Assembly (NCBI GenBank): GCA_964505555.1 | Contig: CAZDIO010000026.1 | Coordinates: 2,924 to 66,923, forward strand | Direction of reading: 5' to 3' | Origin: an uncultured Bdellovibrionales bacterium | Lineage (GTDB): Bacteria; Bdellovibrionota_C; UBA2361; SZUA-149; CAZDIO01 | Length of the DNA stretch: 64,000 bases | In this document: positions 1-64,000 of the stretch, piece by piece | How positions within the stretch are numbered: position 1 is the first letter of the stretch | How the letters are laid out: every line of letters starts with the position of its first letter | The notes under the pieces: generated by a model | What the model saw: the letters and a program-made list of their open reading frames with translations, nothing else | Databases searched by the model: none | What the model was told of the DNA's origin: nothing | Made by a program: the position numbers and the translations under genes

Positions 1-519
1 ATAGTAGAGGAGAAGCACCATTAGGAGGAGATGTGCGTGCTTCCTTTTTCGCAAACAAAAAGAAGGCGCCGTAAGAACTACTCCGACAATGCGAGCCGAG
101 CTAGCCTTTCTTCCAAAGAAACTCGGGAGCTGTTCAAATAACCAAGCTACAACAACCGCTACGAGAGCTCCTGTAGAGTGCCCAAGGATAAAGATACATC
201 TGTTATCGTAACTGTTGATGAGCTTTCGTAATGAAACAATAGCGTCATTTGTCCAATTCCACATCCGACTCTGGCGAAACTCACCATAGCGGCCAGTATG
301 TCCCCAGAGGTTTCGTTGCCAAACATCGACCTGACGATCAAAGCGTCGATAAAGTTCTCGAGCGATTTTTTTCTGACCAACAACGCCATTGGCACCAAGA
401 CCAGCATAATACATAAACGCTGTAGGACATTTGTTTGAGCCCGCAAGGTGTAAGTTACGCCAAATATTTGGTTGATCTCGTCGATTACGAAACCATACCT
501 TTATCTTCTCAATGCTCAT
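1..519 (-). CDS. alpha/beta-fold hydrolase, 3'-truncated by the window edge
   Basis: Absent from the ORF track because it has no stop inside the window. Manual minus-strand translation from the ATG at 519 is open to position 1: MSIEKIKVWFRNRRDQ...NRCIFILGHSTGALVAVV... It has a 'GHSTG' nucleophile elbow. Its ATG overlaps the stop of the upstream 516..1442 ORF (ATGA). Confidence 0.5.
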   Translation of the reverse strand, partial: MSIEKIKVWFRNRRDQPNIWRNLHLAGSNKCPTAFMYYAGLGANGVVGQKKIARELYRRFDRQVDVWQRNLWGHTGRYGEFRQSRMWNWTNDAIVSLRKLINSYDNRCIFILGHSTGALVAVVVAWLFEQLPSFFGRKASSARIVGVVLTAPSFCLRKRKHAHLLLMVLLLYY

Positions 520-1442
520 ACACTCAACTCAGATCTATTTTGGGTTTGAAGAGTGTTCTCAGAAGCAGCCTCAACTGCAAAAAGCCAGTTATGAAGATCG
601 TAAAAAAACCTCTCTGACTCCTTACTGTATTCAAGAATATGCTTTGCTTCGGAATATTCGATGATCTGTTTTTTAGAAGAAGAAACGCTTTTTACAAACA
701 AGCGCGTTTTTTCGTTATTATTGATCTCATCTTTCCCGGCAAGAAGGACTAAGAGTGGAAGAACAAAGCTCTTGGAATGGAGATTGATAAAACGTCTCAT
801 TCGAAACGTTTCTCTATATGTCTGAAGATCCGTGTGCGTAAGGGCAAAAGGATCTCTTTTAATAAAATGAAGGCGCTGAGAAACATCGGTAAGTTGTTCT
901 GGAGAAAAAGGAAGCGGAATTTGTGCCTCTTTCCCCACAAAACGTTGAAACACTGAAGCCACACTCGAAACAATCTCCGGTCTAACTTTAGTAAATACCG
1001 CCGGAGCAGCAAGCACCACGGAGTGACAAAGAGCTTCATATTTTAAGGCAAACAAAAGCGCCGGAAGAGCTCCAAAACATTGACCAAGAAGATGAACTTT
1101 TTTTAAACCGGATTGCCTGAGAGAAAAACTAACAACCTCTAAAGCATCATCAAGAATCTGTTCATATCGTTTACACTCTCCTCGAGGCTCATTACTTAAC
1201 CCCGAGCCTCGTCGGTCAAAACTAAAAACAGGAAAACCACTTTTTGCGAGCATGATCGCGCTATCAAGAAACCATCCCGAATGGCTCTGAAGACCATGAA
1301 ACATAATCACCGGAGACTTATTCCCTGATGACGGAAATATTCGTACCGGGATAAGCACTCCATCCACACTTGGTAAGAATTGGAGTTGAAAAGCCTCAGC
1401 ATGGTGATCTTTTGCTCTCTGATCTTCTTTCTGCTCTAGCAT
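516..1442 (-). CDS. alpha/beta-fold hydrolase (lysophospholipase-like) with G-x-C-x-G at the nucleophile elbow
   Basis: 308-aa ORF. It has 'VIMFHGLQSHSGWF' (oxyanion-hole region), 'FSFDRRGSGLS', and 'LLGQCFGA' where GxSxG normally sits. It is coupled to both neighbours by short overlaps. Confidence 0.65.
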   Translation of the reverse strand: MLEQKEDQRAKDHHAEAFQLQFLPSVDGVLIPVRIFPSSGNKSPVIMFHGLQSHSGWFLDSAIMLAKSGFPVFSFDRRGSGLSNEPRGECKRYEQILDDALEVVSFSLRQSGLKKVHLLGQCFGALPALLFALKYEALCHSVVLAAPAVFTKVRPEIVSSVASVFQRFVGKEAQIPLPFSPEQLTDVSQRLHFIKRDPFALTHTDLQTYRETFRMRRFINLHSKSFVLPLLVLLAGKDEINNNEKTRLFVKSVSSSKKQIIEYSEAKHILEYSKESERFFYDLHNWLFAVEAASENTLQTQNRSELSV

Positions 1443-2353
1443 TTTACTGTGGCCTCTTTGTTTTCGTTACTTACATGCACCACTCCGTAGCCGAGAACTT
1501 CTGATGTCATCTCAATTTCATCCCCTGGCTGAAGAAAGGTATGGCTAAACAGGTGTGCTCTCCGGGCCCGTTTTACGGAAAAGCCGTTTTTGAGAAATAA
1601 TTCCATAGTGCGCAGTTTGTTGGGGACGGTAAGAATCACTCCTTCAGGAGTGCCTGAGGCAACAAGTAACCACTCCGTGTTACTGTCTTCTTGAAATACC
1701 TGTTGATGAATCTCTTTTGGCCTCAAAATACAATCCACCGCACGCAGTGTTTGGCGAGGCTGCTGATTGACCCGAAGTGAAATGGAGAGTTTTTCCCAAT
1801 CTTCATCATCACCAATAGCGAGAAGTGGACCCACAAGTAGAGCTCCTTCAAAATTCTTTGCTTCTGAAAATACTGATTGTTGTCGCTCGAGTTTTCGTGA
1901 GTAATTAATGACTTGAATACCGCGATCGGTAAGGTCATTAACCATTAAAAAGCCAAATCTCTCCGGGGCATGCCGTCGCTGAAGAATCCCTACCTCTGCT
2001 TCATAGTCAAGGTGGGGTCGATAGAGGAGGTGCCCGTCCATCAACCGCGCGGGACCCTTTTTCTGAAACCGAAAGCAGTCTGCAGCACGCATCTCACGTT
2101 GGTGAGAAGGATAGGTAAAGGTATAGCCAATGCATCGAACATCAACGTTTGGAAGGGGTGGCAGCAATTCCTTCCACGAAGTAAGGGTAGGCGGAGCACT
2201 TGTTTCATTTCGAAGGGGAGGATCTTCTTTCCAAAGTGAATCAAGTTCAAAAGTCTCAGGAGAAAGGAAGCACCCTTCTGGCAAAAAGCCATAGACGATT
2301 CGCCAGAAAGTGTCGATGGTTCTTGCGACGGTAAGCATCCTTTGTAACGACAC
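1436..2353 (-). CDS. fumarylacetoacetate hydrolase (FAH) family protein
   Basis: FAH-family landmarks appear in the expected order: 'DYEAEVGIL', 'VNDLTDRG', 'AKNFEGALLVGP', 'SGTPEGV', 'LQPGDEIEM'. Confidence 0.65.
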   Translation of the reverse strand: MSLQRMLTVARTIDTFWRIVYGFLPEGCFLSPETFELDSLWKEDPPLRNETSAPPTLTSWKELLPPLPNVDVRCIGYTFTYPSHQREMRAADCFRFQKKGPARLMDGHLLYRPHLDYEAEVGILQRRHAPERFGFLMVNDLTDRGIQVINYSRKLERQQSVFSEAKNFEGALLVGPLLAIGDDEDWEKLSISLRVNQQPRQTLRAVDCILRPKEIHQQVFQEDSNTEWLLVASGTPEGVILTVPNKLRTMELFLKNGFSVKRARRAHLFSHTFLQPGDEIEMTSEVLGYGVVHVSNENKEATVKC

Positions 2354-2358
2354 CCTGA

Positions 2359-4074
2359 TTAATGCATTCCGGCTGCTTTTGCCTGAGCTTCCTCTTCAAG
2401 GGAAAACTCCTGCTCTGCAGGAAACCGGTCAGCAAATGTTTCATCCGTAGTGACTCGAAGAATTTTAAATTGTGTATCGATTCGACCTTTGGCGACTTCG
2501 CTCTCCTGGTATTTCTTAAAGGTACCTTCCTTTACAATTCGGATCTGCGGAAGAGAGAGCCGAAGAGAATCGCGCTTTTGAGCATATTCAGAGTTGTGCC
2601 TCTTTAAAGCTTCATCTAACGACCGAAGCACCGGAGCAATCTCCATGGCTGTAGGAAGAGATGAGAACTCAACAAGAAATAGATAGAAGGGTTTTGTATT
2701 TTCACTGGTCACGCCAACGGCGGCGATAAAATGGTATTTGGTTTGTAGTGAACGAAAGGCTTTTTCGACTGCAGAAAGAACTTGTGCCTCACTGAGTTTC
2801 TCACCGATTAATGAGACGATACCTTTTGTTTTATGGAGGAAGCGAATTATCGGCGTTTTCTCATAAAAGCCTGCGACTTCAATGACATCATTCATATTGT
2901 AACGATACAGTCCAGAGGTCGTTGTTACATAGGGAATATATTTTTCCCCAACCGCGAGATTCTCAGGCAAAAGAAGCGAGCTAGGTAGGGGATGCTCCTC
3001 TTCAGCGAGCGCAAATTCATATATATTTGTATCTATAGTAAGCACCCCATCACAACCGTCGTCAGAAAGCGGGATGGAGCCTCGTAGCTCCGTTGCAAAA
3101 TACCCAATGTCGCGGACCGGAATGTTTTCTGAATAGTCGTGCGTAGCTTCTTTGAGCTGAAATCCCACCGTTCCTCCCTTCCAACAACCGATCGCAGCAA
3201 GCTCAGGCCAAACATGTTTTGGAAGTAACTTACCGTTTTCTTTTTTTGCTGCTGTTTTTAAAAACTTTGCGCGGCGAGCATTTCGAGCGCAAGTATTTTT
3301 AAACTGTGCGAGATCTTTTGTTGACAACTCAGGTGTCCTGCTCGAAGAAATAGTGCCATCTTGAATATCAGCGATTATTGATTCGCTAAATTCTCCTAGA
3401 AGCTCTGCAATCAGTGCTACCGTACTTGGATTACAGGTATAGATAAAAGATACAGGATGCTCAGCGGCCATTCGTAGAATAAGGTAATATTTTGTTCGGT
3501 AATCTTTAATCGTAAAAGCCTCATAGGGGCAGGCATACATTTTTTTTATCACCATTGGCGCATTCTGATATCCATGTCCGGACTCAGCACCACAAGGGGT
3601 ACCATCAGGAGCGTAGCTCTCTGCTTCCGGGCTGACGATTACGAAGAGCCGATTGTGAAATACTTGCGGATGGTCACGATAAAGCGCAGAAAGCCAAAGC
3701 TTTAAAAGTCGAGCTTTATTTTGCTTACTTTCAGGTGTGACAGGGATGAACTTGGTACTTCCGGTAGTTCCGCTCGTCATGCCATAGAGAATTGGCTTTT
3801 CTATTGTTAACTGTGCGGCATCTCCTTCCATCGCCTTCTTAATAAAAGGCTCAAGAGTTTCATAATCAGCTAAAGGAACTTGCGATTGAAAATCCTTAAA
3901 ATCACATATTTCTGCAAAACGGTGCTTTTTTCCGTAACTTGTTTCTGCATTTTTCTGAAGGATATGTCCTAATAACGACCGCTGAAGGTGCGATGGGACC
4001 TGACACGACTTCTGGAAACGCCGCAACGCATAAGGTCCATAGGCACTAAATAACAAGGTTGGCAGATGTATCAT
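2359..4074 (-). CDS. GH3-family acyl-acid amido synthetase-like adenylating enzyme
   Basis: 571 aa. 'YGMTSGTTGSTKFIPVT' and 'GLYRYNMNDVIEV' match the conserved GH3 (auxin-responsive promoter family) motifs. The size is typical for bacterial GH3 proteins. Confidence 0.75.
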   Translation of the reverse strand: MIHLPTLLFSAYGPYALRRFQKSCQVPSHLQRSLLGHILQKNAETSYGKKHRFAEICDFKDFQSQVPLADYETLEPFIKKAMEGDAAQLTIEKPILYGMTSGTTGSTKFIPVTPESKQNKARLLKLWLSALYRDHPQVFHNRLFVIVSPEAESYAPDGTPCGAESGHGYQNAPMVIKKMYACPYEAFTIKDYRTKYYLILRMAAEHPVSFIYTCNPSTVALIAELLGEFSESIIADIQDGTISSSRTPELSTKDLAQFKNTCARNARRAKFLKTAAKKENGKLLPKHVWPELAAIGCWKGGTVGFQLKEATHDYSENIPVRDIGYFATELRGSIPLSDDGCDGVLTIDTNIYEFALAEEEHPLPSSLLLPENLAVGEKYIPYVTTTSGLYRYNMNDVIEVAGFYEKTPIIRFLHKTKGIVSLIGEKLSEAQVLSAVEKAFRSLQTKYHFIAAVGVTSENTKPFYLFLVEFSSLPTAMEIAPVLRSLDEALKRHNSEYAQKRDSLRLSLPQIRIVKEGTFKKYQESEVAKGRIDTQFKILRVTTDETFADRFPAEQEFSLEEEAQAKAAGMH

Positions 4075-4299
4075 TCCCTACAATCGCGCAGGTGGGATAA
4101 CGTGTCCCTGACAGAGATCATAAAAATTCTGAGAGCTTAATTATGTTTTAATCCAGGAGGCACGGTCCGCCTTACGGCGGAAAAGTGCTATTGGGGAGAC
4201 GCTGCGAACACGCGAGATTCAAATTGCTCGTTCGCTTAATAATGAAGACCGAATCCTCCGTGCCTGCGAACTTTCTGAAATAACGATGAGGCTTACACT

Positions 4300-4842
4300 A
4301 TGTTCCAAAAAGCGCTAGAGCATGCAATAACTCGGTTACGAAATGCTCAGAAAGACCGCCTGTTAGAACGCTTTGCTCTGATCGATGGATTTGCCGTTTC
4401 CCGTTGGAGCATCCCAAGAGCGACATCTGATATTGACTTCGTTATCCAACTTGGAGATTCAACCGAAGAGAAACTCGCTTCCGCGCTGCACGGCACAATC
4501 ATCAAGGGTTCACCACGAGATCCCCTGCTCAGTTGCGTCACATTTGAAGAACATGACGACCACGGAAATATTCCCGTTCAGCTTGTTCGATTTCCGTCTG
4601 CTTGGGAAAAAATCGCGTTTCAAAACGTTTCTGAAGATGAGATTGATGGCTTCATCATGCCATTTGTCGACTGGAAGGCCTTAGTGCTGCTCAAATTGTA
4701 TGCAGGCGCAGCTCACGATCTTGCAGATGCCCAGAGCATTCTCGAAACGGTTCAACCAAAACCTCAAGAGCTAAATTACCTGAAAAAAAATGCTGCTTCA
4801 TTAAGAGTATCTAAGAGATTAGAGAGACTCATTCCAAAATAA
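4300..4842 (+). CDS. minimal nucleotidyltransferase-fold protein (MNT/AbiEii-like)
   Basis: 180 aa. 'GFAVSRWSIPRATSDIDFVIQ' fits the G-x-S ... D-x-D pattern of the pol-beta NTase fold. No partner gene with a usable start codon lies upstream. Confidence 0.4.
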   Translation: MFQKALEHAITRLRNAQKDRLLERFALIDGFAVSRWSIPRATSDIDFVIQLGDSTEEKLASALHGTIIKGSPRDPLLSCVTFEEHDDHGNIPVQLVRFPSAWEKIAFQNVSEDEIDGFIMPFVDWKALVLLKLYAGAAHDLADAQSILETVQPKPQELNYLKKNAASLRVSKRLERLIPK

Positions 4843-4936
4843 CCGCGGCTGGACGATCTGCGATCTACTATTCGCACAGGAGCACCGGAATAATCTCCCG
4901 CAACGAAGGAGTTGAGTAAATCTCATCCAACGAGTT

Positions 4937-4992
4937 TGCCCTGGCGGAGACTCGAACTCCGATGTTGTTTCCAACACATGGTTCTGAGCCAT
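4937..4992 (-). repeat. att-type direct repeat copy 1 = 3' portion of tRNA-Leu(CAG)
   Basis: The reverse complement reads ATGG-CTCAGAA-CCAT (anticodon stem-loop, anticodon CAG), TGTTG-GAAA-CAACA (long variable arm), CGGAG-TTCGAGT-CTCCG (T arm), CCAGGGC-A (acceptor 3' strand plus discriminator). No matching 5' acceptor strand or D arm follows, so this is a fragment. Confidence 0.8.
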
Positions 4993-5120
4993 AAAACTCA
5001 CTTGTATCACTGAGTGTCATGGTGTGTCTTTCTGTTTCATAACTTGCTTAAATCACAAACCTTTCTAAAATCTTCTTGAACCACGACGGTTCATGAAGAG
5101 TCATCGAAGTTCAGTCTTGA

Positions 5121-5191
5121 TGGCCCCAATTTGGCCCCAGTCAAACCACATGGTCCTGACCATGTGGTGCAAACAGGAATTGGCCCCAATT
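5121..5191 (+). promoter_or_regulatory. Repeat cluster upstream of integrase A (three TGGCCCCA copies plus a 10-bp palindrome)
   Basis: TGGCCCCAAT at 5121, TGGCCCCAG at 5132 and TGGCCCCAAT at 5181. The palindrome CCACATGGTC-ct-GACCATGTGG lies at 5146..5167. These are possible arm-type or operator sites. Confidence 0.35.
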
Positions 5192-6449
5192 GCGAAGAGG
5201 AACTGTGCCGAGAATAAAATTAACTGATCGAACGCTCAAGGCTCTTTCTACTCAGAAGGAAACTGAGGAGTATGTAGACGATGATTTTCGCCAGGGAGAA
5301 TTCGGCGTCCGAATAAGTAACCTCGGTCGTAAGAGCTTCTTCTTACGTTACAGAGTAAACGGTAAACGGAGGAGGCTTCCATTGGGGACCTATCCTTCGA
5401 TATCACTTGCCGATGCTCGCGCTAAAGCCTTGGAAAACGTTGCTGGAGTACACGAGGGCAAAGACCCAGCGAAAGTCAGGAAAGAGGCGCGAAAAGCGGG
5501 CACGGTTGAGGATCTCTTCGATACCTTCATGGAGCAAAAGGAAAGAACGCTCGTCCACTCGACAATGCTCAACTACCGATCCATGTGGAACAGAGATTGC
5601 AAACCGACATTAGCAGACATGAAGGCTGCTGACGTTCAGAAAGCCCATATCATAGAACTGTTGGACCGAATTGAAGCGAGATGTCGGGGACCACATATGG
5701 TAAATCGAACCAGGTCAATGCTTATGTCACTTTTCAATTGGGCTCTTGCAAAAGACCGATGCAAGCACAATCCCGTCTTCGGTGTTCCGAGGGCGCAAAA
5801 GCGAGAGCTTCCGGGCGAACGATTTCTCTCACGTAGCGAGATTCGCATCTATTGGGAATGTTCCGGAGAAATGAATCCCACTGACTGTGCATTTTGGCGA
5901 TTGCTGATACTTCTTGCACTTCGCCCCGGAGAAGTGATGAAGCTCCGTTGGGATTGGATTGACGACTATGTTCTTACACTTCCAGGCTCGGCTGTAAAAA
6001 ATAAGCGCGAGCATCGTCTCTACCTGACTGATGTTGCTCGGGAGGAGATTGGACGGCTGAAAACGTATTCCGGTTCGTCCGAGTTTGTGTTTCCTGGTAT
6101 CGGCAAAGACAAAGCTCGAATGGACTTTACCGACTCACATGCCATACTGCTCAAGAACATGGGAGTAGCACATTGGACACCACGTGATATCCGTCGAACA
6201 TGCGAAACACAAATGCGGACGTTTATCCGGGACAGCGAGGGAATCTCTCGCGTGCTGAATCACGACATGACAACAATTCGAAAGCATTACGACAAGGGGG
6301 ACTACTTCGATCGAAAGCGTGAAGTGCTCATTCTTTGGTCAAAGTGGTTGATGGAAACGGTGACGAGCGAGCAAAACAAAGTGGTAAACCTAAGGGACTA
6401 CTCAGTGAAGAGCATTCCGAATATGGAAAATAGAATCTCTACACACTGA
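5190..6449 (+). CDS. int: tyrosine recombinase/integrase, P4-like with N-terminal arm-binding (DUF4102-type) domain
   Basis: 'IKLTDRTLKAL...FGVRISNLGRKSFFLRYRVNGKRRRLPLGTYPSISLADARAKA' is a typical N-terminal domain. C-terminal catalytic residues are 'ALRPGE', 'HWTPRDIRRT' and 'LNH...RKHY'. The true start may be the GTG at 5205. Confidence 0.85.
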   Translation: MRRGTVPRIKLTDRTLKALSTQKETEEYVDDDFRQGEFGVRISNLGRKSFFLRYRVNGKRRRLPLGTYPSISLADARAKALENVAGVHEGKDPAKVRKEARKAGTVEDLFDTFMEQKERTLVHSTMLNYRSMWNRDCKPTLADMKAADVQKAHIIELLDRIEARCRGPHMVNRTRSMLMSLFNWALAKDRCKHNPVFGVPRAQKRELPGERFLSRSEIRIYWECSGEMNPTDCAFWRLLILLALRPGEVMKLRWDWIDDYVLTLPGSAVKNKREHRLYLTDVAREEIGRLKTYSGSSEFVFPGIGKDKARMDFTDSHAILLKNMGVAHWTPRDIRRTCETQMRTFIRDSEGISRVLNHDMTTIRKHYDKGDYFDRKREVLILWSKWLMETVTSEQNKVVNLRDYSVKSIPNMENRISTH

Positions 6450-6572
6450 GTAGAGACTTGACGGGATGCATGTTAGGAGTTTTTGGTCAATAATTACAGC
6501 AGGTTGACAATGCTGCTTATGTTATTATAATTCCTAATTGCTATTATTTAGGAAATATAATAACATACGCCT

Positions 6573-7157
6573 ATGTCTGCTAATGAGAAGTTTTTCAACA
6601 TGCTCAATAAAACCGATTTTCTCACTCTGGACGAGGCACGAAAGATTTGTCCGCACCCAATGATGCTCAGCCGTCTCGTTGCCAAGGGAAAGCTGTATCG
6701 ACCACAGAGAAAAATTTACACGGCAACACTTGACTGGCTCACTGATCCTCTTAAGAAATACCTCCCCGTTTGTACGCTCATTCCTGATGCCATCATCTGC
6801 GGCGTTTCAGCGCTCACGTACTACGATCTGACAGATGAAGAGGAGCGGCAGATTTGGATAGCTGTTCCACAGAAGCGCCGCGTGATCAATTCCGAGTATC
6901 GTGTCATCCGGCCCTCGGGTGCTGCATACAGCCTTGGCATTGACACACACACATTCGAAAACCGGAAAGTAAGAATTTACAACCGAGAAAAGGCAGTTGT
7001 AGATGCATTCAAGTATCTCACCGAAGAGGTCGCTCTGAAAGCGCTGAGAGCCTATATGAGATCGAAGAACAAGAACATGGATAAGCTTCTCGACTACAGC
7101 AAGAAGCTCAAGAAGCCCCTGGGTGACATCGTCCGGATTATGCTATCAGAGGAATAA
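6573..7157 (+). CDS. abiEi: AbiEi-family antitoxin/transcriptional regulator (type IV TA)
   Basis: N-terminal wHTH 'LTLDEARKICPHPMMLSRLVAKGKLYRPQRKIYT'. The gene sits directly upstream of, and overlaps by 1 nt, an AbiEii-type gene. Confidence 0.7.
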   Translation: MSANEKFFNMLNKTDFLTLDEARKICPHPMMLSRLVAKGKLYRPQRKIYTATLDWLTDPLKKYLPVCTLIPDAIICGVSALTYYDLTDEEERQIWIAVPQKRRVINSEYRVIRPSGAAYSLGIDTHTFENRKVRIYNREKAVVDAFKYLTEEVALKALRAYMRSKNKNMDKLLDYSKKLKKPLGDIVRIMLSEE

Positions 7158-7999
7158 TGCCAGTAAACGTTAAGAGCCTTCAGGCTAAACTTTATAACAT
7201 CTCCAAAGAGAACGGCGTTCCGTTTCAATTGCTGCTCAATCAGTTTGGTGCCGAACAGTTTTTGGCGCGCCTCAGTCGTTCGCCAAACGCGAAACGATTC
7301 ATCTTCAAGGGCGGAACGCTGCTTGCGTATTTGATTGATACCACTCGTAAGACAAAAGACCTCGATTTCTCAATCCGGGAATTAAGAAGCGATCGACCGG
7401 ATCATCTCCTCTCCGTTATCGAGGAGATTTTGAATATTGACCTTGATGATGGGCTTGCATGGGAGAAACCAACCGGAGAAACATTGAGACATCCCGAAAT
7501 GGATTATCCAGGGATGCGCGTCAAGTGCCCCTTTCATTTGGAAACAATGCGGGGACATGTTCGAATCGATTTAGCATTTGGTGATGTTGTGGATGCGGTA
7601 GAGTTCGCCCTTGAAAAACTGAGATACAAAGGCGAGCCCTTGGTGGGACAAGATTTTATGGTTCTCTCTTATCCACCGGAAAGTATTTTTTCGGAAAAAC
7701 TTCAAATCGTGATTTCTCGTAAGGAGAACAATACGAGAATGAAGGATTATTACGATCTGTATAAGCTTGCTTTGGGTGCACTGGACGAAACAAAGCTCAG
7801 GACATGTGTGCAAGTAACTTTTGAGAAGAGAGGAGTGGCTGTTCAACAGGAGATTGATTTCCATCCTGATGCGGTGCAGAAGCTGCAAACTTTCTGGAGT
7901 GCCTACCTAACGAAAGCGACCTTGGCGGATGTTCCTCAGCAGATTAAGGAGGTCATAGAAGCAATCAACAAAACATTGGAGAACATTTTTCGTGGCTGA
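7157..7999 (+). CDS. abiEii: AbiEii/AbiGii-family nucleotidyltransferase toxin (DUF1814)
   Basis: '[12 protein letters not shown]...RKTKDLDFS' is the NTase motif. The 280-aa size and the pairing with AbiEi fit the family. Confidence 0.8.
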
Positions 8000-8537
8000 A
8001 ATTTATGTGAGTACTGACGTCGAGGCAGACGGCCCCATTCCTGGACCGCATTCCATGTTAAGTTTCGGCTCTGCTGCATATCTTCACGACAAAACACTCG
8101 TTGACACATTCACTGTCAATCTCGAACTCCTGCCGAATGCTATACAGCATCCACAGACCATGGAGTGGTGGAAAACTCAGCCCAAGGCATGGAGAATGTG
8201 CCGCGAAAATCCACAGCCCCCGGAAAAGGCAATGAAAGATTACGTTGCATGGCTCAAGAACCTACCAGGGAAACCTGTATTTGTAGGTTACCCTGTCGCT
8301 TATGACTTCATGTTTGTCTACTGGTACGTGATGCGCTTCACAGGTGAAAGCCCATTCTCACATTCTGCCTTGGATATCAAAACGTATGCGATGGCGTTAC
8401 TGAAAAAAGGGTATCGAGAATCGACAAAGAAGCATATGCCAAAGCACTGGTTTGATAATCTACCTCACTCCCACTGCGCTTTGGATGATGCAATTGAGCA
8501 AGGAGCACTATTCTGTAACATGCTTGCCGAACGATAA
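7992..8537 (+). CDS. DEDDh 3'-5' exonuclease (Rv2179c-like/DnaQ-like fold)
   Basis: ExoI 'STDVEADGP', ExoII '[12 protein letters not shown]', ExoIII 'HCALDDA'. The GTG start overlaps the abiEii stop by 8 nt. Confidence 0.65.
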
Positions 8538-8696
8538 AGAGAATAGAAGGCCACACCTAGCCTAAGGCTTGAGTTTTTTGAGGTTGGAGATATGCGTTCA
8601 ATATCTTTGGTCAGCTTAGTCATTTGCCTCACGCAATAATTCATCAAGCACATCAATCGGTTGACCAGTGGGGTCTTGGATGGTGGATATCGCCAG

Positions 8697-8935
8697 CTAC
8701 TCGATTATCGCAATCGGCGGAAAGCAATCGTGCCCTGTCGATGTTACGGGAATTTTCCAACGGGCGTTAATCGTCAGCGCATCAAGCCATTTCACCGGAA
8801 CAAGATACCGACCCTCCTGCGACAATTTGTCGCATTGATTCGCTCAGCTAAGCTGCTATCAGCCACATACACAACATTTATCGTTGCGCATGGCTACGCA
8901 GCGGGTTCTTTGACAACGGAATATGGGAACGTAAG
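8697..8935 (+). pseudogene. radC: radC (JAB/MPN) remnant: N-terminally truncated, frameshifted, catalytic motif lost
   Basis: Positions ~8700-8786 align without gaps, with a few mismatches by eye, to 33236-33322 of the intact radC-like gene (translation 'YSIIAIGGKQSCPVDVTGIFQRALIVSASS'). In another frame the C-terminal part '...LIRSAKLLSATYTTFIVAHGYAAGSLTTEYG' parallels RadC '...LCEVGKLLRINVLDHIIISDDEHFSFSD'. The 'HNHPSGD' motif is absent. Confidence 0.55.
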
Positions 8936-8967
8936 AGGATATTACCTTTTTTGGAAGGAGGCGTGCG

Positions 8968-9594
8968 GTGAATGGGCATTTTAGGTTCAGGCGTCTAGTC
9001 GTAACAGCTCTTCTCGGATCGACCTTTGCCACGGGGTGCGTCACGTATCGGACCAATAAGCCGGTATTTGATGCAACTGCCGCGGCAGCTGTTGGCGTCG
9101 CTGCTGTGGGAGCCCGTGATTCACGGGACGCGTTTGATGGAATTGCCTTCGCGGGTGCCGCAGCAGATTTGATGGGTCTTGCTGCCGATCTCTACTTTCT
9201 GGATATCGATGAGCAGAGCAACTGCACCATTCTGTGGTCAATTGCCTACCTGCGAAATCTTCCGGAAAGCGAATGGAGCAACAGCCGGATCGAATTTATG
9301 GTCCCCTCGATAAGGCCAAGATATGAATTTGTGATGCGGCGATCTCGCAATCGAGTTGGCGCTCCGGGAATCGAGCTTGAAATTGCCGATTTCTCTCAGC
9401 GCCTTCTCGTCAAGGATGCGGTTCCCTACCATCCCAATTACATATTTTGGCCTGATGAACTCTTGGACAAGAATCCCCATTGGGGATCTCCGCTCCAAGC
9501 ACTTCAAAAGTGGCTGCGTGAAAACCCCGAACAAGATGTGTTTGTGGTTTCCATTGAGAAGCAAGCTCCTGAACAGCAGCTTCCGGATGGGTAA
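8968..9594 (+). CDS. hypothetical lipoprotein
   Basis: 208-aa ORF. The N-terminus 'RRLVVTALLGSTFATGCV' looks like a signal peptide plus lipobox. No recognisable family. Lies in a GC-richer block. Confidence 0.4.
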   Translation: MNGHFRFRRLVVTALLGSTFATGCVTYRTNKPVFDATAAAAVGVAAVGARDSRDAFDGIAFAGAAADLMGLAADLYFLDIDEQSNCTILWSIAYLRNLPESEWSNSRIEFMVPSIRPRYEFVMRRSRNRVGAPGIELEIADFSQRLLVKDAVPYHPNYIFWPDELLDKNPHWGSPLQALQKWLRENPEQDVFVVSIEKQAPEQQLPDG

Positions 9595-9649
9595 AGACCT
9601 CTCACACCCAAAAACAACAAACAAGAGAAGATGAGAGTAAAGGTTAACC

Positions 9650-10600
9650 TTGGTTTTGGAGGTAAAGGATATGAATTCGCGAACTCGTCGTGGCGTTGTC
9701 TGCATGATAATGTCGGCACTATTATTTTCCGGATGTGCCGCAACAGGACCAGGAAAAAGAACTCCTGGTCCTGTAAAGCTGATCGTCAAGGACACCGGAG
9801 CTTCACCACCGACGGCGTCTCAAAATGGCTCTTCGGGAGTAGAAGCTCAGGCGGCGTCCCCTGCTTCTGGCTCATCACTTATGCCAGCTCAGAGAATTAC
9901 AACGGATAAAGCAACGAGTGAAGTTAAGGGGCACTACGATGTGTGCAAAAAATGCACGCATCTAGACGCCATGACTGCCGGTAAGGTCGAGACCACGGCA
10001 ACGGATTGGGCTGGATTCACCCAGGTTCGACCAGGCGGAGGCGGTTCCCTTCAAGAAGCTACAAATCGAGCGCAAACACCGACAACTGGAAGCAAACCCA
10101 GTTGTTGCGAGAAAGAAGCCGCTCAAGCACCCGTAAAAAGCGCATCGGGAGCGGCTTCAGTAACAACGCAGCCGGAAAAGGAGCCGTGTGGTTGTTGTGA
10201 CAAAAAGGCAACAACCAATCCCGGCGAGAACTTATTGCGGATGCTGGACGATGCAAAGCGGCGGAAGCAATTAGCCTCTGCGACTGAACCTCGCGAGGCA
10301 CAGCAACTGACACCAGAAACGAACGATTCCCCAACACCTAGTCCCATACCGAGTGGGCAAGTAGTACCTTCGACGCTTCCTGAGCTGAAGCTCAGGTACG
10401 AAGCGGTCCTTTCGGTGGTGAAACCCGATGGTCGCTTCGATTTTCAATTCCGGGATCTGATTCCGGAGTTAGCCCTGCTTGGAAGTACCGTGAAGGGCTT
10501 GGGTAGTGGAATTCCGAGTGAACAAGAACTCGCAAACTTGGGAGAGCGTCTCGCGGCGCTCAGTGATCAAGTTACGGTTAAGAAGGGAGCAAGTCGATGA
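9650..10600 (+). CDS. hypothetical Pro/Thr/Ser-rich lipoprotein
   Basis: The likely start is the ATG at 9671 ('MNSRTRRGVVCMIMSALLFSGCAATG', lipobox). The central region is low complexity. The stop overlaps the next ORF start (ATGA). Confidence 0.4.
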   Translation: MVLEVKDMNSRTRRGVVCMIMSALLFSGCAATGPGKRTPGPVKLIVKDTGASPPTASQNGSSGVEAQAASPASGSSLMPAQRITTDKATSEVKGHYDVCKKCTHLDAMTAGKVETTATDWAGFTQVRPGGGGSLQEATNRAQTPTTGSKPSCCEKEAAQAPVKSASGAASVTTQPEKEPCGCCDKKATTNPGENLLRMLDDAKRRKQLASATEPREAQQLTPETNDSPTPSPIPSGQVVPSTLPELKLRYEAVLSVVKPDGRFDFQFRDLIPELALLGSTVKGLGSGIPSEQELANLGERLAALSDQVTVKKGASR

Positions 10601-11565
10601 AGATAAAGGCGCTTATGGAAGCGGGCGATGGACATTCCCAAATCGAAAACGAACACGACATAACTCCCGACGACCTGCGGGGGATCCTTGCAGACTACTT
10701 TTATGTCTTGCGGGAAAATGCGGACCGCGTTGACTTTGTTGCGCCGGATATTGGTCGACGCGCAAGGGAGTTCTGCAAGGCAAATCTAGCATTTGTTCAG
10801 CGCTTCGGAGACGTGACAGCGGCACGGGCCGTTGTTAGTGGAATCTTGCGGCAAGTGCGTGCAGACTTCATGATGGACTGCGGCGATACGACGGTTAGAA
10901 CGCGGTTCGCTCGGCTTGCCGCAGGCGATCGGGTCTGGTTTGAAGCGACGCTCGCGGGCGTCAGCTGCAAGCTCGCCCTGGGGGTTCCAAAGAACCTTCC
11001 AATGGACGCGCTCCGGCCGTTTACGGAAACCGGAGTTCTGTGGGTGAATTCTCACGATCGCCGGGGTGCCTTTGGAGGTGGTCTTGCTGTTCCTGCTGCC
11101 AAGGTTGTCGTTCCGCAGGAACCGGTTGCAGCACCTTCGATCCCAATGCCTGTTGCCGAACCGCTGTCAAGCGGAAACGTGTCGAGCAGCACGCGGAAAC
11201 GTTTACGCCCGTGGGCAGTGGCGGCTGTGTTGGCGTTTGGGGCGGTATTGATCTATTTCTTTGGGCTAGGCGGACAACCAAACAGTCCGGCGTATGCCCA
11301 GACTGAAGGTCATAACCCGACAAGAAACGAACCATCCGTAACAGCAGATCCGTCTGAGAAAAAAGGCGGGACCAGCGCTGGAACGAGCACTGAGAAGATC
11401 GCGTGGGAACACGCGCGCAAGGCGGTATCCGCGCTTGACGAAGTCGTTGATGAAACGAACGCACAAATCCGCGAGGCTGAAAAAAAACGGAATGATCTAG
11501 CCGAGACAGCTGAGACGATCCGGTTACTCGTCCCGGAGAAACCGTCAGAAGGCGGTGACGACTGA
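10597..11565 (+). CDS. hypothetical protein with one C-terminal-half TM segment
   Basis: 322-aa ORF coupled to the upstream ORF. It has a hydrophobic helix 'WAVAAVLAFGAVLIYFFGL'. A strong terminator follows. Confidence 0.4.
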   Translation: MKIKALMEAGDGHSQIENEHDITPDDLRGILADYFYVLRENADRVDFVAPDIGRRAREFCKANLAFVQRFGDVTAARAVVSGILRQVRADFMMDCGDTTVRTRFARLAAGDRVWFEATLAGVSCKLALGVPKNLPMDALRPFTETGVLWVNSHDRRGAFGGGLAVPAAKVVVPQEPVAAPSIPMPVAEPLSSGNVSSSTRKRLRPWAVAAVLAFGAVLIYFFGLGGQPNSPAYAQTEGHNPTRNEPSVTADPSEKKGGTSAGTSTEKIAWEHARKAVSALDEVVDETNAQIREAEKKRNDLAETAETIRLLVPEKPSEGGDD

Positions 11566-11584
11566 GCGAGGAGTTGAAGTACGT

Positions 11585-11622
11585 GCCGGCGGTCCGTGTT
11601 GCACGGACCGCCGGCTATTTCT
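11585..11622 (+). terminator. Rho-independent terminator
   Basis: A perfect 14-bp GC-rich stem GCCGGCGGTCCGTG-ttg-CACGGACCGCCGGC is followed by TATTTCTT, 20 nt after the stop at 11565. Confidence 0.65.
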
Positions 11623-11649
11623 TACGCCGCAATAAAAAATCGTAATTCG

Positions 11650-11671
11650 GTGAGTTTGTAAGTGAACTCGA
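11650..11671 (+). repeat. 22-bp direct repeat, copy 1 (GTGAGTTTGTAAGTGAACTCGA)
   Basis: An identical 22-mer occurs at 11825..11846. It contains the internal dyad GAGTT-N8-AACTC. It lies in the non-coding right arm of island A, so it may be a recombination directionality or arm-type site. Confidence 0.5.
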
Positions 11672-11824
11672 ATGATTACGATAATCACGGTCTTGTTTCT
11701 AACTCAGCTGAGAGCGCTTGTTAGTGAGCGTGAGTGGCTGATAAGAAACATGGAACGTGGGTAACGCGATTGTTTTTGGTTTGAGGAGATGATGGAATAT
11801 CAGAGTTTATTTCTTTGCAGTTGA

Positions 11825-11846
11825 GTGAGTTTGTAAGTGAACTCGA
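11825..11846 (+). repeat. 22-bp direct repeat, copy 2
   Basis: Identical to 11650..11671. Confidence 0.5.
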
Positions 11847-12063
11847 GTGACTGCTTTAGAAATGGCTTTGGTTTTCGTCGTCATTCATAACCAAAAGATA
11901 AGAGGAAGCGACGGTCAAGAGACAGCGCTTGGCGAAAGCGGTTAGTCCCTAAGGGTTAAATACTCATCTTCTCCTCTTTTAGAAATTAAATCTTGTGTTC
12001 TGACACGTGACAATTTGTCGCAGAGACGCGCTAAGGGCGCTCATTATAATAAATAAGCTGCAA

Positions 12064-12119
12064 TGCCCTGGCGGAGACTCGAACTCCGATGTTGTTTCCA
12101 ACACATGGTTCTGAGCCAT
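12064..12119 (-). repeat. att-type direct repeat copy 2 = 3' portion of tRNA-Leu(CAG)
   Basis: Identical over 56 bp to 4937..4992. The flanks diverge immediately on both sides. No tRNA 5' half is present. Confidence 0.8.
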
Positions 12120-12248
12120 GTTTTTTGCCATTTTCACAATGTATCATAATGCGTCACTGTGTGTCATCGACATCAATTTCAGTCAATAAAATCAAGCTAT
12201 TTCTTGCTTCATGAGATTCCATAGTGTATCACTGTAGCGCATGCGTTT

Positions 12249-12314
12249 TGTCACCCAAATGTCACCCAAACGACAACACATGGCAAAACATTTGCTTCGT
12301 ATGTTTGGGTGACA
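12249..12314 (+). promoter_or_regulatory. Three copies of the 11-mer TGTCACCCAAA (two direct, one inverted) upstream of integrase B
   Basis: Copies at 12249..12259, 12260..12270 and, inverted (TTTGGGTGACA), at 12304..12314. The inverted copy overlaps the ORF-track GTG start, so the ATG at 12339 is the more likely start. Confidence 0.4.
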
Positions 12315-13574
12315 AAGAATTATAGGTCACAACAATTTATGCCCAACATCAACCTTACCGATCGAACAGTCCAAGCGCTCAAGTCAGATTTTCAGCGAGA
12401 AGACTTTTACGATGATAGCTTCTCACATGGTGGAAGCTTCGGCGTTCGCGTAAGCAAGTCCGGAAAGAAGGTGTTCTTTCTCATTTACCGCGCGGACGGC
12501 GTAAGAAAGCGCTATAACCTCGGCCGCTATCCGATGATATCCCTGGCCGAAGCTCGAAAGAAGGCAATTGAAGCTCTAAACAGCGTCGGGAATGGTGACG
12601 ATCCGTCACGCCAACGGAGCCGTTTAAAGAAAGCGGAGACATTTGAGGAGCTAGCCGAGGTTTACCTTTGCAACCATGAGAACAAACTAGCCCCCAGTTC
12701 TTTTCGGGACTTCCGAGGCATGCTGAAACGAGATGCCTTTCCGCGATTTGGCGAAAAGAAGGCCATTTCAATTACCAAAGCGGAGATTATCTCAATGCTT
12801 GATGCGATTGCTTACGGACGAGGAAAGCCAATCATGGCAAACAGGACTCTTCAACTTGTCCGTCGCATTTTTAATTATGGCATATCACGCGATCTCGTCC
12901 AGATGAATCCAGCCCAGGGTATTGAGAAGCCCGGGGAGGAACGAAAAGGGCAACGCGTCTTCTCACAGGAAGAGATTAAGTTGTTTTGGAAAGTAACAGA
13001 ACACGAAGAGCCTTTCATTCGTTGTCTCTATCGACTTCTTCTTTTGACCGGCACAAGACCAAAAGAGGTAAAGGGAATGCAGTGGTCGCATATTGATGGA
13101 GAAATTTGGACAATCCCCGCAGAGAATTCGAAGAATCGGAGAAAGCATCAACTGTATTTCTCTGACCTAGCAAGAAAGGAAATTCGATTACTTGAACAAT
13201 GCGCAAACGGCAGTCCATTTGTTTTTCCAGGATTAAAACCAGATGACCACCTTAAGGAGTTTCGAGAAGGCCATCTGCGACTGTTATCCCATATGGACGG
13301 GGAACGATGGACACCACGAGATTTAAGGCGAACCGTTCAGACTCGAATGAGTGAAATCGGGATTCGCCCTGACATCGTAGACCGGGTCCTAAACCACAAC
13401 ATTCCTGGGGTGCGGGCACACTATGACCACTACAATTACTTTCCGGAAATTCGAAACGCGCTTATTGCATGGGCCAACAAAGTCAAAACTATTGCAGGAG
13501 GTGCGAGACAACAGAAAGTAGTTAATATTCGTGGTGGATTTAGAAAAGAACTTCCTGCTTACCAAAGCCAATGA
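12309..13574 (+). CDS. int: tyrosine recombinase/integrase, P4-like (paralogue of integrase A)
   Basis: 'INLTDRTVQALKS...FGVRVSKSGKKVFFLIYRADGVRKRYNLGRYPMISLAEARKKA'. Catalytic residues are 'TGTRPKE', 'RWTPRDLRRT' and 'LNH...RAHY'. Probable start at 12339. Confidence 0.85.
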   Translation: MTKNYRSQQFMPNINLTDRTVQALKSDFQREDFYDDSFSHGGSFGVRVSKSGKKVFFLIYRADGVRKRYNLGRYPMISLAEARKKAIEALNSVGNGDDPSRQRSRLKKAETFEELAEVYLCNHENKLAPSSFRDFRGMLKRDAFPRFGEKKAISITKAEIISMLDAIAYGRGKPIMANRTLQLVRRIFNYGISRDLVQMNPAQGIEKPGEERKGQRVFSQEEIKLFWKVTEHEEPFIRCLYRLLLLTGTRPKEVKGMQWSHIDGEIWTIPAENSKNRRKHQLYFSDLARKEIRLLEQCANGSPFVFPGLKPDDHLKEFREGHLRLLSHMDGERWTPRDLRRTVQTRMSEIGIRPDIVDRVLNHNIPGVRAHYDHYNYFPEIRNALIAWANKVKTIAGGARQQKVVNIRGGFRKELPAYQSQ

Positions 13575-13594
13575 CAAGGTTGTTCGTACAATTA

Positions 13595-14041
13595 TTAAAC
13601 AATATTCTCATCGCAGAACTGACGAGGCGTAATGACACGAACACCTTTAAAGTCTGTAATATCTAATAGGTCGCGGTCACCGCTTACGATAATATGAATG
13701 CCCGCATGAACGGCACAGGCAAAAAACTTGTCGTCATCCAAGTCTCTGGATATTGGTTCGGAGAACGTCGGAACATCATCGAGTATCACGCTAAACCTTG
13801 TGATTCGACGAAATAGCTCTAAGAATTCCTCTTCTGAGTATCCAGTTGTCACTCGTTCTATGACACGAACGTACTCGTCATAGATATCGCGGGAGAGAAC
13901 AAGCTCAAGCAATCCCTTTTCACATTGTCGGATTATTGTCCGGGGCGCTCCCTCACCAAAGAATAAGCCAGAGATAAGAACGTTCGTATCAAGAACGATT
14001 CTTTTCACGTCGCTTTGCTTCTCTGACCTCTTTAGTGGCAC
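13595..14041 (-). CDS. PIN-domain toxin (VapC-like)
   Basis: 'RIVLDTNVLISGLF' and 'IIVSGDRDLL' are PIN acidic motifs. The true start is probably the internal GTG near 14008, because the ORF-track start overlaps the antitoxin by 53 nt. Confidence 0.7.
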   Translation of the reverse strand: MPLKRSEKQSDVKRIVLDTNVLISGLFFGEGAPRTIIRQCEKGLLELVLSRDIYDEYVRVIERVTTGYSEEEFLELFRRITRFSVILDDVPTFSEPISRDLDDDKFFACAVHAGIHIIVSGDRDLLDITDFKGVRVITPRQFCDENIV

Positions 14042-14285
14042 GAGCTACATCTTCCTCAGTAATACCTGCTTTCTTCGTAAACTCACCTGCTTTCGTAACG
14101 AGATCAGCCCAAAACTCCGCGATCTGTTCCTTACTCGGAGGCGGAATAGGTTTGAACAATATCGAACCATTCACAGTTACTACAGCAAACTGGGTTCCCG
14201 GTTCAAGATGAAGCAGTTTGCGAATTGGCTCAGGGATCACCACCTGACCATTACGAGACATTTTGCTTGTTTCAAACGTTTCCAT
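13989..14285 (-). CDS. AbrB/MazE/SpoVT-family antitoxin
   Basis: 'MSRNGQVVIPEPIRKLLHLEPGTQFAVV' is a looped-hinge-helix motif. The gene lies upstream of and overlaps the PIN gene. Direct repeats AATTATTGTA x2 lie in its promoter region (14297-14325). Confidence 0.7.
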   Translation of the reverse strand: METFETSKMSRNGQVVIPEPIRKLLHLEPGTQFAVVTVNGSILFKPIPPPSKEQIAEFWADLVTKAGEFTKKAGITEEDVARATKEVREAKRREKNRS

Positions 14286-14495
14286 GACTCAACCTTATAA
14301 TTATTGTAAACTACAATTATTGTATCATACAACGTTCAGAGATTTCAACAAAATTATTCAAGCCTTAGGCTTACCCTTCGCCCACAGCCTCTATCATGTA
14401 AAAACAATCAATTATTCATTGCTATGAATATTCATTTCAAGCGATAATTATAACGGGGCGACTTAACGAAAGCCGTTGGCTTTCGCGACGGTATC

Positions 14496-14837
14496 TTGGA
14501 AGGGTTTGATTCTATGACAAGTCATCGTAAATGGAAGGACCTTAAATCTACAATTTCATCTGAACGTCGCGTTCGGGTTGACGCTGAAACACGTAAGCTC
14601 CATGAGGAGTATATGGCTCTCCAAACGTTACGGAAGACGCTGAACATAACGCAGGAGGAACTTGCTGAGTTGATGAAAGTGCGCCAACACGTCGTGTCTA
14701 AAATGGAAAATGGACACAACATGTACATCTCGACCCTTCAACGTTTAATTCAAGCAATGGGTGGAGAACTTAAACTCGTTGCACACTTTCCTGATCGGGA
14801 TATCGTGATTGACCAATTCAAGTCCGACGAGAACTAA
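14496..14837 (+). CDS. XRE-family HTH protein (orphan antitoxin-like)
   Basis: 'LNITQEELAELMKVRQHVVSKMENGHN' is an HTH. The likely start is the ATG at 14514. No toxin-sized ORF lies upstream. Confidence 0.6.
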   Translation: MEGFDSMTSHRKWKDLKSTISSERRVRVDAETRKLHEEYMALQTLRKTLNITQEELAELMKVRQHVVSKMENGHNMYISTLQRLIQAMGGELKLVAHFPDRDIVIDQFKSDEN

Positions 14838-14935
14838 AGAGCTGGCGAACGTGTTTTCGTGACTGAAGTATCCGTGGATATGCCGTCGAGGCAGACGGCC
14901 CCAAGGGGAATCTTCAAGAATCTGCGGCCTCACTT

Positions 14936-17128
14936 TCATAGATTCACCTTTTTTAAGCGAAGTGCGTTGCCGATCACGGATACTGAACTTAAACTCATTG
15001 CCAATGCTGCGATCATTGGGTTGAGAAGGGTCCCAAAGAAGGGATAGAGCACACCTGCTGCTACTGGCACACCTAGTACATTATAGATGAAGGCAAAGAA
15101 CAGATTCTCCCTTATATTTCGCATTGTGGCACGACTGAGTTTTCTCGCTCGCGCAATGCCACGCAAATCGCCCTTCACCAGCGTAACTCCGGCACTTTCC
15201 ATCGCAATATCAGTGCCTGTACCCATCGCAATACCGATATTGGCCTGCGCAAGCGCGGGAGCATCATTTATTCCGTCGCCAGCCATAGCAACGATGCGCC
15301 CTTTTTGCTGCAATTCCTTTACGATTCGACTTTTTTCCTCGGGAAGAACCTCCGCACGAATATCTTCAATTCCAAGTTTTCTGCCAATGGCCACTGCCGT
15401 GGTCTTACTGTCACCGGTGAGCATTACTACGGTAATCCCTTCGTCCCGAAGAAGACGAAGTGCTTCTTCGGTTGACTCTTTGATGGGATCCGCAACACCA
15501 AGCATTCCCGCGGCTCTGCCATCTACCCCAATGAACATAACCGTTTGTCCCTCCGCGCGAAGAGCCTCCGCGCGTTCGGTAAGTGCACTCACATCAACAC
15601 CATTTTCCGCGAGAAGACGCTTATTCCCGAGAAGCACATCTCGGCCTTCTACAAAACCACGCACTCCTCTACCAGTAATAGACTTAAAATCTGTCACGTT
15701 CTTAAACTTTGCTCCCTGCACTTCGGCCCCTGAAACTATTGCCTGAGCGAGTGGGTGCTCACTTGCTCGTTCAAGCGAAGCAGCTAGCCCGAGGACCTCT
15801 TCCTCTTGAAATGGCGGGAAAGCAGTTACCGATACTAGTTTAGGTTTTCCTTCGGTTAGCGTGCCTGTCTTATCGACAACCAGAATGTCCACCTTCTCAA
15901 AGGTTTCGAGCGCTTCAGCATCTTTAATCAGCACTCCTAAGTGTGCACCTCTCCCGGTGCCAACCATGATTGACATCGGGGTAGCAAGACCCAGAGCGCA
16001 AGGACAGGCGATAATAAGAACAGCAACACTATTGACCATAGCAAAGGCAAGCGCTGGCTCAGGTCCTAAATTAGCCCAGACAATAAATGTAATGATGGCT
16101 ATTACAATCACACTCGGCACGAAATATGCTGCTACGGAATCTACCAGACGTTGAATGGGAGCACGCGAGCGTTGGGCTTCACTCACTAGATGCACAATTC
16201 GCGCGAGCATAGTGTCACCTCCGACGCGCGCAGCCTCCATCACAAAGCCACCGCTACCGTTGACCGTACCACCGATAACCTTCGAGCCCTTGCTCTTTTC
16301 AACCGGCATCGACTCACCCGTAATCATCGACTCATCAACATGCGTGGTGCCCTCAACAATAACTCCATCGACCGGAACTTTCTCGCCCGGCTTTACCCGT
16401 AACCGATCTCCAACTTTAAGATCGTCGAGCGCGACTTTTTCCTCGGAACCGTCTGCCCTCAGACGAAACGCTGTCGGTGGTGTAAGTTCAAGAAGCGCTC
16501 GAATTGCACTACTGGTTTGGACGCGAGCCTTCAGCTCCAACACCTGTCCGAGGAGAACGAGCGTCGTAATAACTGCTGCTGCTTCAAAGTATACGGGAAC
16601 TATTCCGCCTTCTTCTCGAAACGTCTCGGGAAACAAGTCAGGAAACAACACCGCTATAACGCTGTAGCCATAGGCGACTGAAACCCCAAGAGCGATTAAG
16701 GTAAACATGTTGAGATTTCGAGTCGCCACTGATTTCCATCCTCGTTCGAAGAAAGGCCAAGCACCCCAAAGAACTACAGGCGTTGCGAGAAGCAGTTGTA
16801 GCCAGGAGGCGACCGAAGCCGGTAGCAAGCGGTGAAGTGGCATCTCGGGAAGAAGGTCATCCATACTGTAAAGAAACAAGGGGAGGGTGAGCATCATGCT
16901 TCCCCAGAATCGCCGTGTCATGTCGCGAAGTTCTTCATTCTCATCATCCTGACCAACACCGCCTCGTGGCTCAAGTGCCATCCCACACTTTGGACAGGAA
17001 CCGGGATGATCCTGTGTAATTTCTGGATGCATTGGACAAGTATAGATTACTCCCCGTTGAGATGAAGGTGTATTCTTCGCTTCCAGTGTGCTTCCAACTT
17101 GCACTGTTTGATGATCGCAGCATGCCAT
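14936..17128 (-). CDS. Cu(I)/Ag(I)-type heavy-metal P1B-type ATPase
   Basis: N-terminal '[22 protein letters not shown]' metal-binding module. '[11 protein letters not shown]' is the CPC motif, with 'DKTGTLT', 'MLTGD' and '[12 protein letters not shown]' also present. Confidence 0.9.
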
Positions 17129-17292
17129 ACCGTTTTCTCCTTAACTTCTGTGAGCGCCGAAATGCGGAATAACCAGTTTTGATACATCCACCGTTCCGTG
17201 CATCACCTCATAAGCTCGCATCAGAAGTAATCAATGCCGCTCTGCACCTGATCCTCTGAGAAAGGATAGGAAGGCATGAGTGGCTAAATCTT

Positions 17293-17571
17293 CTAATGGC
17301 AAGAAGGCTTTTGCGAAGCTGGGTTCTGTTCCTTTCCGTCAGGAGAGGAAGTCTTAGAGTTAGCCATTTTCCCACAACATCCACCTTTCTCCCCTGAAGG
17401 AGAAGCGAACATCATCATGGCCATTGGAATAACACAGCATCCGATCATCAGAAGCGGAATAAGAAGTGTGGCTCCTGCAAGAGGCACTCCAAATTTTGGC
17501 AGCACCACGAAAAGCGTCACCGCTACGACAACACAGAGAATCATCCATTTATAGCAATTCTTCATCCGCAT
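17293..17571 (-). CDS. small Cys-rich membrane protein (DUF2933-like)
   Basis: Two hydrophobic helices followed by 'GEKGGCCGK'. Proteins like this are common in copper/heavy-metal loci. The start is the ATG at 17571 or 17565. Confidence 0.4.
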   Translation of the reverse strand: MRMKNCYKWMILCVVVAVTLFVVLPKFGVPLAGATLLIPLLMIGCCVIPMAMMMFASPSGEKGGCCGKMANSKTSSPDGKEQNPASQKPSCH

Positions 17572-17725
17572 CTCCAGTCATCTTCATATTCGGCATCTTT
17601 GAAGACTTATCCATGGTCTCATGAAGCTTCATCGAGCCTTGTGACATGCCTTCATGCGGACGATTCTCGGCGACAACAGTTAAGGGCATTGCAACAATCA
17701 ATATTGCTATTAGTAGCGCTTTCAT
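17549..17725 (-). CDS. 58-aa secreted Met/His-rich peptide (candidate periplasmic Cu-binding protein)
   Basis: Below the ORF-track size cut-off. The RBS AGGAGGAAGACATT precedes the ATG. Translation: MKALLIAILIVAMPLTVVAENRPHEGMSQGSMKLHETMDKSSKMPNMKMTGDADEELL (signal peptide plus repeated M/H). Its 3' end overlaps the start of the next gene. Confidence 0.45.
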   Translation of the reverse strand: MKALLIAILIVAMPLTVVAENRPHEGMSQGSMKLHETMDKSSKMPNMKMTGDADEELL

Positions 17726-17745
17726 AATGTCTTCCTCCTAGCTTT

Positions 17746-18216
17746 TTAGTTGGCACTCATTTGACTGCAACTTTCGGCACACCGCGTGCAAACTTCCGCA
17801 CATTTTTGCATGTCGCGATCAGTTCCCATCTTTTGACAATCGTCAGCGCATGCTTCGCAAATGACCACGCAAGCCTCGCAGGTCTGCGCATGATAGGTGG
17901 AATTGCGAATGAGAAAATCTGCGCTTGTTACACAGATCGCTGCGCAGTCAGTCAGCAACCGAATATGCGTCGGGCTTGCGTGCTCACCGCCCTTCTCAAG
18001 ACAGTGCGGTAAAGTCTGACTACAAACTTGGTAGCATTCCAAGCACACCTGGGCGCATTGCTCCATTTGAGAAGAACTCATTTTTTTTGAAGAAGTTTTT
18101 GAAGAAGATTGTGTTGATGTATGTTCCATAGGGATCTCCATAAAATAATTTGTCTTTAATCCAACGAGTTGGTCGTGAATCGATAGGTGGGTTAGTACGC
18201 ATTTCGATTTAATCAA
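17746..18216 (-). CDS. four-helix-bundle Cys-rich copper-binding protein (DUF326-like)
   Basis: Repeated CxxxC/CxxC spacing: 'CAQVCLECYQVC...DCAAICV...CEACVVICEACADDC...CAEVCTRCAESC'. The probable start is the internal ATG near 18129-18141. Confidence 0.6.
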   Translation of the reverse strand: MIKSKCVLTHLSIHDQLVGLKTNYFMEIPMEHTSTQSSSKTSSKKMSSSQMEQCAQVCLECYQVCSQTLPHCLEKGGEHASPTHIRLLTDCAAICVTSADFLIRNSTYHAQTCEACVVICEACADDCQKMGTDRDMQKCAEVCTRCAESCSQMSAN

Positions 18217-18298
18217 TGGAATTTAAGCGACTCTGATGGGGTTTCCCATGACGAGCGTCATATCCGTCAGAGGAATTCGCCTCATTCTTGACCCGGTT

Positions 18299-18332
18299 AA
18301 TGGGTTCAGTAAACTACTTTACTGAACCCATT
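18299..18332. other. perfect 15-bp stem hairpin in an intergenic region
   Basis: AATGGGTTCAGTAAA-ctac-TTTACTGAACCCATT lies between two minus-strand genes. No U-tract follows on the minus strand, so a role as a terminator is uncertain. Confidence 0.35.
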
Positions 18333-18350
18333 TTCCCCCTGCAAAACAAC

Positions 18351-18818
18351 TCAATTCATCTTAACTCCAAACTGCGCGTCTAAAACCTTCAGTAATCCAA
18401 CAAGCTTCTTAAGATTTGCTTCGGTCGCAACTTGGTCGTTAGCATCCCCTGAAGAATCCAAGTCGTTTGCAAGTTTAGAGATACTTTTAACGGCCCCTGA
18501 AACCTGCGCCTTCTTGTCCTCGGAAGCCTTATCTTGAAGAGAGAGGGCAAGGTCACGAATCGAAAAAGCAAGACGATGAACATCGCTGAGCTGCTTCATG
18601 GTCACCGTCTCAACTAGTTTTGCCTCCTGCTCGTGAATCGCCTTAAGAATTTCCGGGGCGCTATCTGGAACTTTGGCCACAGAATCCTTCGAAGTACCCC
18701 CCTTCTCGTGCGCATCGTGTCCTCCATGCCCATCTTCTGCAAAGGCATGAGCCGCCACGCAGAGCGGAAGAAGAACGACGGTGATTTTTAGTAGGGTAAG
18801 TAAAGATTTTGATTTCAT
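18351..18818 (-). CDS. secreted helical protein with His-rich N-terminus, unknown function
   Basis: Signal peptide 'LLPLCVAAHAFA' followed by 'EDGHGGHDAHEKGG'. It lies downstream of the RND operon. Confidence 0.4.
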   Translation of the reverse strand: MKSKSLLTLLKITVVLLPLCVAAHAFAEDGHGGHDAHEKGGTSKDSVAKVPDSAPEILKAIHEQEAKLVETVTMKQLSDVHRLAFSIRDLALSLQDKASEDKKAQVSGAVKSISKLANDLDSSGDANDQVATEANLKKLVGLLKVLDAQFGVKMN

Positions 18819-18925
18819 AAGTCTCCTTTATAGGTTTCCTCTAAATATTTGCGTAAAGTAACTTCTCGCCCACAAACATCTATTTTATGGTGGAGAGGGG
18901 GAAGATACCCCCCGATAAGTCTCTT

Positions 18926-21900
18926 TCATAAAGCCTCCTGAACAACATCTGAAACCGGTTGTGCCTCATCAAGAGGGTCAGTATGTTCGCGCGCGATATA
19001 TTTTTCTGCTGCCTTTTTTCCAAACTGATAGAACACTGCCGGAGTGACTGCCATATCAAGAATCGTTGAACTCAAAAGTCCACCAAGAATCACCACCGCT
19101 ACCGGATAGAGAATTTCCTTTCCTGGCTCACCTGCGGCAAGAACAAGAGGAATGAGTGCAAGTCCAGCAGTGAGCGCGGTCATTGTCACCGGGACTAGTC
19201 GCTCAAGGGAGCCACGGATAATCATCTTCTCATCAAACTTCTCCCCCTCATGAGCCATGAGGTGAATGTAGTGCGAAACCATCATAATCGTGTTTCTCGA
19301 TGCAATACCGGCAAGAGTGATAAGACCGACAAGAGTTGCAATCGAGACCTTTCCGACCATGAAGTAGGTCAGGGCAAGACCTCCGATGAACGCAAGTGGA
19401 ATGTTAAGAAGGATTTGAGCAACAATCATTGTCGAGCGAAAATGCGAATAGAGAACGAGAAACATCGTGGCAAGCGTCACCAGTGAGAGAATACCAATAA
19501 GCCGGGTTGCCTCTTGTTGACTTTGAAACTGCCCCTCGTAGCTAATGAAGAAACCAGTGGAAAGATGAACTTTCTCTTGAATTTTCTTTTGTATCTCCCC
19601 TACCACTGAACCAAGGTCACGCCCGGAGACGTTTGCTTGTACCACTATTCTTCTCTGCACGTTTTCTCGGTTAATAATATTCGGCCCCTTGCTTTCTAAA
19701 ACATTGGCAAGGAGTGTGACGGGAACTTTTTGGCCACCATCGGTGTCAACCAGGAGTTCGCGAATAAGAGAAACATCTGCTCTCGATTTTTCGTCGTAAC
19801 GAACAATCAAATCATATGTCCTTTGGCCATCAAGGACTTGGGAAACTGTGCGGCCATTAAGAGCTGTTTCCAAAAGTTCGTTGAGTTCACCGACCCTTAC
19901 TCCGTAGAGTCGTGCCTTATCCCGGTCGGCTTGAATTCTTACCTGCGGCATGAGGACTTGCTTTTCAACCTGCAAATCGACAATTCCATCGATGGTCTTC
20001 ATCACGCCTTCGACCTGATCGGCAGCACTTCGAAGCTCATCTAAATGTTCGCCGAAAATTTTAACGGCGATTTGAGCACGAACTCCTGAGAGGAGATGAT
20101 CCAAGCGGTGAGAAATGGGCTGTCCCACACTGATGACCGTGCCAGGAATCTGTTCGAGCTTGCCTCGGACATCGCTTAAAATCTCTTCTCGTTCTCTCCC
20201 TGTCTTTTTATAATCAACATCAATTTCTGTGTAGTGCACCCCTTCTGCGTGCTCATCTAACTCAGCTCGCCCAGTGCGGCGGCCAGTTGAAATTACTTCG
20301 GGAACACTCAAAAGAAGTTTTTCCGCAATTTTTCCAATGCGGTTTGATTGGGTTAATGAGGTTCCTGGAGCCGAGAGAATATTGATAGTGGCAGTCCCTT
20401 CATTAAACTCAGGAAGAAACTCTTTGCCCATCAAGGGGTAGGTCGCAAACGAGAGAAGAACGAGGACAATGGCAAAGGTCATTACACGGTAAGGATGGCG
20501 GAGCGTGAAATGAAGAATAACGCGGCGGTCGAAATCTTTTAGATGTCTTACAAGAAAGCCGTCTTGCTCATGTTCCATGCGCTTCATTTTGGGGAGGAGG
20601 TAAGAGCAGAGAGCAGGAATTACCGTAAGAGATACGACAAAAGATGCAATCATTGCTACTATTGTGGACACACCAATCGGAGCAAAAAGTCTTCCTTCAA
20701 TGCCGCCCAAACCAAAGAGAGGAATAAATACAAGGATGATCAGAAGCGTTGCAAAGAGAATTGAGCTTCTTACTTCCGTCGAAGCATCGGCGATGACTCG
20801 AAGTGGTGCCCTTGGATTTTTTGCGTGACGATTCTCTCGAAGTCTACGAAACACATTTTCGACGTCGACAATTGCATCATCAACCACCATTCCTATCGCG
20901 ACAGCAAGCCCACCCAAGGTCATGGTATTGATTGAGATGCCTGCGTATTTAAAATAAAGAATCGTTACAACAAAGGAGAGAGGAATTGCGGTAAGAGTAA
21001 TAAAGGTCGTTCTGAAATTAAGAAGAAATAAGAACAGCACAATGATCACCATAATAGCACCATCGCGAATGGCCTCTTCTACATTCGTGATCGCGGCGTC
21101 AATAAAATTTGCTTGCTTAAAGAGAGAACTGAGTTTTACGTCAGGTGGAAGCCCTAGCTTAATCTCCTCAAGAGCCTTCTCCACCTTGGCAGTCAGCGTA
21201 ATGGTATCCGTCCCTGGCTGTTTCTGGACGGACATTATTACCGCGGGCTCGCCGTTGACTCCGGCATCACCTCGCATTGCCTGTTTTCCCAAGCGAACTT
21301 CCGAAACGTCCTTAAGGAGAATAGGAATTCCGTTTCTCGTGGTGACGACAGTGCTGGCGACATCCTCGATACGAGTCGTCCGCCCAATGTTTCTTATTAG
21401 TGCTTCCTGATTTGCTCCTTCAAGAAATCCACCTGCCGTATTGGTCTGAGATTTTTCAGACGCTGCAAGCACTTCTTCGAGAGTCACTCCAAATGCAGCC
21501 ATCTTTTCAGGTGAGGCAAACACTTGATACTGCTTTACCCCTCCGCCAATGGGGATTACTTGTGAGACTCCTGGAATCGTAAGTAGGCGCTGGCGGATAG
21601 TCCAATCTGCTAAGCTCCGCAGATCCATCGGGGCGGTTTTTCCACCTTCGCTTGAGATGCCGATGAGCATGATTTCTCCCATGATTGAAGAGATGGGACC
21701 CATTACGGGACTTACGCCGGAGGGGAGCTTTTCTGCAGCAAGCTGTAGGCGTTCTTGGACAAGTTGTCTTGCGCGGTAAATATCCATTCCCCAATCGAAC
21801 TCAACATAAAGAATTGAAAGCCCAATTCCTGAACTCGAACGCACTCGCTTTACTCCCGGTGCGCCGTTTAGCGAGGTCTCAAGCGGCCAGGTGACGAGAG

Positions 21901-22087
21901 TCTCAACTTCCTCGGGAGCAAGTCCCGGGGATTCAGTAAGAACATTTACTGTGGGGCGGTTTAGGTCAGGAAAAACATCGACGGGAAAATCAGAGATAAT
22001 GAAGATACCGTAGCTCAGAAGCAGGACACTTGCGGCAATTACAAAGAGGCGGTTTCGCAGCGAAAATTCAATTAAACGAGTAAGCAT
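18926..22087 (-). CDS. heavy-metal efflux RND transporter, CusA/CzcA family
   Basis: 1053 aa with the 12-TM RND architecture. 'FPDLNRPTV', 'VVDDAIVDVEN' and conserved Met-rich periplasmic segments are present. Confidence 0.9.
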   Translation of the reverse strand: MLTRLIEFSLRNRLFVIAASVLLLSYGIFIISDFPVDVFPDLNRPTVNVLTESPGLAPEEVETLVTWPLETSLNGAPGVKRVRSSSGIGLSILYVEFDWGMDIYRARQLVQERLQLAAEKLPSGVSPVMGPISSIMGEIMLIGISSEGGKTAPMDLRSLADWTIRQRLLTIPGVSQVIPIGGGVKQYQVFASPEKMAAFGVTLEEVLAASEKSQTNTAGGFLEGANQEALIRNIGRTTRIEDVASTVVTTRNGIPILLKDVSEVRLGKQAMRGDAGVNGEPAVIMSVQKQPGTDTITLTAKVEKALEEIKLGLPPDVKLSSLFKQANFIDAAITNVEEAIRDGAIMVIIVLFLFLLNFRTTFITLTAIPLSFVVTILYFKYAGISINTMTLGGLAVAIGMVVDDAIVDVENVFRRLRENRHAKNPRAPLRVIADASTEVRSSILFATLLIILVFIPLFGLGGIEGRLFAPIGVSTIVAMIASFVVSLTVIPALCSYLLPKMKRMEHEQDGFLVRHLKDFDRRVILHFTLRHPYRVMTFAIVLVLLSFATYPLMGKEFLPEFNEGTATINILSAPGTSLTQSNRIGKIAEKLLLSVPEVISTGRRTGRAELDEHAEGVHYTEIDVDYKKTGREREEILSDVRGKLEQIPGTVISVGQPISHRLDHLLSGVRAQIAVKIFGEHLDELRSAADQVEGVMKTIDGIVDLQVEKQVLMPQVRIQADRDKARLYGVRVGELNELLETALNGRTVSQVLDGQRTYDLIVRYDEKSRADVSLIRELLVDTDGGQKVPVTLLANVLESKGPNIINRENVQRRIVVQANVSGRDLGSVVGEIQKKIQEKVHLSTGFFISYEGQFQSQQEATRLIGILSLVTLATMFLVLYSHFRSTMIVAQILLNIPLAFIGGLALTYFMVGKVSIATLVGLITLAGIASRNTIMMVSHYIHLMAHEGEKFDEKMIIRGSLERLVPVTMTALTAGLALIPLVLAAGEPGKEILYPVAVVILGGLLSSTILDMAVTPAVFYQFGKKAAEKYIAREHTDPLDEAQPVSDVVQEAL

Positions 22088-22100
22088 AACCTAATCCCAG

Positions 22101-23189
22101 TTACCTTGTTTGTTGTCTGCTCTTTTGCCACAGGAGAAGTAAATTAAGAGCAAGGAGAATAACGATTGCTATTCCAACCCAAGTTAGAGTCGAAGTCCCT
22201 TCCGCTTTTTGTTCCGCGTGCGTAGCAGAGGATGCATCTTTTTTAGGTGGTGCTTTGGTTGTTACATACTGAAGCTGGTAGTTTCCAAGGGTAACTACCT
22301 TATCGCTTGGATAGACTCCCTCGATGATTTCGATGTAGCGGTCATCCTTCATGCCGGTTACAACTGAACGTCTCTCAAAGACTAATTCATTTGCTTCAGA
22401 TTGAACGAAGATAAAGTAATTTCCAGCCTCGCCGAGCACTGCGCTGTGGGGCACTGCAACCACGGAGTCGGCTTCTGCCGTTACCAGATTCAGAGTCGCT
22501 CGCATATTCGGACGAAGCTTTCCATCTGGATTTTTTACGCGCAGCCAAACTTTGAGCGTCCGGCTTTCCAGATCCAAGGACCCACTCATGAACTCAAGCG
22601 TCCCGGAAAACGTTTCGTTAGGATAGGATTCGACAATGATCCGAGCCTTTTGCCCGATGTGCACCAAAGGTACTTGTCCTTCGTATATTCGGCCTTCGGC
22701 GTATATTTCAGAAAGGTCTACTACCTCCATCAGGTGCTTATCAGGCTCTACCGTATCGCCTAAGATTGTATGCACATCGACGATCACTCCGTTAATGGGG
22801 GCACTGTATTGAACACGCGGCGGCGGATCTCCTACCTGCCGGCTTTCTACCTGAATAAGTGCCTGGCCCTTGTTCACCGTCTGTCCGTCCGTGACGTAGA
22901 CAGCACTCACACGTCCCGAAATCCTACTTGAGACGGCAGCCGACTTGTTTGGAATAGGTTCAATCTGGCCGATCACGGTGAGAGTTTTTTCAAGTGTGCG
23001 AATTTCTGCTTCCTCAACTGTAAGTTCTAGATTCTTTTTTGCTTCGGCGGTGATAATGATTGGACCTCCTGTCCCGGTGTCAGCGTCTTCCCCTGGTGCT
23101 TTGTCATGCCCAGCGTGAGCCAAAACTTCTGAACTGATAGAGAGATTTCCGAAAAGGATAAGTGCTATAAGTGTATATTTGGTTTTCAT
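22101..23189 (-). CDS. RND efflux periplasmic adaptor (MFP; CusB/CzcB-like)
   Basis: Signal peptide and a His/Asp-rich N-terminus. 'GQALIQVES', barrel-sandwich and beta-barrel signature regions are present. An unusual C-terminal TM segment is 'WVGIAIVILLALNLLLLW'. Confidence 0.85.
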   Translation of the reverse strand: MKTKYTLIALILFGNLSISSEVLAHAGHDKAPGEDADTGTGGPIIITAEAKKNLELTVEEAEIRTLEKTLTVIGQIEPIPNKSAAVSSRISGRVSAVYVTDGQTVNKGQALIQVESRQVGDPPPRVQYSAPINGVIVDVHTILGDTVEPDKHLMEVVDLSEIYAEGRIYEGQVPLVHIGQKARIIVESYPNETFSGTLEFMSGSLDLESRTLKVWLRVKNPDGKLRPNMRATLNLVTAEADSVVAVPHSAVLGEAGNYFIFVQSEANELVFERRSVVTGMKDDRYIEIIEGVYPSDKVVTLGNYQLQYVTTKAPPKKDASSATHAEQKAEGTSTLTWVGIAIVILLALNLLLLWQKSRQQTR

Positions 23190-23192
23190 ATC

Positions 23193-24491
23193 TTATTTCC
23201 TTGGTAAACCTTGCTCTTTCGTTTTAATGAAAGGACTAGATGCCGTAGCAGTTTCAAATCGAGTGCGCGCGGAAACGAATTGACCCACAACATCAGCATA
23301 CGTCCTTCTAATTTCCGATAGCTGCTGCTGGGCTTGAATAACAGAACTCACCCCCACAAGACCTGTGGTGTAACTCTCGTGAAGAAGCTTGACGTTTTCC
23401 TCCGCAAGCGGAATTGATTCCTCCCGGTATTGAGAAAGAATGGGAGCAAGACGGTGAAGTTCCGTCTCAGCCGATTCCACTTCGCCCCTAATGCGGAGTT
23501 CAAGGGCAGCAAGTTCTTTCCTGGCCCTGCTTTGGGTTGCGCTTACCTCGGCAATTCGTCCTTGGTTTTGGTTCCAGAGAGGCAGTGGAATATCAATTGT
23601 AACTCCCAAGAATTCATCTTTTTTCGTATCAATGACTGAATCGAAAACCTGCTTCTCACGACTGTATCCAAGCCCAATCGTCCAATCTTCAAAGCGCTCC
23701 GCACGCGCGAGTCTCAGTTCTGATGAGGCACGGTCTATCTGCAACGCCTGAAGCTGGTAATCCGGCCGTTTCTTCACGGCCTCACGACTTGCTTCAGAAA
23801 GCGCTCCGAGTGCGAGGTTCGTATTTACTTCTCCATCTATCTCAAGCGCACCGTTCGGTTCTCGTCCAAGTAGTTGATTAAGCGTTACGGTTGTTGTCTT
23901 CTTTTCAATAAGTAGCGAGGAGCGTTCGAGTGAAAGTTTTTGAAGTTCTATTTTTTCAAGATTTAGGTCTGCCTGCGATACCTCTGCCAATTTAAGGCGC
24001 TTTTCAGAAACACTCACCAGTTTCTTCAGCGGTTCTTCTATTTTATTGAGGGCATCAAGCTTCTCCTGAAGAACACCAAGTTTTCGCAACTCCCCTACTA
24101 CGTCGCCTATAAGGAGCCTCTCTTGATTTCTTACTTCTGCAAGTGCTTGTGCTACATCAACTCGTGCCACCGCTTTCGCATCTGAAAGTCTCCCACTGAT
24201 TGGAAACGGCTGCTTAAAACCGGCTGAAGCTGAGGATTCTCCTTCATTGTTGAAGGCGGAGTCGGAATCATGAGTAAGCTCGAGTTCAGGATTTGGCCAA
24301 AGACCAGCTTGTCTTAAGCGCCCTTCTGCTTGGTCAATCGCGAAACGCGCAGCTTGCAAATCTCGATTCTGCTGAAGAGCTTCCGAAACTGCCCCCTTAA
24401 GGGTGAGAACCTCGACACGTGAATCGGCTATGGCCGACATCGGGCTATTGAAGAGGGAGAGAAATATTACGAACAGTTTAAAAAATCGCAT
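23193..24491 (-). CDS. TolC-family outer-membrane efflux protein (CusC/CzcC-like)
   Basis: 432 aa with a signal peptide and two repeated alpha-helical/beta-barrel halves. It is the first gene of the tripartite operon. Confidence 0.8.
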   Translation of the reverse strand: MRFFKLFVIFLSLFNSPMSAIADSRVEVLTLKGAVSEALQQNRDLQAARFAIDQAEGRLRQAGLWPNPELELTHDSDSAFNNEGESSASAGFKQPFPISGRLSDAKAVARVDVAQALAEVRNQERLLIGDVVGELRKLGVLQEKLDALNKIEEPLKKLVSVSEKRLKLAEVSQADLNLEKIELQKLSLERSSLLIEKKTTTVTLNQLLGREPNGALEIDGEVNTNLALGALSEASREAVKKRPDYQLQALQIDRASSELRLARAERFEDWTIGLGYSREKQVFDSVIDTKKDEFLGVTIDIPLPLWNQNQGRIAEVSATQSRARKELAALELRIRGEVESAETELHRLAPILSQYREESIPLAEENVKLLHESYTTGLVGVSSVIQAQQQLSEIRRTYADVVGQFVSARTRFETATASSPFIKTKEQGLPRK

Positions 24492-24601
24492 AAACAGTTC
24501 TCAAAGCTTTTCACGAAATAACATTTAGCTGAGGTTTGCTCTGTAGAAACTCGGCCTACAAAGCATCCGATACGACGAAGTTGATATGAGGTAGTCGTCG
24601 C

Positions 24602-25027
24602 TTATGAAAGAAGAAAAGAAGGTGGCGCATTAGGCGCGAGGATGAGGGAGTCTATGAAGTACTTGGCTTCAACTCTTGGTGGCCCTGTTCCTCCAAAGGA
24701 AACCGTGGCAAGAGTTACAGAAGGAAAACTTAATAACGTTGTTGACGGCAGTGAAACCATGAAAAAAGCAAAGGAAGTATTTGTCGCGACTTTCACTGCC
24801 GAAGGTGCAGCAATCAATTGAAACGATTTACAACAATTCCCCTCATCATCACCTGTGTTCTTTCCATGGTCATGGCTGTGTGAATCGTCGTGGCTTGACT
24901 GGGCATTGGCCACATGATCGTGATGACCGGGTGAGAAATAGTCTTCAATGAAACAGCGCTGACTGGCCACTAAAAAAGCGAGAACAAGAAAGGCCCTAGT
25001 TATCAGTAAGACTTTGTTTTTAATCAT
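24602..25027 (-). CDS. secreted His-rich protein (possible metal-binding, CzcI-like position)
   Basis: Signal/anchor 'LITRAFLVLAFLVA', then 'HHDHVANAQSSHDDSHSHDH' and 'NCCK'. It lies between the ECF pair and the RND operon. Confidence 0.35.
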   Translation of the reverse strand: MIKNKVLLITRAFLVLAFLVASQRCFIEDYFSPGHHDHVANAQSSHDDSHSHDHGKNTGDDEGNCCKSFQLIAAPSAVKVATNTSFAFFMVSLPSTTLLSFPSVTLATVSFGGTGPPRVEAKYFIDSLILAPNAPPSFLLS

Positions 25028-25112
25028 AAAACTATTAGGGGCACCGTATCACTCTGGATTAGCTTTGAGATGTATTCTTTTTTTGGTTCAATTCCCCTTC
25101 TCATCATTTCTC

Positions 25113-25655
25113 TTAATTAATCGATGCCAGTCCCGGCTGAGCGAATTTAACCCGATATGAGACTTCGAGAGTAAGTAAACCCCCGACAACCGCCCCAAGA
25201 AGCCAAAATAAAGCAACGGCGAGGAAAACTTCAGCACCTGCACAAATAAATCCACTTAACGTCAATCCTGATAAGACAGCGAGCTGAAGAAATCTTGTTT
25301 TTCGTAACACTCTAAGCTCCTCGGGACGAAGCAGAAAAAAGGATAAGATAATTCCAAAACTAATGAAAATCGCGCCGCAGGCAATACTGCACACGTGTGG
25401 CCCGAACCGCATGAAGGAACGCATCAGCCAAAAGCTATTCCCAAATCCAAACTGAGGACAAACTGCCAAGCTCAAAATGCCACTTATCGTGGTAATACCG
25501 AGAAGCTTGAGAAAGACTGCCCAGGCATGAGGGTTGAGTTCGTTTGAAACAGCTTCAAATACTTTGTTCGATATGCTCTTCGGAGGTTCCAACGTAGGCG
25601 CGTCCAAGAATTCTCGAAATTCTTTTTCCCAATCATTAGGAGAAATCTCTTTCAT
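25113..25655 (-). CDS. multi-pass membrane anti-sigma factor (NrsF/DUF1109-like)
   Basis: ATGA overlap with the ECF sigma stop. A cytoplasmic N-terminal segment is followed by about 5-6 TM helices. Confidence 0.45.
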   Translation of the reverse strand: MKEISPNDWEKEFREFLDAPTLEPPKSISNKVFEAVSNELNPHAWAVFLKLLGITTISGILSLAVCPQFGFGNSFWLMRSFMRFGPHVCSIACGAIFISFGIILSFFLLRPEELRVLRKTRFLQLAVLSGLTLSGFICAGAEVFLAVALFWLLGAVVGGLLTLEVSYRVKFAQPGLASIN

Positions 25656-26191
25656 TGGTCTGACTTCCAAAATGCTCTGAGTTTTTGAATTGCTCTACTT
25701 GAGATTTTGCGTGCACTTGAAGACTGAATATTGAGATGCGTTGCGACCTCTTCAAACGAATAGCCCTGAAGATGATGTAACTCAAGAACGCTGCCTTCTT
25801 TTGCTGAGAGAGCTTTTAAACCCTCGGCTAATTCCCGTCGCTGCATACCGCCATCGTGTGTCATATCGTCTGCCTCTCCCAGAGGTTCTTCTCGATTCTT
25901 GCTAGTCCGTCGTAAGTAGTCGACCATTGCGTTTCGAGAGATCGTAAAGAGCCAAGGTAAGAAGGGAAAAGAGCTGTCATACTTGGAACGAAATTTGTGA
26001 AGTCTAAGAAAGCATTCCTGAAAAACATCATCGACTTGACTCTTCGAATACAACTTCTTCGAAAGATAGCCATACACCTTATCTCTATGCCGCCCGTAGA
26101 GCACCTGAAACGCTTCCTCGTTTCCGAGCTTATACTCAACCATAAGCTCTTCATCTGAGAGTTTCGAAAGTGTCCTAACTCTGTCTTTCAT
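25652..26191 (-). CDS. ECF (sigma-70 family group 4) RNA polymerase sigma factor
   Basis: Region 2 'DVFQECFLRLHKF...PWLFTISRNAMVDYLR'. Region 4 'LHHLQGYSFEEVATHLNIQSSSARKISSRAIQKLR'. Confidence 0.85.
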   Translation of the reverse strand: MKDRVRTLSKLSDEELMVEYKLGNEEAFQVLYGRHRDKVYGYLSKKLYSKSQVDDVFQECFLRLHKFRSKYDSSFPFLPWLFTISRNAMVDYLRRTSKNREEPLGEADDMTHDGGMQRRELAEGLKALSAKEGSVLELHHLQGYSFEEVATHLNIQSSSARKISSRAIQKLRAFWKSDQ

Positions 26192-26311
26192 AGATTAATA
26201 CGTTCAGTTCATCTCTTTTGTGACATCGGCGTTGTTCATATCGTCACATTTTTCCTTCCGAGTGCGTATTACTTCTAGAGAATAGACTCTCCTGGCTACG
26301 AGTTTCATCAG

Positions 26312-27622
26312 ATGAGCTATAAAGTACCACTCTTAATCAGTTTTATCATTATTTTTAATTACTTACCGGCTATCGCCGAGGTGGGTTCGTTTGAACGTGA
26401 AAAGACCGCTCAAACAGTTCTGACCCTAGAAGATGCAATAAAAGAGGCTACCGCGAACAATCCGTTGCTCAGTGCTTTTCGCGAAGAATCCGTAGGTCGT
26501 AAAGCGAACATCGAGCCACAAGCAGCCCTTGAAGACCCGGGCATTAATCTTGAACTTGAAGACTATCCGGCGTCGAACTTCAGTCCACGAACTCAAAGTT
26601 CAGGAAACAAGATTTCCGTGCGCCAAAAATTACCGTTTCCAGGAAAACGGTCGGCGCTTCGAGAAGCGGCAACGGAGGAATATCTTTCTAGTGAAAACGA
26701 TCTCGAAAGTAAGCGTCTTGAGGTAATAGCCAACCTAAAGAAAACCTATTTTGAATTGTCTTTTGCCTTTGCTTCTATTGAGGTAATCAAGGAGCAACTC
26801 AAGCTAGTAAGAAGCACTCTTGAGCTTTCTCGCAGCAATTTTTCGCTAGGCAAGGCCCCACAATCCGACGTCCTTACGCTTCAAGTGGAGGAAGCAACAT
26901 TTCTTGATAAGCAAGTCCAAATTAAACGACAAATTGACACTCTTGGAGCAGAATTAAATCACCTTTTAGGAAGAAGTAGCAACGAGAGTTGGATACCAGA
27001 GCCTATCATGCATGAACGTAAGCTTCCGCCCTTAGCTCCAGAGGAAAATCTTATTGAGCAAGCTCTTTTGGCCAATCCTGGTCTCAAATCCTTTAAAGCT
27101 CAAGCAAACGCCGCAAAAGCTAAGGAAAAATACTCAAGACTTAATCTCTACCCCGATCTGGATTTAATGGCTGGCTACACCATCCGTCACTCCAATGATT
27201 TCGATAACGGTGGCGATGAAGTTTCAGCAGGAGTCGGAGTAACTATTCCGCTTTGGCGAAGCATGAAACAAGATCAGTTAATCGAAAAAGCTTCTGCTGA
27301 CAAAAGAAAGAGTGAAGCTCACTTTACCGAGACAAAAAACGAAATCATCCATGGATTGCATCAAGTCCTTGCTGAAATAAGGGAAAGTGAAGCGCGCCGA
27401 TCACTTGCAAAAAACGCACTTCTTCCTTTAACGCATGCCGCAATTGTTTCGGCAGAGAAGGCGTACGAGGTTGGAAGCGTGCAACTGACTTCAGTGCTAA
27501 ATCTCATCCGTAGTCGCTATGAAGCTCAACTGAACTATCAACAAGCTCTTACTCAGCACGAAATAAAGATTGCCGAGCTAGAAAAGCTTCTCGGGGGCTC
27601 ACTTGAATTGAGTGGGGAATAA
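26312..27622 (+). CDS. TolC-family outer-membrane efflux protein (second system)
   Basis: 436 aa with a signal peptide and the duplicated OEP repeat pattern. It is followed by MFP and RND genes with 2-3 nt gaps. Confidence 0.8.
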   Translation: MSYKVPLLISFIIIFNYLPAIAEVGSFEREKTAQTVLTLEDAIKEATANNPLLSAFREESVGRKANIEPQAALEDPGINLELEDYPASNFSPRTQSSGNKISVRQKLPFPGKRSALREAATEEYLSSENDLESKRLEVIANLKKTYFELSFAFASIEVIKEQLKLVRSTLELSRSNFSLGKAPQSDVLTLQVEEATFLDKQVQIKRQIDTLGAELNHLLGRSSNESWIPEPIMHERKLPPLAPEENLIEQALLANPGLKSFKAQANAAKAKEKYSRLNLYPDLDLMAGYTIRHSNDFDNGGDEVSAGVGVTIPLWRSMKQDQLIEKASADKRKSEAHFTETKNEIIHGLHQVLAEIRESEARRSLAKNALLPLTHAAIVSAEKAYEVGSVQLTSVLNLIRSRYEAQLNYQQALTQHEIKIAELEKLLGGSLELSGE

Positions 27623-27624
27623 TT

Positions 27625-28842
27625 ATGAAAAAGTTTTCACTCGTGAAGGCGCTCATTATAGTCCTTGGCATTTCACTGCTTGGACACTATTTCATACTTC
27701 TTAGACGAGACCTCTCCTCATTTACGAAAGACCGTCAGCAAACTGCAAAGGCTGCGCACTACTACTGTCCCATGCATCCATCAGTCACTTCTGACCGTCC
27801 AGACAACTGTCCTGTTTGTGGAATGTCTCTACAAGTCGAAGATCAACCTCGCGCCGGTACAAAGCCAACAAAAGTGCGCACAATCCTCTCTTACAGACAT
27901 CCGATGGGGAAAAATGTCACATCACCCGTTCCCATGAAAGATGAAATGGGAATGGATTTTATTCCGGTCTATGAAGACGAAGCTGAGGATAACCAAACAC
28001 CTACCCTGGAGGGCCGAATACCCGTACTCTTATCCGAAGCAAATCAACAGCTCATCGGGGTGAAGAAAGCAAAAGTTGAAAAGGAAACAGTAAATTATGA
28101 AATTAAAGCTTCCGGAAGAGTCGCCTTCGACCCGGATCTCTACTCAGCGATTGCAGAGTATAGAGTGGCAAGAGAGACTGCAAGGCTTACGCAAAACACA
28201 TCCGAGACGGTTAAAGAAAGCTCGGAGGCCCTCGTTTCGTCATCGAGACTCAAGCTTGAACTGATGGGATTCACAGATGAGCAAGTTACATCCCTTGAGG
28301 GCAACAAGTTTGATGCAAAGAGCCTACTTCTTCCAGAAGGCAAGGTGTGGGTATATGCCGATGTCTATGAATATGAGCTTCCTTACTTGAAGATGGGGCA
28401 GATAGTCTCTGCTGAATCTCCCCTATTCCCAACACAAAAGTTTGAAGGACAAGTGGTAAGCATTAGCCCGATTATTACTGCTGCCACTCGAACAGTTAAC
28501 GTCAAGGCGGAAGTTTCAGACCCATCTCGCCTTCTGAAACCGAATATGTTTCTTACGGTCAGAATTCAAGCTTCGCTTGGTGAGCAGCTCGTCGTACCAG
28601 AAGACTCCGTCATTCACACGGGAGATATAAACCTCGTATTTCGAATTGATCAATCAGGCCGCTTTGAACCGACGAAGGTTGAACTGGGAACGAAGAGTAA
28701 AGGAAAATTTATTATTTCCTCTGGACTATCAGCAGGTGACACAGTTGCATCCGCTGCTAACTTTTTAATCGATTCAGAATCAAGACTGCGAGCCGTCGTG
28801 CAAAACGCTCTTTCCTCTCAATCTAACTCGAAGGAGCAGTAA
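27625..28842 (+). CDS. RND periplasmic adaptor (CusB-like) with N-terminal CPMHP...CPxCGM metal-binding module
   Basis: 'YYCPMHPSVTSDRPDNCPVCGM', 'MGMDFIP', then the MFP core ('VWVYADVYEYELPYLKMGQ'). Confidence 0.85.
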   Translation: MKKFSLVKALIIVLGISLLGHYFILLRRDLSSFTKDRQQTAKAAHYYCPMHPSVTSDRPDNCPVCGMSLQVEDQPRAGTKPTKVRTILSYRHPMGKNVTSPVPMKDEMGMDFIPVYEDEAEDNQTPTLEGRIPVLLSEANQQLIGVKKAKVEKETVNYEIKASGRVAFDPDLYSAIAEYRVARETARLTQNTSETVKESSEALVSSSRLKLELMGFTDEQVTSLEGNKFDAKSLLLPEGKVWVYADVYEYELPYLKMGQIVSAESPLFPTQKFEGQVVSISPIITAATRTVNVKAEVSDPSRLLKPNMFLTVRIQASLGEQLVVPEDSVIHTGDINLVFRIDQSGRFEPTKVELGTKSKGKFIISSGLSAGDTVASAANFLIDSESRLRAVVQNALSSQSNSKEQ

Positions 28843-28845
28843 TCG

Positions 28846-31800
28846 ATGGTCTGTCGTCTGATTGAATTTAGCGCGAAAAACAAACTTTTTATCATCACGA
28901 TGACACTCGCCCTTCTTGTGGGCGCATGGTGGAGTTTTAAGAACATTCCACTTGATGCTATTCCCGATCTCTCTGACACGCAAGTTATCGTTTATTCAAG
29001 GTGGGATAGAAGCCCTGATATCATTGAAGACCAGGTTACCTATCCCATCGTTACCTCACTTCTTGGAACCCCTGGGATAAAAGCCGTCCGTGGGTTCTCT
29101 GACTTTGGTTACTCCTATGTCTATGTAATCTTTGAAGATGGAACAAATCTGTATTGGGCAAGAAGCAGGACGCTTGAATATTTAAGTAAGATTCTCCCAA
29201 GGCTCCCGCAGGGAGTAAGAACCGAGATTGGGCCGGATGCTACAAGTTTAGGTTGGGTTTATCAGTATGCTCTTGTGGATGATTCTGGTTCTCTTGACTT
29301 AGCAGAACTTAGAAGTATTCAGGACTGGCAGCTTAAATTTCATATTCAATCTGTTCCTGGTGTTGCTGAGGTCGCATCGGTCGGAGGTTTTGTAAAGCAA
29401 TATCAGGTAAACGTCGACCCAAATAAACTCTCCCACTACGGCATCCGTATGCCACTGCTGATAGAGGCAATTCGAAGTGGCAACAATGACACAGGAGGGC
29501 GCGTCGTTGAATTTTCTGGCCGCGAATACATGGTCCGTGGGCGAGGATATGCAAAGAGCATAGAAGATATTGAAAACATCGTTGTTTCAAACGAACACGA
29601 AACAGGCACGCCGATTCTTGTAAAAAACATCGCCACGGTGGAGCTTGGCCCTGACATTCGTCGAGGTGTTACCGATCTAAACGGCATGGGAGATACCGCT
29701 GGTGGAATCGTTATCATGCGACAAGGCGAAAATGTCGTTAATGTGATTGACCGAGTAAAAGAAAAACTTGAACAAATCCGCCCTTCTCTCCCAAATGGAG
29801 TCAAAATAGTCACGACCTATGACCGTTCCGATCTCGTGCATCGAGCGCTCAATACACTAAAGCACGAACTCATTGCTGAAGTTATTATTGTCAGTATCGT
29901 TATTCTTATTTTTCTCTGGCACATTCCTTCAGCAATTGTTCCGATACTCACCATCCCTATCTCAGTCTTTCTGGCCTTCATTCCCATGTATTTCATGGGC
30001 GTCACATCGAACATCATGTCACTTGCAGGAATTGCTATCTCAATCGGAATACTCGTTGATGGCGCGATTGTTGAAGTAGAGAATGCCTATAAGAGACTCG
30101 AAGAATGGAATACGTCAGGGAGAAATGGCGATTTCCACGAGGTAAGGCTTCGTGCATTAAAAGAAGTTGCTCCGTCTGTTTTCTTCTCTCTCCTTGTCAT
30201 TGCTGTTTCGTTCATACCGATTTTTATGCTTGTTGACCAAGAAGGTCGTCTTTTTAGACCCCTTGCTATCTCAAAAACCCTCGCCATGACTCTAGCAGCA
30301 CTTCTTGCCGTAACTGTCGACCCCGCCCTTAGAATGCTTTTCTCTCGAATGGACAAATTTACTTTCAAGCCTCGCTGGTTATCGGGAATTACTAATGCGT
30401 TCCTTGTCGGCACTTACTATCCAGAAGAGAAACATCCGATCAGCAAAGTTCTCTTTAGAGTGTATGAACCCGTTGCTAATTTCGTTTTAAGGCATACGTA
30501 TCTAACGATCATTGGGGCTATTTTACTTGTTCTAACAACCATTCCCATATTTCTTCACTTGGGCACTGAGTTCATGCCTCCGCTTAACGAAGGAAGTCTA
30601 CTTTACATGCCTACCGCTTTTCCAGGAATGTCAATTACAGAAGCAAAACGTCTGCTTCAAGTTCAAGACAAACTCTTAATGGGCTTCCCTGAGGTTCAGA
30701 GCGCGTACGGCAAAGCTGGGCGTGCTGAAACATCAACCGATCCAGCACCGCTTTCAATGTTTGAAACTACAGTTGTTCTTAAACCGACCGAAGAGTGGAA
30801 AAAGCTTGATACCTGGTATTCGAACCTTCCTCGGTTCATTCATCCACTTTTTGAGTGGACTTCCCCGCCCCATGAGAGTCTTGAAGAACTTCAATCACGG
30901 ATGAACGACAAACTTCGATTTGCCGGGATTCCTAATATCTGGACGATGCCGATTAAGAATCGAATTGACATGCTCTCTACCGGCATTCGAACGCCGATAG
31001 GAATTAAAGTCCTGGGCGCTGATCTAAAAATTATTCAGAACATCAGCGAACAGATAGAAGCCGCTATTAAAAGCATCCCCGATACAAGAAGCGTTTACGC
31101 TGAACGAGCAGCAGAAGGCTACTATCTTGATTTTGTCTTCAATCGAGAAGCACTTGCTCGTTACGGAGTAACCATTGATGAAGCAAACATGATTGTCAAC
31201 TCAGCAGTTGGAGGAGAAAATATCTCCTACACCATTGAAGGCCGCGAGCGCTACCCAATCAATGTCCGCTATCTTCGAGAATTCCGAGATGATGTCGAAA
31301 CGCTAAAACGCGTGCTCGTTCCAACCTCCTCGGGCGCAATGCAGATACCCCTTGCACAACTTGCCGACATTAAAATGGTGCAAGGCCCCTCAATGATACG
31401 AAACGAGAACGGTCTTCTTGCAGGGTATGTATATGTCGACATAACAAGAAAAGATATCGGAGGCTATATTGATGATGCAAAAAGAGTGGTCCAAGAGAAA
31501 GTTGCTCTTCCCACAGGATATAGCCTCATTTGGAGTGGCCAGTATGAAAACATGGAGCGAGTCAAAGAACGACTTAAGGTCGTTCTCCCAGTTACGTTAT
31601 TTTTTATTTTTCTGCTTCTTTATTTGAACACTCGGTCGTTTGTAAAGACCTCTATCGTGCTGCTTGCTGTTCCCTTCTCTCTCGTTGGCAGCATTTGGCT
31701 TCTTTATTTTCTTGGCTACAATATCTCCATTGCTGTCTGGGTTGGAATGATTGCGCTGATGGGCCTTGATGCTGAGACAGGAGTCTTCATGCTGCTGTAT

Positions 31801-32097
31801 CTCGATCTCGCTTTTGATGAGCGAAAAAAACGAGGAGAGATGAATACACTCGGGCATCTTAAAGACGCGATCATTCATGGAGCGGTAAAGAGAATACGGC
31901 CAAAATTAATGACCGTAATGGCCGCGTTCATGGGTCTTATTCCAATCATGTTCTCGATGTCCACGGGTAACGACGTGATGAAACGCATCGCCGCGCCAAT
32001 GATTGGAGGGCTCTTTACAAGCTTCCTTTTGGAACTTCTTGTATACCCAGCCCTATATTTTGAATGGAAAAAACGGTGCCTTATCAAGCCTACGTGA
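28846..32097 (+). CDS. heavy-metal efflux RND transporter, CusA family (second system)
   Basis: 1083 aa. 'IPDLSDTQVIV' and 'LVDGAIVEVEN' are present. The 'EFMPPLNEGSLLYMP' Met-rich segment is typical of Cu/Ag-type RND pumps. Confidence 0.9.
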   Translation: MVCRLIEFSAKNKLFIITMTLALLVGAWWSFKNIPLDAIPDLSDTQVIVYSRWDRSPDIIEDQVTYPIVTSLLGTPGIKAVRGFSDFGYSYVYVIFEDGTNLYWARSRTLEYLSKILPRLPQGVRTEIGPDATSLGWVYQYALVDDSGSLDLAELRSIQDWQLKFHIQSVPGVAEVASVGGFVKQYQVNVDPNKLSHYGIRMPLLIEAIRSGNNDTGGRVVEFSGREYMVRGRGYAKSIEDIENIVVSNEHETGTPILVKNIATVELGPDIRRGVTDLNGMGDTAGGIVIMRQGENVVNVIDRVKEKLEQIRPSLPNGVKIVTTYDRSDLVHRALNTLKHELIAEVIIVSIVILIFLWHIPSAIVPILTIPISVFLAFIPMYFMGVTSNIMSLAGIAISIGILVDGAIVEVENAYKRLEEWNTSGRNGDFHEVRLRALKEVAPSVFFSLLVIAVSFIPIFMLVDQEGRLFRPLAISKTLAMTLAALLAVTVDPALRMLFSRMDKFTFKPRWLSGITNAFLVGTYYPEEKHPISKVLFRVYEPVANFVLRHTYLTIIGAILLVLTTIPIFLHLGTEFMPPLNEGSLLYMPTAFPGMSITEAKRLLQVQDKLLMGFPEVQSAYGKAGRAETSTDPAPLSMFETTVVLKPTEEWKKLDTWYSNLPRFIHPLFEWTSPPHESLEELQSRMNDKLRFAGIPNIWTMPIKNRIDMLSTGIRTPIGIKVLGADLKIIQNISEQIEAAIKSIPDTRSVYAERAAEGYYLDFVFNREALARYGVTIDEANMIVNSAVGGENISYTIEGRERYPINVRYLREFRDDVETLKRVLVPTSSGAMQIPLAQLADIKMVQGPSMIRNENGLLAGYVYVDITRKDIGGYIDDAKRVVQEKVALPTGYSLIWSGQYENMERVKERLKVVLPVTLFFIFLLLYLNTRSFVKTSIVLLAVPFSLVGSIWLLYFLGYNISIAVWVGMIALMGLDAETGVFMLLYLDLAFDERKKRGEMNTLGHLKDAIIHGAVKRIRPKLMTVMAAFMGLIPIMFSMSTGNDVMKRIAAPMIGGLFTSFLLELLVYPALYFEWKKRCLIKPT

Positions 32098-32788
32098 ATA
32101 ACACCAGGACCGACATTGCAACCATGAGGAGCTCTTCGAACACCGTGATATAGGTTATCCAAGGCACGTGCATTGAATCTCACGGTGAGCAAGAAAACCT
32201 TTTATCACACCCACGTTTCCTTAACTCGTTTCATTTAAGGTATGACCTGACGATAGAAATGACTTCTTCACCCGCTTTCTTAATCTTTTTCGGATCCTTC
32301 TCCTCTACAATGTGAAAGCGTATGTGACCATCAAGAACTTCTGAGTTGATTTGATAGAGTTTATTACAACGCCACTGATTGATCGCTTAATCTGGCGCTC
32401 AGGCGATCCTTCCCACGAATACGTGAGGCATCAACCAACATTCGTCCCGCCCAACGGCAGACATTAAACTCAGCCAGTAGAGCGCGCATTCGGTCTCGCT
32501 GTTCTTGTTGCGACATCGAAAGCGTTGCGGTTAGTTGCACAAATACAAACCGTCCACGAAGCAACGGGAAGCGCTCGAGCAGACGCAAAACGGCCAAGAG
32601 CTTCTCCTCCACCCTTTCGTATAATCAAGCCGGTCAACACCAAAGCCAAGCAAGGTATCCGGGACAAGTTTCAAGTCGGCGTAGACACTTGCAAGACACC
32701 CCTCTAGACTTGGAACTTGTGTGCCCTATTGATAATCTACCGCACCCCCACCCACGCATCGCTGCGCTCTTGCTCACCCCGCTGAGGT

Positions 32789-32998
32789 GAACGGCACGGT
32801 GGTTGGCCCAAGACCCCGCCCCAAAACGGCCGCCAACTAAACCCAGCCACTCTCACCTCTCCGCCCCCGAGTTTAGTTGTCATCCGTTTTGCCTTCGGCG
32901 CAACCGCCGGCCAACCACCGCGCCGTTCGCATTTTAATTTTTTTCATCGCCCTCCACGAAGAGTGAGAGGGACGACGAAAAAAATTTGCCGTAGGCAA
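32789..32998 (+). other. about 210-nt GC-rich nested-hairpin element upstream of radC-ardC
   Basis: The outer 20-bp stem pairs 32789..32808 with 32909..32928 (1 mismatch). An inner imperfect stem pairs 32822..32842 with 32871..32891. A third hairpin pairs 32938..32954 with 32967..32984, flanked by T7/A7. A small hairpin lies at 32986..32998. No convincing ORF. Confidence 0.45.
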
Positions 32999-33036
32999 GA
33001 CTCTCTCTATTAACCAGAAACGTTGGGGGTAATGCG

Positions 33037-33534
33037 ATGCACATCGAAATAGAAAAACAAGAAAGCGATTACATTCGGGAAGTGATTGTTAAATATCGTG
33101 GACCGAAGCGAAAGAGTCCCTGCTTTCGAGACTCTGAAGCAGTGGCGAATTTTCTTCGTGGTGTCCTAGTAGACAACTCAAGAGAGCATTTCATAGCGCT
33201 TTTCCTCGATGCGGGTAACCGAGTCGCTAGTTATTCGATTATCGCAATCGGTGGAAAGCAATCGTGCCCTGTTGATGTTACCGGGATTTTTCAGCGAGCT
33301 TTGATAGTCGGCGCATCAAGTATCATCGTCAGTCACAATCACCCTTCAGGTGATACAAAACCCAGCGAGGAAGATAGACAAATAACGAAAGCACTTTGTG
33401 AGGTCGGAAAGCTTCTCCGGATCAACGTACTCGACCACATCATTATCAGCGACGACGAGCATTTTTCGTTTAGCGATAGCGAAATGATCGCGCGGAATAC
33501 CTTTTTTAACCGTAATTCTGACGAGGTGCGATGA
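33037..33534 (+). CDS. radC: RadC-like JAB/MPN-domain protein
   Basis: 'IIVSHNHPSGDTKPSEEDRQIT' is the JAMM motif, and 'LDHIII' is the C-terminal motif. Confidence 0.8.
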   Translation: MHIEIEKQESDYIREVIVKYRGPKRKSPCFRDSEAVANFLRGVLVDNSREHFIALFLDAGNRVASYSIIAIGGKQSCPVDVTGIFQRALIVGASSIIVSHNHPSGDTKPSEEDRQITKALCEVGKLLRINVLDHIIISDDEHFSFSDSEMIARNTFFNRNSDEVR

Positions 33535-34382
33535 TGGAAACAACGACTCTCGATATAAAGACACAATCCCAACAGAGTAAATTGAAGCAGATGACCGAAG
33601 AGGCGCTAGCGACTCTCTGCCGGTCGCTTGAAAACGGGAAGAGTGACGAAATGATTCGCTACTTGGAAGTGATGTCACGTTTCCCGCGATACAGCTTCAG
33701 GAATCTCCTCTTAATTCTGATTCAAAAACCTGACGCGAGTCGGGTTATGGGCTATGCCAGTTGGAAGCAACTCGGTAGGCAGGTGAAAAAGGATGAAAAG
33801 GCTATACGAATCTGGGCTCCGATGAGGACGAGACTCGGTGAAGAAAACAGAGTCGCTACAGACTCGCTCCAAGGAACAGATGGAGAGTCGAAAGAGATTC
33901 TCTTCTTTCGGCCCGTCTGTGTCTTTGACGTAAGCCAAACAGACGGGAAAGAACTGCCTAAACTCGCTGACGTCGCCGGCGATCCGGGAAGGTATTTACA
34001 GAGGCTCAAACAATTCGCTTCTGACCAAGGAATTCAATTAGGTTACAGCAATGAACTTCGAGCCGAAGGCGTTTCGAGGTGCGGGGAGATTCTCTTGAGA
34101 AGCGGTCTTGTTCCGGCAGTAGAATTTCATGTGCTCGCCCATGAAATCGCGCATGAGTTGATTCATAAAAGAGAAATGCGAAAGGATCTCTCAAAGCGTC
34201 AAGCTGAAACCGAAGCGGAAGCAGTGGCCTATGTCGTGAGTAAATCAATCGGGCTACATACTGGGAACGCTTCGAGTGATTATATTCAGTTGTGGAATGG
34301 CAATAAGGAGGCTGTAAGTAACTCTCTAAGCGCGATCAGGAGAACCGCTGCACTCATCACACAAACATTGCTTGATACGTGA
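33531..34382 (+). CDS. ardC: ArdC-like antirestriction protein (ssDNA-binding N-domain plus HExxH metalloprotease-like C-domain)
   Basis: 'RYSFRNLLLILIQKPDASRVMGYASWKQLGRQVKKDEKAIRIW' resembles the ArdC-N/DUF1738 pattern. 'HVLAHEIAHELIH' is present. ATGA overlap with radC. Confidence 0.8.
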   Translation: MMETTTLDIKTQSQQSKLKQMTEEALATLCRSLENGKSDEMIRYLEVMSRFPRYSFRNLLLILIQKPDASRVMGYASWKQLGRQVKKDEKAIRIWAPMRTRLGEENRVATDSLQGTDGESKEILFFRPVCVFDVSQTDGKELPKLADVAGDPGRYLQRLKQFASDQGIQLGYSNELRAEGVSRCGEILLRSGLVPAVEFHVLAHEIAHELIHKREMRKDLSKRQAETEAEAVAYVVSKSIGLHTGNASSDYIQLWNGNKEAVSNSLSAIRRTAALITQTLLDT

Positions 34383-34393
34383 CGTAGCGGCTT

Positions 34394-34440
34394 AGGAAGG
34401 AGACGAGAACGCATGTTGTATCTCGTTTCCTTCCTCATTT
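34394..34440 (+). terminator. probable terminator after ardC
   Basis: The stem AGGAAGGAGACGAG ... CTCGTTTCCTTCCT (1 mismatch) is followed by CATTTT. Confidence 0.45.
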
Positions 34441-34606
34441 TCGAATTGACCGGAGAGGCGCTGGAGCATTTTCCCGACGGATTTTCACGCACCGCTTACC
34501 GTTTTTTAGGGCAAGATAACTGGCGACTCTTTGGAAAAGTAAGTTGTTGTTATTAAAGATGAAAATGCGAGTCTCAAGTTGTAGTCGCTGTTTGTTGGAG
34601 AGTCTC

Positions 34607-34645
34607 TCTAGCGACTCTCGATTTTGACCGGAAAGAGTCGCTAGA
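34607..34645. promoter_or_regulatory. perfect 12-bp inverted repeat (TCTAGCGACTCT-N15-AGAGTCGCTAGA); candidate oriT or operator
   Basis: Read directly from the sequence. It lies in a non-coding stretch containing six GAGTC/GACTC sites within about 135 bp, about 1.4 kb upstream of the relaxase gene. Confidence 0.4.
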
Positions 34646-34676
34646 GCACCGCGAGTCGCGGATTCAGATTCGGAAT

Positions 34677-35216
34677 TCAGTCATTCTTGAAGCCGATTCG
34701 CCTACCCTTTCTTTCTTCAAGCGGAGCGATAAGAAGATCGATTGCTTCAAACACGATCCGAAACTGTTTGTCGTATTCGCTAAATTTAACGCTCAGCTTC
34801 TGCTTCAGATCTTTCAGTTCCCGAGCAAGGTCTTTGTGCTGTTCAATGAAACGACGGGCTTTAACGAATGCCCGCACGACGTGAATGCTCATCTCAATAG
34901 CCACAGGTGAGTTAAGCACCGTAGCAGCCATGATTGCTCCATGTTCGGTAAACACATAAGGAAGAGTGCGCCGACCACCCCACGATCTTGAGGTGCCAAA
35001 TTGGTACCTCAAGTTTGTAAGTTCTTGATCTGACAAGAGAAAGGCGAAATCTTGAGGGAACCTATCTATATTGCGTTTGAACGCCCGTATGAATTGCTTC
35101 GTTTCGACCCCGTAGACTTTTGCGAGATCTGAATCAAGCATTACTCTATGATTTCGGATCTCGTAAATACAACTCTCGATTTGTTCAATTGCGATAATTT
35201 CTTTCTTCCTCGGCAT
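34677..35216 (-). CDS. ORF6N-domain DNA-binding protein
   Basis: 'IRNHRVMLDSDLAKVYGVETKQFIRAFKRNIDRFPQDFAFLLSDQE...LPYVFTEHGAIMAATVLNSPVAI' matches the ORF6N/KilA-N-related domain pattern. Confidence 0.7.
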   Translation of the reverse strand: MPRKKEIIAIEQIESCIYEIRNHRVMLDSDLAKVYGVETKQFIRAFKRNIDRFPQDFAFLLSDQELTNLRYQFGTSRSWGGRRTLPYVFTEHGAIMAATVLNSPVAIEMSIHVVRAFVKARRFIEQHKDLARELKDLKQKLSVKFSEYDKQFRIVFEAIDLLIAPLEERKGRRIGFKND

Positions 35217-35436
35217 AGCACGAAGTAGCTAACACGTTTTAAATTAATTGTCTCGAATCAAATCTCTTTGTGACTATCCACATAAGTTTCTGTGGCGACT
35301 TGCCCCACTTACGATGAGGCATCTTACCTGATTGCGTAGAACCTCTCTTTCACTAACCACTTGTATTTTCACAACATCGCTCGCGACTCGCGTTGGTACG
35401 ATTCTCGCTACATACGAGTCTGAGGATTGTCATTTT

Positions 35437-36027
35437 ATGAAAGAGCAAAGTTCATACCAAAAGAAAAGACAGCTTCGACCTGTCGCGATTTCCGTTGCGA
35501 CATATTTGGCCGCTGCACTTGCGATTCTTTACATTATCCCGACACACTTCATTTTTAACAGAAGCGAAAGTATGCCTCTTGGTATCTACCGAATCACCGG
35601 GACGCCGATAACACGCGCTTCGATTGTCGGGGCATGCATCCCTGAACCGTATGCGACTCTCGTGCGCACACGAGGCTATGTCGAATCGGGGCGATGCATC
35701 GGTGGGATACGCCCGGTGATGAAATACGTTGCGGCCATCGCTGGCGACTCGGTTGAGATTCGCCTTAACGGTCTATTTATTAACGGAGAGTCTGTTCCGA
35801 ATACACGGATTTTATTGATTGATCCGCTGGGGCGGGCAGTTCCCCACCAGACTGGAATCTACGTTCTGAGACCGGGAGAATTCTGGCTTCTTTCCAACCA
35901 CGTAAGCGGCAGTCTGGACAGCCGTTACTTCGGGCCGGTTACGAAGATTCTCGGCGTAGTCGAACCGGTTCTCACCGAAAACGAACTCTGTGGCTTCTCC
36001 TTTCTCCACGCTTATCTGAACTGCTGA
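35437..36027 (+). CDS. traF: conjugative-transfer S26-family signal peptidase TraF
   Basis: 'NRSESMPLGIYR' (catalytic Ser region) and 'LLSNHVSGSLDSRYFGPV'. The ORF-track start at 35332 is probably too early. The ATG at 35437 has GAGGA upstream. Confidence 0.7.
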   Translation: MKEQSSYQKKRQLRPVAISVATYLAAALAILYIIPTHFIFNRSESMPLGIYRITGTPITRASIVGACIPEPYATLVRTRGYVESGRCIGGIRPVMKYVAAIAGDSVEIRLNGLFINGESVPNTRILLIDPLGRAVPHQTGIYVLRPGEFWLLSNHVSGSLDSRYFGPVTKILGVVEPVLTENELCGFSFLHAYLNC

Positions 36028-36039
36028 GGAGACTCTCTT

Positions 36040-39000
36040 ATGAAACAGATGCGAAGAATCAAGAAACCAATCATCAAGCTGGGCAAGATTCGGAAATGGT
36101 CGCAGAGGTCATTGAGAGTCGCAAGCGACTCTCAACAAATGTTTGACCGGTTTTCTCCCCGCTCCCAGAGAGTCGTTATCAAGGTCAAGCAGTCTTACAA
36201 CAAATCTCGCGGCACATGGCCTGCGCACGGACGCTATCTCGAACGGGACAAGAGTCGGTTCGGAGACGGCTTCTCAAAAACCGAGGATCGGGTGCACATC
36301 ACAAAGACTCTCGCCGAGTGGGAAGCCGCAGGAGATGAAAAGCTGCACAAAATTATCATCTCCCCGGAATACGCCGAGAGACTCGATCTCAAAGAACACA
36401 CGCGCGAACTACTGGCGCAAATGGAAAGGGACCTATCCCGGCAAACCGAATGGGTAGCGATTCTCCACAAGAACACCGATAATCACCATGTACATGTCGC
36501 CCTCCGGGGAATTGATACGGCGCACAAATCACTCGAAATTGAGGAATATCTAGGTGACATTCTGCGGACACGAAGTCGTGAACTCGTCACCAAAAAGCTT
36601 GGTCCGAGACTGTATCCCGAGATTCTGGAACGGCGAGAGAAAGAACTTTTTTCAGAGAGGCTCACCGATATTGACAGGGCTTTGCTCTGGAAGGCAGATT
36701 CAAATCTGATCATTCGGTTTCCCGAAAAAGAGTCTTCTAATTGGCGGCAAAATAAGTCCCGTGAACAGGAACGACTCCGGCTTACATTTCTTTCTGAGTT
36801 GGGGCTCTGTGAAAATATCTCACCTAATTCGTGGCGACTCTCTCCCGATCTTGCCGAGACTCTAAAGCGACTCTCTCTCCGACAACAGCTTATAAAAGAG
36901 CAGGTACCTGGCTGGGAATTTGTCCGGACGCTCAAGGCATCCGGCGTCATTCGAAAACGCCTTGACCTGGGAGAGACTCTTACCGGACGGGTTGTGGGAA
37001 CTAATATTCGAGATCCTTTTGGCGATCAGCAATTCATGCTCGTTGAAGGCACGGACGGTGTCACCTATCACTTCAACCAACCAAAAGGTGCCCGAGAGGG
37101 AAAGGTCAAAGTAAATGATGTAGTGACACTTGAAAGGCGCATCGCTGAAATATCAGACAACGACACAGCAGAGGTAACTAAAAGAGAGTTCACAGCGGTT
37201 CAAATCCACAGCGATTGGAAAAAGTGCCTACCCCTTGATTACGAGGCCGTGGCGACTCTCAAGCACACGAACGATTCTCGGGAAGACGCGCCACGAGTCG
37301 GTTTCGCAAACGACTGGGCTCAGGCAGTCCAGGAGAGAGTCGCTGAGCTTCGGGCTAAAAACTTTACACCGCACGATCGGGACTGGAAGACTCGCCTGGA
37401 AGCGATCCGTTTCACAGAAACAGACTCGAAAGCCTGGGAGTGGAATCCGAGAGATTACATCGAGTCAGAAGGCGAGAATGCAGCACCGGATTCCATCTCA
37501 GAGCACGAAGGCAAATTGAACAATGAGAATCGCTTGATTGTCGGAGAAATTCAGTGCGTAGGTGAAGAAAGAATCCTTGTTAAGGATATACGAGATTCAA
37601 CCGGAAGAATTGTCAAACTGAGCGATGCGGGACTTAGCTGGGCACCGAGTGTCGGCACTACGGTTTCAATACAAGCAAAGAGAACCCCTCACACCGAGAT
37701 TCGCCCAAGTGACGACAGAATCGCTGAGCTGATAACTAGCTCTGGAAGTATTCGCGAAGAGAATCTCAAGGACAACGAAAAGAAGTACATACTTGCACGA
37801 GCAAATACTTGGACACGTTGGGAGATTCTCCAGCAAAACAACGACGGGAGTTACCAACTACTCCGCAATCTTGCTGCTCCAAGCAAACAAGCCTTGCTGT
37901 CCTTGATGGAAGAGAAGGTCAGTCAAATACGCTTAAAAGTTAGCGAGGACGTGAAACGCCAACCAGCTTGGCTCAAGTTCCTTGACGAACAAGAATTGTC
38001 CTCAACCGCAAGCGGATTCACATCGATCGATAAACTCCTTAAGGAACTTGGTCGCCTGCCGTCTGACGGGCCTGTAACCTGGCTTACTAAAGCACTTAAA
38101 CGTCGTCAGGCTCTATGGGAGAGTCGCGGTATCGCGCTGGACGATAACTTTGAGAAAAACACAAGAACCTGGATCTCTGAAGGTCTACTTCCGACAACGC
38201 TCGCCAAAGGTGAACAAATCATCGGAAGAATTCTGGACCTTTCGATTAATGGCGGGCGCTACCTCGCACTTGATTCAACGGACGGAACAGTTCGGTATTT
38301 CAAAATTTCCGGCCAGATTCAAGAACAGATCAATAAGGAACAGCTTCCGGTCGGAAACGTTATTGTTCTCACAGGAAAATCATTCGACAAGCAAATAAAC
38401 GGAACTGTCCGCACCATCTACTATACCTCCCTGACGCGGTACATTGACTGGGCATCAAGTGAAGAACTTCTCAAGGATGCACGTGCGGACCAACACAACA
38501 GCATCGCACAGACAACCAAAGGTTTTGCAGAAGAGTGGAAGCGGAAAGTGGCGCAGATTAAGGATAGTCTTCGAGAATTCGATGAACTACCGCTGGTTCA
38601 CACTAAATTGCGTCAAGGAGAAGAACTTACAGGAAGGATAATAGACCTCGGGATAAATGACGGTGAAAAACTCTTGTTAGAGGGCACCGATAGAAAGCTC
38701 CATCTTATTTATCAGTCCAAGAAGATTAAAGAGGCCATTGCCCGATCTGAAATAACCATCGGAGATGTGATCACTCTCAGAGGTAGAGAATTCTCACTCG
38801 GTGAAAGAAAAATACAGTTTATCGACCTGAGCCGTCTTGAGCACTGGGCCGTCTCTTATGCACTTGATAAGTATGCCTTCACTCAAAACCCTGAAGAACT
38901 CTCTCGTTTAAGTACAGTAGCGCCAACTACCTTTACAAGAGAATGGAATCGGCAAGCCGCCAAGCGGAGGCGAGTGCTGGACGCGCGAGGCTATACGCTG

Positions 39001-40191
39001 GACGATGTTGAGCAACTACAGCGAAAGAAAGACGCGTCAAGACATTACAGAAGCGCTCGTGCTCGAACAACGGTCTCCCGAGACGGGATACCGCTTCAAG
39101 AAATTGAAATCGGAAGCCCCCTATCAGGAACCGTTACCGAAATAATCTTTTCCGAGGAAAGTTCTCGACCGGCATACCTTGTAATAAGAAAGCCTGTCGG
39201 GATTCTTGCACACATTCGAGCTGCACGAGGGATTGGTCACATAGTACGAGAAGGACTTGTTCAAAGCGGAGACGAAGTTACGCTTTCTACAAGAGAATTC
39301 AATCGGGACGGAAAACAGCTTTATTACACTGACGTTGAACACCATAATGTCCGAAGCAAAAGTCTCCGCAGCGAGGAGACAATCTTCGGTAGATTACTCA
39401 GCCGTGACCTCCATAAGGACCGATTCGCATTACTCGATAGTCCTGAAGGAAAGATTCACCTGGCCATTTCTCGGACTATAAGAAATCAGATTAAATCCCA
39501 AGATATTCGCGTTGGCGACGTGATTTTCTTTTCTGCAAAGAAAGTGTTCCATCACCGGTTGGAGCGAGGTGCGACAGTCATCTCGCTTACCGCGATTCCA
39601 TTACGTGATTGGAAACGGAGTGAGGAGTTCGACCGGGAAGTAATTCGCTATCTGCAAACGGGCACGCTTAACGAAGTGCTTCCGGCCCGAGAAGGTTTTC
39701 GCGACGAGTGGAACAAGGCGCTTCAGGCGCGCGCGGAAAAACTGCGAGAAGCAGGAATAGGGCTTTCAGATAATTGGGCAGATGAACTCCAACAGCTCCG
39801 TGAGCGAGAGCGTCATGAAGAACAGCAACGTCGCCCTGAACTCGGCAATATCCTGTCTCACGATCTCCGACACATTTCGCGACTTGAATCTCTCTTTACT
39901 CAAGCCACTCAAGCAGGCTGGATTGCACCTACCGAGGCAAATGCGCTGAACTTTGTATCAGCAGCAGTCAGAGCCACCGAGCATCGTCGAGATCCGGTTC
40001 GACATTTTATCGACATCGTGAAGGAAAACAACTGGAAGCAAATTCACCAACAAGACGAGGACAAAGCAAGACGATTGCTTGCAGGCTATCGCAATCGTTT
40101 TGCAAATGCGTTCTTAGTTCCGCTCAACCGAGAGGATGAACTCACCCAAGAACGTAAGAGCGAATCCGAAAGAGGAACAAAAAGCGATTAG
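36040..40191 (+). CDS. VirD2/TraI-type relaxase (DUF3363-type C-terminal region) expanded to 1383 aa by internal tandem modules
   Basis: 'ILHKNTDNHHVHVALRGI' is the HxDxxxHxH relaxase motif III. The gene sits between traF and traG. Five to six repeats follow the pattern 'L(T/S)GR(I/V)xD...xxLxLxGTDGxxhxh...IxxGDVITLxGREF'. Confidence 0.8.
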   Translation: MKQMRRIKKPIIKLGKIRKWSQRSLRVASDSQQMFDRFSPRSQRVVIKVKQSYNKSRGTWPAHGRYLERDKSRFGDGFSKTEDRVHITKTLAEWEAAGDEKLHKIIISPEYAERLDLKEHTRELLAQMERDLSRQTEWVAILHKNTDNHHVHVALRGIDTAHKSLEIEEYLGDILRTRSRELVTKKLGPRLYPEILERREKELFSERLTDIDRALLWKADSNLIIRFPEKESSNWRQNKSREQERLRLTFLSELGLCENISPNSWRLSPDLAETLKRLSLRQQLIKEQVPGWEFVRTLKASGVIRKRLDLGETLTGRVVGTNIRDPFGDQQFMLVEGTDGVTYHFNQPKGAREGKVKVNDVVTLERRIAEISDNDTAEVTKREFTAVQIHSDWKKCLPLDYEAVATLKHTNDSREDAPRVGFANDWAQAVQERVAELRAKNFTPHDRDWKTRLEAIRFTETDSKAWEWNPRDYIESEGENAAPDSISEHEGKLNNENRLIVGEIQCVGEERILVKDIRDSTGRIVKLSDAGLSWAPSVGTTVSIQAKRTPHTEIRPSDDRIAELITSSGSIREENLKDNEKKYILARANTWTRWEILQQNNDGSYQLLRNLAAPSKQALLSLMEEKVSQIRLKVSEDVKRQPAWLKFLDEQELSSTASGFTSIDKLLKELGRLPSDGPVTWLTKALKRRQALWESRGIALDDNFEKNTRTWISEGLLPTTLAKGEQIIGRILDLSINGGRYLALDSTDGTVRYFKISGQIQEQINKEQLPVGNVIVLTGKSFDKQINGTVRTIYYTSLTRYIDWASSEELLKDARADQHNSIAQTTKGFAEEWKRKVAQIKDSLREFDELPLVHTKLRQGEELTGRIIDLGINDGEKLLLEGTDRKLHLIYQSKKIKEAIARSEITIGDVITLRGREFSLGERKIQFIDLSRLEHWAVSYALDKYAFTQNPEELSRLSTVAPTTFTREWNRQAAKRRRVLDARGYTLDDVEQLQRKKDASRHYRSARARTTVSRDGIPLQEIEIGSPLSGTVTEIIFSEESSRPAYLVIRKPVGILAHIRAARGIGHIVREGLVQSGDEVTLSTREFNRDGKQLYYTDVEHHNVRSKSLRSEETIFGRLLSRDLHKDRFALLDSPEGKIHLAISRTIRNQIKSQDIRVGDVIFFSAKKVFHHRLERGATVISLTAIPLRDWKRSEEFDREVIRYLQTGTLNEVLPAREGFRDEWNKALQARAEKLREAGIGLSDNWADELQQLRERERHEEQQRRPELGNILSHDLRHISRLESLFTQATQAGWIAPTEANALNFVSAAVRATEHRRDPVRHFIDIVKENNWKQIHQQDEDKARRLLAGYRNRFANAFLVPLNREDELTQERKSESERGTKSD

Positions 40192-40206
40192 GAGAACGTA
40201 ACAAAA

Positions 40207-42051
40207 ATGGAAAAACAGCATATTCGAGAAATCATTCTGGTCTCAATAGCAGTATTCTCCATTGGAAGTGGCATCTTTATTGCCCACCAACTAGCCGCTC
40301 ATTCCATTAGCTTCCTCTGGATATTCAGCGTTGCAACGACTTTAGTTGCTGGAGCACTTTTTACTGTTCTCCGTCCATACCTCCCGAAGGACACCCAACA
40401 GAAGGGCGACTACGGATCGGCGCATTGGGCCACGGACCGAGAGATAAGAGCGTCAGGATTGTTGAGCATTCGAGGGATCGTCGTCGGAGCGATCAAGCGA
40501 AACGGCAAGCCTCAGCTTCTTCGCTACGACGGCGAGGGTCACGTCATTGTGGTGAGTCCCACCCGAAGTGGCAAAGGTGTTACTGTGGTTGTTCCTACAG
40601 CGCTTACCTGGGAGCACAGCATTCTCTTTAACGACATCAAAGGCGAGCTCTGGGCGCTCACTGCCGGATGGCGAAAGAAACATTTTAATTCAGTGTGTCT
40701 CAGGTTCGACGCAACAAGCAGTGATAGAACCACCGCTCACTGGAATCCGCTTCTTGAGATTCGGCCATATCCAAATGATGTCCGTGACGCTCAAAATATT
40801 GCCCTTACACTTACAACATCCGATTCGTCACTCTCGCGGACGGACAACGAACGCCATTGGCGGATCATGGGGGCGAGACTGATAAAGGCAGCAATACTTC
40901 ACCAGTTGTATGCTGGCAGCGAGAAAACACTTCCCGGGTGCTACCGTCTGCTTACAACCACCAGCCGCGACCTCGAAGATACCTTGCTTGCAATGCTTCG
41001 CGCTTCACACGACCCGGAGCTTCGCTGTAAGTGGGTTGATTCAGACGACAATAAACCCACCGCTACCCACCCCGCAGTTGCGCATATCGCACGGGATATG
41101 TTGAGCAAGTCAGAGAAGGAGCGAAGCTCGATTGTGAGTGCCGCGATAAGTTACCTTGAACCGTTTGACGATCCGATCATGGCTGAAAACGTCTCCGAAA
41201 GCGATTTCTGCTTGTCAGATTTGATGAATCATGAACAGCCGGTGAGTCTGTACCTGACCACCCCAGTTGCCGACCTCGAACGTGTCCAGCCGCTTCATCG
41301 GCTGTTCTTTACACTTGCCGGCACCAGAAACACCGAGCAGCTAAGCTTCCAAGACGGAAGACCGGCGCCCTCTTACAAACATCCCCTGCTTCAAATCTTC
41401 GATGAATGCGCGCATCTCGGTTATTCACCGACAATTCAACAGCATTTCTCACTTGCAAGTGGCTACGGTATCTACGGACTCTTCGTATTTCAGGATTTCT
41501 CTCAACTTTTTGAGCTTTATGGCAAAAACGAATCAATCACCAGTAACTGCGATGTAAAGATAGCCTTTGCCCCAAATAGTCTGGAAACCGCTAATTACCT
41601 GTCGAAGCTCCTTGGCACGGAGACCCGCGAAAAGAAGGCGGGCGTGTTTGATGACCTTTTCAACAAAAGAGGAAGCAAACCAAAGCAGTCCCTTGGAAGG
41701 CTGCTTCTTACCCCGGATGAATGCGCCCGGCTTCCCCGAGATAAGAGCATCATCCTTAGAAACGGTTTCCCGCCAATTTTAGGAGAAAAGATCCCATACT
41801 ATAAAATCCCCGAGCTTCTCCAACGTTCGAAGATTCCGCCGCCGCTGTCTGACAAGCTTACTCTGAAGGAAGCACGTTGGCCCTTGATTTCTGAGCAGTC
41901 AGGGTCTGGAGAGAAGTCGGTCGCAAAAACTTCTGTTGCGCCAGAACAAGAAGCCTCCAAAAAAACGACGCAATCAAAAAGGAAACAAATTCCCAAAAAC
42001 GTAACGCAGCAGATCGAGTTACTCCCCGTAAACAAAAAGGCAAATGAGTGA
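40207..42051 (+). CDS. traG: type IV secretion coupling protein TraG/VirD4
   Basis: Two N-terminal TM helices, 'YGSAHWATDREI', Walker A 'SPTRSGKGVTVVVPT' and Walker B-like 'LLQIFDECAHLG'. Confidence 0.85.
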   Translation: MEKQHIREIILVSIAVFSIGSGIFIAHQLAAHSISFLWIFSVATTLVAGALFTVLRPYLPKDTQQKGDYGSAHWATDREIRASGLLSIRGIVVGAIKRNGKPQLLRYDGEGHVIVVSPTRSGKGVTVVVPTALTWEHSILFNDIKGELWALTAGWRKKHFNSVCLRFDATSSDRTTAHWNPLLEIRPYPNDVRDAQNIALTLTTSDSSLSRTDNERHWRIMGARLIKAAILHQLYAGSEKTLPGCYRLLTTTSRDLEDTLLAMLRASHDPELRCKWVDSDDNKPTATHPAVAHIARDMLSKSEKERSSIVSAAISYLEPFDDPIMAENVSESDFCLSDLMNHEQPVSLYLTTPVADLERVQPLHRLFFTLAGTRNTEQLSFQDGRPAPSYKHPLLQIFDECAHLGYSPTIQQHFSLASGYGIYGLFVFQDFSQLFELYGKNESITSNCDVKIAFAPNSLETANYLSKLLGTETREKKAGVFDDLFNKRGSKPKQSLGRLLLTPDECARLPRDKSIILRNGFPPILGEKIPYYKIPELLQRSKIPPPLSDKLTLKEARWPLISEQSGSGEKSVAKTSVAPEQEASKKTTQSKRKQIPKNVTQQIELLPVNKKANE

Positions 42052-42671
42052 GGTGTGATATGAGTGAGATCGCCATAAGTGAGAAAAAAGAAAACATCGA
42101 ACGGTCCGAAGAGAGTCTTGTCCAGGCAACAATCAGAATCCGTGCCGATCAGAGAAACCGTCTCGAAGTGGAACGTCGCGCTCGGGGGACAAATCTGGCC
42201 GATGTCCTGCGTGACAATCTCGATCTAGCATTTGCGGTAAAGGAAGAACTCTCAAAAATAGTTGAAGGAGAATACGACCAGAACGATCCCAAGAATGCGC
42301 CTCGTCTTGTCCACTCGCTGCTCTTTCGAGTGGAAGAACGTATTTTAGGCGCTCTTGATAGCCTATCGCAACGTATTGAGCATGGGTTTGCAAGTCATCA
42401 AAACGGGAAAAGCAAACGAAACAATGCAGACGGATCTACTCCAAGCGCAACGTCAGCCAGTGCGAACGGCAACGACATCAGCGTAACGATCGAAAACTTC
42501 CTGTCGCTCGTTACCAACAGTGAGGAGCACTCACCAGCAATTTGGATCGGCGCATTTCTTGAGGTCGTTCCCCGACTGGAACTCGTGGGGATGGAACAGC
42601 TTGGTGAACTTCAATATAAAGGCGAAACGTGGCTTGAAGAACATGGGTACTACAGTGCCAACAACGCTTAA
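42048..42671 (+). CDS. ribbon-helix-helix (CopG-like) protein with an extended C-terminus
   Basis: 'ATIRIRADQRNRLEVERRARGTNLADVLRDNLDLAF' fits beta-strand/helix/helix. A CopG-family gene directly after traG is a conserved arrangement in TraF-relaxase-TraG type ICEs. Start at the GTG at 42048 or the ATG at 42060. Confidence 0.4.
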   Translation: MRCDMSEIAISEKKENIERSEESLVQATIRIRADQRNRLEVERRARGTNLADVLRDNLDLAFAVKEELSKIVEGEYDQNDPKNAPRLVHSLLFRVEERILGALDSLSQRIEHGFASHQNGKSKRNNADGSTPSATSASANGNDISVTIENFLSLVTNSEEHSPAIWIGAFLEVVPRLELVGMEQLGELQYKGETWLEEHGYYSANNA

Positions 42672-43022
42672 CCAGAAAGATAAGTATTTTCGGCTTATTA
42701 TGCACGCCGATGATATATTATAAGCAGCACTGCCCAAAGATCCATCTATAATATTACCTGTCCTTGTACTACTAACACTGCTCTTAGAAGGAGTTTATTC
42801 AGGGTAGACGATTTTGACGTGTTAGCGTCAATGAAAGGGCGCTCTAGCGGTGGCCAAAACTCGGTGACCGAGGGCGCTCCAGTGCCAACAGGTTTTGAGC
42901 ACGTTGCGATAATCTTTCGCTGTTGCTCTAGCTCCAGAAGATTTTCGAAGCCGATTGGATAGTCACTCAGACTATTGAACCGGCTTCGAGATATCCAAGG
43001 TAACTATTGAGAGGAGCAAACA

Positions 43023-43346
43023 GTGAAGGATATGATCGGTAGTAACGTTGCGGTCGAGATGGTTTACCCGGATGGGACCTACATTTCCCTGAACGGTAAG
43101 CTGACGGCTGTCGACGGCCATCTGTTCCACCTGGAGGAATGTTCTTTCGAGGACATCACTCCGCCTCACATCCGAAAGTCGCAAGCGGCTGGCGGAACGA
43201 GGCACGGTGCCAAGTCCAGCGGTGTCGTTCTCGGTTCACGATGGGTCAACTCGATGTCTCCGATCGTCGTTTCGGTCACAAGCATCGAAAGCGGCGTCGC
43301 TGACTTCTGGAGATGTCTCGCGGACGGTACGGTTCGGGACGCATGA
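43023..43346 (+). CDS. hypothetical small protein (possibly Sm-like fold)
   Basis: GTG start preceded by GAGGAG. 'VAVEMVYPDGTYISLNGKLTAVDGHLFHLEE' resembles an Sm/LSm beta-meander. No family assignment is possible. Confidence 0.35.
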   Translation: MKDMIGSNVAVEMVYPDGTYISLNGKLTAVDGHLFHLEECSFEDITPPHIRKSQAAGGTRHGAKSSGVVLGSRWVNSMSPIVVSVTSIESGVADFWRCLADGTVRDA

Positions 43347-43627
43347 TCCACCGGAATCACTGGTTGGTGAAATCTCTCCACCTGACGAGAGACGGTTTTC
43401 GTGGCGCTGCATGCGCCTCTTTCTGAGCGCGAAGTTTGTATTTGCTGAGTAATATCAGGAATATTCAGTAAATACGGGAAGTCGCGTTTGCTAGGGTTTT
43501 AATGCTTTTCGGGAGCATTGACAGGCTTTCTCTTTTTTTCGGGAGTCTTCTCTCAGGTAGATTTGCGTTTTTCGCAAATGCACCTGGGAGAATGATTCCA
43601 TTTACACTAACGAAAAGGAGAACCGCC

Positions 43628-44020
43628 ATGATCGATCACGCCGCCGAAATGCAAGGATTTGAGGAACTTCAGGACCGCCTCACCACCGAAGGACGAGTGC
43701 CTTCCGAGCTGTCGATTTACTTGAGTACTATGGTGCCATGCGGCACTCCAGTATTCGGGTTCGGGCTTACGGACGGGTGCCACTCCTTCACCATCTCGCG
43801 TCTCTTTACCTCGGGCGAATATTACGTCGGAGATTCGACGGATCATATTCAGTTCGAGGATGAAGAGGTGTATGGACCGCATCCGACTGCCGAAGATGCC
43901 GTGAACGCTTTCCTTGATTGGTGGGAGAAATTCTCTTACACCATGATCGGGAACACGTTTGCGGACATCGAGCGGGAGTTGGGCCCTGCGGAGGGTGAGG
44001 ATGGTTGGGAACTTAACTAA
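43628..44020 (+). CDS. hypothetical acidic protein
   Basis: The ATG at 43628 is preceded by AAAAGGAGAA. The ORF-track start (43502) lies upstream of that RBS. A bidirectional terminator follows. Confidence 0.35.
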   Translation: MIDHAAEMQGFEELQDRLTTEGRVPSELSIYLSTMVPCGTPVFGFGLTDGCHSFTISRLFTSGEYYVGDSTDHIQFEDEEVYGPHPTAEDAVNAFLDWWEKFSYTMIGNTFADIERELGPAEGEDGWELN

Positions 44021-44171
44021 AAGGAGGTTTCAAACGCGACACCTGTCGCCATTTCCCCTCACAATTTAGATTTACATAATGACGACGAGTCGTTTTATTG
44101 CCGACCGCGAAACTATTTACGAACTCAAATAATCAAATGACCTGATCCTTTCAACCATAAGAGAGGAAATA

Positions 44172-44201
44172 GGTGCAGACGGGCGAGGCCCCGTCTGCAC
44201 C
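44172..44201. terminator. bidirectional hairpin terminator between convergent genes
   Basis: Perfect 12-bp stem GGTGCAGACGGG-cgaggc-CCCGTCTGCACC. T-rich runs follow on both strands (CGATTTGTT on plus, TATTTCCTC on minus). Confidence 0.55.
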
Positions 44202-44229
44202 CGATTTGTTCCTCTGCTGCCGGTGCGCA

Positions 44230-45669
44230 CTACTTCAGGAGACGGTAGCACGGTCCGCAAACACGTCCTTTGGTCGGCTCTTTCGGGTGAAGGTATGGCA
44301 GCCGCTTGGTCTGGGTGCACGCAACGCATTCCGCGATCGGCGCGCTCAAGTTCCGAGAACAAGTGCTGCAAATCCTCTTTCCGTCGTGAGTGCGGGGAAG
44401 ACGCTTCTTCTTTCCGCACGCAGCGCAATCACCGACCGGAGGAGCGAGAGCATCCCTGCACGTCTTGCATACTCTGCCTTTTTTCCGATCCTTCGGGTGA
44501 TTAAACGGCAGTGGTTTATTCTCACCACATTCACCGCATCTCCCTTTTGGACCGGGGTTGAGCTTCTTGTAGCAAGTTACGCACACGCTCCGGCGCTTGC
44601 TCTTGGGCTTGTGCTTGTCTTTCGGGTGCTTGTGCCGCAGTCGCTTTTTCTTGCGACATACGGAGCATCTACCCAAAGGAGGCTTCAGCCGCTGATAGCA
44701 AGCCCTGCAAATCCTGCCCTTGCTCTTGTCCTGAGGATGGTAGAGCGGAAGCAGCTTCTCCTCGCTGCACTCAGCACACTGACCGAAAGGAGTGGTAAGA
44801 AGCATGTAGCAGTCCTGACATACTCTTCCCTTTTCCTCATGGTCAGGCTCAGCTGGCGGTGAGACGCCGTTTGCTTGTGCTCTCTCCACCTCTGTCGCGT
44901 TGTCGGGATGATTGTAACTGAGCCGCTTCTCTTCGCCGCACTCAGCACATTCACCCACTGGCGGCGCAAGCCGCCAGTAGCAGGCGTGACAGACCTTTCC
45001 CAGGCTCGGTTCTTGAGGGTGATGGTTCGTTAGCTGCTTCTCGAAACCACACCCTGGACAGATGCCAACCGCATATGCGAGGTCCTTGTAGCATCCCTCG
45101 CAAACGCGGCCCAAGTCCGCGTCATCCGGATGGTTGTAGGGGAGGAGCTTCTCTTCCTTGCAAGCAGCGCATCGAGCTTTGGGAGCCCGAAGATGCTTGT
45201 TACACACCCTGCAAATCCTTCCCTTCGCTGGGTCGGTGGGGTGTATATTCGGAAGTCGCCTTGTCTTGCCGCACCCCGTGCACCTGCCAACAGGCGTTAT
45301 TAGCAGCTCGTAACAGTCTTTACATATCCTCCCCTTCTTTTCATCTTCAGGATGAAAATTAGGAAGGGATTTTTCCTTGCCGCACTCAGCACATTCGCCC
45401 ACCGGCGGCGCAAGCCGGGCGTAACACGCGTTACAGACTCTTCCCTTGCCTTCCTCAAGCGGATGATTGTACGGAAGCGACCTTGTCTTGCCGCATTCGC
45501 CGCATTCTGCCACCGGAGACCCCAGTTTGGTCCGACAGGAATCGCAGACCCTTCCCAATTCGGGGTCTTGGGGATGGAAGTAAGGGAGTTCTCGCTTGTT
45601 GCCACAAGCAACACAGATTCCAATCGGGATGGCGGCCTTCAAGGCGCCGCCGGAATTGTTAGCGCACAT
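44230..45669 (-). CDS. 479-aa basic protein made of 12 tandem ~37-aa CxxC-N19-21-CxxC (zinc-ribbon-like) repeats
   Basis: Repeat consensus: C-x-x-C-G-x-x-K-x-L-P-x-x-H-P-x-D-x-x-K-G-R-V-C-x-x-C-Y-x-x-L-x-P-P-V-G-x. I counted 12 units by eye. Unit 7 has a 20-aa insertion and unit 11 is shortened. Confidence 0.6.
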   Translation of the reverse strand: MCANNSGGALKAAIPIGICVACGNKRELPYFHPQDPELGRVCDSCRTKLGSPVAECGECGKTRSLPYNHPLEEGKGRVCNACYARLAPPVGECAECGKEKSLPNFHPEDEKKGRICKDCYELLITPVGRCTGCGKTRRLPNIHPTDPAKGRICRVCNKHLRAPKARCAACKEEKLLPYNHPDDADLGRVCEGCYKDLAYAVGICPGCGFEKQLTNHHPQEPSLGKVCHACYWRLAPPVGECAECGEEKRLSYNHPDNATEVERAQANGVSPPAEPDHEEKGRVCQDCYMLLTTPFGQCAECSEEKLLPLYHPQDKSKGRICRACYQRLKPPLGRCSVCRKKKRLRHKHPKDKHKPKSKRRSVCVTCYKKLNPGPKGRCGECGENKPLPFNHPKDRKKGRVCKTCRDALAPPVGDCAACGKKKRLPRTHDGKRICSTCSRNLSAPIAECVACTQTKRLPYLHPKEPTKGRVCGPCYRLLK

Positions 45670-45884
45670 GAAAACCTCCTTTTTCTAGAACTCTTTTGGA
45701 TCAGGTCACCGTCGCAAGGCGCAAACGCCCACCAACGATGACCTTCAGTCACTTCTACCCACGTTTGGACCAGTTAAGATAATGATCTGGCCTTTGAAAA
45801 TTACTCGTCACAATATCGAAGGGTCGCTGCCACTGTGTGCAACAACCCTCGATGGGAATTTCCGCCGGGTGCGGAATTGCCCAA

Positions 45885-46964
45885 TTACCTTGCCGGTCGT
45901 TCAAGCAACGGAGCGATCGCTCGCTTTGTGGTGACGTTCAGTCCGTTGACAAGAGCGATCACATCCGATTGGATGAGTTGCTCCGGATGCCGAAACAACG
46001 GGATGAGCTGAGTCACGATCAGCAATCCCACGTTTCGAAGCAGGTCGTCGGCCGCTGCTTGCAGATTCCCACTTGCCCGTTGGAGCCCGTTCATCAGATC
46101 AAGCACTTCCGCAATTCCGACTTTGGCGTCGGCAGAAGTACCCTGACCAGTCACGGAGAAGTAGTCCCGAACTGATTCTCCGAGCACGTGAGCATGAACT
46201 GCGATGACTCCTTCAGCGTCGAGGCGTTTGTTTGAATTCAACGTGACGTGAACGCCTCGCCGCACGCTATAATGCTTAAGCGTGCGGTGCTTTTGGCCAT
46301 CGCGCGGACGACGTTGCGGGTCGGCTTCGCGCTTTGCCCGCCGGACCATCGCCCGGATCGCCCGAAGCGTGGGCTCGTCCTGCTCAATGCTCTCGGCAAC
46401 GCGGGTCTGAAGCTCCGCATCGCCAAGCTCCGTGAGCAGATAGGCCGCTTGAGTCGAGAGCTGCCCAGCTTCGAGCTTCTTGATCAACGGCTCGGGCAGC
46501 GCAAGGAGTGACAGCGGGCGCGTCACTGACGTCCGTTTGACCCGCAGTTGCTGAGCCAAATCATTGGCGCTGCAACGTTTGAGGTCCATCAGACGCTTGT
46601 AGGAACGTGCCCGTTCGAGCGCCGACAAACCTACCGAATGCAGATCATCGATGAGCTGCTCGGTGAGGAGTTCGTCGGGGGCGAACGGTCCATCGTTCAC
46701 GATACAAGTGAGCGATTCGATTTCGGCGAGGCAAGCAGCGCGCCATCGGCGTTCGCCGCCGACAACAAAAAATGTCTGCTCATCGCCAACTTCATCGCTT
46801 GGTCGCACACGCAGCGGATATTTCAATCCATGAGCCTTCAGACTCTCCGCTAGATTCTGAAGTTCACCCTCATCGAAGACTTGACGCGGTTGCGTCGGAT
46901 CGGGCTTAATGAGCCGTACTTCGATGTCCTGCACTTGCGTGCTGTCAATCAGACCAGTAGTCAT
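45885..46964 (-). CDS. parB: ParB/Srx-domain protein (ParB-like nuclease/partition family)
   Basis: 'IKPDPTQPRQ', 'PLRVRP' and 'FFVVGGERRWRAACLA' are ParB N-terminal motifs. The C-terminal half is unassigned. Confidence 0.75.
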   Translation of the reverse strand: MTTGLIDSTQVQDIEVRLIKPDPTQPRQVFDEGELQNLAESLKAHGLKYPLRVRPSDEVGDEQTFFVVGGERRWRAACLAEIESLTCIVNDGPFAPDELLTEQLIDDLHSVGLSALERARSYKRLMDLKRCSANDLAQQLRVKRTSVTRPLSLLALPEPLIKKLEAGQLSTQAAYLLTELGDAELQTRVAESIEQDEPTLRAIRAMVRRAKREADPQRRPRDGQKHRTLKHYSVRRGVHVTLNSNKRLDAEGVIAVHAHVLGESVRDYFSVTGQGTSADAKVGIAEVLDLMNGLQRASGNLQAAADDLLRNVGLLIVTQLIPLFRHPEQLIQSDVIALVNGLNVTTKRAIAPLLERPAR

Positions 46965-47475
46965 TGGGAATCTCCCGTCAAAGAAACCTGATGGTTGGAA
47001 GCGAACACCGCTTCTCTTTCCGTATAAGCGGCAGGCGGAACCCGCGGCTTATACGTCCATCGCCGTTCTTCACCTGAACAACTCCATGTGCTCAAGTGAA
47101 GAACGGCTGAATGCAAACCTTCAACAGTAGCAGCTGCCCCTTTCAGAGGTGAACTGAACGGGACAGCATGTTTTACTCATCTTCATTTTTGAGCAAACGC
47201 CAAAACAAGTTAGATCTTGTTTACTCATTCCAAAGAACAACGTGGTAGGACGATCTAAGGACAGTATCATAGCGAAAGAGTAATTACCACAGCGCCCAAT
47301 GCGGTTTTTATAAACGCCTAATATCACTCCCCTTTAAAAATTCTTTAAACTATCATATAATTACTAACCATTCGTGGCACTTCGCCCTTTCCCATATGGG
47401 GCTTCTCGCCCCAATTTAGGCAAGATGTGTAGAAGTAACTCCCTGTTTTCCTTTCGATTTTTTCATTTTCAAAGT

Positions 47476-47491
47476 TGGTATGGCGGTTGCT
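47476..47491 (+). promoter_or_regulatory. sigma-54 (-24/-12) promoter
   Basis: TGGTAT-GGCGG-TTGCT matches TGGCAC-N5-TTGCW with the exact spacing and the invariant GG and GC. It lies 47 nt upstream of the ATG at 47538. Confidence 0.5.
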
Positions 47492-47537
47492 CTAAGAATG
47501 CTTAGAGGATGCCGCTGATTAGTAACGCAGCCTATCC

Positions 47538-48929
47538 ATGGAGATGTATCAAATGGATAATGAAAAAGCGCATGTACTATTTATTGATGACGAGGAAACC
47601 TTCACACGACAACTTATTCGATCAGCAGCGCTGCGACGCTCTGCGTTCGAATGCCATTCAGCCAACAACGAAACCCAAGCCATTCAGGTCGCGGAGCGTA
47701 TCAAACCGGACGTGATCGTGCTTGACTTGGGTCTCAGTGGCGGCCCTGAAAGTGGATTGTCGCTTATCCCGAAACTTTTCGAAGTGACAGATTGTGCGCG
47801 ATTACTTGTTCTCACCGGACACGGTGACGCGGAATGGGGAATCCGTTCCATCAATGCTGGAGCAGCAAGCTTTGTTCCCAAACCAGTGGACTTCGACCAT
47901 CTCGCAGCACTCATTGATGACGGGATAAACGTTGCTCGGCTAATGCGAGCGACCAGAGGGAAAAACAGCGAGTTACTTGCTGGCATCGCCGCACTTGGGC
48001 TTACCACCCAGAGTGAAAAAATGCTTAAGGCGCTGGAACAAGTTGCCTTCGCTGCTGCGACACCACAACCGGTGCTGCTGTGTGGTGAAACGGGAGTTGG
48101 AAAGGGTCTTGTTGCTCAGGCAATCCACAAGGCAAGTAAGCGACGCAGCCGACCTTTCGTGCGTATGCAGCCGAGCTTTGCTTCGCATGATCTTATTATG
48201 AGCGAACTCTTTGGCCACATGCGGGGATCATTTACCGGTGCAAGCGACTCCCGGACTGGTCTTATCGAAGAAGCTCATGGCGGAACTTTGTTTCTGGACG
48301 AGATCGACACTCTTCCGCAACAAACTCAAATAGCTCTCCTTGAAGTCCTTCAGGAGAAGGAGTTCAAGCGAATGGGGTCCAACAGAACAATAAAGTCAGA
48401 TTTCCGGCTCATCTCTGCAACAAACCTTCCGTTTGAATCACTGTTAGAGGGTTCACGACTGCGGATGGACTTCTACCATCGAATCGCCCACACGGTCATT
48501 CATATTCCCCCTCTTCGTGAACGAAGAGCCGACATCCCGCAACTTGCTCAGGACTACGTGAGCAAGCTTGCTTCAGAGGATGAATGCAGCGTGGTGTACG
48601 GGCTAACGCACGAGGCATGCTCTTGGCTAGCTGCACAACCCTGGCCCGGAAACGTTCGAGAATTACACGCAATGGTAGAGCGCGGCTATTCACAAGCGCA
48701 TTACTTTGCCCGTCGTTCAATTCGAGTCTCCGATTTCCAAGCGCCACCACCTCCCAAATTCGAAAACGGAGGAACATCACTCTCCGAACAGTTGCATATA
48801 TACGAGCTAACCATCGTGAGTTCTGTGTTTGCGAAGACCGGGCACAATTACACGGAAACTGCAAAAGCTTTGGGAATCGATCGGAAACGGCTTAAGAGAA
48901 TACTCGCGAGGACGGAATGTCATTTGTGA
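47538..48929 (+). CDS. sigma-54-dependent response regulator (NtrC family bEBP)
   Basis: Receiver domain ('VLFIDDE', 'VIVLDLGL'). AAA+ domain with 'LLCGETGVGKGLVA', 'GSFTGA' (a GAFTGA variant) and 'GGTLFLDEID'. C-terminal HTH 'TAKALGIDRKRLKRIL'. Confidence 0.85.
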   Translation: MEMYQMDNEKAHVLFIDDEETFTRQLIRSAALRRSAFECHSANNETQAIQVAERIKPDVIVLDLGLSGGPESGLSLIPKLFEVTDCARLLVLTGHGDAEWGIRSINAGAASFVPKPVDFDHLAALIDDGINVARLMRATRGKNSELLAGIAALGLTTQSEKMLKALEQVAFAAATPQPVLLCGETGVGKGLVAQAIHKASKRRSRPFVRMQPSFASHDLIMSELFGHMRGSFTGASDSRTGLIEEAHGGTLFLDEIDTLPQQTQIALLEVLQEKEFKRMGSNRTIKSDFRLISATNLPFESLLEGSRLRMDFYHRIAHTVIHIPPLRERRADIPQLAQDYVSKLASEDECSVVYGLTHEACSWLAAQPWPGNVRELHAMVERGYSQAHYFARRSIRVSDFQAPPPPKFENGGTSLSEQLHIYELTIVSSVFAKTGHNYTETAKALGIDRKRLKRILARTECHL

Positions 48930-49132
48930 AACAGTTTGTAGACAGCGGATTGTCTGAGGATAATCGCTGTCTTGTCACCGAACTGGAAAGGCTGTTGCAA
49001 AACGATTCAACTAATCGTAGCGCAGCAGCTTTTGTGCTCACGCTGGTGGCAGAAGGCCGTATTACTGCTGAATCGGCGCGATCAATTTATGGCGAAGCAA
49101 TATGCCGCGTATACTTTCGCGATAAGAAATGA
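48917..49132 (+). CDS. hypothetical 71-aa protein
   Basis: The ORF overlaps the regulator stop by 13 nt. No recognisable motif. Confidence 0.3.
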   Translation: MSFVKQFVDSGLSEDNRCLVTELERLLQNDSTNRSAAAFVLTLVAEGRITAESARSIYGEAICRVYFRDKK

Positions 49133-49141
49133 GCAAGATCA

Positions 49142-49690
49142 ATGTTTAGATTTCCAAAACGACGGATCCTCTCTCTCGAAGAAGCATTGTCCGTTGTAAC
49201 TTCAAAAAGTGTCGTGAAACGCGCGCTCCAGAGCGAAGATGGAGACGCGCGTCACCTACTCTACCTAGTCGCACGCGAATCGGGACGAGACGAAGAAACA
49301 GTGCTTCGAGATGTTGCGGACGTTCTTAATATGGAGTGCATAGTAAACATATGCGCTCCTAATGCGGAACAAATAGACATGACTGGCTACACTATCGCTT
49401 TTTTAAAAACCATCTGCGCGATTCCTCAGCCGTCATCGCCCATATACAAACTCGCTGTTTCCAATCCAGCAAAAATAGACTTTGCGCACTTCCAATCACT
49501 TGGCATTACCATCGCTCTAGCCAGCTCTACGAAAATTGACAGCGCATGGACAAACTATTTGGCCAATTCAATGGAGCAAAGCGAAGGAACTCTTTTCCAC
49601 GAATATCGCGAGCATACAAAACTCATTCAACATAAGGAGTGCCGTACTCGTGGCGAAATTCTTTTTCCCATCCAGCATCACAGGAATTGA
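49142..49690 (+). CDS. stand-alone GspE-N/MshEN-like domain protein (tentative)
   Basis: The layout '...LLYLVARESGRDEETVLRDVADVLNMECIV...IDM...FLKTICAIPQP...YKLAVSNPAKIDFAHFQSLGITIALASSTKIDSAWTNY' parallels the T2SSE N-terminal domain (lg-l-fvdl ... vlPl ... l-vamadP-d ... g--v-- ... I--a---y). Confidence 0.35.
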   Translation: MFRFPKRRILSLEEALSVVTSKSVVKRALQSEDGDARHLLYLVARESGRDEETVLRDVADVLNMECIVNICAPNAEQIDMTGYTIAFLKTICAIPQPSSPIYKLAVSNPAKIDFAHFQSLGITIALASSTKIDSAWTNYLANSMEQSEGTLFHEYREHTKLIQHKECRTRGEILFPIQHHRN

Positions 49691-49742
49691 ATGTTGAGAG
49701 TAGATTTTTGATTTCATCAAAGCTCATATTCTTTAAGACCAC

Positions 49743-52700
49743 TTAGGCGGACGAAAGCGCTTCCCTTACTGCTTCGAGGTTTCGGCAACGGGTTTTCTCA
49801 ATATCAAGAAGATCCACCGGCCCGACATGGAATTTACGAAGCAACTCAGAAACCTGAGCAGCTTCTTTCAATTCTATTTCGTCACGTTTTGCCGACGCCT
49901 TAGCATCACCATCGAAGCGTGCGTTGGTAAACGCAACTAACGCTGGATTGCGCTTCTTTAGATTTGAACTAAAGAGTTTTGCCCGATAATATTCAACTCC
50001 ATCAATTAAATCTCTGATAGCGTCAGATCCAACTTGAATGCCACCTGAATACTTGCACTGCACAAGAATCAGCTCTTTAAGATTGATAGCGATGAGATCA
50101 ACCCCCATGTCCCCGGCCAATGGAGTCAGAACAATGGAATATCCCTGCCTGGCAAAAAGGGTCGCTATAAGCGCCTCGAACTGATGGCCAGAGAATCCTC
50201 TTGTAGAATCGACCGAATTGAATCGAGCAACAGGTGCTGTGCTAATCTTTGTAGGTGGCTCGTCACCGAAGGAATCGATAATCTCTTGTTCAGATACCAC
50301 ACCACGGTTGGAAGGAACCAGAAAATCTCGCGCAACTTTTTTCTTCTCTGAAAGAAGACTGTCTAATTTCTCATCAAATGATTTGAACTGCTTGAGCGGA
50401 TCAACGGATATGGGATAGTAAACGATGACGTCTTTCCGTTGCCCTATTCGATACGCTCGATCTGTTGCCTGTGCTTCCTTTGCAGGGTTCCACCATCGGC
50501 TATAATGAATAACATGATTCGCCGCTGTAATAGTTAAACCAACACCAGCCACCCGAGGAGAAAGAACAATCAAGTTAAAACCCTTTTTGCTGGAAAAATC
50601 CGCAATGGTCTGTTTTCTATTCTCACGTTGAACAAAACGTTCGGAATCAGCAGCCCCATTGATAACATCAATTTTAAGATTGAAATAAGCACCTAAAACT
50701 TCCGCTAGAATCACTTGCATAGCCTGAAAGTCGGCGAAGATAAGAGCTTTCTCTCCGGCCTTCTTAACTTCCTCAATGATAGAGATCACCGACTGAAGTT
50801 TATTCGAGGCTTTAATGTAAACATTAGGGTCATCAATGGGCTTCAAGCCTTCCAGCAAACTAGGATGCATATAGAGTTTTTTTAAAGAGGAAAGAAGACT
50901 CAAGTGATGCGCTTGATCCTTCGACTCTCGGAGATGTTTGATCAACTGAACATGGAATTCTCTTTGCTCAACTGTCAAAGGACTTTCGATACGCTTCTCA
51001 ATTTTGCGGGGCAAGTCAGTAAGCTCTTGCTCCTTTTCTCGTCGAAGAATGAAAGCGTCCTGATGGTCATATCGAAGACACCCACGAAGTTCACTTGTAA
51101 GCGCTCCTCGCTGTTCTTCGGTGAGTTCATCCAAATCCCTCTCATATCGGGTCGAGAAGTCCTTACTTGATCCCAAAAGCGTACCCGGTTGAAAGTAATC
51201 TACTAAGTTCCAAAGATCGAGGAGACGATTTTCGACTGGGGTTCCTGTGGATACTATTTTGAAAACTGCTTTTAATGCCTTTAGCGCATCTGACCTCGCA
51301 TTTTGTTCCTTAAACTCCTGCGCCTCATCTGTTACGATTATCGACCACGGAATACGACCAAACGAATGCTGATAATTCTTGATAGTGTCATAGTTGGTGA
51401 TAATGATCCGATGCTCACGAAGTGCAGCCACATCTAACCTCGGAACACCCAACTGAATCTCACGCCCCTTCTCAGCAGGGATTAGGAATCGCCGAAGCCC
51501 TTTATCATGAAGAACTAAGAGAGGTTCAAATACATCATTCGCAAAGTATCTCTCAGCTTCCTCTTTCCAATTCTCCAGTAATATCAAAGGAGCAACGATT
51601 AAGATCGGCTCCCAGGGGCCCGTAGACGCACCTAGAGCATCGCTGTATCCATCTTCTACGCACCAAGCTAGAAAAGTCAGGATCTGCAGAGTCTTTCCAA
51701 GACCCATATCGTCGGCTAAAAGACAACCACGACGAATATCTCTGTTCCGAAAGAGATTTTGCAGCCAACATATGCCACGTTTTTGATGTTCCTTGAGAAT
51801 CAGAGGCTGTTCGATTCCAATCTGATCCCGAAAGGTTTTCCGTAAAGCACGAGGGAGGACAACTTCTCCCGAGTAGGTAGGCAATGTTTCAACTAGGCCA
51901 CCCTCCTGATATTCGGAAGCCTCTTCATTCGCATAAATTAGAAGATACTTCGACTTTTTTAACGAAGTTGTTGGAGATGCCTTTCCTGAGAATGGCATGA
52001 TAATTCCAGTGACAACTTGCTGAATCTCATCGAGACCGCCAGTTAAGACATCATCGATAAGTATCTTGTGTCCTTTGTAGTCTATGGTTGATTTTCCTTC
52101 CTTGACCGCTTCTTGGACTACGTGGACAAGTTCAACGATTTCCTGCTCTTTGGTCAGAGGGATGATGCGCTCCTCATCGTTCACTTCAATTCTTATCCCA
52201 CAGGAAACGTTAGCGTCACCTAAGCTCGCAGAATCTCCCCAGTCTCGACTTAAACGGCTCAAGAATATTCTTGCCCGTAAAGGAGGATCGCCGATACCTC
52301 GAACTCTTGGGCCAAAGACACTTAGATCCACAACATTTCGATCTGTGCCGTCACTTAGACAGCTCATTACATCAGCGAGTATTCTTTCTTTGGTCTCTCC
52401 ACCAACGTGACGTACTTTTTGAATATCACGAAGGACAGATATTATCTTTTCAGAAAGGACAACCCTCAACCGCCTGTTATTAGGCAAGCTAAGGTCATAA
52501 ACCGGTTGAACTTCACTAAATTGAAGAAAGGCGCGTTCCATTTCACGGTCTGGGACTCCCTCAAATCGTGGAACGAGAGAGAGAAGTCCCGCAGTATCAA
52601 AACTTACGTCTATCTGCACCTTTTGCGGAAGCATTACCTCTTCCGACTGAAGGTAATTGTCTAGCTCAATTCCATTGAGAATAGATTTTATCTCAGCCAA

Positions 52701-53237
52701 TACAACCAGCGCAGCTTCTTTTGTTTTCTCCAGGGCGGTTAGTGAATTAAATCGATCCAGTGACTCAAGTAATTCAAAAGTCTTGGGTGCTAAACGAAAG
52801 TTTGAGCGAGACCGCCGTACAAACGCACCATATCGCTCTACGAAAACCTGTTGCCTGCCTAGAAAGAAACGATAGGCAAATGAAAAATCTTTCGATCCAA
52901 TAAATCCTTCTGCAGACAAGGATATTGAGAATGGTGCCCAAGAAACGAGGTTCTCAAAAAACTCTATGCCTTCCGCTTCAAGTTTAGGTAACGACTGATA
53001 TGGAATAACTATACGCAAGTCTTCCGCTTGAACTAATTCTTGTTCAATAAGTTGCTCGATTAGCTGTCCTAACGCTTTTCCTTTGCTATTAATGCCAGCA
53101 AGACCTTCCCATGTTTCTCGTTTCGATAACGGTTTCGGTGCAGTGCTCTCTCGCCACTCTATCGCAAGGAAAGAACGATGGGCTTTGAGCAATACATCGT
53201 TACTCAGTAATTCAATATCTAAACCAATCTCACTCAT
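49743..53237 (-). CDS. zorD: ZorD-like SNF2-family helicase with C-terminal Mrr-like restriction endonuclease domain
   Basis: SNF2 motifs 'LLADDMGLGKTLQ', 'IIVTDEAQEFK', 'STGTPVENRLLDLWNLVDYFQPG' and 'QATDRAYRIGQ'. The C-terminal 'FEALIATLFARQGYSIVLTPLAGDMGVDLIAIN...LVQCKY' is Mrr_cat-like. About 480 aa at the N-terminus are unassigned. Confidence 0.8.
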   Translation of the reverse strand: MSEIGLDIELLSNDVLLKAHRSFLAIEWRESTAPKPLSKRETWEGLAGINSKGKALGQLIEQLIEQELVQAEDLRIVIPYQSLPKLEAEGIEFFENLVSWAPFSISLSAEGFIGSKDFSFAYRFFLGRQQVFVERYGAFVRRSRSNFRLAPKTFELLESLDRFNSLTALEKTKEAALVVLAEIKSILNGIELDNYLQSEEVMLPQKVQIDVSFDTAGLLSLVPRFEGVPDREMERAFLQFSEVQPVYDLSLPNNRRLRVVLSEKIISVLRDIQKVRHVGGETKERILADVMSCLSDGTDRNVVDLSVFGPRVRGIGDPPLRARIFLSRLSRDWGDSASLGDANVSCGIRIEVNDEERIIPLTKEQEIVELVHVVQEAVKEGKSTIDYKGHKILIDDVLTGGLDEIQQVVTGIIMPFSGKASPTTSLKKSKYLLIYANEEASEYQEGGLVETLPTYSGEVVLPRALRKTFRDQIGIEQPLILKEHQKRGICWLQNLFRNRDIRRGCLLADDMGLGKTLQILTFLAWCVEDGYSDALGASTGPWEPILIVAPLILLENWKEEAERYFANDVFEPLLVLHDKGLRRFLIPAEKGREIQLGVPRLDVAALREHRIIITNYDTIKNYQHSFGRIPWSIIVTDEAQEFKEQNARSDALKALKAVFKIVSTGTPVENRLLDLWNLVDYFQPGTLLGSSKDFSTRYERDLDELTEEQRGALTSELRGCLRYDHQDAFILRREKEQELTDLPRKIEKRIESPLTVEQREFHVQLIKHLRESKDQAHHLSLLSSLKKLYMHPSLLEGLKPIDDPNVYIKASNKLQSVISIIEEVKKAGEKALIFADFQAMQVILAEVLGAYFNLKIDVINGAADSERFVQRENRKQTIADFSSKKGFNLIVLSPRVAGVGLTITAANHVIHYSRWWNPAKEAQATDRAYRIGQRKDVIVYYPISVDPLKQFKSFDEKLDSLLSEKKKVARDFLVPSNRGVVSEQEIIDSFGDEPPTKISTAPVARFNSVDSTRGFSGHQFEALIATLFARQGYSIVLTPLAGDMGVDLIAINLKELILVQCKYSGGIQVGSDAIRDLIDGVEYYRAKLFSSNLKKRNPALVAFTNARFDGDAKASAKRDEIELKEAAQVSELLRKFHVGPVDLLDIEKTRCRNLEAVREALSSA

Positions 53238-54575
53238 TTATGCTCTCCTGATACCGTTTCTTGAGAGAATTGTACGAGTGTTACTTTTCCAGTCCCGGAC
53301 TGAACGAGTTATACGCTCCAACGCTTTTTCGGCGTTCTTCAAGGTATGAATACTCTCTCCTGCTTTCCAAAAGTTCTGCACGATTGAATCAAACTCACGC
53401 CGTCGATACATGTAACAGGCGTTTCCAATTTGATTAAACTCCACAACCACCAGTTCACCAAAATCAAGGATAAAACAACATGTATCATTATTGTCTTGGA
53501 GCTCACCATATGAACGTCCTCGTTCTTCAAGGTCCTTCAGTTTTACAGCGTGTTTCTTTCTATCGGAGGGACACAGTAACGCTCGAGATCGTTTCACAAC
53601 TGGCACATATTCAAGCCAAAACGATTTTCGATTATGCCGATCTTCTCGATCTTTAATCAAAAGCTCAAAAAAGAAATTGATATCTTCACGAGAGAGCCAT
53701 TGTATGAATCGTTGCGTTGCCTCGTCTCTGACACCTGTCCATGGATTAATACGAGGGTCTCCGAAGCCCTCCTTCTTCATGCAAAAGTCAATAATCAAAC
53801 CTTGCAGTGCTTCGTTCCTATTTACTTCGGGATCGAGAATCAGGCTTGCAAGTGTCTCTTTGAGCGTCTCCTGCTCGATGAGAGGACTCGAAAGAACTGA
53901 AAAAAGAAAGACATTCCGTTGTGGGTCGTTGAGCTTTCCAAAATCAGAAGTATAGGATTCAACACAATGTCGAGCCGCTAACCGCAAAAAAGGACTTTCT
54001 TCGAGAATTCCGATCTCTTTTGCGAATGACTCAATACTTTTCGATGATCCTCGGATATGGACTCCGAGTCTCGAAGGAGCTTGTTGACCTAGTAAAGCAT
54101 CGAGGTAGCCAAGCCATTTTCTTATTCTCGGATCGCTCTTCTCAAAATGAGAAAGACGATTAAAAAGAAATGTCTCAAGTTCTCGATTAAGACATAATTG
54201 AGTAAAGTTTGCATGATACGAGTTGAGAAGGGCTTTTATTGCCTGACCTCCAACGTAAAACGAACCGTCCAAAATATTTCCAATGAATCTTTCATGACCA
54301 ACAACTTCAGAAATCCAGCAAAGACATCTTATTTCGCGTGGAGCAAACGACACTTGATTGCCACTGATATATTCTGACCAACGCTCGTGCGCTTTGTCAG
54401 TCAACGATGGAGGTAAATTATCTGAGACAACTGCATCCAGAGATTGCACTGCTTCATCGAGAACTCGATTTTTAAAAACATCTGTTACAAATGGCAAGTG
54501 ATCATCCCCGTCTCGCAGCATGGTAATACTTTGAAGACGTTCAATGGCTCTATGGATATGGAGAGATAACATCAT
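53238..54575 (-). CDS. zorC: ZorC-like protein (EH-signature-domain position)
   Basis: 445 aa, abutting zorD (stop and start adjacent). It occupies the ZorC slot between a MotB-like and an SNF2 gene. The C-terminal 'FWLEYVP...CCFILDFGELVVVEFNQIGNACYMY' is reminiscent of the EH_Signature domain. This is assigned by context and not verified. Confidence 0.55.
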   Translation of the reverse strand: MMLSLHIHRAIERLQSITMLRDGDDHLPFVTDVFKNRVLDEAVQSLDAVVSDNLPPSLTDKAHERWSEYISGNQVSFAPREIRCLCWISEVVGHERFIGNILDGSFYVGGQAIKALLNSYHANFTQLCLNRELETFLFNRLSHFEKSDPRIRKWLGYLDALLGQQAPSRLGVHIRGSSKSIESFAKEIGILEESPFLRLAARHCVESYTSDFGKLNDPQRNVFLFSVLSSPLIEQETLKETLASLILDPEVNRNEALQGLIIDFCMKKEGFGDPRINPWTGVRDEATQRFIQWLSREDINFFFELLIKDREDRHNRKSFWLEYVPVVKRSRALLCPSDRKKHAVKLKDLEERGRSYGELQDNNDTCCFILDFGELVVVEFNQIGNACYMYRRREFDSIVQNFWKAGESIHTLKNAEKALERITRSVRDWKSNTRTILSRNGIRRA

Positions 54576-54587
54576 CCCTATATTCCT

Positions 54588-55268
54588 TCAGTCGAGCTCA
54601 ACGGATTGAACGGCATCTTGAATTTTCTTTTCTTCAAGGCTCTTTACTCGGATCTTAAATTCAACCTTTCGGCACCTTTCTTTTTCAGGTTCAAGTGAAG
54701 TTAATTCTGCTTTACATTCGCGCTCCCCGCGACCACTGGCTGAAGACAAATCAAGAAAACAACTATGATTATTTCCGGCGTTCCGAAGCATCGACTTCAT
54801 TACGACTAACGACCGATCTTGACTCAGTCTAAGATTAAAATATGGGTCATTCGGGTTCTGGTCTGGGTCAGTATGCCCTTCTATCACAATGGAGCTAAGT
54901 GCATCCTTAAGCTCATCACTGCACACGATAGACAATAGTTTAGGAGTTAATTCTCCAAGAAACTGTTCTCCAATTTCTTTAAGAATCGCTCGACTTTTGT
55001 CGAACTGAATCCATTTTTCCGGCACGATGACTATTAATGTGTACGGATCTTTTGCATCTTCGATGACGCTGACGCCTTCAAATGCATCACCCTGAAAAAC
55101 ATTCTTGAGTGCTTCTTCGATCGTTTGCTTAACAGTTTTACGATTTGATTCAGCAGCGTGTTGATCGTTACGGATGTAATTAACCAAGAGCAGGACGAAG
55201 ATGACCATCAAGCTTGTCATCATGTCTGTGAGAGAACTATTAAATGCAGAATGGCTAGTGTCACTCAT
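54588..55268 (-). CDS. zorB: ZorB-like MotB/OmpA-family stator subunit
   Basis: The N-terminal TM 'LTDMMTSLMVIFVLLLV' carries the conserved MotB-type Asp. The OmpA-like C-domain is 'VIEGHTDPD...NLRLSQDRSLVV'. It overlaps the zorA stop by 1 nt. Confidence 0.75.
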   Translation of the reverse strand: MSDTSHSAFNSSLTDMMTSLMVIFVLLLVNYIRNDQHAAESNRKTVKQTIEEALKNVFQGDAFEGVSVIEDAKDPYTLIVIVPEKWIQFDKSRAILKEIGEQFLGELTPKLLSIVCSDELKDALSSIVIEGHTDPDQNPNDPYFNLRLSQDRSLVVMKSMLRNAGNNHSCFLDLSSASGRGERECKAELTSLEPEKERCRKVEFKIRVKSLEEKKIQDAVQSVELD

Positions 55269-57190
55269 TAGTTAATACTTTTTGCTTTGGATGACGCCTC
55301 CATAAGATCGTCCAAACTGTCGTTCAACTGCTGCACTGTACCGCCGAGCTTTGAGGTAGCATTTCCGAGAAAGTTATCGAATTGCGCAAGATTGCTCTCC
55401 AATCCGGATTTAACCTTTGAAGTATAATTTTCGAGACTTGTCGCAATCTGACTCAAGAGCGCACCTATCGACTTATCCAATTCCGCGAAGGTTCTCTGAT
55501 ATTGTGTTAAGAGATCACTTTGTTGTGTAATAACAGCAGCGAGTTGTTGAAAATTTGACCGGGCAAGGTCCGCTACAGTGTTGGTGTTATCTTGGAGCTT
55601 ATTGGCCTGTTCTACAGTTGTATTGAGGGTCTGTATGCCCGAGTGTAACGAGTTAGCTCCGTCGTCCATTTTCGTGAGCGTTGAACTCCCTCGTTGAACA
55701 GCGTCTTGAAAGAGCGTCAAGGCTTCGTTGAGAGAATTTTTAGCGCTCTCTATAACTGAAGCGTTCCGGGCTTGCTGCTCCAACAACTCTGCTAGTCTTG
55801 CGGTAGTCTGTGCTGAATGCGTTGAAGTAGTTTCAACAACGTTAGAAACCGTCGATTTGAGAGAGTCCGCAGAGAGATTGATGGACTGTTGTGCCTGCTC
55901 CATCAGCCCTCTGACCAAGGTCGATAATTCTATGGAACGTTTGCTATTCTCTTCAAGTTGCACTCGCGATGACTGCTCTAGGCGCTCTAAAACATTAGTC
56001 ACTGCCTGAGTAAATGATTCGGAAGACGAAGAGGTTGTTTCACGCAACTTTGCGAGAGTGCCTTCCATGACGTTAGCAAGCCGAGACAGATTTTCGCTTC
56101 CAGCTTCAGAATTCTTTGTCATTAATGTTTCGATGTTCTTAATGAGACCATCAAGTGCTTCTTGAGATCGCTCTCCTTGACGATTCATAGATTCAAGCGT
56201 GCTTGTTGTGGAGGATAGTGTCGATGCTAGCGCTTTAAATTCTGAATCCGTCGAGCCCATCAATGTGTTTTTGAATTCTCCGATTATTTTCCCAATCGTG
56301 TCGGTAACAGATTCACTCTTCTGTTTTGTCAGCTCTTCTAAAGCGGTAGCGATTCGAGCAACCAGAGGATCCATTCCTTCCCTGAAGCTTTCTTTCAGAC
56401 GCCCTGAGAGATCGGTGCCAAATTGTTGGAACAAAACTGCTTGCTGTCCAATGTCTCGACGAATGTCGCGAAGCAAATGTTCCGCTGGCATTCGAGCGAA
56501 CCGTCTATCGATTGCACCGATAAAAGCGCGGTAACTTCGATTTAGTGTTTTGGTTATTCTTTTCTCAATCCCGGTAAAAACTGTGGCAAGAATTAAAGCA
56601 GCAATAGAAGAAATGAATTTACCTGATAGACTATAGACAAGTTCCTTTATGCCGGTGATTTCACCATTAACCTCCTTAATATGAGAAAGTCCCATTAATA
56701 TTGCTATGAACGTAAGAAGCAGTCCAAGACTTGTTAGAATCCCTGGAAAAGCAACGTAAAAAGCAGTGCTCACCCTTGCTTCAATGAGTCCTGCTTCATC
56801 AAAATACTCAGAGGCTTGATGTGTGTTAAAAACTTTTGTGTTCTGATCGGCATCAGTCTCGAACAGCAGAGTTTCCTCGAACTCGCTCCACTGCTCTGAA
56901 AGCACGTTATCCTTCGTCAATAATTCTCGAATCTGTTCGATGCCAGTTCCATCCAGCGGCTTATTTCGTGGCGGGATATTCTCGATTTCCCGTCGGAGTT
57001 TCCTGAATTTGACTATCAGGGGACGAGATTCAAAGAAGAACTTAAGGGCGATGCCTATGGTAACGATTGCCAAAACGGCACAAGCAATCCATAAGAATAG
57101 TGGCGCGGTGATTTCGTTTACGTGACATGGCGGATCAAAAAAATTGATTGGAGAATCTTGAATCGCCAAGAGACAGTCTTTTGCTTCCAT
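55268..57190 (-). CDS. zorA: ZorA-like MotA/ExbB-family channel protein with a long coiled-coil tail
   Basis: TM helices at the N-terminus and at 'AFPGILTSLGLLLTFIAILMGL' / 'FISSIAALILATVFTGI'. About 400 aa of heptad-like, S/T/Q/L-rich helical tail follow. Confidence 0.7.
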   Translation of the reverse strand: MEAKDCLLAIQDSPINFFDPPCHVNEITAPLFLWIACAVLAIVTIGIALKFFFESRPLIVKFRKLRREIENIPPRNKPLDGTGIEQIRELLTKDNVLSEQWSEFEETLLFETDADQNTKVFNTHQASEYFDEAGLIEARVSTAFYVAFPGILTSLGLLLTFIAILMGLSHIKEVNGEITGIKELVYSLSGKFISSIAALILATVFTGIEKRITKTLNRSYRAFIGAIDRRFARMPAEHLLRDIRRDIGQQAVLFQQFGTDLSGRLKESFREGMDPLVARIATALEELTKQKSESVTDTIGKIIGEFKNTLMGSTDSEFKALASTLSSTTSTLESMNRQGERSQEALDGLIKNIETLMTKNSEAGSENLSRLANVMEGTLAKLRETTSSSSESFTQAVTNVLERLEQSSRVQLEENSKRSIELSTLVRGLMEQAQQSINLSADSLKSTVSNVVETTSTHSAQTTARLAELLEQQARNASVIESAKNSLNEALTLFQDAVQRGSSTLTKMDDGANSLHSGIQTLNTTVEQANKLQDNTNTVADLARSNFQQLAAVITQQSDLLTQYQRTFAELDKSIGALLSQIATSLENYTSKVKSGLESNLAQFDNFLGNATSKLGGTVQQLNDSLDDLMEASSKAKSIN

Positions 57191-57195
57191 CGTTA

Positions 57196-57519
57196 TTATT
57201 TCCCACTCCTGCCCACAGATTTTTCAAGATTCTGCAGTGCTTCTAAAAATTCCCTAAAATGTTTCTTTTCAAACGAAAAATAGGTTCGAACGCCCTGTGT
57301 TTCTGCTTTAAGTAATCCAACATCTACTAGTTTCTTCAGGTGCCGTGAAACAGTTGCTTGACTAAGAGGCAACTTTTCCACTAACTCAGTACCTATCAAA
57401 GTCGCATGCCGTGCAAGCAATCTAAGAATCGCAACTCGTGCCGGATGACCGAGAGCGTTACACCACAGCGAGAGCTTTTGATCCTCGTTGGAAAAGTTCT
57501 GTGCCTTACGCGCAACCAT
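57196..57519 (-). CDS. ArsR/SmtB-family winged-HTH regulator, first gene of the Zorya operon
   Basis: 'LGHPARVAILRLL...ELVEKLPLSQATVSRHLKKLVDVGLL'. A 5-nt gap separates it from zorA. Confidence 0.75.
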   Translation of the reverse strand: MVARKAQNFSNEDQKLSLWCNALGHPARVAILRLLARHATLIGTELVEKLPLSQATVSRHLKKLVDVGLLKAETQGVRTYFSFEKKHFREFLEALQNLEKSVGRSGK

Positions 57520-57612
57520 ATCGCTATATCCTACTTTGACGATTAAGCATTAAACCTTAAATGCTCGCGCAAATAAAGTGCTAATTCGTCCTTTTCTCCT
57601 AATAATACTAAA

Positions 57613-57891
57613 ATGTTAGCTTATTTTCTCCAGATCCGGATCTGGAAAATGATCCACATACGGATCGTATTTGACCGCACCTTAGCTTGCATGAAACTAC
57701 GCAAGCGACTAGCAAAGCGATTGAAGCAATTGAAAGGAGACTCGAAACAAGCTGAGTTCGCCAGGAGGATCGGAATAGGTCAGGCTTCTTTGAATCGCAT
57801 TCTCCAAGCCGAGCAAAGCGTAAGTTTGGACCTTTTAGAGACCATCTGTAATAGTCTTCGGATTGATGTCACGGAGCTGCTTCGCGAATAG
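57613..57891 (+). CDS. XRE-family HTH regulator
   Basis: 'KQAEFARRIGIGQASLNRILQAEQSVSLDLLETICNSL'. The likely start is the ATG at 57691. It is divergent from the ArsR-zor operon. Confidence 0.65.
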   Translation: MLAYFLQIRIWKMIHIRIVFDRTLACMKLRKRLAKRLKQLKGDSKQAEFARRIGIGQASLNRILQAEQSVSLDLLETICNSLRIDVTELLRE

Positions 57892-58067
57892 ATGTTCATA
57901 ATTTCCGGACTATTGGTTTAAGCTTGCCACTATTTTTACAGCTTCCGTCTTTACCCGTCAGATACGGGCTGTCCCTTATATCGGATAGTTCAAGCCTGAA
58001 ATGACGAAACAAGCACTTTAGTGTATTTCTACAAAGAATACGGGATAGTGGATCAATTATCTTTCTA

Positions 58068-58625
58068 ATGGCAACAGAAGATTTTTACTTATTAAGCGTG
58101 CTGGAGGAAATTCTTCCGAAAGACAAACAAGCCGGAATAGATCCATCTATCATAATTGAGCACGTGCACATAAGTCGATCACTCAGGTTTGAGGGCGAAG
58201 GTCTACAAGAAAATTTCCGGTTTTCTGGCATCGGCGAATATATGCTTCACCCCACATCTTGGGAGCCGCGCTATAAATCGATAGATTGCGATTTCGTATT
58301 TGTTTGCGCCGCAGATCGTCCCGAGAAAAGCGTTGAGTTAAAATCCAATAACGGACTTTTTGGAGTCTTAACAACATTCAAAGGAGACGATTCGCCAATT
58401 CTAGAAGGTGAAGTCGTAGTTAGTAATGAAATTTATGATCGGCTTTCCCAATACTTGATCGACTTCGATTATGGCGGTCGAAATGAAATTTATTTTTCAA
58501 TTTCAGTTCGTCGCGCTAACCATCTCGACAACTATTTGGCAATATCTAGTTTTTGTTGCAAATATGGAATTGCACCGAAAAAACAAGATAAAAATGGGGA
58601 AGGCAGTATTGAAGATCTACTGTGA
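58068..58625 (+). CDS. hypothetical protein A of an uncharacterised three-gene cassette
   Basis: 185-aa ORF with no motif I recognise. The next ORF follows after 34 nt. Confidence 0.4.
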   Translation: MATEDFYLLSVLEEILPKDKQAGIDPSIIIEHVHISRSLRFEGEGLQENFRFSGIGEYMLHPTSWEPRYKSIDCDFVFVCAADRPEKSVELKSNNGLFGVLTTFKGDDSPILEGEVVVSNEIYDRLSQYLIDFDYGGRNEIYFSISVRRANHLDNYLAISSFCCKYGIAPKKQDKNGEGSIEDLL

Positions 58626-58659
58626 ACAAACTACCATCCAACTTACCGTGCGCGAATAA

Positions 58660-61209
58660 TTGGGCGGAATGGAATTTATGAAAGGTTTTCCTTCGGCTCT
58701 TTACAACTTCAAAGCTTACTGGTGGGGGCGCGCACGCCTTGAAACAATTTTTCAGAAAGCACATTTGAGGAGACTACGCTTAAAAGATTCAATTGCGGAC
58801 CGCTCTTTGTCGGTACGAATCTTGGTTCAGATAGGCTGGGCAATTATTCCGACTCTTATTGTTGCAGCTTCACTTGTAGCGTTGTGTGAGTTGGGAGAAG
58901 CATTCCTAAGAGAACACTTACATAATCTTTTTAACGGGGTTGGTAGCGCTCCTGCAAAGGAGTTCATTCTCTCCTTTGTAGGATTAGTCGCTCAAATAGC
59001 AGGAATATTTCTTGGCCTTTATTATGCTGCTCTAGGTGTTGTTGTTAGCACGGCATACGCTAAACTTCCTAACCAACTGAGATGGCTATTGCTGAAAGAA
59101 CGAATTGGAAATCTCTATATCTTTCTGACTACCGTCTTAGCAGCCATGGCATTGATAACACTTTCGTTGTGGGGCTTTGGTTATCAGACAGGATATTTGA
59201 ATCTGTTAGTAATTTGTCTATTGAGCGTATCATCTGTTTTGAGCTTTGTTCGATTTGGTCAGCACGTTTTTAACCTATTTGATATCACGAGTGTTTTGGA
59301 GGAGCCTTATAGGATTATTCTTCGTTCCGTTGACCGAGTATCATCAGTAAAACTAAGGGACTACTCTAGCATACAAGAGTTGAGCCGATATCGTGTTAAA
59401 CAAGCACTACAAGCCTTTAATGATGTTATTGTAGTTTCTACAAATTTGGAATTTGATCGAGACCGCCTCATGACGAGGCTTCTTAGATACCTCCTTGCCA
59501 CATTAGCTAATTACGTTGGGAACAAAGGAAAGATCGCAACTGCGTCAAAATGGTTTCCCTCCATCTATCACCATAGAAACTGGCTCACATCTGATTCAAT
59601 ATATATTACAACCTCGTTGTCTACCGGCGCACCTCTTTTCCCTACTGAAGTTCAGGATGTCAATTGGTTCGAAGATGAAATATTACGGCTGAGCAATGCT
59701 GCCCTCAAGTCACTGTTAGACGGCAAAGATGAAGCAGCTTACAAGCACGCTTATAGCGCAATCATGGCAGCAGTAGCTTCTTTGACAGCACGACATACTG
59801 TAATCGAAGCGAATCAGCTGGTCCAAAATACAACTAATACTGTAAGATCCTTTCTAAACGAATTAGCCACCGCTAATTCACTTGATGTTCACCAGTTGAA
59901 GCCTTCCGCACTCAACCAGCTTCTATCTTTACACTGCTACACATATGCACAGTTAGTTGTTGGAATGGGCCATGCGGCAACGGGGCTTACGCTCCAACGT
60001 CTTGAGGACTTAGCAGCTATGTTGATAGCAACTCCCGGTCACCTTGACCGCAAGGTTAATATATTGCCTCGTAGGATCCTTGATGAGTTCTATCGACTGT
60101 CAGACTTGATTAAGTTCGAACGAAGCGTAGAACGGACTGTTATCACAAGCAAATGGTATATTGTTCAGATTTTTGAACTAGCTTTAGTGCGCCATCTCAA
60201 CGAGATAGTTGAGCAGACTTATGAAAGAGTTGCAGCATTCTTTGAACCAGAGTCTTTCCTTTCAGATACCTTCCCGTCAACCCCCGCGATCCCATCTCAT
60301 CTTGAATGCTACAGAGCCATGATCGGGATTGAGGTAATGGAAAAGCTTCTGTTTCAACTCAATAGGTTAAGAGTAGTCTACCGTGATATCCAAGGGCGAC
60401 GTCGCGCTGACGATATTCCGTTTCCTGCAATTGATTTTGATGATTTTAAGAATCGCGTTGCTGCTTTGAAACGCACATTAGTTCTTAGATTAATTACGCA
60501 TGCTACCACAATTGGATACAAGGAACGTCAACCAAGCATTCCTGACTTTTTCGGACAAGCATATTTCTTTGCGGTAGAGGAAGCTCGTCAGTGCCTTGCT
60601 CGTGATGATGAACAACTCTTCACAACATTTTTTGCCAGAGCGTTTTCTCTAGCTTTCATGAGTTACGAAAACGTTTCGCGTGAATTGAAAGGCCACCCCG
60701 ATAACACTCGTGTAATCTTCATGACGGAGAGTCTAGAGGATATAATATGTCTTTCTGGTTTGGCCTTTATCTATGCGGAATTGGTTAACATGAGCTTCTC
60801 TGAGACTGTCATAAAAATTTGGGACAAGTATCTAAACTCCGTCGAGGATCGAGCTTCAGTGATTCGATTCTTGTTAATAACAATTGATTATAGAAAGAAC
60901 GAGTTTAGCTTGAAACCACGATCCGTGATTCGGGGAATGTGGGAACAAGAGCTGGCTTTAGACTTTAGAAAGCGTGGATTGCTCAAAGGCGATTGGATGG
61001 GAATGTACTCTTCCAGTTCGAAAGATGAAAAAGTGCACCAAAGTGCGCTAATTCGAACTCTGAGCCGATCATTTCTGATGATGGGGAATCTGTTGGAAGT
61101 ATTCGTTTCTTTGTACCTATTGAAACAGCCCGAGACTAATGGGATCGAAATTCCTGCATCAGTGGAATCTTTTCAACGCTCCTTACAAAAAGCGGAGAAT
61201 GATGAGTAG
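58660..61209 (+). CDS. hypothetical large membrane protein B (4 N-terminal TM helices plus ~600-aa helical soluble domain)
   Basis: TM helices: 'ILVQIGWAIIPTLIVAASLVAL', 'FILSFVGLVAQIAGIFLGLYYAALGVVV', 'LYIFLTTVLAAMALITLSLWGF', 'LNLLVICLLSVSSVLSFV'. The rest has no recognised catalytic motif. Start at 58660 (TTG), 58669 or 58678. Confidence 0.45.
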   Translation: MGGMEFMKGFPSALYNFKAYWWGRARLETIFQKAHLRRLRLKDSIADRSLSVRILVQIGWAIIPTLIVAASLVALCELGEAFLREHLHNLFNGVGSAPAKEFILSFVGLVAQIAGIFLGLYYAALGVVVSTAYAKLPNQLRWLLLKERIGNLYIFLTTVLAAMALITLSLWGFGYQTGYLNLLVICLLSVSSVLSFVRFGQHVFNLFDITSVLEEPYRIILRSVDRVSSVKLRDYSSIQELSRYRVKQALQAFNDVIVVSTNLEFDRDRLMTRLLRYLLATLANYVGNKGKIATASKWFPSIYHHRNWLTSDSIYITTSLSTGAPLFPTEVQDVNWFEDEILRLSNAALKSLLDGKDEAAYKHAYSAIMAAVASLTARHTVIEANQLVQNTTNTVRSFLNELATANSLDVHQLKPSALNQLLSLHCYTYAQLVVGMGHAATGLTLQRLEDLAAMLIATPGHLDRKVNILPRRILDEFYRLSDLIKFERSVERTVITSKWYIVQIFELALVRHLNEIVEQTYERVAAFFEPESFLSDTFPSTPAIPSHLECYRAMIGIEVMEKLLFQLNRLRVVYRDIQGRRRADDIPFPAIDFDDFKNRVAALKRTLVLRLITHATTIGYKERQPSIPDFFGQAYFFAVEEARQCLARDDEQLFTTFFARAFSLAFMSYENVSRELKGHPDNTRVIFMTESLEDIICLSGLAFIYAELVNMSFSETVIKIWDKYLNSVEDRASVIRFLLITIDYRKNEFSLKPRSVIRGMWEQELALDFRKRGLLKGDWMGMYSSSSKDEKVHQSALIRTLSRSFLMMGNLLEVFVSLYLLKQPETNGIEIPASVESFQRSLQKAENDE

Positions 61210-62140
61210 TACCATTGTAAAGAAACTATTTAGCCTGATTCACAAAAGGCGAAGCATCCGCTTTTCGGATCACCTTGGTATGTACGGACACATGTTTTAT
61301 GAGGACGTTAGTTTGGCTATAATGCCATACGATCGAATCCATTCTGAACCTCGCTATGTTCTCCAACTGACCGAAGGAGACCCTGCAAAAGAAGAGCAGC
61401 TAAGGCTAGCAATTGATCAAGGGTCAAGCTGGAATCTTAAGGAGTCAGTCGAAAATTTCATTAGAGAAACTGCAAAGTCTTTAATCTATCATGGCCGGAC
61501 TTACTACAGCATTAATTACTTTGAAGGAACAGAGAAGCGTTTTGAAATAGTCCGAGTCTGGCCAGATCAGGTACTTTCGATATTCGGAATGCATATACCG
61601 TTGTATGATACTCTTCGTTACTCTCGAGCCAAAAATGGTTGTAAAAAGAGTGAGATTGTTTGCTTCAAACTGCCCCACTCCTGTCGGTCGGCACTAACCC
61701 TGCTTCGAACATTATCTACGATCAACCCTTCGCACCTACCTGAATTCGCAATGAAGCAGTACGATCCTGAAATCACTCTTTCTGAGCGTGTTCCTGTAAG
61801 TTTCGCCGCAATTCGAATGTCGGAAGAGATCCGCCTCGCTAAGCTAACTAAAGACATTGGCTGGAATGGTCGTGGCTTACTTTCGGAGCGAATGACAGAG
61901 CACTATTGGCTTACCCGACAGTTGCGTTTTGAGCGATTTCTCGCTCAACTCAGAGGGACAATCATGAGCAGTTTTAACAATTTACTGGCACAGGTTGATA
62001 AGAAAATAGGATTCTCTTGTCGTCTTAAGCTTGAAGGAATTGCAACTGAAGTAGATGTTGATAGTTCAGAGCAGATCCTCGAGGATGGAAGTGGTCCATT
62101 TTCTCTTGTAATGAAGCCATTTCGGTCTCGGACAGTGTAA
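61139..62140 (+). CDS. hypothetical protein C of the cassette
   Basis: The ORF overlaps the end of protein B. The more likely start is the ATG at 61199 (GGAG upstream, 11-nt overlap with the B stop). No recognised motif. Confidence 0.4.
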   Translation: MGSKFLHQWNLFNAPYKKRRMMSSTIVKKLFSLIHKRRSIRFSDHLGMYGHMFYEDVSLAIMPYDRIHSEPRYVLQLTEGDPAKEEQLRLAIDQGSSWNLKESVENFIRETAKSLIYHGRTYYSINYFEGTEKRFEIVRVWPDQVLSIFGMHIPLYDTLRYSRAKNGCKKSEIVCFKLPHSCRSALTLLRTLSTINPSHLPEFAMKQYDPEITLSERVPVSFAAIRMSEEIRLAKLTKDIGWNGRGLLSERMTEHYWLTRQLRFERFLAQLRGTIMSSFNNLLAQVDKKIGFSCRLKLEGIATEVDVDSSEQILEDGSGPFSLVMKPFRSRTV

Positions 62141-62233
62141 TATTCTAATGCAAGAACGGTCAATCCGGTTATAGTACTCAATCAGTTGTTTACGAATCTC
62201 GAGATCAATCATATCTTTCGTCTCCAGTGTATG

Positions 62234-62785
62234 TCAGCGAATCAACAGGGGAGCAATTGCATGAAACGAAATCTTACGTTTACCTCCATCTGAAAGGAGA
62301 TAAACGAGTGCAGTCAAAGTCGTTCCCGTCGTTACAATATCATCAACGAGCAGTACTTTCGCTTCATCACGTAAGGGAAATTCATCGATTATCTCCCAGG
62401 AATTTAGGAGATCTTGAAATCCTATCGCTCCGCCAGTTGCAAGTACGCTTTGTGAATGTTTGCAAATTGATTCACTAAGATCCATAGAAATATTCATCGC
62501 TTCAACGAGGTTATGTGTGTATTCTCGCGCAAAAGGGAATCGCGATGGTGGACTAATTGCACAATCAAACCCTAAAGCAAGAATTTCTTCCATCAGTCGG
62601 CTAGATAACGAATGGCGAAGCTTGTCATACTCATCCGAAAGTATCCCTGCAGTGAACCCTAGTCGAGCCGCTTGCAGGTACTGCAATCCGATCAAATCGG
62701 GTGGTTCGTTCTTGTAAATAGCCAAATAGTTGAATAGGATCTCTCGGCTAAACCCAAGAAATTTTATCTCAAATGTTTCAAACAT
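62234..62785 (-). CDS. stand-alone phosphoribosyltransferase-domain protein (ComF-like type I PRTase)
   Basis: The PRPP-binding loop 'KVLLVDDIVTTGTTL' lies near the C-terminus. No N-terminal zinc finger. Confidence 0.7.
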   Translation of the reverse strand: MFETFEIKFLGFSREILFNYLAIYKNEPPDLIGLQYLQAARLGFTAGILSDEYDKLRHSLSSRLMEEILALGFDCAISPPSRFPFAREYTHNLVEAMNISMDLSESICKHSQSVLATGGAIGFQDLLNSWEIIDEFPLRDEAKVLLVDDIVTTGTTLTALVYLLSDGGKRKISFHAIAPLLIR

Positions 62786-62923
62786 TTACCGACTCAGTAC
62801 GGACTTTTCCTTCAAACGCTTGGGAATTATATTGTTTAAAGAACAATATGATTCATTACCAGGATTATTTGCCGACCGCACGCGCCCCATGTACAATTGG
62901 CCATTGAAAAATGGATAACGTAG

Positions 62924-63451
62924 ATGGTTACGCTTTCCGGAGTATGGACATTTATCGTGATTCTCCTGGCGTTAGCGCTGGGCATTGTGTTGATCTATCT
63001 CGGATTTGCTGCCATAGGCTTTGCCTTGTCGTTGCCATTTCTTATCGCAGGCGCAATTCTTGGACTACTCGCAGCGGCCATCGGAATCCTTCTAGGGATT
63101 TTTAAAGAGATCGTTTTTGTCGTAGGCCAGAGACTACGTCTCATATTTGTATTCAAAGCGGCTTCACATAGCCAAAGTAGGAATAAGAAGACGGGACATC
63201 AGACGTACCAAGAAGACAACCGACAAGATAAACAGCATGTTCAACGCTCGCAACAAAGTTCCTTTGACCCCTACAATATTCTCCAAGTCGCCCCAGGCGC
63301 AAACTTGGTTGCAATTAAGACTGCGTATCACCAGCAGATGACAAGATATCATCCCGATAAAGTCGCACACCTTGGTGAGGAGCTTCAAGCTTTAGCTGAA
63401 GAAAAGGCAAAGATGATTCAAAGAGCTTACTCAGCACTAAGTAGTCATTGA
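62924..63451 (+). CDS. membrane-anchored J-domain (DnaJ-like) protein
   Basis: Two N-terminal TM helices. The C-terminal 'DPYNILQVAPGANLVAIKTAYHQQMTRYHPDK' carries the HPD motif. Confidence 0.7.
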   Translation: MVTLSGVWTFIVILLALALGIVLIYLGFAAIGFALSLPFLIAGAILGLLAAAIGILLGIFKEIVFVVGQRLRLIFVFKAASHSQSRNKKTGHQTYQEDNRQDKQHVQRSQQSSFDPYNILQVAPGANLVAIKTAYHQQMTRYHPDKVAHLGEELQALAEEKAKMIQRAYSALSSH

Positions 63452-64000
63452 TTGGGTTTCTGATTCGACGGATCTTCATTCAGCACTTGATCTTTGAAAC
63501 TCTGATCGGTGTTCTCTGCCCGAGCCTTCACTTTGGCAGTGGAAGACCAAATTCTCTCCGAAGCATTTTGCCGTCCATATCGGCCAAGCAAACTATTAAC
63601 ACCACTCACCGCTACAGCACCCGTCGCTATAAGCGCTGCTTGAGCGGTAGCACTTCCCATGGGTTGCCCATTGTCATTTCGCCGTGTAGCATAATTCATG
63701 GATGTAGCGCGGGCCGTGTTTACAAATGACTCACCAAAATTGGCAGTTCCGCGCGCAAACGCCCGACCAAGTTGAAGTCCTCCTCCAAATCCGAGAGCCG
63801 CTGCTGCTATTCCTCCAGAAGACATTTGCGGCGCCCCTGAAGAGAGTCCGCCAATAATCTTTGGAAGATTCCAGACGAGCACGGCATAGAGCGCAGAAGC
63901 AAGACCGACTAACATGAACGCGTTAACGTCATCTGACCCGTGCTGGATAATTACATCCGCCCAAATAGTTGCAATGTCCAGTCCAGCTCCGATAAGCAAG
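63445..64000 (-). CDS. C-terminal part of a Gly-rich integral membrane protein (TrbL/VirB6-like?), 5'-truncated by the window edge
   Basis: The frame is open to the window end. It has TM segments, and the 'GGLSSGAPQMSSGGIAAAALGFGGGLQ' tail is reminiscent of VirB6/TrbL C-termini. The family is not verifiable here. Confidence 0.3.
   Translation of the reverse strand, partial: LLIGAGLDIATIWADVIIQHGSDDVNAFMLVGLASALYAVLVWNLPKIIGGLSSGAPQMSSGGIAAAALGFGGGLQLGRAFARGTANFGESFVNTARATSMNYATRRNDNGQPMGSATAQAALIATGAVAVSGVNSLLGRYGRQNASERIWSSTAKVKARAENTDQSFKDQVLNEDPSNQKPNQ

Follow-up and report, generated by a model that had tools for sequence, protein, structure and literature searches.

A helically phased array of GANTC pseudo-palindromes around a putative transfer origin in an uncultured Bdellovibrionales bacterium

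A dense and locally confined array of short DNA sites is present in a 64,000-nucleotide stretch of DNA from an uncultured Bdellovibrionales bacterium, referred to here as the window. The array (32999..38127, with no strand assigned) contains 77 GANTC sites, 42 of the form GA(C/G)TC and 35 of the form GA(A/T)TC, including 23 full 9-bp pseudo-palindromes. The sites are under DNA-level selection, even within genes, they are helically phased, and they lie around a conserved nick-like motif. The array likely surrounds the transfer origin of an integrated mobile element. We infer occupancy of the array by a protein, the identity of this binder and the effect of its binding, and we consider it about as likely as not that the region serves an element-encoded protein as a dispersed set of binding sites.

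Composition and extent of the array

The initial annotation described an over-representation of the 8-mer GCGACTCT and its complement AGAGTCGC, with 13 copies in 33609-38127, and every coordinate and strand was reproduced. These are 13 of the 16 copies in the window, and dinucleotide shuffles of the window gave 2.75 +/- 1.74, with 0 of 100 shuffles reaching 16. The counts for the GAGTC/GACTC core were also right (18 in 36116-37466 and 6 in 34525-34657), as was the independence from reading frame, the sites of the array occupying all three codon phases. The whole genome (3,453,142 bp, i.e. 3.45 Mb) holds 76 copies of GCGACTCT, or 0.022 per kb, and this rate predicts 0.097 copies for the 5.3 kb of 32900-38200. 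The genome-wide observed/expected ratio of the 8-mer is 1.07 by a maximal-order Markov model. The 8-mer is thus not equally frequent throughout the genome, and general compositional bias is not the cause of its local excess.

The 8-mer is one variant of the 9-bp pseudo-palindrome G(A/C)GANTC(T/G)C, and the claim of a GANTC core holds. The half-sites flanking GANTC show the same preference on both sides, with G at -2 in 51% and A or C at -1 in 83%; the genome background for GANTC flanks is flat and has no symmetric G(A/C) preference. The 77 GANTC sites in 32900-38200 compare with about 19 expected, and the 23 full 9-mers with 0.49 (about 0.5). Both centre types are over-represented, GA(C/G)TC at 42 vs 6.6 and GA(A/T)TC at 35 vs 12.3. 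First- and second-order Markov models fitted to the region's own sequence predict 0.3 copies of the 8-mer against 13 observed, 35.6 +/- 5.7 GANTC against 77, and 1.0 +/- 1.0 GMGANTCKC against 23.

The array is the most extreme GA(C/G)TC cluster of the genome, and no second cluster occurs elsewhere in it. When 2-kb windows were slid across the genome, the count reached 22 in the array, compared with a mean of 2.5 (sd 1.7) and an off-contig maximum of 11. The edges of the array are sharp, and the remaining conserved backbone (38.2-43.4 kb) has no site excess.

Selection on the sites and helical phasing

The array runs through several genes of the element. A RadC-like JAB gene (33037..33534, plus strand; PF04002, E 2.8e-37), on the inferred leading side, has a weak site excess. 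In the ArdC-N-like gene (33531..34382, plus strand; PF08401), there are 14 GANTC sites compared with 4.4 in synonymous shuffles, and the TraF-like S26 peptidase gene (35332..36027, plus strand; PF10502) has 12 compared with 6.3. The true start of traF may be the ATG at 35437. The relaxase gene (36040..40191, plus strand) encodes tandem beta-rich repeats in addition to its MobA/VirD2 nuclease domain and DUF3363. Residues 1-700 of the relaxase carry 35 GANTC sites vs 16.1 in synonymous shuffles, and residues 701-1383 carry 0 GA(C/G)TC vs 4.0. The ORF6N/KilA-N-type gene (34677..35216, minus strand; PF10543) leaves a gap in the array, having 2 GANTC sites vs 2.5 expected, and the type IV coupling protein gene (40207..42051, plus strand; PF02534, E 4.4e-86) is without site excess. 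Overall, an excess of GANTC over synonymous shuffles is absent in the C-terminal half of the relaxase, the coupling protein, the gene of the 207-aa candidate binder described below (rhh207) and ORF6N.

Two related loci were examined, the close relative L013 (82% identical), which is the sole strong comparison, and the distant L014. In L013, 61 of the 77 sites are still GANTC (79%), compared with a background of 54% (p = 2.7e-6). Conservation is 87% for full sites and 75% for bare GANTC sites that lack the flanks; L013 itself has 25 full sites. In both GA(C/G)TC and GA(A/T)TC, the fixed G, A, T and C are better conserved than the central N. Because the site counts exceed those of synonymous shuffles in ardC, traF and residues 1-700 of the relaxase, and because conservation in L013 is above background, we conclude that the sites are selected at the DNA level. 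In L014, DUF2958 and BrnT/BrnA genes take the place of ardC and ORF6N, and 17 of its 18 GA(C/G)TC sites are found inside 3.3 kb, from DUF2958 to the relaxase start. The whole-locus excess in L014 is not significant (18 vs 12.1, reached in 16 of 200 shuffles), and phasing is not evident there.

The spacing of the GA(C/G)TC sites has a period of 10.5 bp (global p <= 0.002 when pairs up to 100-200 bp apart are considered), and close site pairs are 11 bp apart. The signal peaks within the coding sequence of traF and the relaxase. Codon structure, with its 3-bp period, cannot generate such spacing, and the 10.5-bp period points to B-form duplex DNA. Two perfect symmetric elements are part of the array. 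A 12-bp inverted repeat, TCTAGCGACTCT-N15-AGAGTCGCTAGA (34607..34645, no strand assigned), places two motif copies in the gap between the ardC and ORF6N genes. At the relaxase gene's 5' end, a 24-bp palindrome, TTGAGAGTCGCAAGCGACTCTCAA (36112..36135, no strand assigned), holds two full sites with a spacing of 11 bp, and both are retained in L013. A GACTC at offset 87 from the relaxase start has the same offset in L014, by position arithmetic and not by codon alignment.

These properties bear on the idea that the array has no function of its own and is a compositional relic, left for instance by tandem repeats that have decayed, by hitch-hiking or by k-mer bias inherited from a donor genome. 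The small number of related loci, of which the distant one is weak, leaves some room for it. We nevertheless regard a relic as very improbable, with sites that exceed both synonymous shuffles and local Markov models, that are conserved above background, phased and sharply bounded, and that show no excess in the 38.2-43.4 kb backbone or in ORF6N.

The sites could instead be a cluster of GANTC adenine-methylation targets of the CcrM or M.HinfI type, whose methylation state gates leading and tra expression or the use of oriT. By analogy with GATC clusters and SeqA or Dam, such an array would carry methyl groups on both strands in the donor, and on one strand or neither once transferred. A pure GANTC reader would predict the enrichment of both centre types and the retention of bare sites above the 54% background, and the greater conservation of the four fixed bases agrees with it as well. 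A plain GANTC enzyme predicts neither the symmetric flank preference nor the 10.5-bp phasing. The target of a CcrM/HinfI-type enzyme should be free of flanks, and the sites have symmetric G(A/C) flanks, yet bare sites are also conserved. The GANTC observed/expected ratio is 1.02 genome-wide, therefore there is no visible host pressure on the site, and no methyltransferase was seen among the scanned window ORFs. The search for a GANTC methyltransferase, suggested at the outset, returned one PF01555 methyltransferase gene in the 93.6%-complete genome, on contig C24. Among solved structures, its product is closest to N4-cytosine and TTHA0409-type methylases and has no CcrM match at E <= 0.001; a CcrM-like enzyme was not identified in this search. 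Methylation as the primary role is quite improbable in our assessment. It is compatible with a methylation-sensitive binder, and hence not strictly exclusive of a binding array.

A putative transfer origin within the array

A putative oriT nick region is located at 34505..34535 on the minus strand. It reads AGAGTCGCCAGTTATCTTG followed by CCC, with the nick tentatively placed between 34512 and 34511. The MOBP-like motif at this position (about 34512, minus strand) is GTTATCTTG followed by C, and the array extends on both sides of it. The MOBP nick consensus is (C/T)ATCCTG(C/T) (PMC3772185), and TATCTTGC, with one mismatch to this consensus, is invariant in three loci. The stretch from GAGAGTCG to GTTATCTTG is likewise unchanged between the window and both relatives, L013 and the more distant L014. 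A copy of the array motif lies 3 nt 5' of GTTATCTTG, and this adjoining AGAGTCG is invariant at the three loci, one of which has a relaxase only 56% identical. The 12-bp inverted repeat described above is ~90 nt 5' of the putative nick motif on the same strand.

The array had been assigned to the leading region of transfer. This is right for about 1.5 kb on the leading side of the putative nick, and the other part, about 3.6 kb, is on the last-entering side. Short, frequent and frame-blind words near the first-entering DNA are what one would look for in a polar or uptake-type signal (Chi, KOPS, DUS) or in a primase recognition site on the entering single strand. Such a signal is scarcely credible here, with two thirds of the array beyond the nick motif in the DNA that enters last, a palindromic motif and no strand bias (23 GACTC to 19 GAGTC in plus-strand orientation). 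The excess is also local and not genome-wide, and the earlier proposal of a Chi-like or uptake-like signal is rejected on these grounds.

The initial annotation had also considered a protein-binding array read by ParB, ArdC or the relaxosome. A relaxosome-linked protein-binding array is the best fit because the flanks are symmetric, the sites are phased at 10.5 bp, and a motif copy is found beside the nick motif. ParB (45885-46964) is disfavoured as the reader, since the segment 43915-47300 has no counterpart in the available L013 stretch, though L013 keeps the array. ArdC is dispensable as a factor in L014, which is without ardC and still shows an excess.

The candidate binder and known systems

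The most likely candidate for the binder of the array is a protein of 207 aa (203 aa if translation begins at the ATG at 42060) whose N-terminal segment is ribbon-helix-helix (RHH)-like. Its gene (42048..42671, plus strand) was previously unannotated and is directly downstream of the coupling protein gene. In a family of 30 members, R30 and R32 are nearly invariant, and several members are on contigs equal in size to those bearing relaxase homologues. The protein belongs to no Pfam family, even at E <= 1. The RHH assignment comes from several weak signals: sequence matches to the omega repressor (E 0.18-0.25), top Foldseek rows (E 2.4) that are TacA2 antitoxin chains from the TacT2-TacA2 complex, and nearest Atlas clusters that are 65-79% RHH_1 (score 0.89). 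The monomer model has a pLDDT of 69.5 and no strand. A homodimer is predicted via residues 22-33 and 50-65, with a score of 0.56 vs 0.00 for the best control, and the runs show at least 62% contact agreement and pLDDT of at least 58. Of 30 solved homodimers, 20 reach the mark used here, as does 1 of 23 single chains. RHH dimers are textbook structures, and this pass may therefore reflect likeness to solved structures. The link between the 207-aa protein and the motif is circumstantial.

Another reader of a binding array is conceivable, and we consider it unlikely. The tandem OB-like modules of the relaxase, the ORF6N/KilA-N protein, a small backbone protein or a host nucleoid protein could each take this role. 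The relaxases of this element family are about 1,300-1,380 aa long with repeated beta-rich modules, so that repeats in the protein co-occur with repeats of the DNA site. OB/S1-like modules usually bind single strands and would not yield B-form phasing. The ORF6N gene is central in the array, and its protein is disfavoured since no ORF6N homologue was found in L014, which retains the excess. For a small backbone protein, the ORF at 43023-43346 is an example; it evolves like a real gene, with 17, 10 and 37 substitutions at codon positions 1, 2 and 3. A host protein should have sites elsewhere, and the genome has no further cluster.

If the 207-aa RHH-like protein is the reader, the array would provide helically phased double-stranded DNA sites for a symmetric (dimeric) element-encoded protein and would be nucleated at the transfer origin. 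The recognised unit would be the GANTC core with its symmetric flanks, one copy of which abuts the conserved nick motif, and inverted and 11-bp-spaced pairs would add sites in the oriT gap and where the relaxase gene has its 5' end. About 70 more sites would carry the array 1.5 kb into the leading genes radC and ardC and, on the other side, over 3.6 kb of traF and the relaxase gene's first half. On the model of TraM, ParG and omega, the protein may load cooperatively along one helix face. Once bound, it could assemble an extended relaxosome in which oriT is presented to the coupling protein. Alone or in combination with this, it could repress the leading and tra genes until transfer. In either case, coating of the array by a protein could couple oriT recognition, tra control and leading-region expression via one large nucleoprotein body, and it would be a clear case of dual coding, with one stretch of DNA specifying both a protein and a binding array.

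A broader proposal, possible but doubtful, is a kilobase-scale, sequence-specified 'relaxosome domain'. Here, the element family would have evolved dozens of phased GANTC palindromes within its transfer and leading genes, to either side of the nick, and an RHH adaptor would coat them or the expanded relaxase would read them through its tandem modules. The resulting centromere-like body would dock oriT at the coupling protein and silence the covered genes, and the GANTC methylation state could possibly sense recent transfer. If true, it would be a new organisational level for conjugative DNA processing. The element family is uncultured and carries metal-resistance and defence functions, and the motif and the candidate protein together offer a direct experimental handle.

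The RHH dimers of pED208 TraM read GANTC at sbmA (PMC3159463). The TraM-sbmA/B/C system of the F-like plasmid pED208 (PMC3159463) shares with the array a GANTC pseudo-palindrome core, and TraM is a relaxosome accessory protein with an N-terminal RHH dimer. The several TraM sites lie on defined helical faces beside the nick, and TraM bridges oriT to the coupling protein, a role that recalls the position of the 207-aa gene. The TraM sites occupy about 100-200 bp of non-coding DNA with a 12-bp stagger, in contrast to ~77 sites over 5.1 kb of mostly coding DNA with a 10.5-bp period. The relaxase here combines MobA/VirD2 and DUF3363 domains with a MOBP-like nick motif and is not of the MOBF type. 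The C-terminal domain of the 207-aa candidate is unlike that of TraM, and no ORF between 33.0 and 44.9 kb matched a TraM family when scanned against Pfam.

ParG recognises arrayed ACTC boxes in either orientation (PMC3130281), and the ACTC box is contained in GACTC. In ParG-parH/OF of TP228, a type Ib partition system (PMC3130281), and in the omega heptad arrays, RHH dimers coat short degenerate boxes. Binding strengthens with box number, and the array is both operator and assembly platform. The ParG and omega arrays are contiguous and non-coding, with an 8-bp register over about 100 bp, and are accompanied by a ParA-type ATPase. The sites here are dispersed but phased, and no ParA gene was seen beside the 207-aa gene.

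The array also resembles clusters of methylation sites in its local excess of a short palindromic target and in a GANTC core with a free central base. Examples are GATC at oriC with SeqA and the CcrM GANTC sites at the Caulobacter origin. The array differs from them in its flank preference and helical phasing, and no cognate methyltransferase was identified. In the networks of KorB OB sites (IncP-1) and ArdK or StbA sites (R388), one plasmid protein has many palindromic binding sites scattered through transfer and leading DNA, an arrangement that would permit a burst of expression upon entry into a new host. These networks have about 5-12 longer sites, mostly located in promoters, whereas the array here is dense, phased and inside coding sequence. 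The scale speaks against a relaxosome-type binding array, since known relaxosome accessory sites cover 100-300 bp and are non-coding, in contrast to 5 kb of coding sequence here. Such sites are normally few and within a few hundred bases of a non-coding oriT; here, ~60 extra sites are present in coding DNA over 5 kb, in helical register.

The repeated unit and its genomic distribution

The initial annotation reported an 8-mer with a GAGTC core that is strongly over-represented between 33609 and 38127. The word, GCGACTCT, is present in 16 copies on both strands of the window, and 13 of these lie within 33609-38127 at exactly the coordinates and strands first reported. The counts of the GAGTC core were reproduced as well. 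Dinucleotide shuffles contain 2.75 +/- 1.74 copies, and none of 100 reached 16. We also checked whether the 8-mer is equally frequent in the host, and the word is not common there. The whole genome, known from an incomplete assembly alone (3.45 Mb in 179 contigs, 44.6% GC, 93.6% complete), holds 76 copies. At that density about 0.1 would fall in 32900-38200 (5.3 kb), and the genome total is 1.07 times the expectation of a maximal-order Markov model. In this assembly the window spans 2924-66923 of contig C26.

The 8-mer is real, but it is one variant of a degenerate unit rather than the unit itself. In an unbiased comparison of k-mers between 32900-38200 and the genome, GACTC/GAGTC ranked first (42 versus 6.6), and GAATC/GATTC was enriched as well (35 versus 12.3). 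The best 9-mer was GCGACTCTC, with 10 of its 20 genome copies in this region. When each GANTC was aligned as two half-sites, those in the region showed G at -2 (51%) and A or C at -1 (83%), alike on both sides, whereas the genome's other 24,056 half-sites, from about 12,000 GANTC sites, lack such a flank preference. Because the preference is symmetric in the region and absent in the genome, the 9-bp pseudo-palindrome G(A/C)GANTC(T/G)C is taken as the unit. The region contains 23 full 9-mers where 0.49 would be expected, with 5 others in the window and 340 in the genome. Under Markov models trained on the region itself, the 77 GANTC sites compare with 35.6 +/- 5.7 and the 23 9-mers with 1.0.

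A whole-genome scan at 2-kb resolution found up to 22 GA(C/G)TC sites in the region, against a mean of 2.5 (sd 1.7) and a highest value off the contig of 11. The region is the single extreme outlier of the genome for GA(C/G)TC, and it equals the genome maximum for GA(A/T)TC. This outlier status and the Markov observed/expected ratios reject genome-wide composition as the cause. The bounds of the array are sharp, at 32999 and 38127.

Selection, helical phasing and conservation

Pfam searches identified, in and beside the array, genes for a RadC-like JAB protein (33037-33534, plus strand), an ArdC-N-like protein (33531-34382, plus), an ORF6N/KilA-N-type protein (34677-35216, minus), a TraF-like S26 peptidase (35332-36027, plus), a 1383-aa relaxase with a MobA/VirD2 nuclease and DUF3363 (36040-40191, plus), and a VirD4/TraG-type coupling protein (40207-42051, plus). 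Array sites occupy all three codon phases, in agreement with the frame independence noted initially. Synonymous codons were shuffled within each gene, which leaves the encoded protein and that gene's set of codons unchanged. GANTC exceeds the shuffles in ardC (14 observed, mean 4.4, p < 0.001), in traF (12, mean 6.3, p = 0.002) and in relaxase residues 1-700 (35, mean 16.1, p < 0.001), and no excess was found in relaxase residues 701-1383, the coupling-protein gene, the gene for a 207-aa protein that follows it, or the ORF6N gene. These shuffles reject codon or amino-acid usage as the cause of the array. A mutational bias across the whole region is made less likely by the gap in the array at ORF6N. 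The stretch encoding relaxase residues 701-1383 (38140-40191) has 0 GA(C/G)TC sites versus 4.0 in synonymous shuffles, which may indicate avoidance just beyond the array.

The spacings of GA(C/G)TC sites cluster at 11, 22, 31-33, 42-43, 52-54, 63, 73-74, 82-86 and 94-96 bp, and the cosine statistic is maximal at 10.5-10.75 bp. Relative to a null in which positions were jittered by 10-40 bp, the phasing has a global p <= 0.002 over periods of 5-20 bp and pair distances up to 100, 150 and 200 bp. It is weaker for all GANTC sites (p about 0.01-0.05) and strongest within traF and the relaxase gene. Such a 10.5-bp period suggests that B-form duplex DNA is recognised on one of its faces; it would not be predicted for a plain enzyme target or for a signal on single-stranded DNA.

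Comparative evidence is sparse, comprising one close relative and one partial, distant relative, both from metagenomes. The close relative (L013, contig FKKE01009734) is colinear with 32746-43443 of the window at 82% nucleotide identity, and its 5 kb corresponding to the array carry 42 GA(C/G)TC sites and 25 full 9-mers. It retains 61 of the 77 GANTC sites (79%); gapped 4-of-5 words of that stretch, taken as background, are retained at 54% (p = 2.7e-6). Identity per position is 0.89-0.97 at G, A, T and C and 0.80-0.86 at the central N, compared with 0.84 for the region, and several site changes (GAGTC to GAATC, GACTC to GAGTC) leave GANTC intact. Retention is 87% for full sites and 75% for bare GANTC. 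The relative prefers GAGACTCTC and the window GCGACTCTC, both of which match the same degenerate palindrome. The phasing pattern in L013 is alike but not independent of that in the window. The array is a real feature of extreme statistical strength, under selection and with an organised structure.

GANTC is the target of CcrM and HinfI, and the array would fit a cluster of methylation sites. The four fixed bases around a free N in the comparison with L013 agree with such a cluster, as does the retention of bare GANTC, and it could coexist with a methylation-sensitive binder. However, neither the flank preference nor the phasing is expected of a plain GANTC enzyme. The genome's sole PF01555 gene, on contig C24, is similar to enzymes of the N4-cytosine and TTHA0409 types, the scanned ORFs of the window yielded no methyltransferase, and the genome-wide observed/expected ratio of GANTC is 1.02.

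The distant, truncated relative (L014) has radC, a DUF2958 gene, brnT/brnA, traF and the start of a relaxase gene whose product is 56% identical, with ardC and ORF6N replaced. Its GA(C/G)TC sites fall almost entirely (17 of 18) within 3.3 kb from DUF2958 to the relaxase start, and its half-sites show the same trend. Over the whole locus the count is not significant (18 versus 12.1, reached in 16 of 200 shuffles), and there is one full 9-mer, so this locus is suggestive only. No further relatives were found in two scans of genome contigs, by relaxase alignment and by alignment of the 207-aa family, or in two scans of viral contigs; 40 relatives have distant relaxases only, at about 30% identity. 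In a Cupriavidus gilardii plasmid (NZ_OP484954, L023:9412-12612), 6 of the 7 GACNGTC sites of the 21-kb locus lie within 3.2 kb around a DUF3363 relaxase gene, a cluster that stays weak once multiple testing is taken into account. In related genomes, four loci near distant DUF3363/VirD2 relaxases have different features of doubtful comparability. For these reasons, the array is not claimed to be general.

Two other kinds of repeats were seen near distant relaxases. In genomes G025 and G017 (L026:3943-6855 and L025:7569-9693), the perfect palindrome GTGTGCCTCTATAGAGGCACAC, about 20-22 bp long, and its close variants are scattered in 6-8 copies across 2-3 kb. They lie upstream, by a few kb, of a distantly related pair of relaxase and coupling protein (about 30% and 33% identity), and may form an analogous array of operator or centromere type, built on another motif. 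At a locus of 33% GC in genome G010 (L028:1046-4426), 3 kb of DNA contains 17 TCGA sites versus 1.4 expected. They lie 6-9 kb upstream from a distant relaxase and may be a matter of composition.

The putative oriT and the mobile element

The oriT probably lies at about 34530-34509 on the minus strand, judging from its sequence, where AGAGTCGCCAGTTATCTTG is followed, past the putative nick, by CCC. The stretch GAGAGTCG..GTTATCTTG is identical in the window and both relatives, and the adjoining DNA has diverged. Within it, TATCTTGC has one mismatch to the MOBP nick consensus (C/T)ATCCTG(C/T) and resembles the Helicobacter tfs4 substrate GTTATCCTGC (PMC3772185). A copy of the motif lies 3 nt 5' of the putative nick. 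About 90 nt farther 5' on the same strand, two copies form a perfect 12-bp inverted repeat (34607-34645), with more palindromic copies alongside. A nick here would mean that the minus strand is transferred, with ardC and radC entering first in template sense, which would fit a leading region, and the relaxase gene entering last. The initial description of the array as leading region would then hold for about 1.5 kb, the other 3.6 kb or so being trailing DNA.

Farther from the array are two integrases, metal-efflux cargo, ParB and a Zorya-like operon. The last (49743-57190, minus) encodes a ZorA-like protein of 640 aa, a ZorB-like one with an OmpA domain, an EH_Signature protein, and one protein combining SNF2 with an Mrr nuclease. 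The window showed no mating-pore genes, and a VirB4/TrbE homologue (an 842-aa ORF) is on another contig (G000:C46:867-4124, L024) that has no motif array; hence the element may be mobilisable, or split by assembly. The promoter/terminator scan of the region gave 3 promoter-like sites versus 3.3 in shuffles, Rfam had no match in 32-44 kb, and no tRNA was found in the window.

Segment 43915-47300, with a multi-zinc-ribbon/FYVE-like protein (44230-45669, minus) and ParB (45885-46964, minus), has no counterpart in the compared L013 stretch and looks like an insertion into the backbone. A 107-aa ORF without a family (43023-43346, plus) evolves in the manner of a real gene, with 17, 10 and 37 substitutions relative to L013 at codon positions 1, 2 and 3. 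A 98-bp stretch (8689-8786) is 85% identical to part of the L013 radC and looks like the remnant of a second leading-region gene, in a neighbouring island starting with the integrase at 5190.

Candidate readers and known systems

Most likely, the array has oriT at its centre and serves to bind a protein that the element encodes; this function is inferred. A Chi-like or uptake signal was rejected. ParB was rejected as the reader on account of the missing counterpart of its segment in the compared stretch of L013, and ORF6N and ArdC were rejected as required binders, neither being found in L014.

The candidate binder is the 207-aa protein, encoded by a conserved backbone gene (42048-42671) that starts at most 10 nt from the stop codon of the coupling-protein gene. 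Pfam offers no family for it. Its N-terminus is RHH-like by sequence (ribbon-helix-helix), with R30 and R32 nearly invariant in 24 aligned homologues. The family has 30 members, and among 124 same-phylum genomes no homologue was found except the window's own. Several members are on contigs (403,353; 104,454; 81,024; 66,673; and 46,543 bp) whose sizes match those of relaxase-homologue contigs, so the two families appear to travel together. Omega repressor matches were weak (E 0.18-0.25). The AlphaFold monomer is all-helical (pLDDT 69.5), and a Foldseek search with it returned nothing at E <= 0.001; its top rows were TacA2 antitoxin chains in the TacT2-TacA2 complex (E 2.4), and TacA2 presumably carries an RHH domain. 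As a lead only, RHH_1 makes up 65-79% of the nearest Atlas clusters (score 0.89). A predicted homodimer of residues 15-120 scored 0.56 versus 0.00 for the best control; 20 of 30 solved homodimers attained the pass mark, as did 1 of 23 single chains. The runs had at least 62% contact agreement and pLDDT of at least 58, and the predicted interface (residues 22-33 and 50-65) has the pattern of an RHH dimer. RHH dimers are textbook structures, so this pass may reflect likeness to solved structures. DNA binding by the protein is inferred.

In pED208, RHH dimers of TraM read pseudo-palindromic GANTC at sbmA beside oriT, and TraM bridges oriT to the coupling protein (PMC3159463). ParG of TP228 coats degenerate arrays of ACTC boxes in either orientation (PMC3130281). 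The array described here would work alike but belongs to neither system. In contrast to pED208, no TraM family protein is present and the relaxase type differs. The array also differs from both in its extent, being 5 kb long, mostly coding, and dispersed yet phased.

What the first reader, a model, noticed from the sequence alone, without database searches (positions are those of the whole stretch)
49743..57519. ArsR-fronted type I Zorya-like operon (zorA-zorB-zorC-zorD) carried as ICE cargo
Five co-directional, tightly packed genes: ArsR (5-nt gap), zorA (1-nt overlap), zorB (12-nt gap), zorC, then zorD abutting. They encode a MotA/ExbB-like channel with a ~400-aa coiled-coil tail, a MotB/OmpA-like subunit with the TM Asp, a 445-aa ZorC-slot protein, and an 1164-aa SNF2 helicase ending in an Mrr-like nuclease domain. 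This is the type I Zorya architecture. Three features are notable: a winged-HTH ArsR-type gene as the first cistron, a ZorC that looks shorter than I recall for model ZorC proteins, and a ~480-aa unassigned N-terminal region on ZorD. The operon's location on a conjugative element makes it horizontally mobile immunity.
Basis: partly seen in the sequence, partly recalled or inferred. Interest (0 to 1): 0.7.

Follow-up and report, generated by a model that had tools for sequence, protein, structure and literature searches.

The report
Zorya phage-defence operon with ArsR leader
This is a genuine but divergent four-gene type I Zorya anti-phage system carried on a mobile element; its one unusual feature is a leading regulator gene descended from arsenic-sensing repressors that has lost its sensing cysteines.

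Summary
Five tightly packed minus-strand genes lie at 49743-57519 with exactly the stated spacings. They encode an ArsR-family wHTH protein, ZorA, ZorB, ZorC and ZorD. All four Zor proteins match PADLOC type I Zorya models and the solved E. coli Zorya structures.

The 445-aa ZorC and the ZorD N-terminal ~470 aa are typical of a large clade; the N-terminal region aligned in 65/65 relatives and corresponds to the known ZorD N-terminal domain.

The ArsR gene is unusual. No ArsR homologue lies near zorA in about 160 related loci. Its nearest relatives sit beside arsenic-type genes and keep four cysteines that this protein has replaced. Eight of 65 non-redundant related Zorya operons carry a different small DNA-binding gene (HTH_17 or ribbon-helix-helix) in the same leading position, which suggests an interchangeable regulator slot.

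ZorC also carries Arg at the signature His. It shares this with four of the 70 ZorC compared, all from Bdellovibrionota genomes.

'ICE cargo' is only partly supported. An integrase, a tRNA-Leu att repeat, a relaxase and a coupling protein are present. No mating-pore genes are in the window, and the element's right end lies outside it.

Overall this is a new member of a known kind, of modest interest.

The parts
57196..57519 (-). ArsR/SmtB-family winged-HTH gene (107 aa) and first cistron. It has a single Cys (C20). The four Cys positions conserved in its nearest homologues are Leu, Gly, Tyr and Ser here.
   Evidence: NF033788 69.3 bits > cutoff 55; alignment A3.
55268..57190 (-). zorA (640 aa). 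It has three hydrophobic segments (about 24-55, 140-172 and 184-208) followed by a long helical tail of about 425 aa.
   Evidence: PADLOC ZorA1 2.7e-37; PDB 8vvn 2.2e-16 and 8qyd 1.8e-14; hydropathy.
54588..55268 (-). zorB (226 aa). It has one N-terminal TM helix carrying Asp15, equivalent to EcZorB Asp26, and a weak OmpA-like peptidoglycan-binding domain.
   Evidence: PADLOC ZorB1 1.6e-31; PDB 8qyd_F 2-214 aligned to 13-222; Pfam OmpA 1e-4, below the gathering score.
53238..54575 (-). zorC (445 aa), consisting of the EH-signature core only. E379 is conserved, the signature His is Arg424, and there is no linker or C-terminal globular domain.
   Evidence: Pfam EH_Signature 2.4e-31; PDB 8r68 1.6e-6; alignments.
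49743..53237 (-). zorD (1164 aa). It has the ZorD N-terminal domain (~1-470), an SNF2 ATPase (GLGKT 512-516, DEAQ 637-640) and a C-terminal Mrr-type nuclease module (D1047; QxK 1060-1062).
   Evidence: PADLOC ZorD1 2.5e-218 covering 52-1138; Pfam; PDB 8qy7 2.9e-94.
57520..57690 (.). Divergent control region between arsR and an XRE-type gene. It contains an 18-nt perfect palindrome TCCAGATCCGGATCTGGA (57629-57646; 24 nt with one mismatch), a related half-site copy at 57653-57666, and a weaker 9-2-9 inverted repeat at 57546-57565, 27 nt upstream of the arsR ATG.
   Evidence: The strong palindrome is rare in shuffles and the arsR-proximal one is not. No sigma-70 consensus hit on the minus strand here.
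57691..57891 (+). Divergently transcribed XRE-type HTH gene. It heads a cluster of three uncharacterised genes (58068-62140).
   Evidence: PADLOC HTH_VI 1.6e-7; translation from the ATG at 57691.
12064..12119 (-). Left att site of the carrier element. It is a 56-nt copy of the 3' part of a tRNA-Leu(CAG) gene, identical to 4937-4992, which bounds a smaller neighbouring element.
   Evidence: ARAGORN finds no complete tRNA.
12309..13574 (+). Tyrosine integrase (P4 type) of the carrier element.
   Evidence: Pfam Arm-DNA-bind_3, Phage_int_M and Phage_integrase.
36040..42051 (+). Transfer genes of the carrier element: a relaxase (36040-40191; DUF3363 plus MobA/VirD2) and a TraG/VirD4-type coupling protein (40207-42051).
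   Evidence: tblastn gives 35-42% identity to plasmid TraG.

Best explanation
The locus is an intact but divergent type I Zorya anti-phage system, zorA-zorB-zorC-zorD. It is transcribed as one operon behind a small ArsR-family repressor gene and carried as low-GC cargo on a tRNA-Leu-integrated mobile element.

The defence mechanism is inferred by homology to the E. coli system (PMC11946911). ZorA5B2 would form an inner-membrane, proton-driven, peptidoglycan-anchored motor, with ZorB Asp15 as the ion-coupling residue. Envelope perturbation during phage DNA entry would activate it. The long ZorA tail would pass the signal to ZorC and ZorD, which would be recruited and degrade the incoming DNA. 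Here ZorD carries an Mrr-type nuclease module in addition to its SNF2 ATPase.

The ArsR-like protein descends from arsenite-type repressors but has lost all four conserved cysteines. Most likely it acts as a metal-blind dimeric autorepressor that binds a palindrome in the 57520-57690 control region. This would hold operon expression at a low, copy-number-buffered level, for example after the element transfers to a new host. What relieves the repression is unknown.

What is shown: gene content, order, spacing, domain and residue conservation, rarity of the ArsR pairing, and loss of the cysteines. What is inferred: co-transcription, repression, the operator, and anti-phage activity.
For: - **Zorya identity.** All four Zor proteins hit PADLOC type I models and solved Zorya chains: 8qyd, 8vvn, 8vvi, 8r68 and 8qy7.
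- **Synteny.** ZorA-B-C-D with near-identical protein lengths recurs in every close relative examined.
- **Key residues.** Present are ZorB D15, ZorC E379/R316/W320/W429, ZorD GLGKT and DEAQ, and the Mrr D...QxK motif.
- **Operon structure.** The gap between the arsR stop and the zorA ATG is only 5 nt. arsR base composition (GC 0.438, GC3 0.38) matches the zor genes and not the transfer backbone at 0.49-0.58.
- **Origin of ArsR.** Its nearest homologues are at most 52% identical. The two whose contexts were looked up sit beside an ACR3-type arsenite carrier or a methyltransferase. All 14 homologues aligned keep CxC plus two further Cys, which are L/G/Y/S in this protein.
- **Leading regulator position.** 8 of 65 non-redundant type I relatives have a different small DNA-binding gene (HTH_17 or RHH_1) between 8 nt of overlap and 22 nt upstream of zorA. 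This supports a regulatory role for the leading position.
- **Candidate operators.** Palindromes are present in the control region.
- **Precedent.** Dedicated repressors upstream of immune operons are an established theme, for example BrxR/CapW and CapK+CapS (PMC9122601, PMC13373217).
Against: - There is no experimental or comparative evidence that this ArsR binds this promoter. No orthologous ArsR-Zorya pair exists to show co-evolution: 0 hits in about 160 loci by phmmer and by a family HMM.
- The arsR-proximal inverted repeat is not statistically unusual. No sigma-70 consensus promoter was found on the minus strand upstream of arsR, although the host phylum is unknown.
- All NCBIfam Zorya models score below their curated cutoffs.
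- ZorC has Arg at the position where H443A inactivates EcZorC. It also lacks the C-terminal globular domain that is essential in EcZorC. Function therefore cannot simply be transferred from the E. coli model.
Confidence: 0.6

Rival explanations
1. The ArsR gene is a passenger. It would be a decayed remnant of a metal or arsenic resistance cassette, on an element rich in metal-efflux genes, that happens to sit in front of Zorya. It may be co-transcribed but would exert no meaningful control, and Zorya would be constitutively expressed as in E. coli.
For: The element carries a heavy-metal P-type ATPase and two RND/Czc-Cus-type efflux systems. The two closest ArsR homologues whose contexts were looked up sit beside an arsenite carrier or a methyltransferase. 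The sensor cysteines are lost, which could reflect decay. 57 of 65 related Zorya operons have no recognised leading regulator.
Against: The ORF is intact, and its DNA-recognition region is well conserved (HPARVAILRLL ... LSQATVS.HL). Its base composition matches the zor genes rather than the rest of the element. The 5-nt spacing is typical of a coupled operon. No arsenic-resistance gene (ACR3/ArsB/ArsC type) was seen among the ORFs scanned, including those either side of it.
Confidence: 0.22
2. The ArsR-like protein and the divergent XRE protein form a two-regulator switch. This switch would govern both arms of a small defence island, Zorya on one side and the uncharacterised 185/849/333-aa cluster on the other, rather than ArsR simply autoregulating Zorya.
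For: The arrangement is divergent with a shared 171-nt control region. That region holds a strong 18-24-nt palindrome plus a related second site. The XRE protein resembles defence-associated HTH and C-protein models. The neighbouring 849 plus 333-aa pair recurs as a module, once beside Patatin, Mrr and HNH genes.
Against: No comparative support: neither regulator is conserved with either module elsewhere. A defence function for the neighbouring cluster is pure conjecture.
Confidence: 0.12
3. The Zorya system is present but non-functional or altered in function. ZorC lacks both the signature His and the C-terminal DNA-binding domain that are required in the E. coli system.
For: H443A and deletion of the C-terminal domain each abolish EcZorI defence. 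The window ZorC has R424 at that position and ends right after the core.
Against: The short ZorC form is found in essentially all of the roughly 100 relatives surveyed, alongside intact partner genes. The His-to-Arg change is shared by four other intact operons from different Bdellovibrionota genomes whose ZorA proteins are about 44-47% identical to the window's, which argues for conservation under selection. All other key residues are intact.
Confidence: 0.05
4. The locus is a flagellar-stator or Tol/Exb paralogue rather than a defence system.
For: ZorA and ZorB belong to the MotAB/ExbBD/TolQR superfamily. NCBIfam gives weak MotB, LafU and MotD hits for ZorB.
Against: The best hits are Zorya-specific for both proteins. 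ZorA has the ~425-aa tail. The EH-signature and SNF2/Mrr partner genes are fused into the same operon. No TonB, TolA/R or flagellar genes are nearby.
Confidence: 0.01

Closest known systems
[quoted passage not shown]
   Same: It has the same four genes in the same order. ZorA has a 3-TM motor domain plus a long tail. The ZorB ion-coupling Asp is present (D15 for D26). The ZorC EH core keeps Glu, Arg and both Trp. ZorD has an N-terminal domain plus an SNF2 ATPase with a DEAQ box.
   Different: Sequence similarity is low, and NCBIfam equivalog scores are far below their cutoffs. The ZorA tail is about 90 aa shorter (640 vs 729 aa). ZorC is 115 aa shorter, lacks the essential C-terminal globular domain and has Arg in place of His443. 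ZorD has an extra C-terminal Mrr_cat nuclease module that EcZorD lacks. There is an ArsR-family gene as first cistron, whereas EcZorI was cloned with just its own native promoter.
Short-ZorC / Mrr-bearing-ZorD type I Zorya of Bdellovibrionota, Acidobacteriota and other environmental phyla (loci L006-L174; PADLOC models PDLC00598, 00609, 00613/00622, 00631)
   Same: Protein lengths match: ZorA 625-650, ZorB 213-233, ZorC 436-466 and ZorD 1125-1196 aa. The ZorD Mrr module is present in 63/65. The closest ZorA is 50% identical. The ZorC His-to-Arg change is shared with four Bdellovibrionota loci.
   Different: None of these loci has an ArsR-family gene within 6-10 kb. Where a leading gene exists, it is HTH_17 (2 loci) or ribbon-helix-helix (6 loci).
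As(III)-responsive ArsR repressors (ArsR/SmtB family; NCBIfam NF033788)
   Same: It has the same winged-HTH fold and size, at 37-52% identity to ArsR proteins; the two whose contexts were looked up sit beside an ACR3-type carrier or a methyltransferase. It is the first gene of the operon it presumably controls.
   Different: All conserved sensor cysteines are replaced, both the CxC in helix 3 and the two in 'RVCYC'. The downstream genes encode a phage-defence system, not a resistance pump.
Immune-operon-associated repressors (BrxR/CapW WYL proteins, CapH+CapP, CapK+CapS; PMC9122601, PMC13373217)
   Same: It is a small DNA-binding protein encoded immediately upstream of a defence operon and presumed to repress it. 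BrxR homologues have been reported next to some Zorya systems.
   Different: It has an unrelated architecture: no WYL, STAS or protease/kinase partner and no recognisable ligand-sensing domain. No inducing signal can be proposed from the sequence.

Membership tests
Type I Zorya (ZorABCD) | ZorA: a MotA/ExbB-like membrane motor subunit with a long cytoplasmic helical tail | tested here: met
   PADLOC ZorA1 2.7e-37 over residues 30-631. PDB ZorA chains 8vvn and 8qyd at 1e-14 to 1e-16. Three hydrophobic segments followed by a ~425-aa tail. Generic Pfam MotA_ExbB did not hit.
Type I Zorya (ZorABCD) | ZorB: a single TM helix with the conserved ion-coupling Asp, plus a periplasmic OmpA-like peptidoglycan-binding domain | tested here: met
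   PADLOC ZorB1 1.6e-31. Residues 2-214 align to EcZorB 13-222, which places D15 at D26. The Pfam OmpA hit is only 1e-4, below the gathering score.
Type I Zorya (ZorABCD) | ZorC: the EH-signature domain with the Glu and His of the signature | tested here: inconclusive
   The domain is present (Pfam 109.9 bits against a 27.5 cutoff). Glu is conserved (E379). The His position is Arg424 here and in 4 other sequences of 70, and His in 63/70.
Type I Zorya (ZorABCD) | ZorD: an SNF2-family ATPase with a DEAQ box preceded by the ZorD N-terminal domain, with an Mrr-like nuclease module in many members | tested here: met
   PADLOC ZorD1 2.5e-218. EcZorD 8qy7 2.9e-94. GLGKT 512-516, DEAQ 637-640 and Mrr_cat 1014-1132. 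The N-terminal domain aligned in 65/65 relatives.
Type I Zorya (ZorABCD) | The four genes are adjacent, co-directional and in the order A-B-C-D | tested here: met
   coordinates. The same order is seen in all relatives.
Type I Zorya (ZorABCD) | Scores above NCBIfam's curated cutoffs for its Zorya models (ZorA subfamily models; ZorA1/ZorB1/ZorC/ZorD equivalogs) | tested here: not met
   ZorA_1 119.7 against 190; ZorB1 45.5 against 400; ZorC 42.8 against 490; ZorD 401 against 1500. This is a divergent member, not an equivalog of the enterobacterial system.
Type I Zorya (ZorABCD) | Confers protection against phage infection | not testable with these tools
   Requires cloning and plaque assays.
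ArsR/SmtB metalloregulators | Winged helix-turn-helix of the HTH_5/HTH_20 type | tested here: met
   Pfam HTH_20 9.6e-12 and HTH_5 4.5e-11. NF033788 69.3 bits against a cutoff of 55.
ArsR/SmtB metalloregulators | A metal or metalloid-binding site, such as the CxC in helix alpha-3 of As(III)-responsive ArsR | tested here: not met
   In alignment A3, the CxC and two further Cys present in all 14 nearest homologues are Leu, Gly, Tyr and Ser here. The only Cys is C20.
ArsR/SmtB metalloregulators | Binds an inverted-repeat operator at its own promoter (autorepression) | tested here: inconclusive
   Inverted repeats exist upstream. The arsR-proximal one is within chance expectation, and binding cannot be tested here.
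Integrative and conjugative element (ICE) | Site-specific integrase with flanking att repeats | tested here: inconclusive
   An integrase lies at 12309-13574 next to a 56-nt tRNA-Leu 3' fragment at 12064-12119. The right-hand att site is not in the window.
Integrative and conjugative element (ICE) | Relaxase and type IV coupling protein | tested here: met
   The relaxase at 36040-40191 and the T4CP at 40207-42051. TraG-like at 35-42% identity.
Integrative and conjugative element (ICE) | Its own mating-pore T4SS (VirB4-class ATPase and partners) | tested here: not met
   Every ORF of 400 aa or more in the window was scanned against Pfam, and none is VirB4/TrbE-like. Only a TraF-like S26 peptidase was seen. 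The genes could lie beyond position 64000.

The most novel reading that the evidence does not exclude
Type I Zorya operons would have a previously undescribed, interchangeable 'leader regulator' slot. Unrelated small DNA-binding proteins (ribbon-helix-helix, HTH_17 and, here, ArsR) have been recruited to it independently. The window's version would be an arsenite repressor exapted into a cysteine-free, metal-blind autoregulator that sets Zorya dosage on a mobile element. A more speculative extension is that these leader proteins act in defence itself, for example by supplying in trans the DNA-binding function lost with the ZorC C-terminal domain.
Probability: 0.4. Interest if true: 0.4.

Novelty: new member of a known kind. 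Interest (0 to 1): 0.3.

Why it matters
Zorya is one of the commonest recently discovered phage-defence systems. Its mechanism is known almost entirely from the E. coli model, and how its expression is controlled is essentially unstudied.

This locus belongs to a large environmental clade that differs from the model in three ways that matter mechanistically. ZorC has no C-terminal domain. ZorD carries an Mrr nuclease module. In a sub-clade, the EH-signature His is Arg.

The locus and eight relatives also show that some Zorya operons begin with a small DNA-binding gene. If these are autoregulators, they offer a simple handle on how a potentially self-damaging nuclease system is kept in check, particularly when it arrives in a new host on a mobile element. 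The cysteine-free ArsR is also a clean small example of a metal sensor repurposed as a regulator of something else.

None of this overturns current understanding.

Tried and rejected
- **DNA-level matches.** Megablast of the Zorya region and of the transfer region against PLSDB plasmids gave no match.
- **Orthologous ArsR-Zorya pairs.** The ArsR protein search found nothing above 52% identity. The closest hits examined lie beside an arsenite carrier or a methyltransferase. phmmer and a family HMM found no ArsR in about 160 Zorya loci.
- **Short ZorC compensated by the ZorD Mrr module.** Rejected. Long-ZorC systems in Nitrosospira and Polaromonas plasmids also have Mrr on ZorD, and only the enterobacterial ZorD lacks it.
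- **More leading regulators.** Other small upstream ORFs in relatives gave no Pfam hit, or only an HsdM_N hit.
- **Promoter and terminator scan.** It gave nothing useful. Hit counts were at shuffle level and there was no minus-strand hit upstream of arsR.
- **Rfam and tRNA scans.** Both were empty.
- **Recovering the rest of the contig.** A gene near the right end returned only short unrelated contigs, so the right boundary and the presence of a T4SS stay open.
- **AlphaFold2 model of the neighbouring 333-aa protein.** It was unusable (mean pLDDT 37), so no fold search was run.
- **The arsR-proximal 9-2-9 inverted repeat.** It is not rarer than chance, so I do not claim it as the operator.

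Full report
**1. Observation**

The gaps are 5 nt, a 1-nt overlap, 12 nt and 0 nt.

Pfam, PADLOC and NCBIfam scans identify them as follows:
- An ArsR/SmtB-family winged-HTH protein: HTH_20 9.6e-12, and NF033788 at 69.3 bits against a cutoff of 55.
- ZorA: PADLOC ZorA1 2.7e-37.
- ZorB: ZorB1 1.6e-31.
- ZorC: Pfam EH_Signature 2.4e-31, above the gathering score.
- ZorD: ZorD1 2.5e-218, with SNF2 at 484-793, Helicase_C at 813-932 and Mrr_cat at 1014-1132.

Generic MotA_ExbB (PF01618) does not hit ZorA. Pfam OmpA and MotB_plug hit ZorB only below their gathering scores. All NCBIfam Zorya models also score well below their curated cutoffs. The system is therefore a divergent relative of the enterobacterial one, not an equivalog.

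**2. Is it really Zorya?**

Each protein finds the corresponding solved Zorya chain by sequence alone:
- ZorD matches EcZorD 8qy7 at 2.9e-94, plus a weak match across the N-terminal domain.
- ZorC matches EcZorC 8r68 at 1.6e-6.
- ZorA matches 8vvn and 8qyd at about 1e-15.
- ZorB matches 8vvi and 8qyd_F.

The mechanistically essential residues described for EcZorI (PMC11946911) are present:
- ZorB Asp15 aligns with Asp26.
- ZorC keeps Glu379 (E400), Arg316, Trp320 and Trp429.
- ZorD has GLGKT and DEAQ.
- The Mrr module has its D...QxK motif.

ZorA has three hydrophobic segments followed by a tail of about 425 residues. The closest ZorA in 5.8 billion proteins is only 50% identical. Even so, every relative whose context I examined has the same A-B-C-D order and near-identical protein sizes. 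No TonB, Tol or flagellar genes are nearby. The stator/Tol-Exb alternative is excluded.

**3. The three 'notable' features**

(a) The ZorD N-terminal ~480 aa is not an unassigned region. The PADLOC ZorD model covers residues 52-1138. The first 470 residues align to all 65 full-length ZorD relatives at 1e-33 to 1e-119. EcZorD has the same N-terminal domain (Met1-Asn502), which autoinhibits the C-terminal nuclease/ATPase.

(b) ZorC really is 115 aa shorter than EcZorC (560 aa). Alignment shows it ends directly after the EH core. It lacks the linker and C-terminal globular domain present in the E. coli/Klebsiella, Nitrosospira and Polaromonas proteins. That domain is required for DNA binding and defence in EcZorC. 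However, the short form is the rule in this clade at 436-466 aa, and it matches short PADLOC ZorC models end to end. It is therefore a known subfamily that has not been studied mechanistically.

I tested whether the ZorD Mrr module compensates for the missing ZorC domain. It does not correlate. Long-ZorC systems from Nitrosospira and Polaromonas also have Mrr on ZorD. 63/65 surveyed ZorDs have it, and the enterobacterial ZorD is the exception.

(c) The ArsR leader is the one truly unusual element; see section 4.

The His of the EH signature (EcZorC H443, where H443A abolishes defence) is Arg424 here. Among 70 non-redundant ZorC sequences it is His in 63 and Arg in 5. The five are the window and four Bdellovibrionota genomes with otherwise intact operons. 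Sharing across diverged genomes argues for a tolerated, conserved variant rather than decay.

**4. The ArsR-like gene**

Its best homologue is 52% identical. The remaining hits are 36-48% identical ArsR proteins, and the named ones are mostly from Bacteroidota.

The two closest whose contexts I examined sit next to an ACR3-type arsenite carrier and next to a methyltransferase. Both are arsenic-resistance-type settings.

In an alignment of the 14 nearest homologues, all carry the CxC motif in the helix preceding the recognition helix, plus two more cysteines in 'RVCYC'. The window protein has Leu, Gly, Tyr and Ser at these four positions, and its only cysteine is C20. The DNA-reading part (HPARVAILRLL...LSQATVS.HL) is fully conserved. 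It is therefore an ArsR-fold DNA-binding protein that has lost the thiolate sensing site.

Its base composition (GC 0.44, GC3 0.38) matches the zor genes (0.42-0.45) and not the element's transfer backbone (0.49-0.58). The 5-nt spacing to zorA leaves no room for an intergenic promoter.

I surveyed 80 genome loci and 80 metagenome loci related to this ZorA. Neither phmmer nor a family HMM found any ArsR homologue within 6-10 kb of zorA.

The same leading position is nevertheless occupied in 8 of 65 non-redundant type I loci by other small DNA-binding genes:
- A 73-79-aa HTH_17 protein in two loci, one of them a Bdellovibrionales genome. It lies 3 nt upstream of zorA in one and overlaps it by 8 nt in the other (Pfam 1e-19).
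- A ~70-aa ribbon-helix-helix family in six Acidobacteriota-type loci, lying between a 4-nt overlap and 22 nt upstream.

Three unrelated folds in the same slot is the best available evidence that the position is regulatory.

The library holds no description of a dedicated ArsR-type regulator for Zorya. Known immune-operon regulators are BrxR/CapW, CapH+CapP, CapK+CapS and RptR, and an ArsR-family protein (NolR) modulates Hna in trans.

**5. Control region**

Between the arsR ATG (57519) and a divergent XRE-type gene lie 171 nt. The XRE gene's real start is most likely the ATG at 57691.

This region holds an 18-nt perfect palindrome, TCCAGATCCGGATCTGGA (57629-57646; 24 nt with one mismatch). 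A related copy of its half-site lies 24 nt away. A weaker 9-2-9 inverted repeat lies 27 nt upstream of the arsR ATG.

In 2000 shuffles, a best palindrome score of 7 or more occurs in 10% and a score of 10 or more in 0.15%. The strong palindrome scores 9. The arsR-proximal repeat scores about 6 by the same scheme (my tally; the script did not list it) and is unremarkable. I therefore cannot assign an operator to either regulator. The sigma-70 consensus scan found nothing on the minus strand here.

**6. Carrier element**

A 56-nt perfect direct repeat lies at 4937-4992 and 12064-12119. It is the anticodon-arm-to-3'-end portion of a tRNA-Leu(CAG) gene on the minus strand. Neither copy is a complete tRNA.

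Each copy is followed by a P4-type integrase (5190-6449 and 12309-13574). Two integrative elements therefore sit in tandem:
- A ~7-kb element carrying an AbiE toxin-antitoxin pair.
- A second element of at least 52 kb that runs off the window.

The second element carries:
- a PIN toxin;
- a heavy-metal P-type ATPase and two RND efflux systems;
- RadC, ArdC and a TraF-like peptidase;
- a DUF3363-type relaxase and a TraG-like coupling protein;
- ParB and a sigma-54 activator;
- the low-GC block that contains Zorya.

No VirB4-class or other mating-pore gene is among the ORFs of the window. All ORFs of 400 aa or more were scanned. The element is certainly integrative and at least mobilizable. Whether it is self-transmissible cannot be decided from this window.

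**7. Mechanism, with its basis**

By homology to EcZorI, I infer the following. ZorA5B2 is a proton-driven, peptidoglycan-tethered motor that senses envelope perturbation at phage entry. The ZorA tail relays this signal. ZorC and ZorD are recruited, and ZorD degrades the incoming DNA.

Specific to this clade, the nuclease chemistry is probably supplied or reinforced by the C-terminal Mrr module. ZorC must bind DNA, or do its job, without the C-terminal domain.

The ArsR-like protein most likely acts as a metal-blind autorepressor of the arsR-zorABCD transcript. This would give negative feedback on dosage. The inducing signal, if any, is unknown.

Confidence is about 0.95 that this is a type I Zorya. 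It is about 0.6 for the whole package including ArsR autoregulation.

**8. Verdict**

This is a correct and careful first-stage call on the core. Two of the highlighted oddities are normal for the clade, and the ICE label is over-stated.

The locus is a new, divergent member of a known kind. Its modest points of interest are the cysteine-free ArsR leader, the recurrent leader-regulator slot in Zorya operons, the Arg-for-His signature variant, and the short ZorC.

Noticed in passing
window 58068-62140 (+), with the XRE gene at 57691-57891: Three genes follow the divergent XRE regulator, of 185 aa, 849 aa (with N-terminal TM helices) and 333 aa. None has a Pfam, PADLOC or NCBIfam hit. The 849-aa protein has only three homologues in 5.8 billion proteins. 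In the two homologue contexts examined (L180, L181) it is again followed by a homologue of the 333-aa protein, once beside Patatin, Mrr_cat, HNH and transposase genes. This is a candidate uncharacterised two-gene module in a defence-island-like setting.
   Followed up: partly
window 53238-54575 (ZorC residue 424); loci L010, L012, L015, L018: The His of the ZorC EH signature is essential in E. coli ZorC as H443. It is Arg in the window protein and in four Bdellovibrionota Zorya operons, and His in 63 of the 70 ZorC sequences compared.
   Followed up: yes
L006:7776-7997, L012:5769-6008; L020, L022, L025, L028, L038, L101, L103-L105, L111 upstream of zorA: Small DNA-binding genes sit immediately upstream of zorA in related type I Zorya operons. 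They are HTH_17 in two lineages and a ribbon-helix-helix family in Acidobacteriota-type loci, together 8 of 65 non-redundant loci.
   Followed up: yes
window 4937-4992 and 12064-12119; integrases at 5190-6449 and 12309-13574: A perfect 56-nt direct repeat corresponds to the 3' part of a tRNA-Leu(CAG) gene, and each copy sits next to a P4-type integrase. Two integrative elements are inserted in tandem at the same site. The complete tRNA gene is not in the window.
   Followed up: partly
window 6573-7999: An AbiEii nucleotidyltransferase toxin (7157-7999) is preceded by a 194-aa gene that is likely its AbiEi partner. They lie on the small ~7-kb element and form a second defence/TA module in the window.
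   Followed up: no
window 8690-8786 and 33224-33320: A 97-nt direct repeat at 86% identity links the small element to the RadC gene region of the large element. This suggests the two tandem elements are related or have exchanged sequence.
   Followed up: no
window 44230-45669 (-), internal repeats at 44756-45478: A 479-aa protein has many zinc-ribbon and FYVE-like repeats, and its gene contains three copies of a ~108-nt repeat. It lies between the coupling protein and ParB, and its function is unknown.
   Followed up: no
L050:4019-6208: In a Schekmanbacteria genome, the ZorC homologue is fused to a C-terminal FGE-sulfatase domain (729 aa), and the neighbouring ZorD homologue is 1664 aa. This is an unusual Zorya domain architecture.
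   Followed up: no
window 14936-32097: The same element carries a dense heavy-metal resistance cargo: an HMBD P-type ATPase and two complete OEP-MFP-RND efflux operons in opposite orientation. It is therefore a combined metal-resistance and phage-defence island.
   Followed up: no

Follow-up and report, generated by a model that had tools for sequence, protein, structure and literature searches.

A conserved two-gene module beside a type I Zorya operon as a candidate membrane-anchored defence system

The window, a stretch of 64,000 nucleotides from a contig of an uncultured Bdellovibrionales bacterium, contained four consecutive open reading frames (ORFs) on the plus strand, referred to here as XRE, A, B and C (Table 1). 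The initial annotation had described an XRE regulator followed by three ORFs on the same strand, and all four were recovered where it had placed them when the ORF coordinates were checked. Its description of their spacing as tight or overlapping was correct for A and B (43 nt) and for B and C (8-nt overlap), but not for XRE and A, which are 176 nt apart. The neighbours it had named were genuine. The divergently transcribed ArsR-zorABCD operon encodes a type I Zorya system (PADLOC matches: ZorA 2.7e-37, ZorB 1.6e-31, ZorC 5.5e-27, ZorD 2.5e-218), and the adjacent PRTase gene had a Pfam match. The proposed location in the cargo of an integrative conjugative element (ICE) was supported by a TraG/VirD4 coupling protein and a DUF3363 relaxase-like ORF in the window. 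No tRNA genes were present in the window, an Rfam search found no matches, and megablast of the locus against plasmids gave none.

Table 1. Features of the locus and its surroundings (positions in the window).
Feature	Position	Strand	Details
DUF3363 relaxase-like ORF	36040-40191		Conjugative-element setting
TraG/VirD4 coupling protein	40207-42051		Conjugative-element setting
ArsR-zorA-zorB-zorC-zorD type I Zorya operon	49743..57519	-	Neighbouring system outside the module; divergently transcribed
XRE/Cro-C1-type HTH regulator	57613..57891	+	Pfam: HTH_26 1.9e-9, HTH_3 1.3e-7, HTH_31
24-bp palindrome, TTCTCCAGATCC GGATCTGGAAAA	57626..57649	.	ArsR/XRE divergent region; within first 78 nt of XRE ORF
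Second inverted repeat	57633-57666		Accompanies the 24-bp palindrome
Gene A	58068..58625	+	185 aa; ORFan, 43-nt gap upstream of B
Gene B, longest ORF	58660-61209	+	849 aa, TTG start
Gene B	58669..61209	+	846 aa, ATG start (gene caller's version)
B membrane anchor, four transmembrane helices	58831..59250	+	Residues 55-73, 99-117, 149-167, 176-194 (846-aa numbering)
Gene C, longest ORF	61139-62140	+	333 aa
Gene C	61202..62140	+	312 aa (gene caller's version); start overlaps B stop by 8 nt
PRTase gene	62234-62785	-	Pfam: Pribosyltran 1.4e-6

The XRE protein also matched the PADLOC HTH_VI and control protein entries. Gene callers differed in its length (92 versus 80 aa), and the true start is probably internal, at 57649 or 57691. 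Since the 24-bp palindrome, a candidate operator, falls within the first 78 nt of the longest ORF, XRE may start at 57691. The shared intergenic region would then measure approximately 171 bp instead of the previously reported 93 bp. Scans for promoters and terminators at the locus gave signals no richer than those in shuffled sequences. No XRE homologue was found beside B and C in the other loci searched, and neighbour surveys showed XRE-type regulators adjoining the pair only sporadically. XRE is a candidate local regulator outside the conserved pair.

It is very improbable that gene A is an ORF by chance: a 6-kb shuffle contained on average 0.01 stop-free runs of at least 185 codons, and the codon usage of A was in frame and coding-like. 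Among 5.8 billion (5.8e9) proteins, its homologues were limited to identical copies of this locus, which ruled it out as a conserved component. Searches with tblastn gave no match in loci L001-L015 or in plasmids. Gene A is probably a real gene, a lineage-specific ORFan outside the conserved module.

The window copies of A, B and C matched no family in Pfam, PADLOC-DB v2, NCBIfam r20, PHROGs or the PDB sequences; in PADLOC-DB v2.0.0, which includes the PDC and HEC candidates, this was so at E ≤ 0.1. The NCBIfam and PHROGs scans covered the window copies only. A PADLOC scan of 28 B and 27 C homologues produced just two isolated matches (E ~0.003, one member each), and a Pfam scan of 9 B and 11 C homologues found no family common to more than one member, even at E ≤ 10. 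The failure of the initial annotation to assign the three proteins was thus borne out. Annotation pipelines label both B and C as 'hypothetical protein', and no description of the family was found in the literature by accession, UniProt identifier or descriptive terms.

Hydropathy and the AlphaFold2 model agreed with the earlier description of B as an 849-aa protein with four N-terminal transmembrane (TM) helices and a large helical domain. Across 116 family members, hydropathy and K+R counts revealed four strong hydrophobic stretches with a positive-inside charge pattern, which, at the level of primary structure, identify B as an inner-membrane protein with four TM helices. The predicted topology is N-in and C-in, which would place the helical domain of approximately 650 aa in the cytoplasm. 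The most conserved motif of the family, A-x-I-x-G-x-F-x-G-L-Y in TM2, was invariant in alignments A2, A3 and A5 and also served as a search pattern; L117 and Y118 were at least 90% conserved among the 116 sequences. The AlphaFold2 models of B and C were made from 4-sequence alignments that predated the deep alignment. For B, the model was all-helical (pLDDT 65.5), with values of 75-94 in the C-terminal third and low confidence in the TM region. Foldseek against the PDB retrieved only generic solenoid, toroid, HEAT and TPR structures (best E 1.3e-2, TM-score ≤0.32). A profile of nine B sequences had no match in the PDB, and the sole match of the 116-sequence profile was a weak one to SRP72-TPR (3e-4). 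Beyond its TM helices, B is predicted to be all-alpha and solenoid- or TPR-like.

We infer that C is a soluble partner of B, with neither a signal peptide nor a TM segment. A C profile had no match in the PDB. Its AlphaFold2 model was unusable (pLDDT 37.9), and the Foldseek result based on it was set aside as meaningless. No catalytic, nucleotide-binding or pore-forming motif was recognisable in B or C.

In all 69 informative loci (full-length B followed by at least 900 nt of sequence), C was located directly downstream of B on the same strand. In 46 of these loci the two genes could overlap by 4 or 8 nt, and P0048 is a natural B-C fusion of 1,145 aa. By this comparison, B and C are always encoded together, usually translationally coupled and occasionally fused; the co-occurrence and co-orientation are those of an obligate two-component unit. 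No third gene was conserved beside them across 94 loci. The conserved unit, as judged from gene order, is B and C and not the four genes together. The XRE plus three-gene cassette put forward in the initial annotation was therefore not upheld, as A had homologues only in identical copies of this locus and XRE-type genes are found near the pair only sporadically. Of the three genes, B and C travel together and A does not; the proposal of a candidate new defence system is supported, on comparative evidence, for the pair but not for XRE and A.

A word-indexed search had returned three B homologues, suggestive of a tiny family, which an exhaustive HMMER search exposed as a sensitivity artefact. 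The latter yielded 1,534 cluster representatives (50% identity) at E ≤ 1e-3 and 957 at E ≤ 1e-30, nearly all of 800-900 aa. The deep alignments A7 and A8 were too diverse for the related-locus search, and clade-specific alignments were used instead. The pair was patchily distributed over phyla, with hosts among the Proteobacteria, Firmicutes, Actinobacteria, Acidobacteria, Chloroflexi, Bacteroidota, Verrucomicrobia, Chlamydiae, Poribacteria and many CPR lineages. It was carried by a conjugative Burkholderia plasmid, between IS elements, and by Paenibacillus plasmids, and adjoined T4SS genes in some loci. In about 11 loci the copies were fragmented, as would suit a gene that is costly and dispensable. 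IMG/VR and the GenBank phages contained no homologue of B or C, which was counted as neutral for function and led us to reject a phage origin. The window copy is a divergent singleton within the family. Its B protein deviates from the consensus at 8 of the 51 columns with a conservation of at least 85%, and its C protein at 2 of 21 such columns (E to S, and a deleted Q). It could work differently from its relatives, depend on gene A, or be decaying.

The most frequent neighbours of the pair were restriction-modification genes and site-specific recombinases. Among the 94 non-redundant loci, the top three recurrent neighbour families were hsdM (14 loci), hsdR (13) and hsdS (12; median distance 97 nt). 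Type I genes were located within 10 kb of the pair in 16 of the 94 loci, compared with an estimated background, taken in place of a matched control, of about 1% or less for random genes; the size of the enrichment depends on this estimate. In at least 11 loci the pair was inside or abutting an hsd operon on the same strand, in the arrangements M-S-[BC]-R, M-[BC]-S-R, M-S-R-YgjP-[BC] and R-M/S-[BC], and the identities of HsdS and HsdR were confirmed. In locus L098, the end of hsdS and the start of B share 4 nt. Elsewhere, the genes directly upstream encoded GmrSD_N+HNH, HNH, ResIII/SNF2 with a TnsA-like nuclease, SNF2 and an N6-methylase, or Mrr. The leading Pfam families among 252 nearest neighbours, taken from the first 51 non-redundant loci, were ResIII (9), SWI2_SNF2 (7), DEAD (7), Resolvase/Recombinase (6), HSDR_N (5) and Phage_integrase (4). 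By incomplete annotation, approximately 80% of loci showed no restriction gene, and about 83% had no hsd gene within 10 kb, among them the window, the copies on plasmids and the majority of those in CPR bacteria. Housekeeping-like surroundings were also seen (cysS and def in L003, uvrA in L072 and L075). Together with Zorya in the window, the hsd, nuclease and methylase genes indicate, relative to the estimated background, a preferential position next to known defence genes; as judged from the gene neighbourhoods, the pair sits preferentially in restriction-modification operons, defence islands and mobile elements.

Kiwa consists of KwaA, a membrane protein with four TM helices, and KwaB, a soluble DUF4868 partner of approximately 310 aa, encoded in a two-gene operon in defence islands. 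The likeness to B-C is confined to gene order and TM count, and KwaA lacks the 650-aa cytoplasmic solenoid of B. Membership was rejected, as no KwaA or KwaB match was found with PADLOC (28 B and 27 C homologues) and no DUF4868 with Pfam (9 B and 11 C). Zorya resembles B-C in combining soluble partners with a component that is embedded in the membrane and continues as a long helical extension in the cytoplasm, but B-C has no ZorB-like OmpA partner. The Zorya core of a MotA/ExbB-like ZorA and an OmpA-like ZorB is encoded by the neighbouring genes and not by B. A relationship between B and ZorA was rejected, with an hhalign probability of 0.6% against the window ZorA and no match of B or C to any ZorA-D model. 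Juk was rejected because JukA, which is Cbp3/DUF3944-like, would have shown in Pfam.

Further systems share a location with the hsd-embedded loci. PrrC-EcoprrI and Ronin (RonA-HsdMS) are abortive-infection effectors embedded in type I restriction-modification loci, where they provide back-up immunity, and RonA is a membrane-active effector silenced by a protein partner (10.1101/2023.04.06.535777). As in these systems, B-C forms extra same-strand genes inserted in hsd operons. In contrast, no sequence or domain relation was apparent (no Pfam match in the scanned homologues), PrrC is a single ATPase-nuclease protein and RonA has 61 aa, compared with a pair of 850 and 320 aa, and most B-C loci have no hsd genes. 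A PrrC-type anticodon nuclease (ABC-ATPase-like N-domain, C-terminal nuclease) was rejected: there was no Pfam ATPase match, visual inspection of the alignment consensus revealed no Walker-type (P-loop) motif, and only the hsd embedding is shared. TgvAB is a two-gene type IV restriction system within the type I operon of Vibrio cholerae VPI-2, an island that also carries a type I Zorya, and is active alone (PMC11411939). It is similar to B-C as a two-gene module within a type I operon, but is GmrSD-like (DUF262/DUF1524 nuclease domains), whereas B and C lack such domains and B is a membrane protein.

The pair might be non-autonomous and serve type I restriction enzymes as an accessory or guard, a PrrC/Ronin-like back-up triggered by anti-restriction proteins; in the window, where hsd genes are absent, it would then be orphan or re-wired. 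Its embedding at several hsd-operon positions, the overlap with hsdS in L098 and the precedents of PrrC and Ronin (10.1101/2023.04.06.535777) agree with this. We consider it unlikely, given the large majority of loci without nearby hsd genes, the unrelated nucleases that the pair also adjoins, and the example of TgvAB, which shows that genes embedded in type I operons can act independently (PMC11411939). A single system of all four genes with A as an obligatory third component was judged quite improbable. The shared strand, the short A-B and B-C spacing, the genuine appearance of gene A and the divergence of the window B and C, which would fit co-adaptation with an extra partner, argue for it; A homologues restricted to identical copies, the lack of a conserved third gene in 94 loci, the sporadic XRE-like neighbours and the wide XRE-A gap argue against it.

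We give about as little credence to a selfish stabilisation, addiction or inter-element competition module, toxin-antitoxin-like or for exclusion, that does not protect the host from phages. Two overlapping genes, one of them for a membrane protein, would be a plausible arrangement for a toxin and its regulator, and the pair is carried by ICEs and plasmids and has T4SS genes, IS elements, serine recombinases, integrases and VapBC among its neighbours. However, proteins of ~850 and ~320 aa are far larger than the small toxin and small antitoxin of a typical type II pair, and repeated specific insertion in restriction operons is more in keeping with defence genes. Since addiction grades into abortive infection, this hypothesis and the defence reading partly coincide. 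A cellular role unrelated to defence, for example in scaffolding at the membrane, upkeep of the envelope or control of transport, with the neighbours reflecting general clustering of accessory genes, seems slightly less probable still. It would be in line with the lack of a defence-type domain, the housekeeping genes at some loci and the presence of the pair in reduced CPR genomes, but not with its patchy distribution across phyla, pseudogenised copies, carriage on mobile elements and a neighbour list headed by hsd, nuclease and recombinase genes; neither protein carries a transporter or enzyme signature.

The explanation we favour, at roughly even confidence, is that B-C is an undescribed, membrane-anchored, self-contained and mobile two-gene module, most likely directed against phages or other invading DNA. 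We hypothesize that B and C form a membrane-tethered complex in which C is held by the alpha-solenoid domain of B, which doubles as scaffold and sensor. The complex would switch state on a cue of infection, such as membrane events during DNA injection or a phage anti-restriction protein. The conserved glycine-rich TM bundle of B might then compromise the membrane, leading to abortive infection, or C might be released to act in the cytoplasm. The architecture of B would fit the abortive-infection effector suggested in the initial annotation. The effector step is a guess, because neither protein has a recognisable functional motif, and modelling gave an unusable structure for C and low confidence in the TM helices of B. 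More tentatively, the pair may represent a widespread, unnamed immune complex, in which a four-TM/alpha-solenoid B tethers a new-fold C to the membrane. Such a complex would form a second layer of immunity after restriction enzymes, detect phage anti-restriction factors or the entry of DNA at the membrane, and respond with membrane failure or the release of C, in hosts that range from Proteobacteria to the ultra-small bacteria of the CPR.

Should B-C prove to be a defence system, a large unannotated family of at least 1,500 clusters at 50% identity, from many phyla, would join the bacterial immune repertoire, and its mechanism would likely be new, since neither protein resembles a known immune component. 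The repeated insertion at varied positions in type I operons would be a new case of layered or guard immunity beside PrrC, Ronin and TgvAB. The pair is abundant in the Patescibacteria/CPR and in sponge-symbiont Poribacteria, groups in which work on defence systems has been sparse, which adds to the importance of the finding. A validated B-C model, which PADLOC-DB v2 lacks, would alter the annotation of many defence islands, ICEs and plasmids. On this reading, the pair in the window rides a conjugative element beside Zorya, with gene A, an ORFan, and a locally acting XRE repressor as lineage-specific additions.

The positions of all ORFs in the initial annotation were confirmed, namely an XRE regulator gene followed by genes A, B and C, of which B encodes a membrane protein and C its overlapping downstream partner. 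Matches to two helix-turn-helix families bore out the identity of the regulator. B and C overlapped by 8 nt at the gene-caller start of C, whereas XRE and A were separated by 176 nt, a small correction to the initial description. Both B and C were intact. A complete type I Zorya operon with its ArsR gene (ArsR-zorABCD) was indeed the divergent neighbour of XRE-A-B-C, and a small phosphoribosyltransferase (PRTase) gene was the convergent one. Since genes for a TraG/VirD4 coupling protein and for heavy-metal efflux also occurred in the window, together with a DUF3363 relaxase-like ORF, the assignment to integrative conjugative element cargo was reasonable. A 24-bp palindrome lay inside the XRE ORF, near its annotated start, and overlapped a second inverted repeat. 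With gene callers also differing on the XRE start, the annotated start has probably been mis-called and the true one would be internal. The palindrome is a candidate operator, and the sequence of this region suggests an operator common to the divergent ArsR-Zorya and XRE-A-B-C transcription units.

Coordinates of features in the window and in two hsd operons carrying B and C (P0001 and P0005, representative proteins; L065 and L098, loci with B homologues)
Feature	Locus	Coordinates	Strand	Description
RND efflux pumps	window	14936-32097		two (AcrB/CzcA-like), with outer-membrane factors and a heavy-metal P-type ATPase
Zinc-ribbon ORF	window	44230-45669	-	479 aa
XRE	window	57613-57891		Cro/C1-type HTH protein (HTH_26, 1.9e-9; HTH_3, 1.3e-7)
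Palindrome	window	57626-57649		24 bp, perfect type
Palindrome and second inverted repeat	window	57626-57666		combined span
A	window	58068-58625		185 aa
B	window	58660-61209		849 aa from TTG; gene caller, 846 aa from ATG at 58669 (P0001)
C	window	61139-62140		333 aa; gene caller, 312 aa from 61202 (P0005)
PRTase	window	62234-62785	-	183 aa, solitary
J-domain protein	window	62924-63451	+	175 aa
TrbL/VirB6-like ORF	window	63445-63999	-	cut by window end
hsd operon region	L065	7429-9317		140-aa ORF between hsdM and hsdS; 'hsdS' ORF
hsd operon region	L098	8098-9992		140-aa ORF between hsdM and hsdS; 'hsdS' ORF

A word-indexed search returned only three B homologues. With a profile built from four sequences, exhaustive HMMER searching returned 1,534 cluster representatives (50% identity) at E ≤ 1e-3, 957 of them at E ≤ 1e-30, and nearly all were 800–900 aa long and aligned end to end. 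Exact-protein look-ups, three species-representative genome scans and plasmids yielded 94 non-redundant loci. B was full-length in 74 of these, and in 69 of the 74 it was followed by 900 nt or more of sequence; every one of the 69 had a C homologue immediately after B in the same orientation. In 46 of the 69, the stop of B and a start of C could overlap by 4 or 8 nt. One representative protein of 1,145 aa (P0048) was a natural fusion of B (residues 3–791) and C (residues 832–1144), which may be a genuine Rosetta-stone fusion, or else an artefact of frameshift or assembly where the two genes usually overlap by 4 nt. Clustering all neighbours of the 94 loci revealed no third conserved partner.

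Gene A is very unlikely to have arisen by chance: shuffles of 6 kb gave an expectation of 0.01 ORFs of its length, and codon usage was in frame. It was known only from identical copies of the window locus, without a tblastn match in the other loci searched (L001-L015) or in plasmids. The XRE, PRTase and J-domain genes likewise had no counterpart in L001-L015. The proposed unit of XRE and three genes was thus upheld for B and C, which were co-inherited in 69/69 loci, but not for A and XRE, which were not conserved with the pair. The real entity is therefore the two-gene operon B-C.

As initially annotated, A, B and C belonged to no known family, having no match in Pfam-A, PADLOC-DB v2, NCBIfam r20, PHROGs or PDB sequences. 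Nine B and 11 C homologues had no Pfam family match, and 28 B and 27 C homologues had none in PADLOC beyond two isolated single-member matches (E ~0.003). All database names of homologues were 'hypothetical' or 'uncharacterized' (e.g. UniProt A0A385U3N3 and A0A385TZ15), and no name or description of either family was found in the libraries searched (Pfam 2025, NCBIfam June 2026, PADLOC-DB 2023, PDB 2026) or the literature. Being unrelated to any described system, the pair would be new in its protein families.

The hosts of B-C comprised Gamma-, Beta- and Alphaproteobacteria, Firmicutes, Actinobacteria, Acidobacteria, Chloroflexi, Bacteroidota, Verrucomicrobia, Chlamydiae, Omnitrophota, Latescibacteria, Binatia, Poribacteria and many Patescibacteria/CPR lineages, and GC content ranged from 34 to 69% across the first 51 non-redundant loci. 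Besides the conjugative element of the window, the pair was present on Paenibacillus plasmids, beside trb/virB genes, and on a Burkholderia glumae plasmid (NZ_CP021077, 142013-145551) that is conjugative and where VapBC adjoins it and IS66/IS21 copies lie on either side. This plasmid copy and that of Pseudomonas putida PSE9 are canonical homologues. Phage collections yielded no copy of the pair. Frameshifts or stops had split or truncated B in approximately 11 of the 94 loci (L009, L014, L090, L092, L095-L097, L099, L102-L104), several of them in Poribacteria, which points to frequent pseudogenisation.

The neighbourhoods of B-C were otherwise mutually unrelated, and the most recurrent neighbour families were hsdM (14 of 94 loci), hsdR (13) and hsdS (12; median distance 97 nt). 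Type I genes lay within 10 kb in 16/94 loci; for a random gene we would expect approximately 1% or less, a figure that is an estimate rather than a matched control. In at least 11 loci the pair was inside or abutting an hsd operon on the same strand, at differing insertion points: M-S-[BC]-R (L063, L065, L089, L098), M-[BC]-S-R (L073, L087, L096), M-S-R-YgjP-[BC] (L031, L046) and R-M/S-[BC] (L010, L058). HsdS and HsdR identities were checked, and in L098 the hsdS stop overlapped the B start by 4 nt. Elsewhere, genes directly upstream or nearby encoded GmrSD_N+HNH, HNH, ResIII/SNF2 with a TnsA-like nuclease, a ResIII helicase, or an SNF2 helicase with a large N6-methylase; Mrr and HNH occurred near further loci. 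Tallies of the 252 nearest neighbours were led by ResIII, SWI2_SNF2, DEAD, Resolvase/Recombinase, HSDR_N, Phage_integrase and DNA methylases, and their top PADLOC matches were type I REase, specificity subunits and type II methyltransferases. Two B-C-bearing hsd operons had a 140-aa ORF between hsdM and hsdS, and the N-terminus of the longest 'hsdS' ORF matched HI0073, an MNT-type nucleotidyltransferase (8.8e-16), so that these operons seem also to house a HEPN/MNT-like toxin-antitoxin pair.

The four N-terminal transmembrane (TM) helices attributed to B were found as four strong hydrophobic helices within its first ~200 residues. Mean K+R counts (6.6 in the N-terminal 30 residues, then 2.6, 3.7 and 0.6 in loops 1 to 3) predict an N-in/C-in topology, which would place the large domain in the cytoplasm. 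TM2 holds the family's best-conserved motif, A-[QG]-I-[AG]-G-[IV]-[FL]-[LI]-G-L-Y, which is of the GxxxG helix-packing type; its G-x-x-x-G-L-Y part comprises G112, G116, L117 and Y118. The large domain was helical, as proposed: the rest of B was all-helical in an AF2 model (mean pLDDT 65.5; 75–94 in the last third), with only generic alpha-solenoid or toroid matches in Foldseek. A 116-sequence profile weakly matched an SRP72 TPR domain (3e-4). The residues invariant in these sequences (Y150, S293, W295, W333, E484, W496, D626, G629, W718 and F812; 846-aa numbering) formed no recognisable catalytic signature. C is a soluble alpha/beta protein with near-universal residues D35, P42, G220-W221, R251, N259 and G296 (312-aa numbering); its predicted structure was unusable. 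The window B clustered with no other sequence at the 32% identity level and differed from the consensus in 8 of 51 strongly conserved columns (e.g. FDP to FDI, E475 to Y). The window C did so at 2 of 21, with S at a 91%-conserved E and a 92%-conserved Q deleted. This copy may work differently, depend on A or be drifting.

Strict co-inheritance of B and C, patchy spread over many phyla, carriage by mobile elements, decay in some genomes and repeated independent insertion into restriction operons are together the usual signature of a defence module. Direct precedents exist in PrrC and Ronin (10.1101/2023.04.06.535777) and TgvAB (PMC11411939), which share with B-C the embedding of an extra module in type I operons; TgvAB in VPI-2 and the window B-C each adjoin Zorya. 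On this signature and these precedents we give even odds that B-C is an undescribed two-gene defence module. The proposed biology itself would be familiar: a two-gene immune module tied to defence islands and restriction-modification operons. In such a module, we speculate, the B-C complex would be tethered to the membrane, the solenoid of B would act as scaffold and sensor, and the output would be membrane failure via the TM bundle or release of C.

Other readings of the same loci appear less probable. A dependence on hsd, with B-C as its guard, would suit the hsd-embedded copies; most of the 94 loci had no type I genes within 10 kb, and we regard this reading as unlikely. An addiction or inter-element competition module would fit the plasmid copies, one beside VapBC; this we consider rather improbable. 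So, to the same degree, is a four-gene unit including A and XRE: A looks like a genuine gene, but neither A nor XRE is conserved with B-C. A non-defence membrane role, against which the recurrent restriction-gene neighbours speak, seems the most doubtful.

Several other window genes deserve mention. The PRTase weakly matched the PADLOC models ShosT (1.6e-6) and PsyrT (1.7e-4), with no ShosA/DprA-like partner nearby; it is convergent with C and may be what is left of a PRTase-based defence gene, or a variant of one. The J-domain gene, an unusual cargo gene, has the PRTase on one side and a possible TrbL-like ORF on the other. Its product carries a hydrophobic segment near the N-terminus and the J-domain at the C-terminus and is DjlA-like (NCBIfam 2.9e-12, well below cut-off). 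The last ORF weakly resembles the TrbL/VirB6 C-terminus (E 0.019, a single comparison); were the likeness real, conjugation modules would flank the Zorya/B-C block. The zinc-ribbon ORF combined double zinc-ribbon domains with a match to a FYVE-type zinc finger (6.1e-18); as FYVE is mainly a eukaryotic domain, this is odd for a conjugative element of bacteria. Judging from the efflux and ATPase genes, the element's other cargo is metal resistance.
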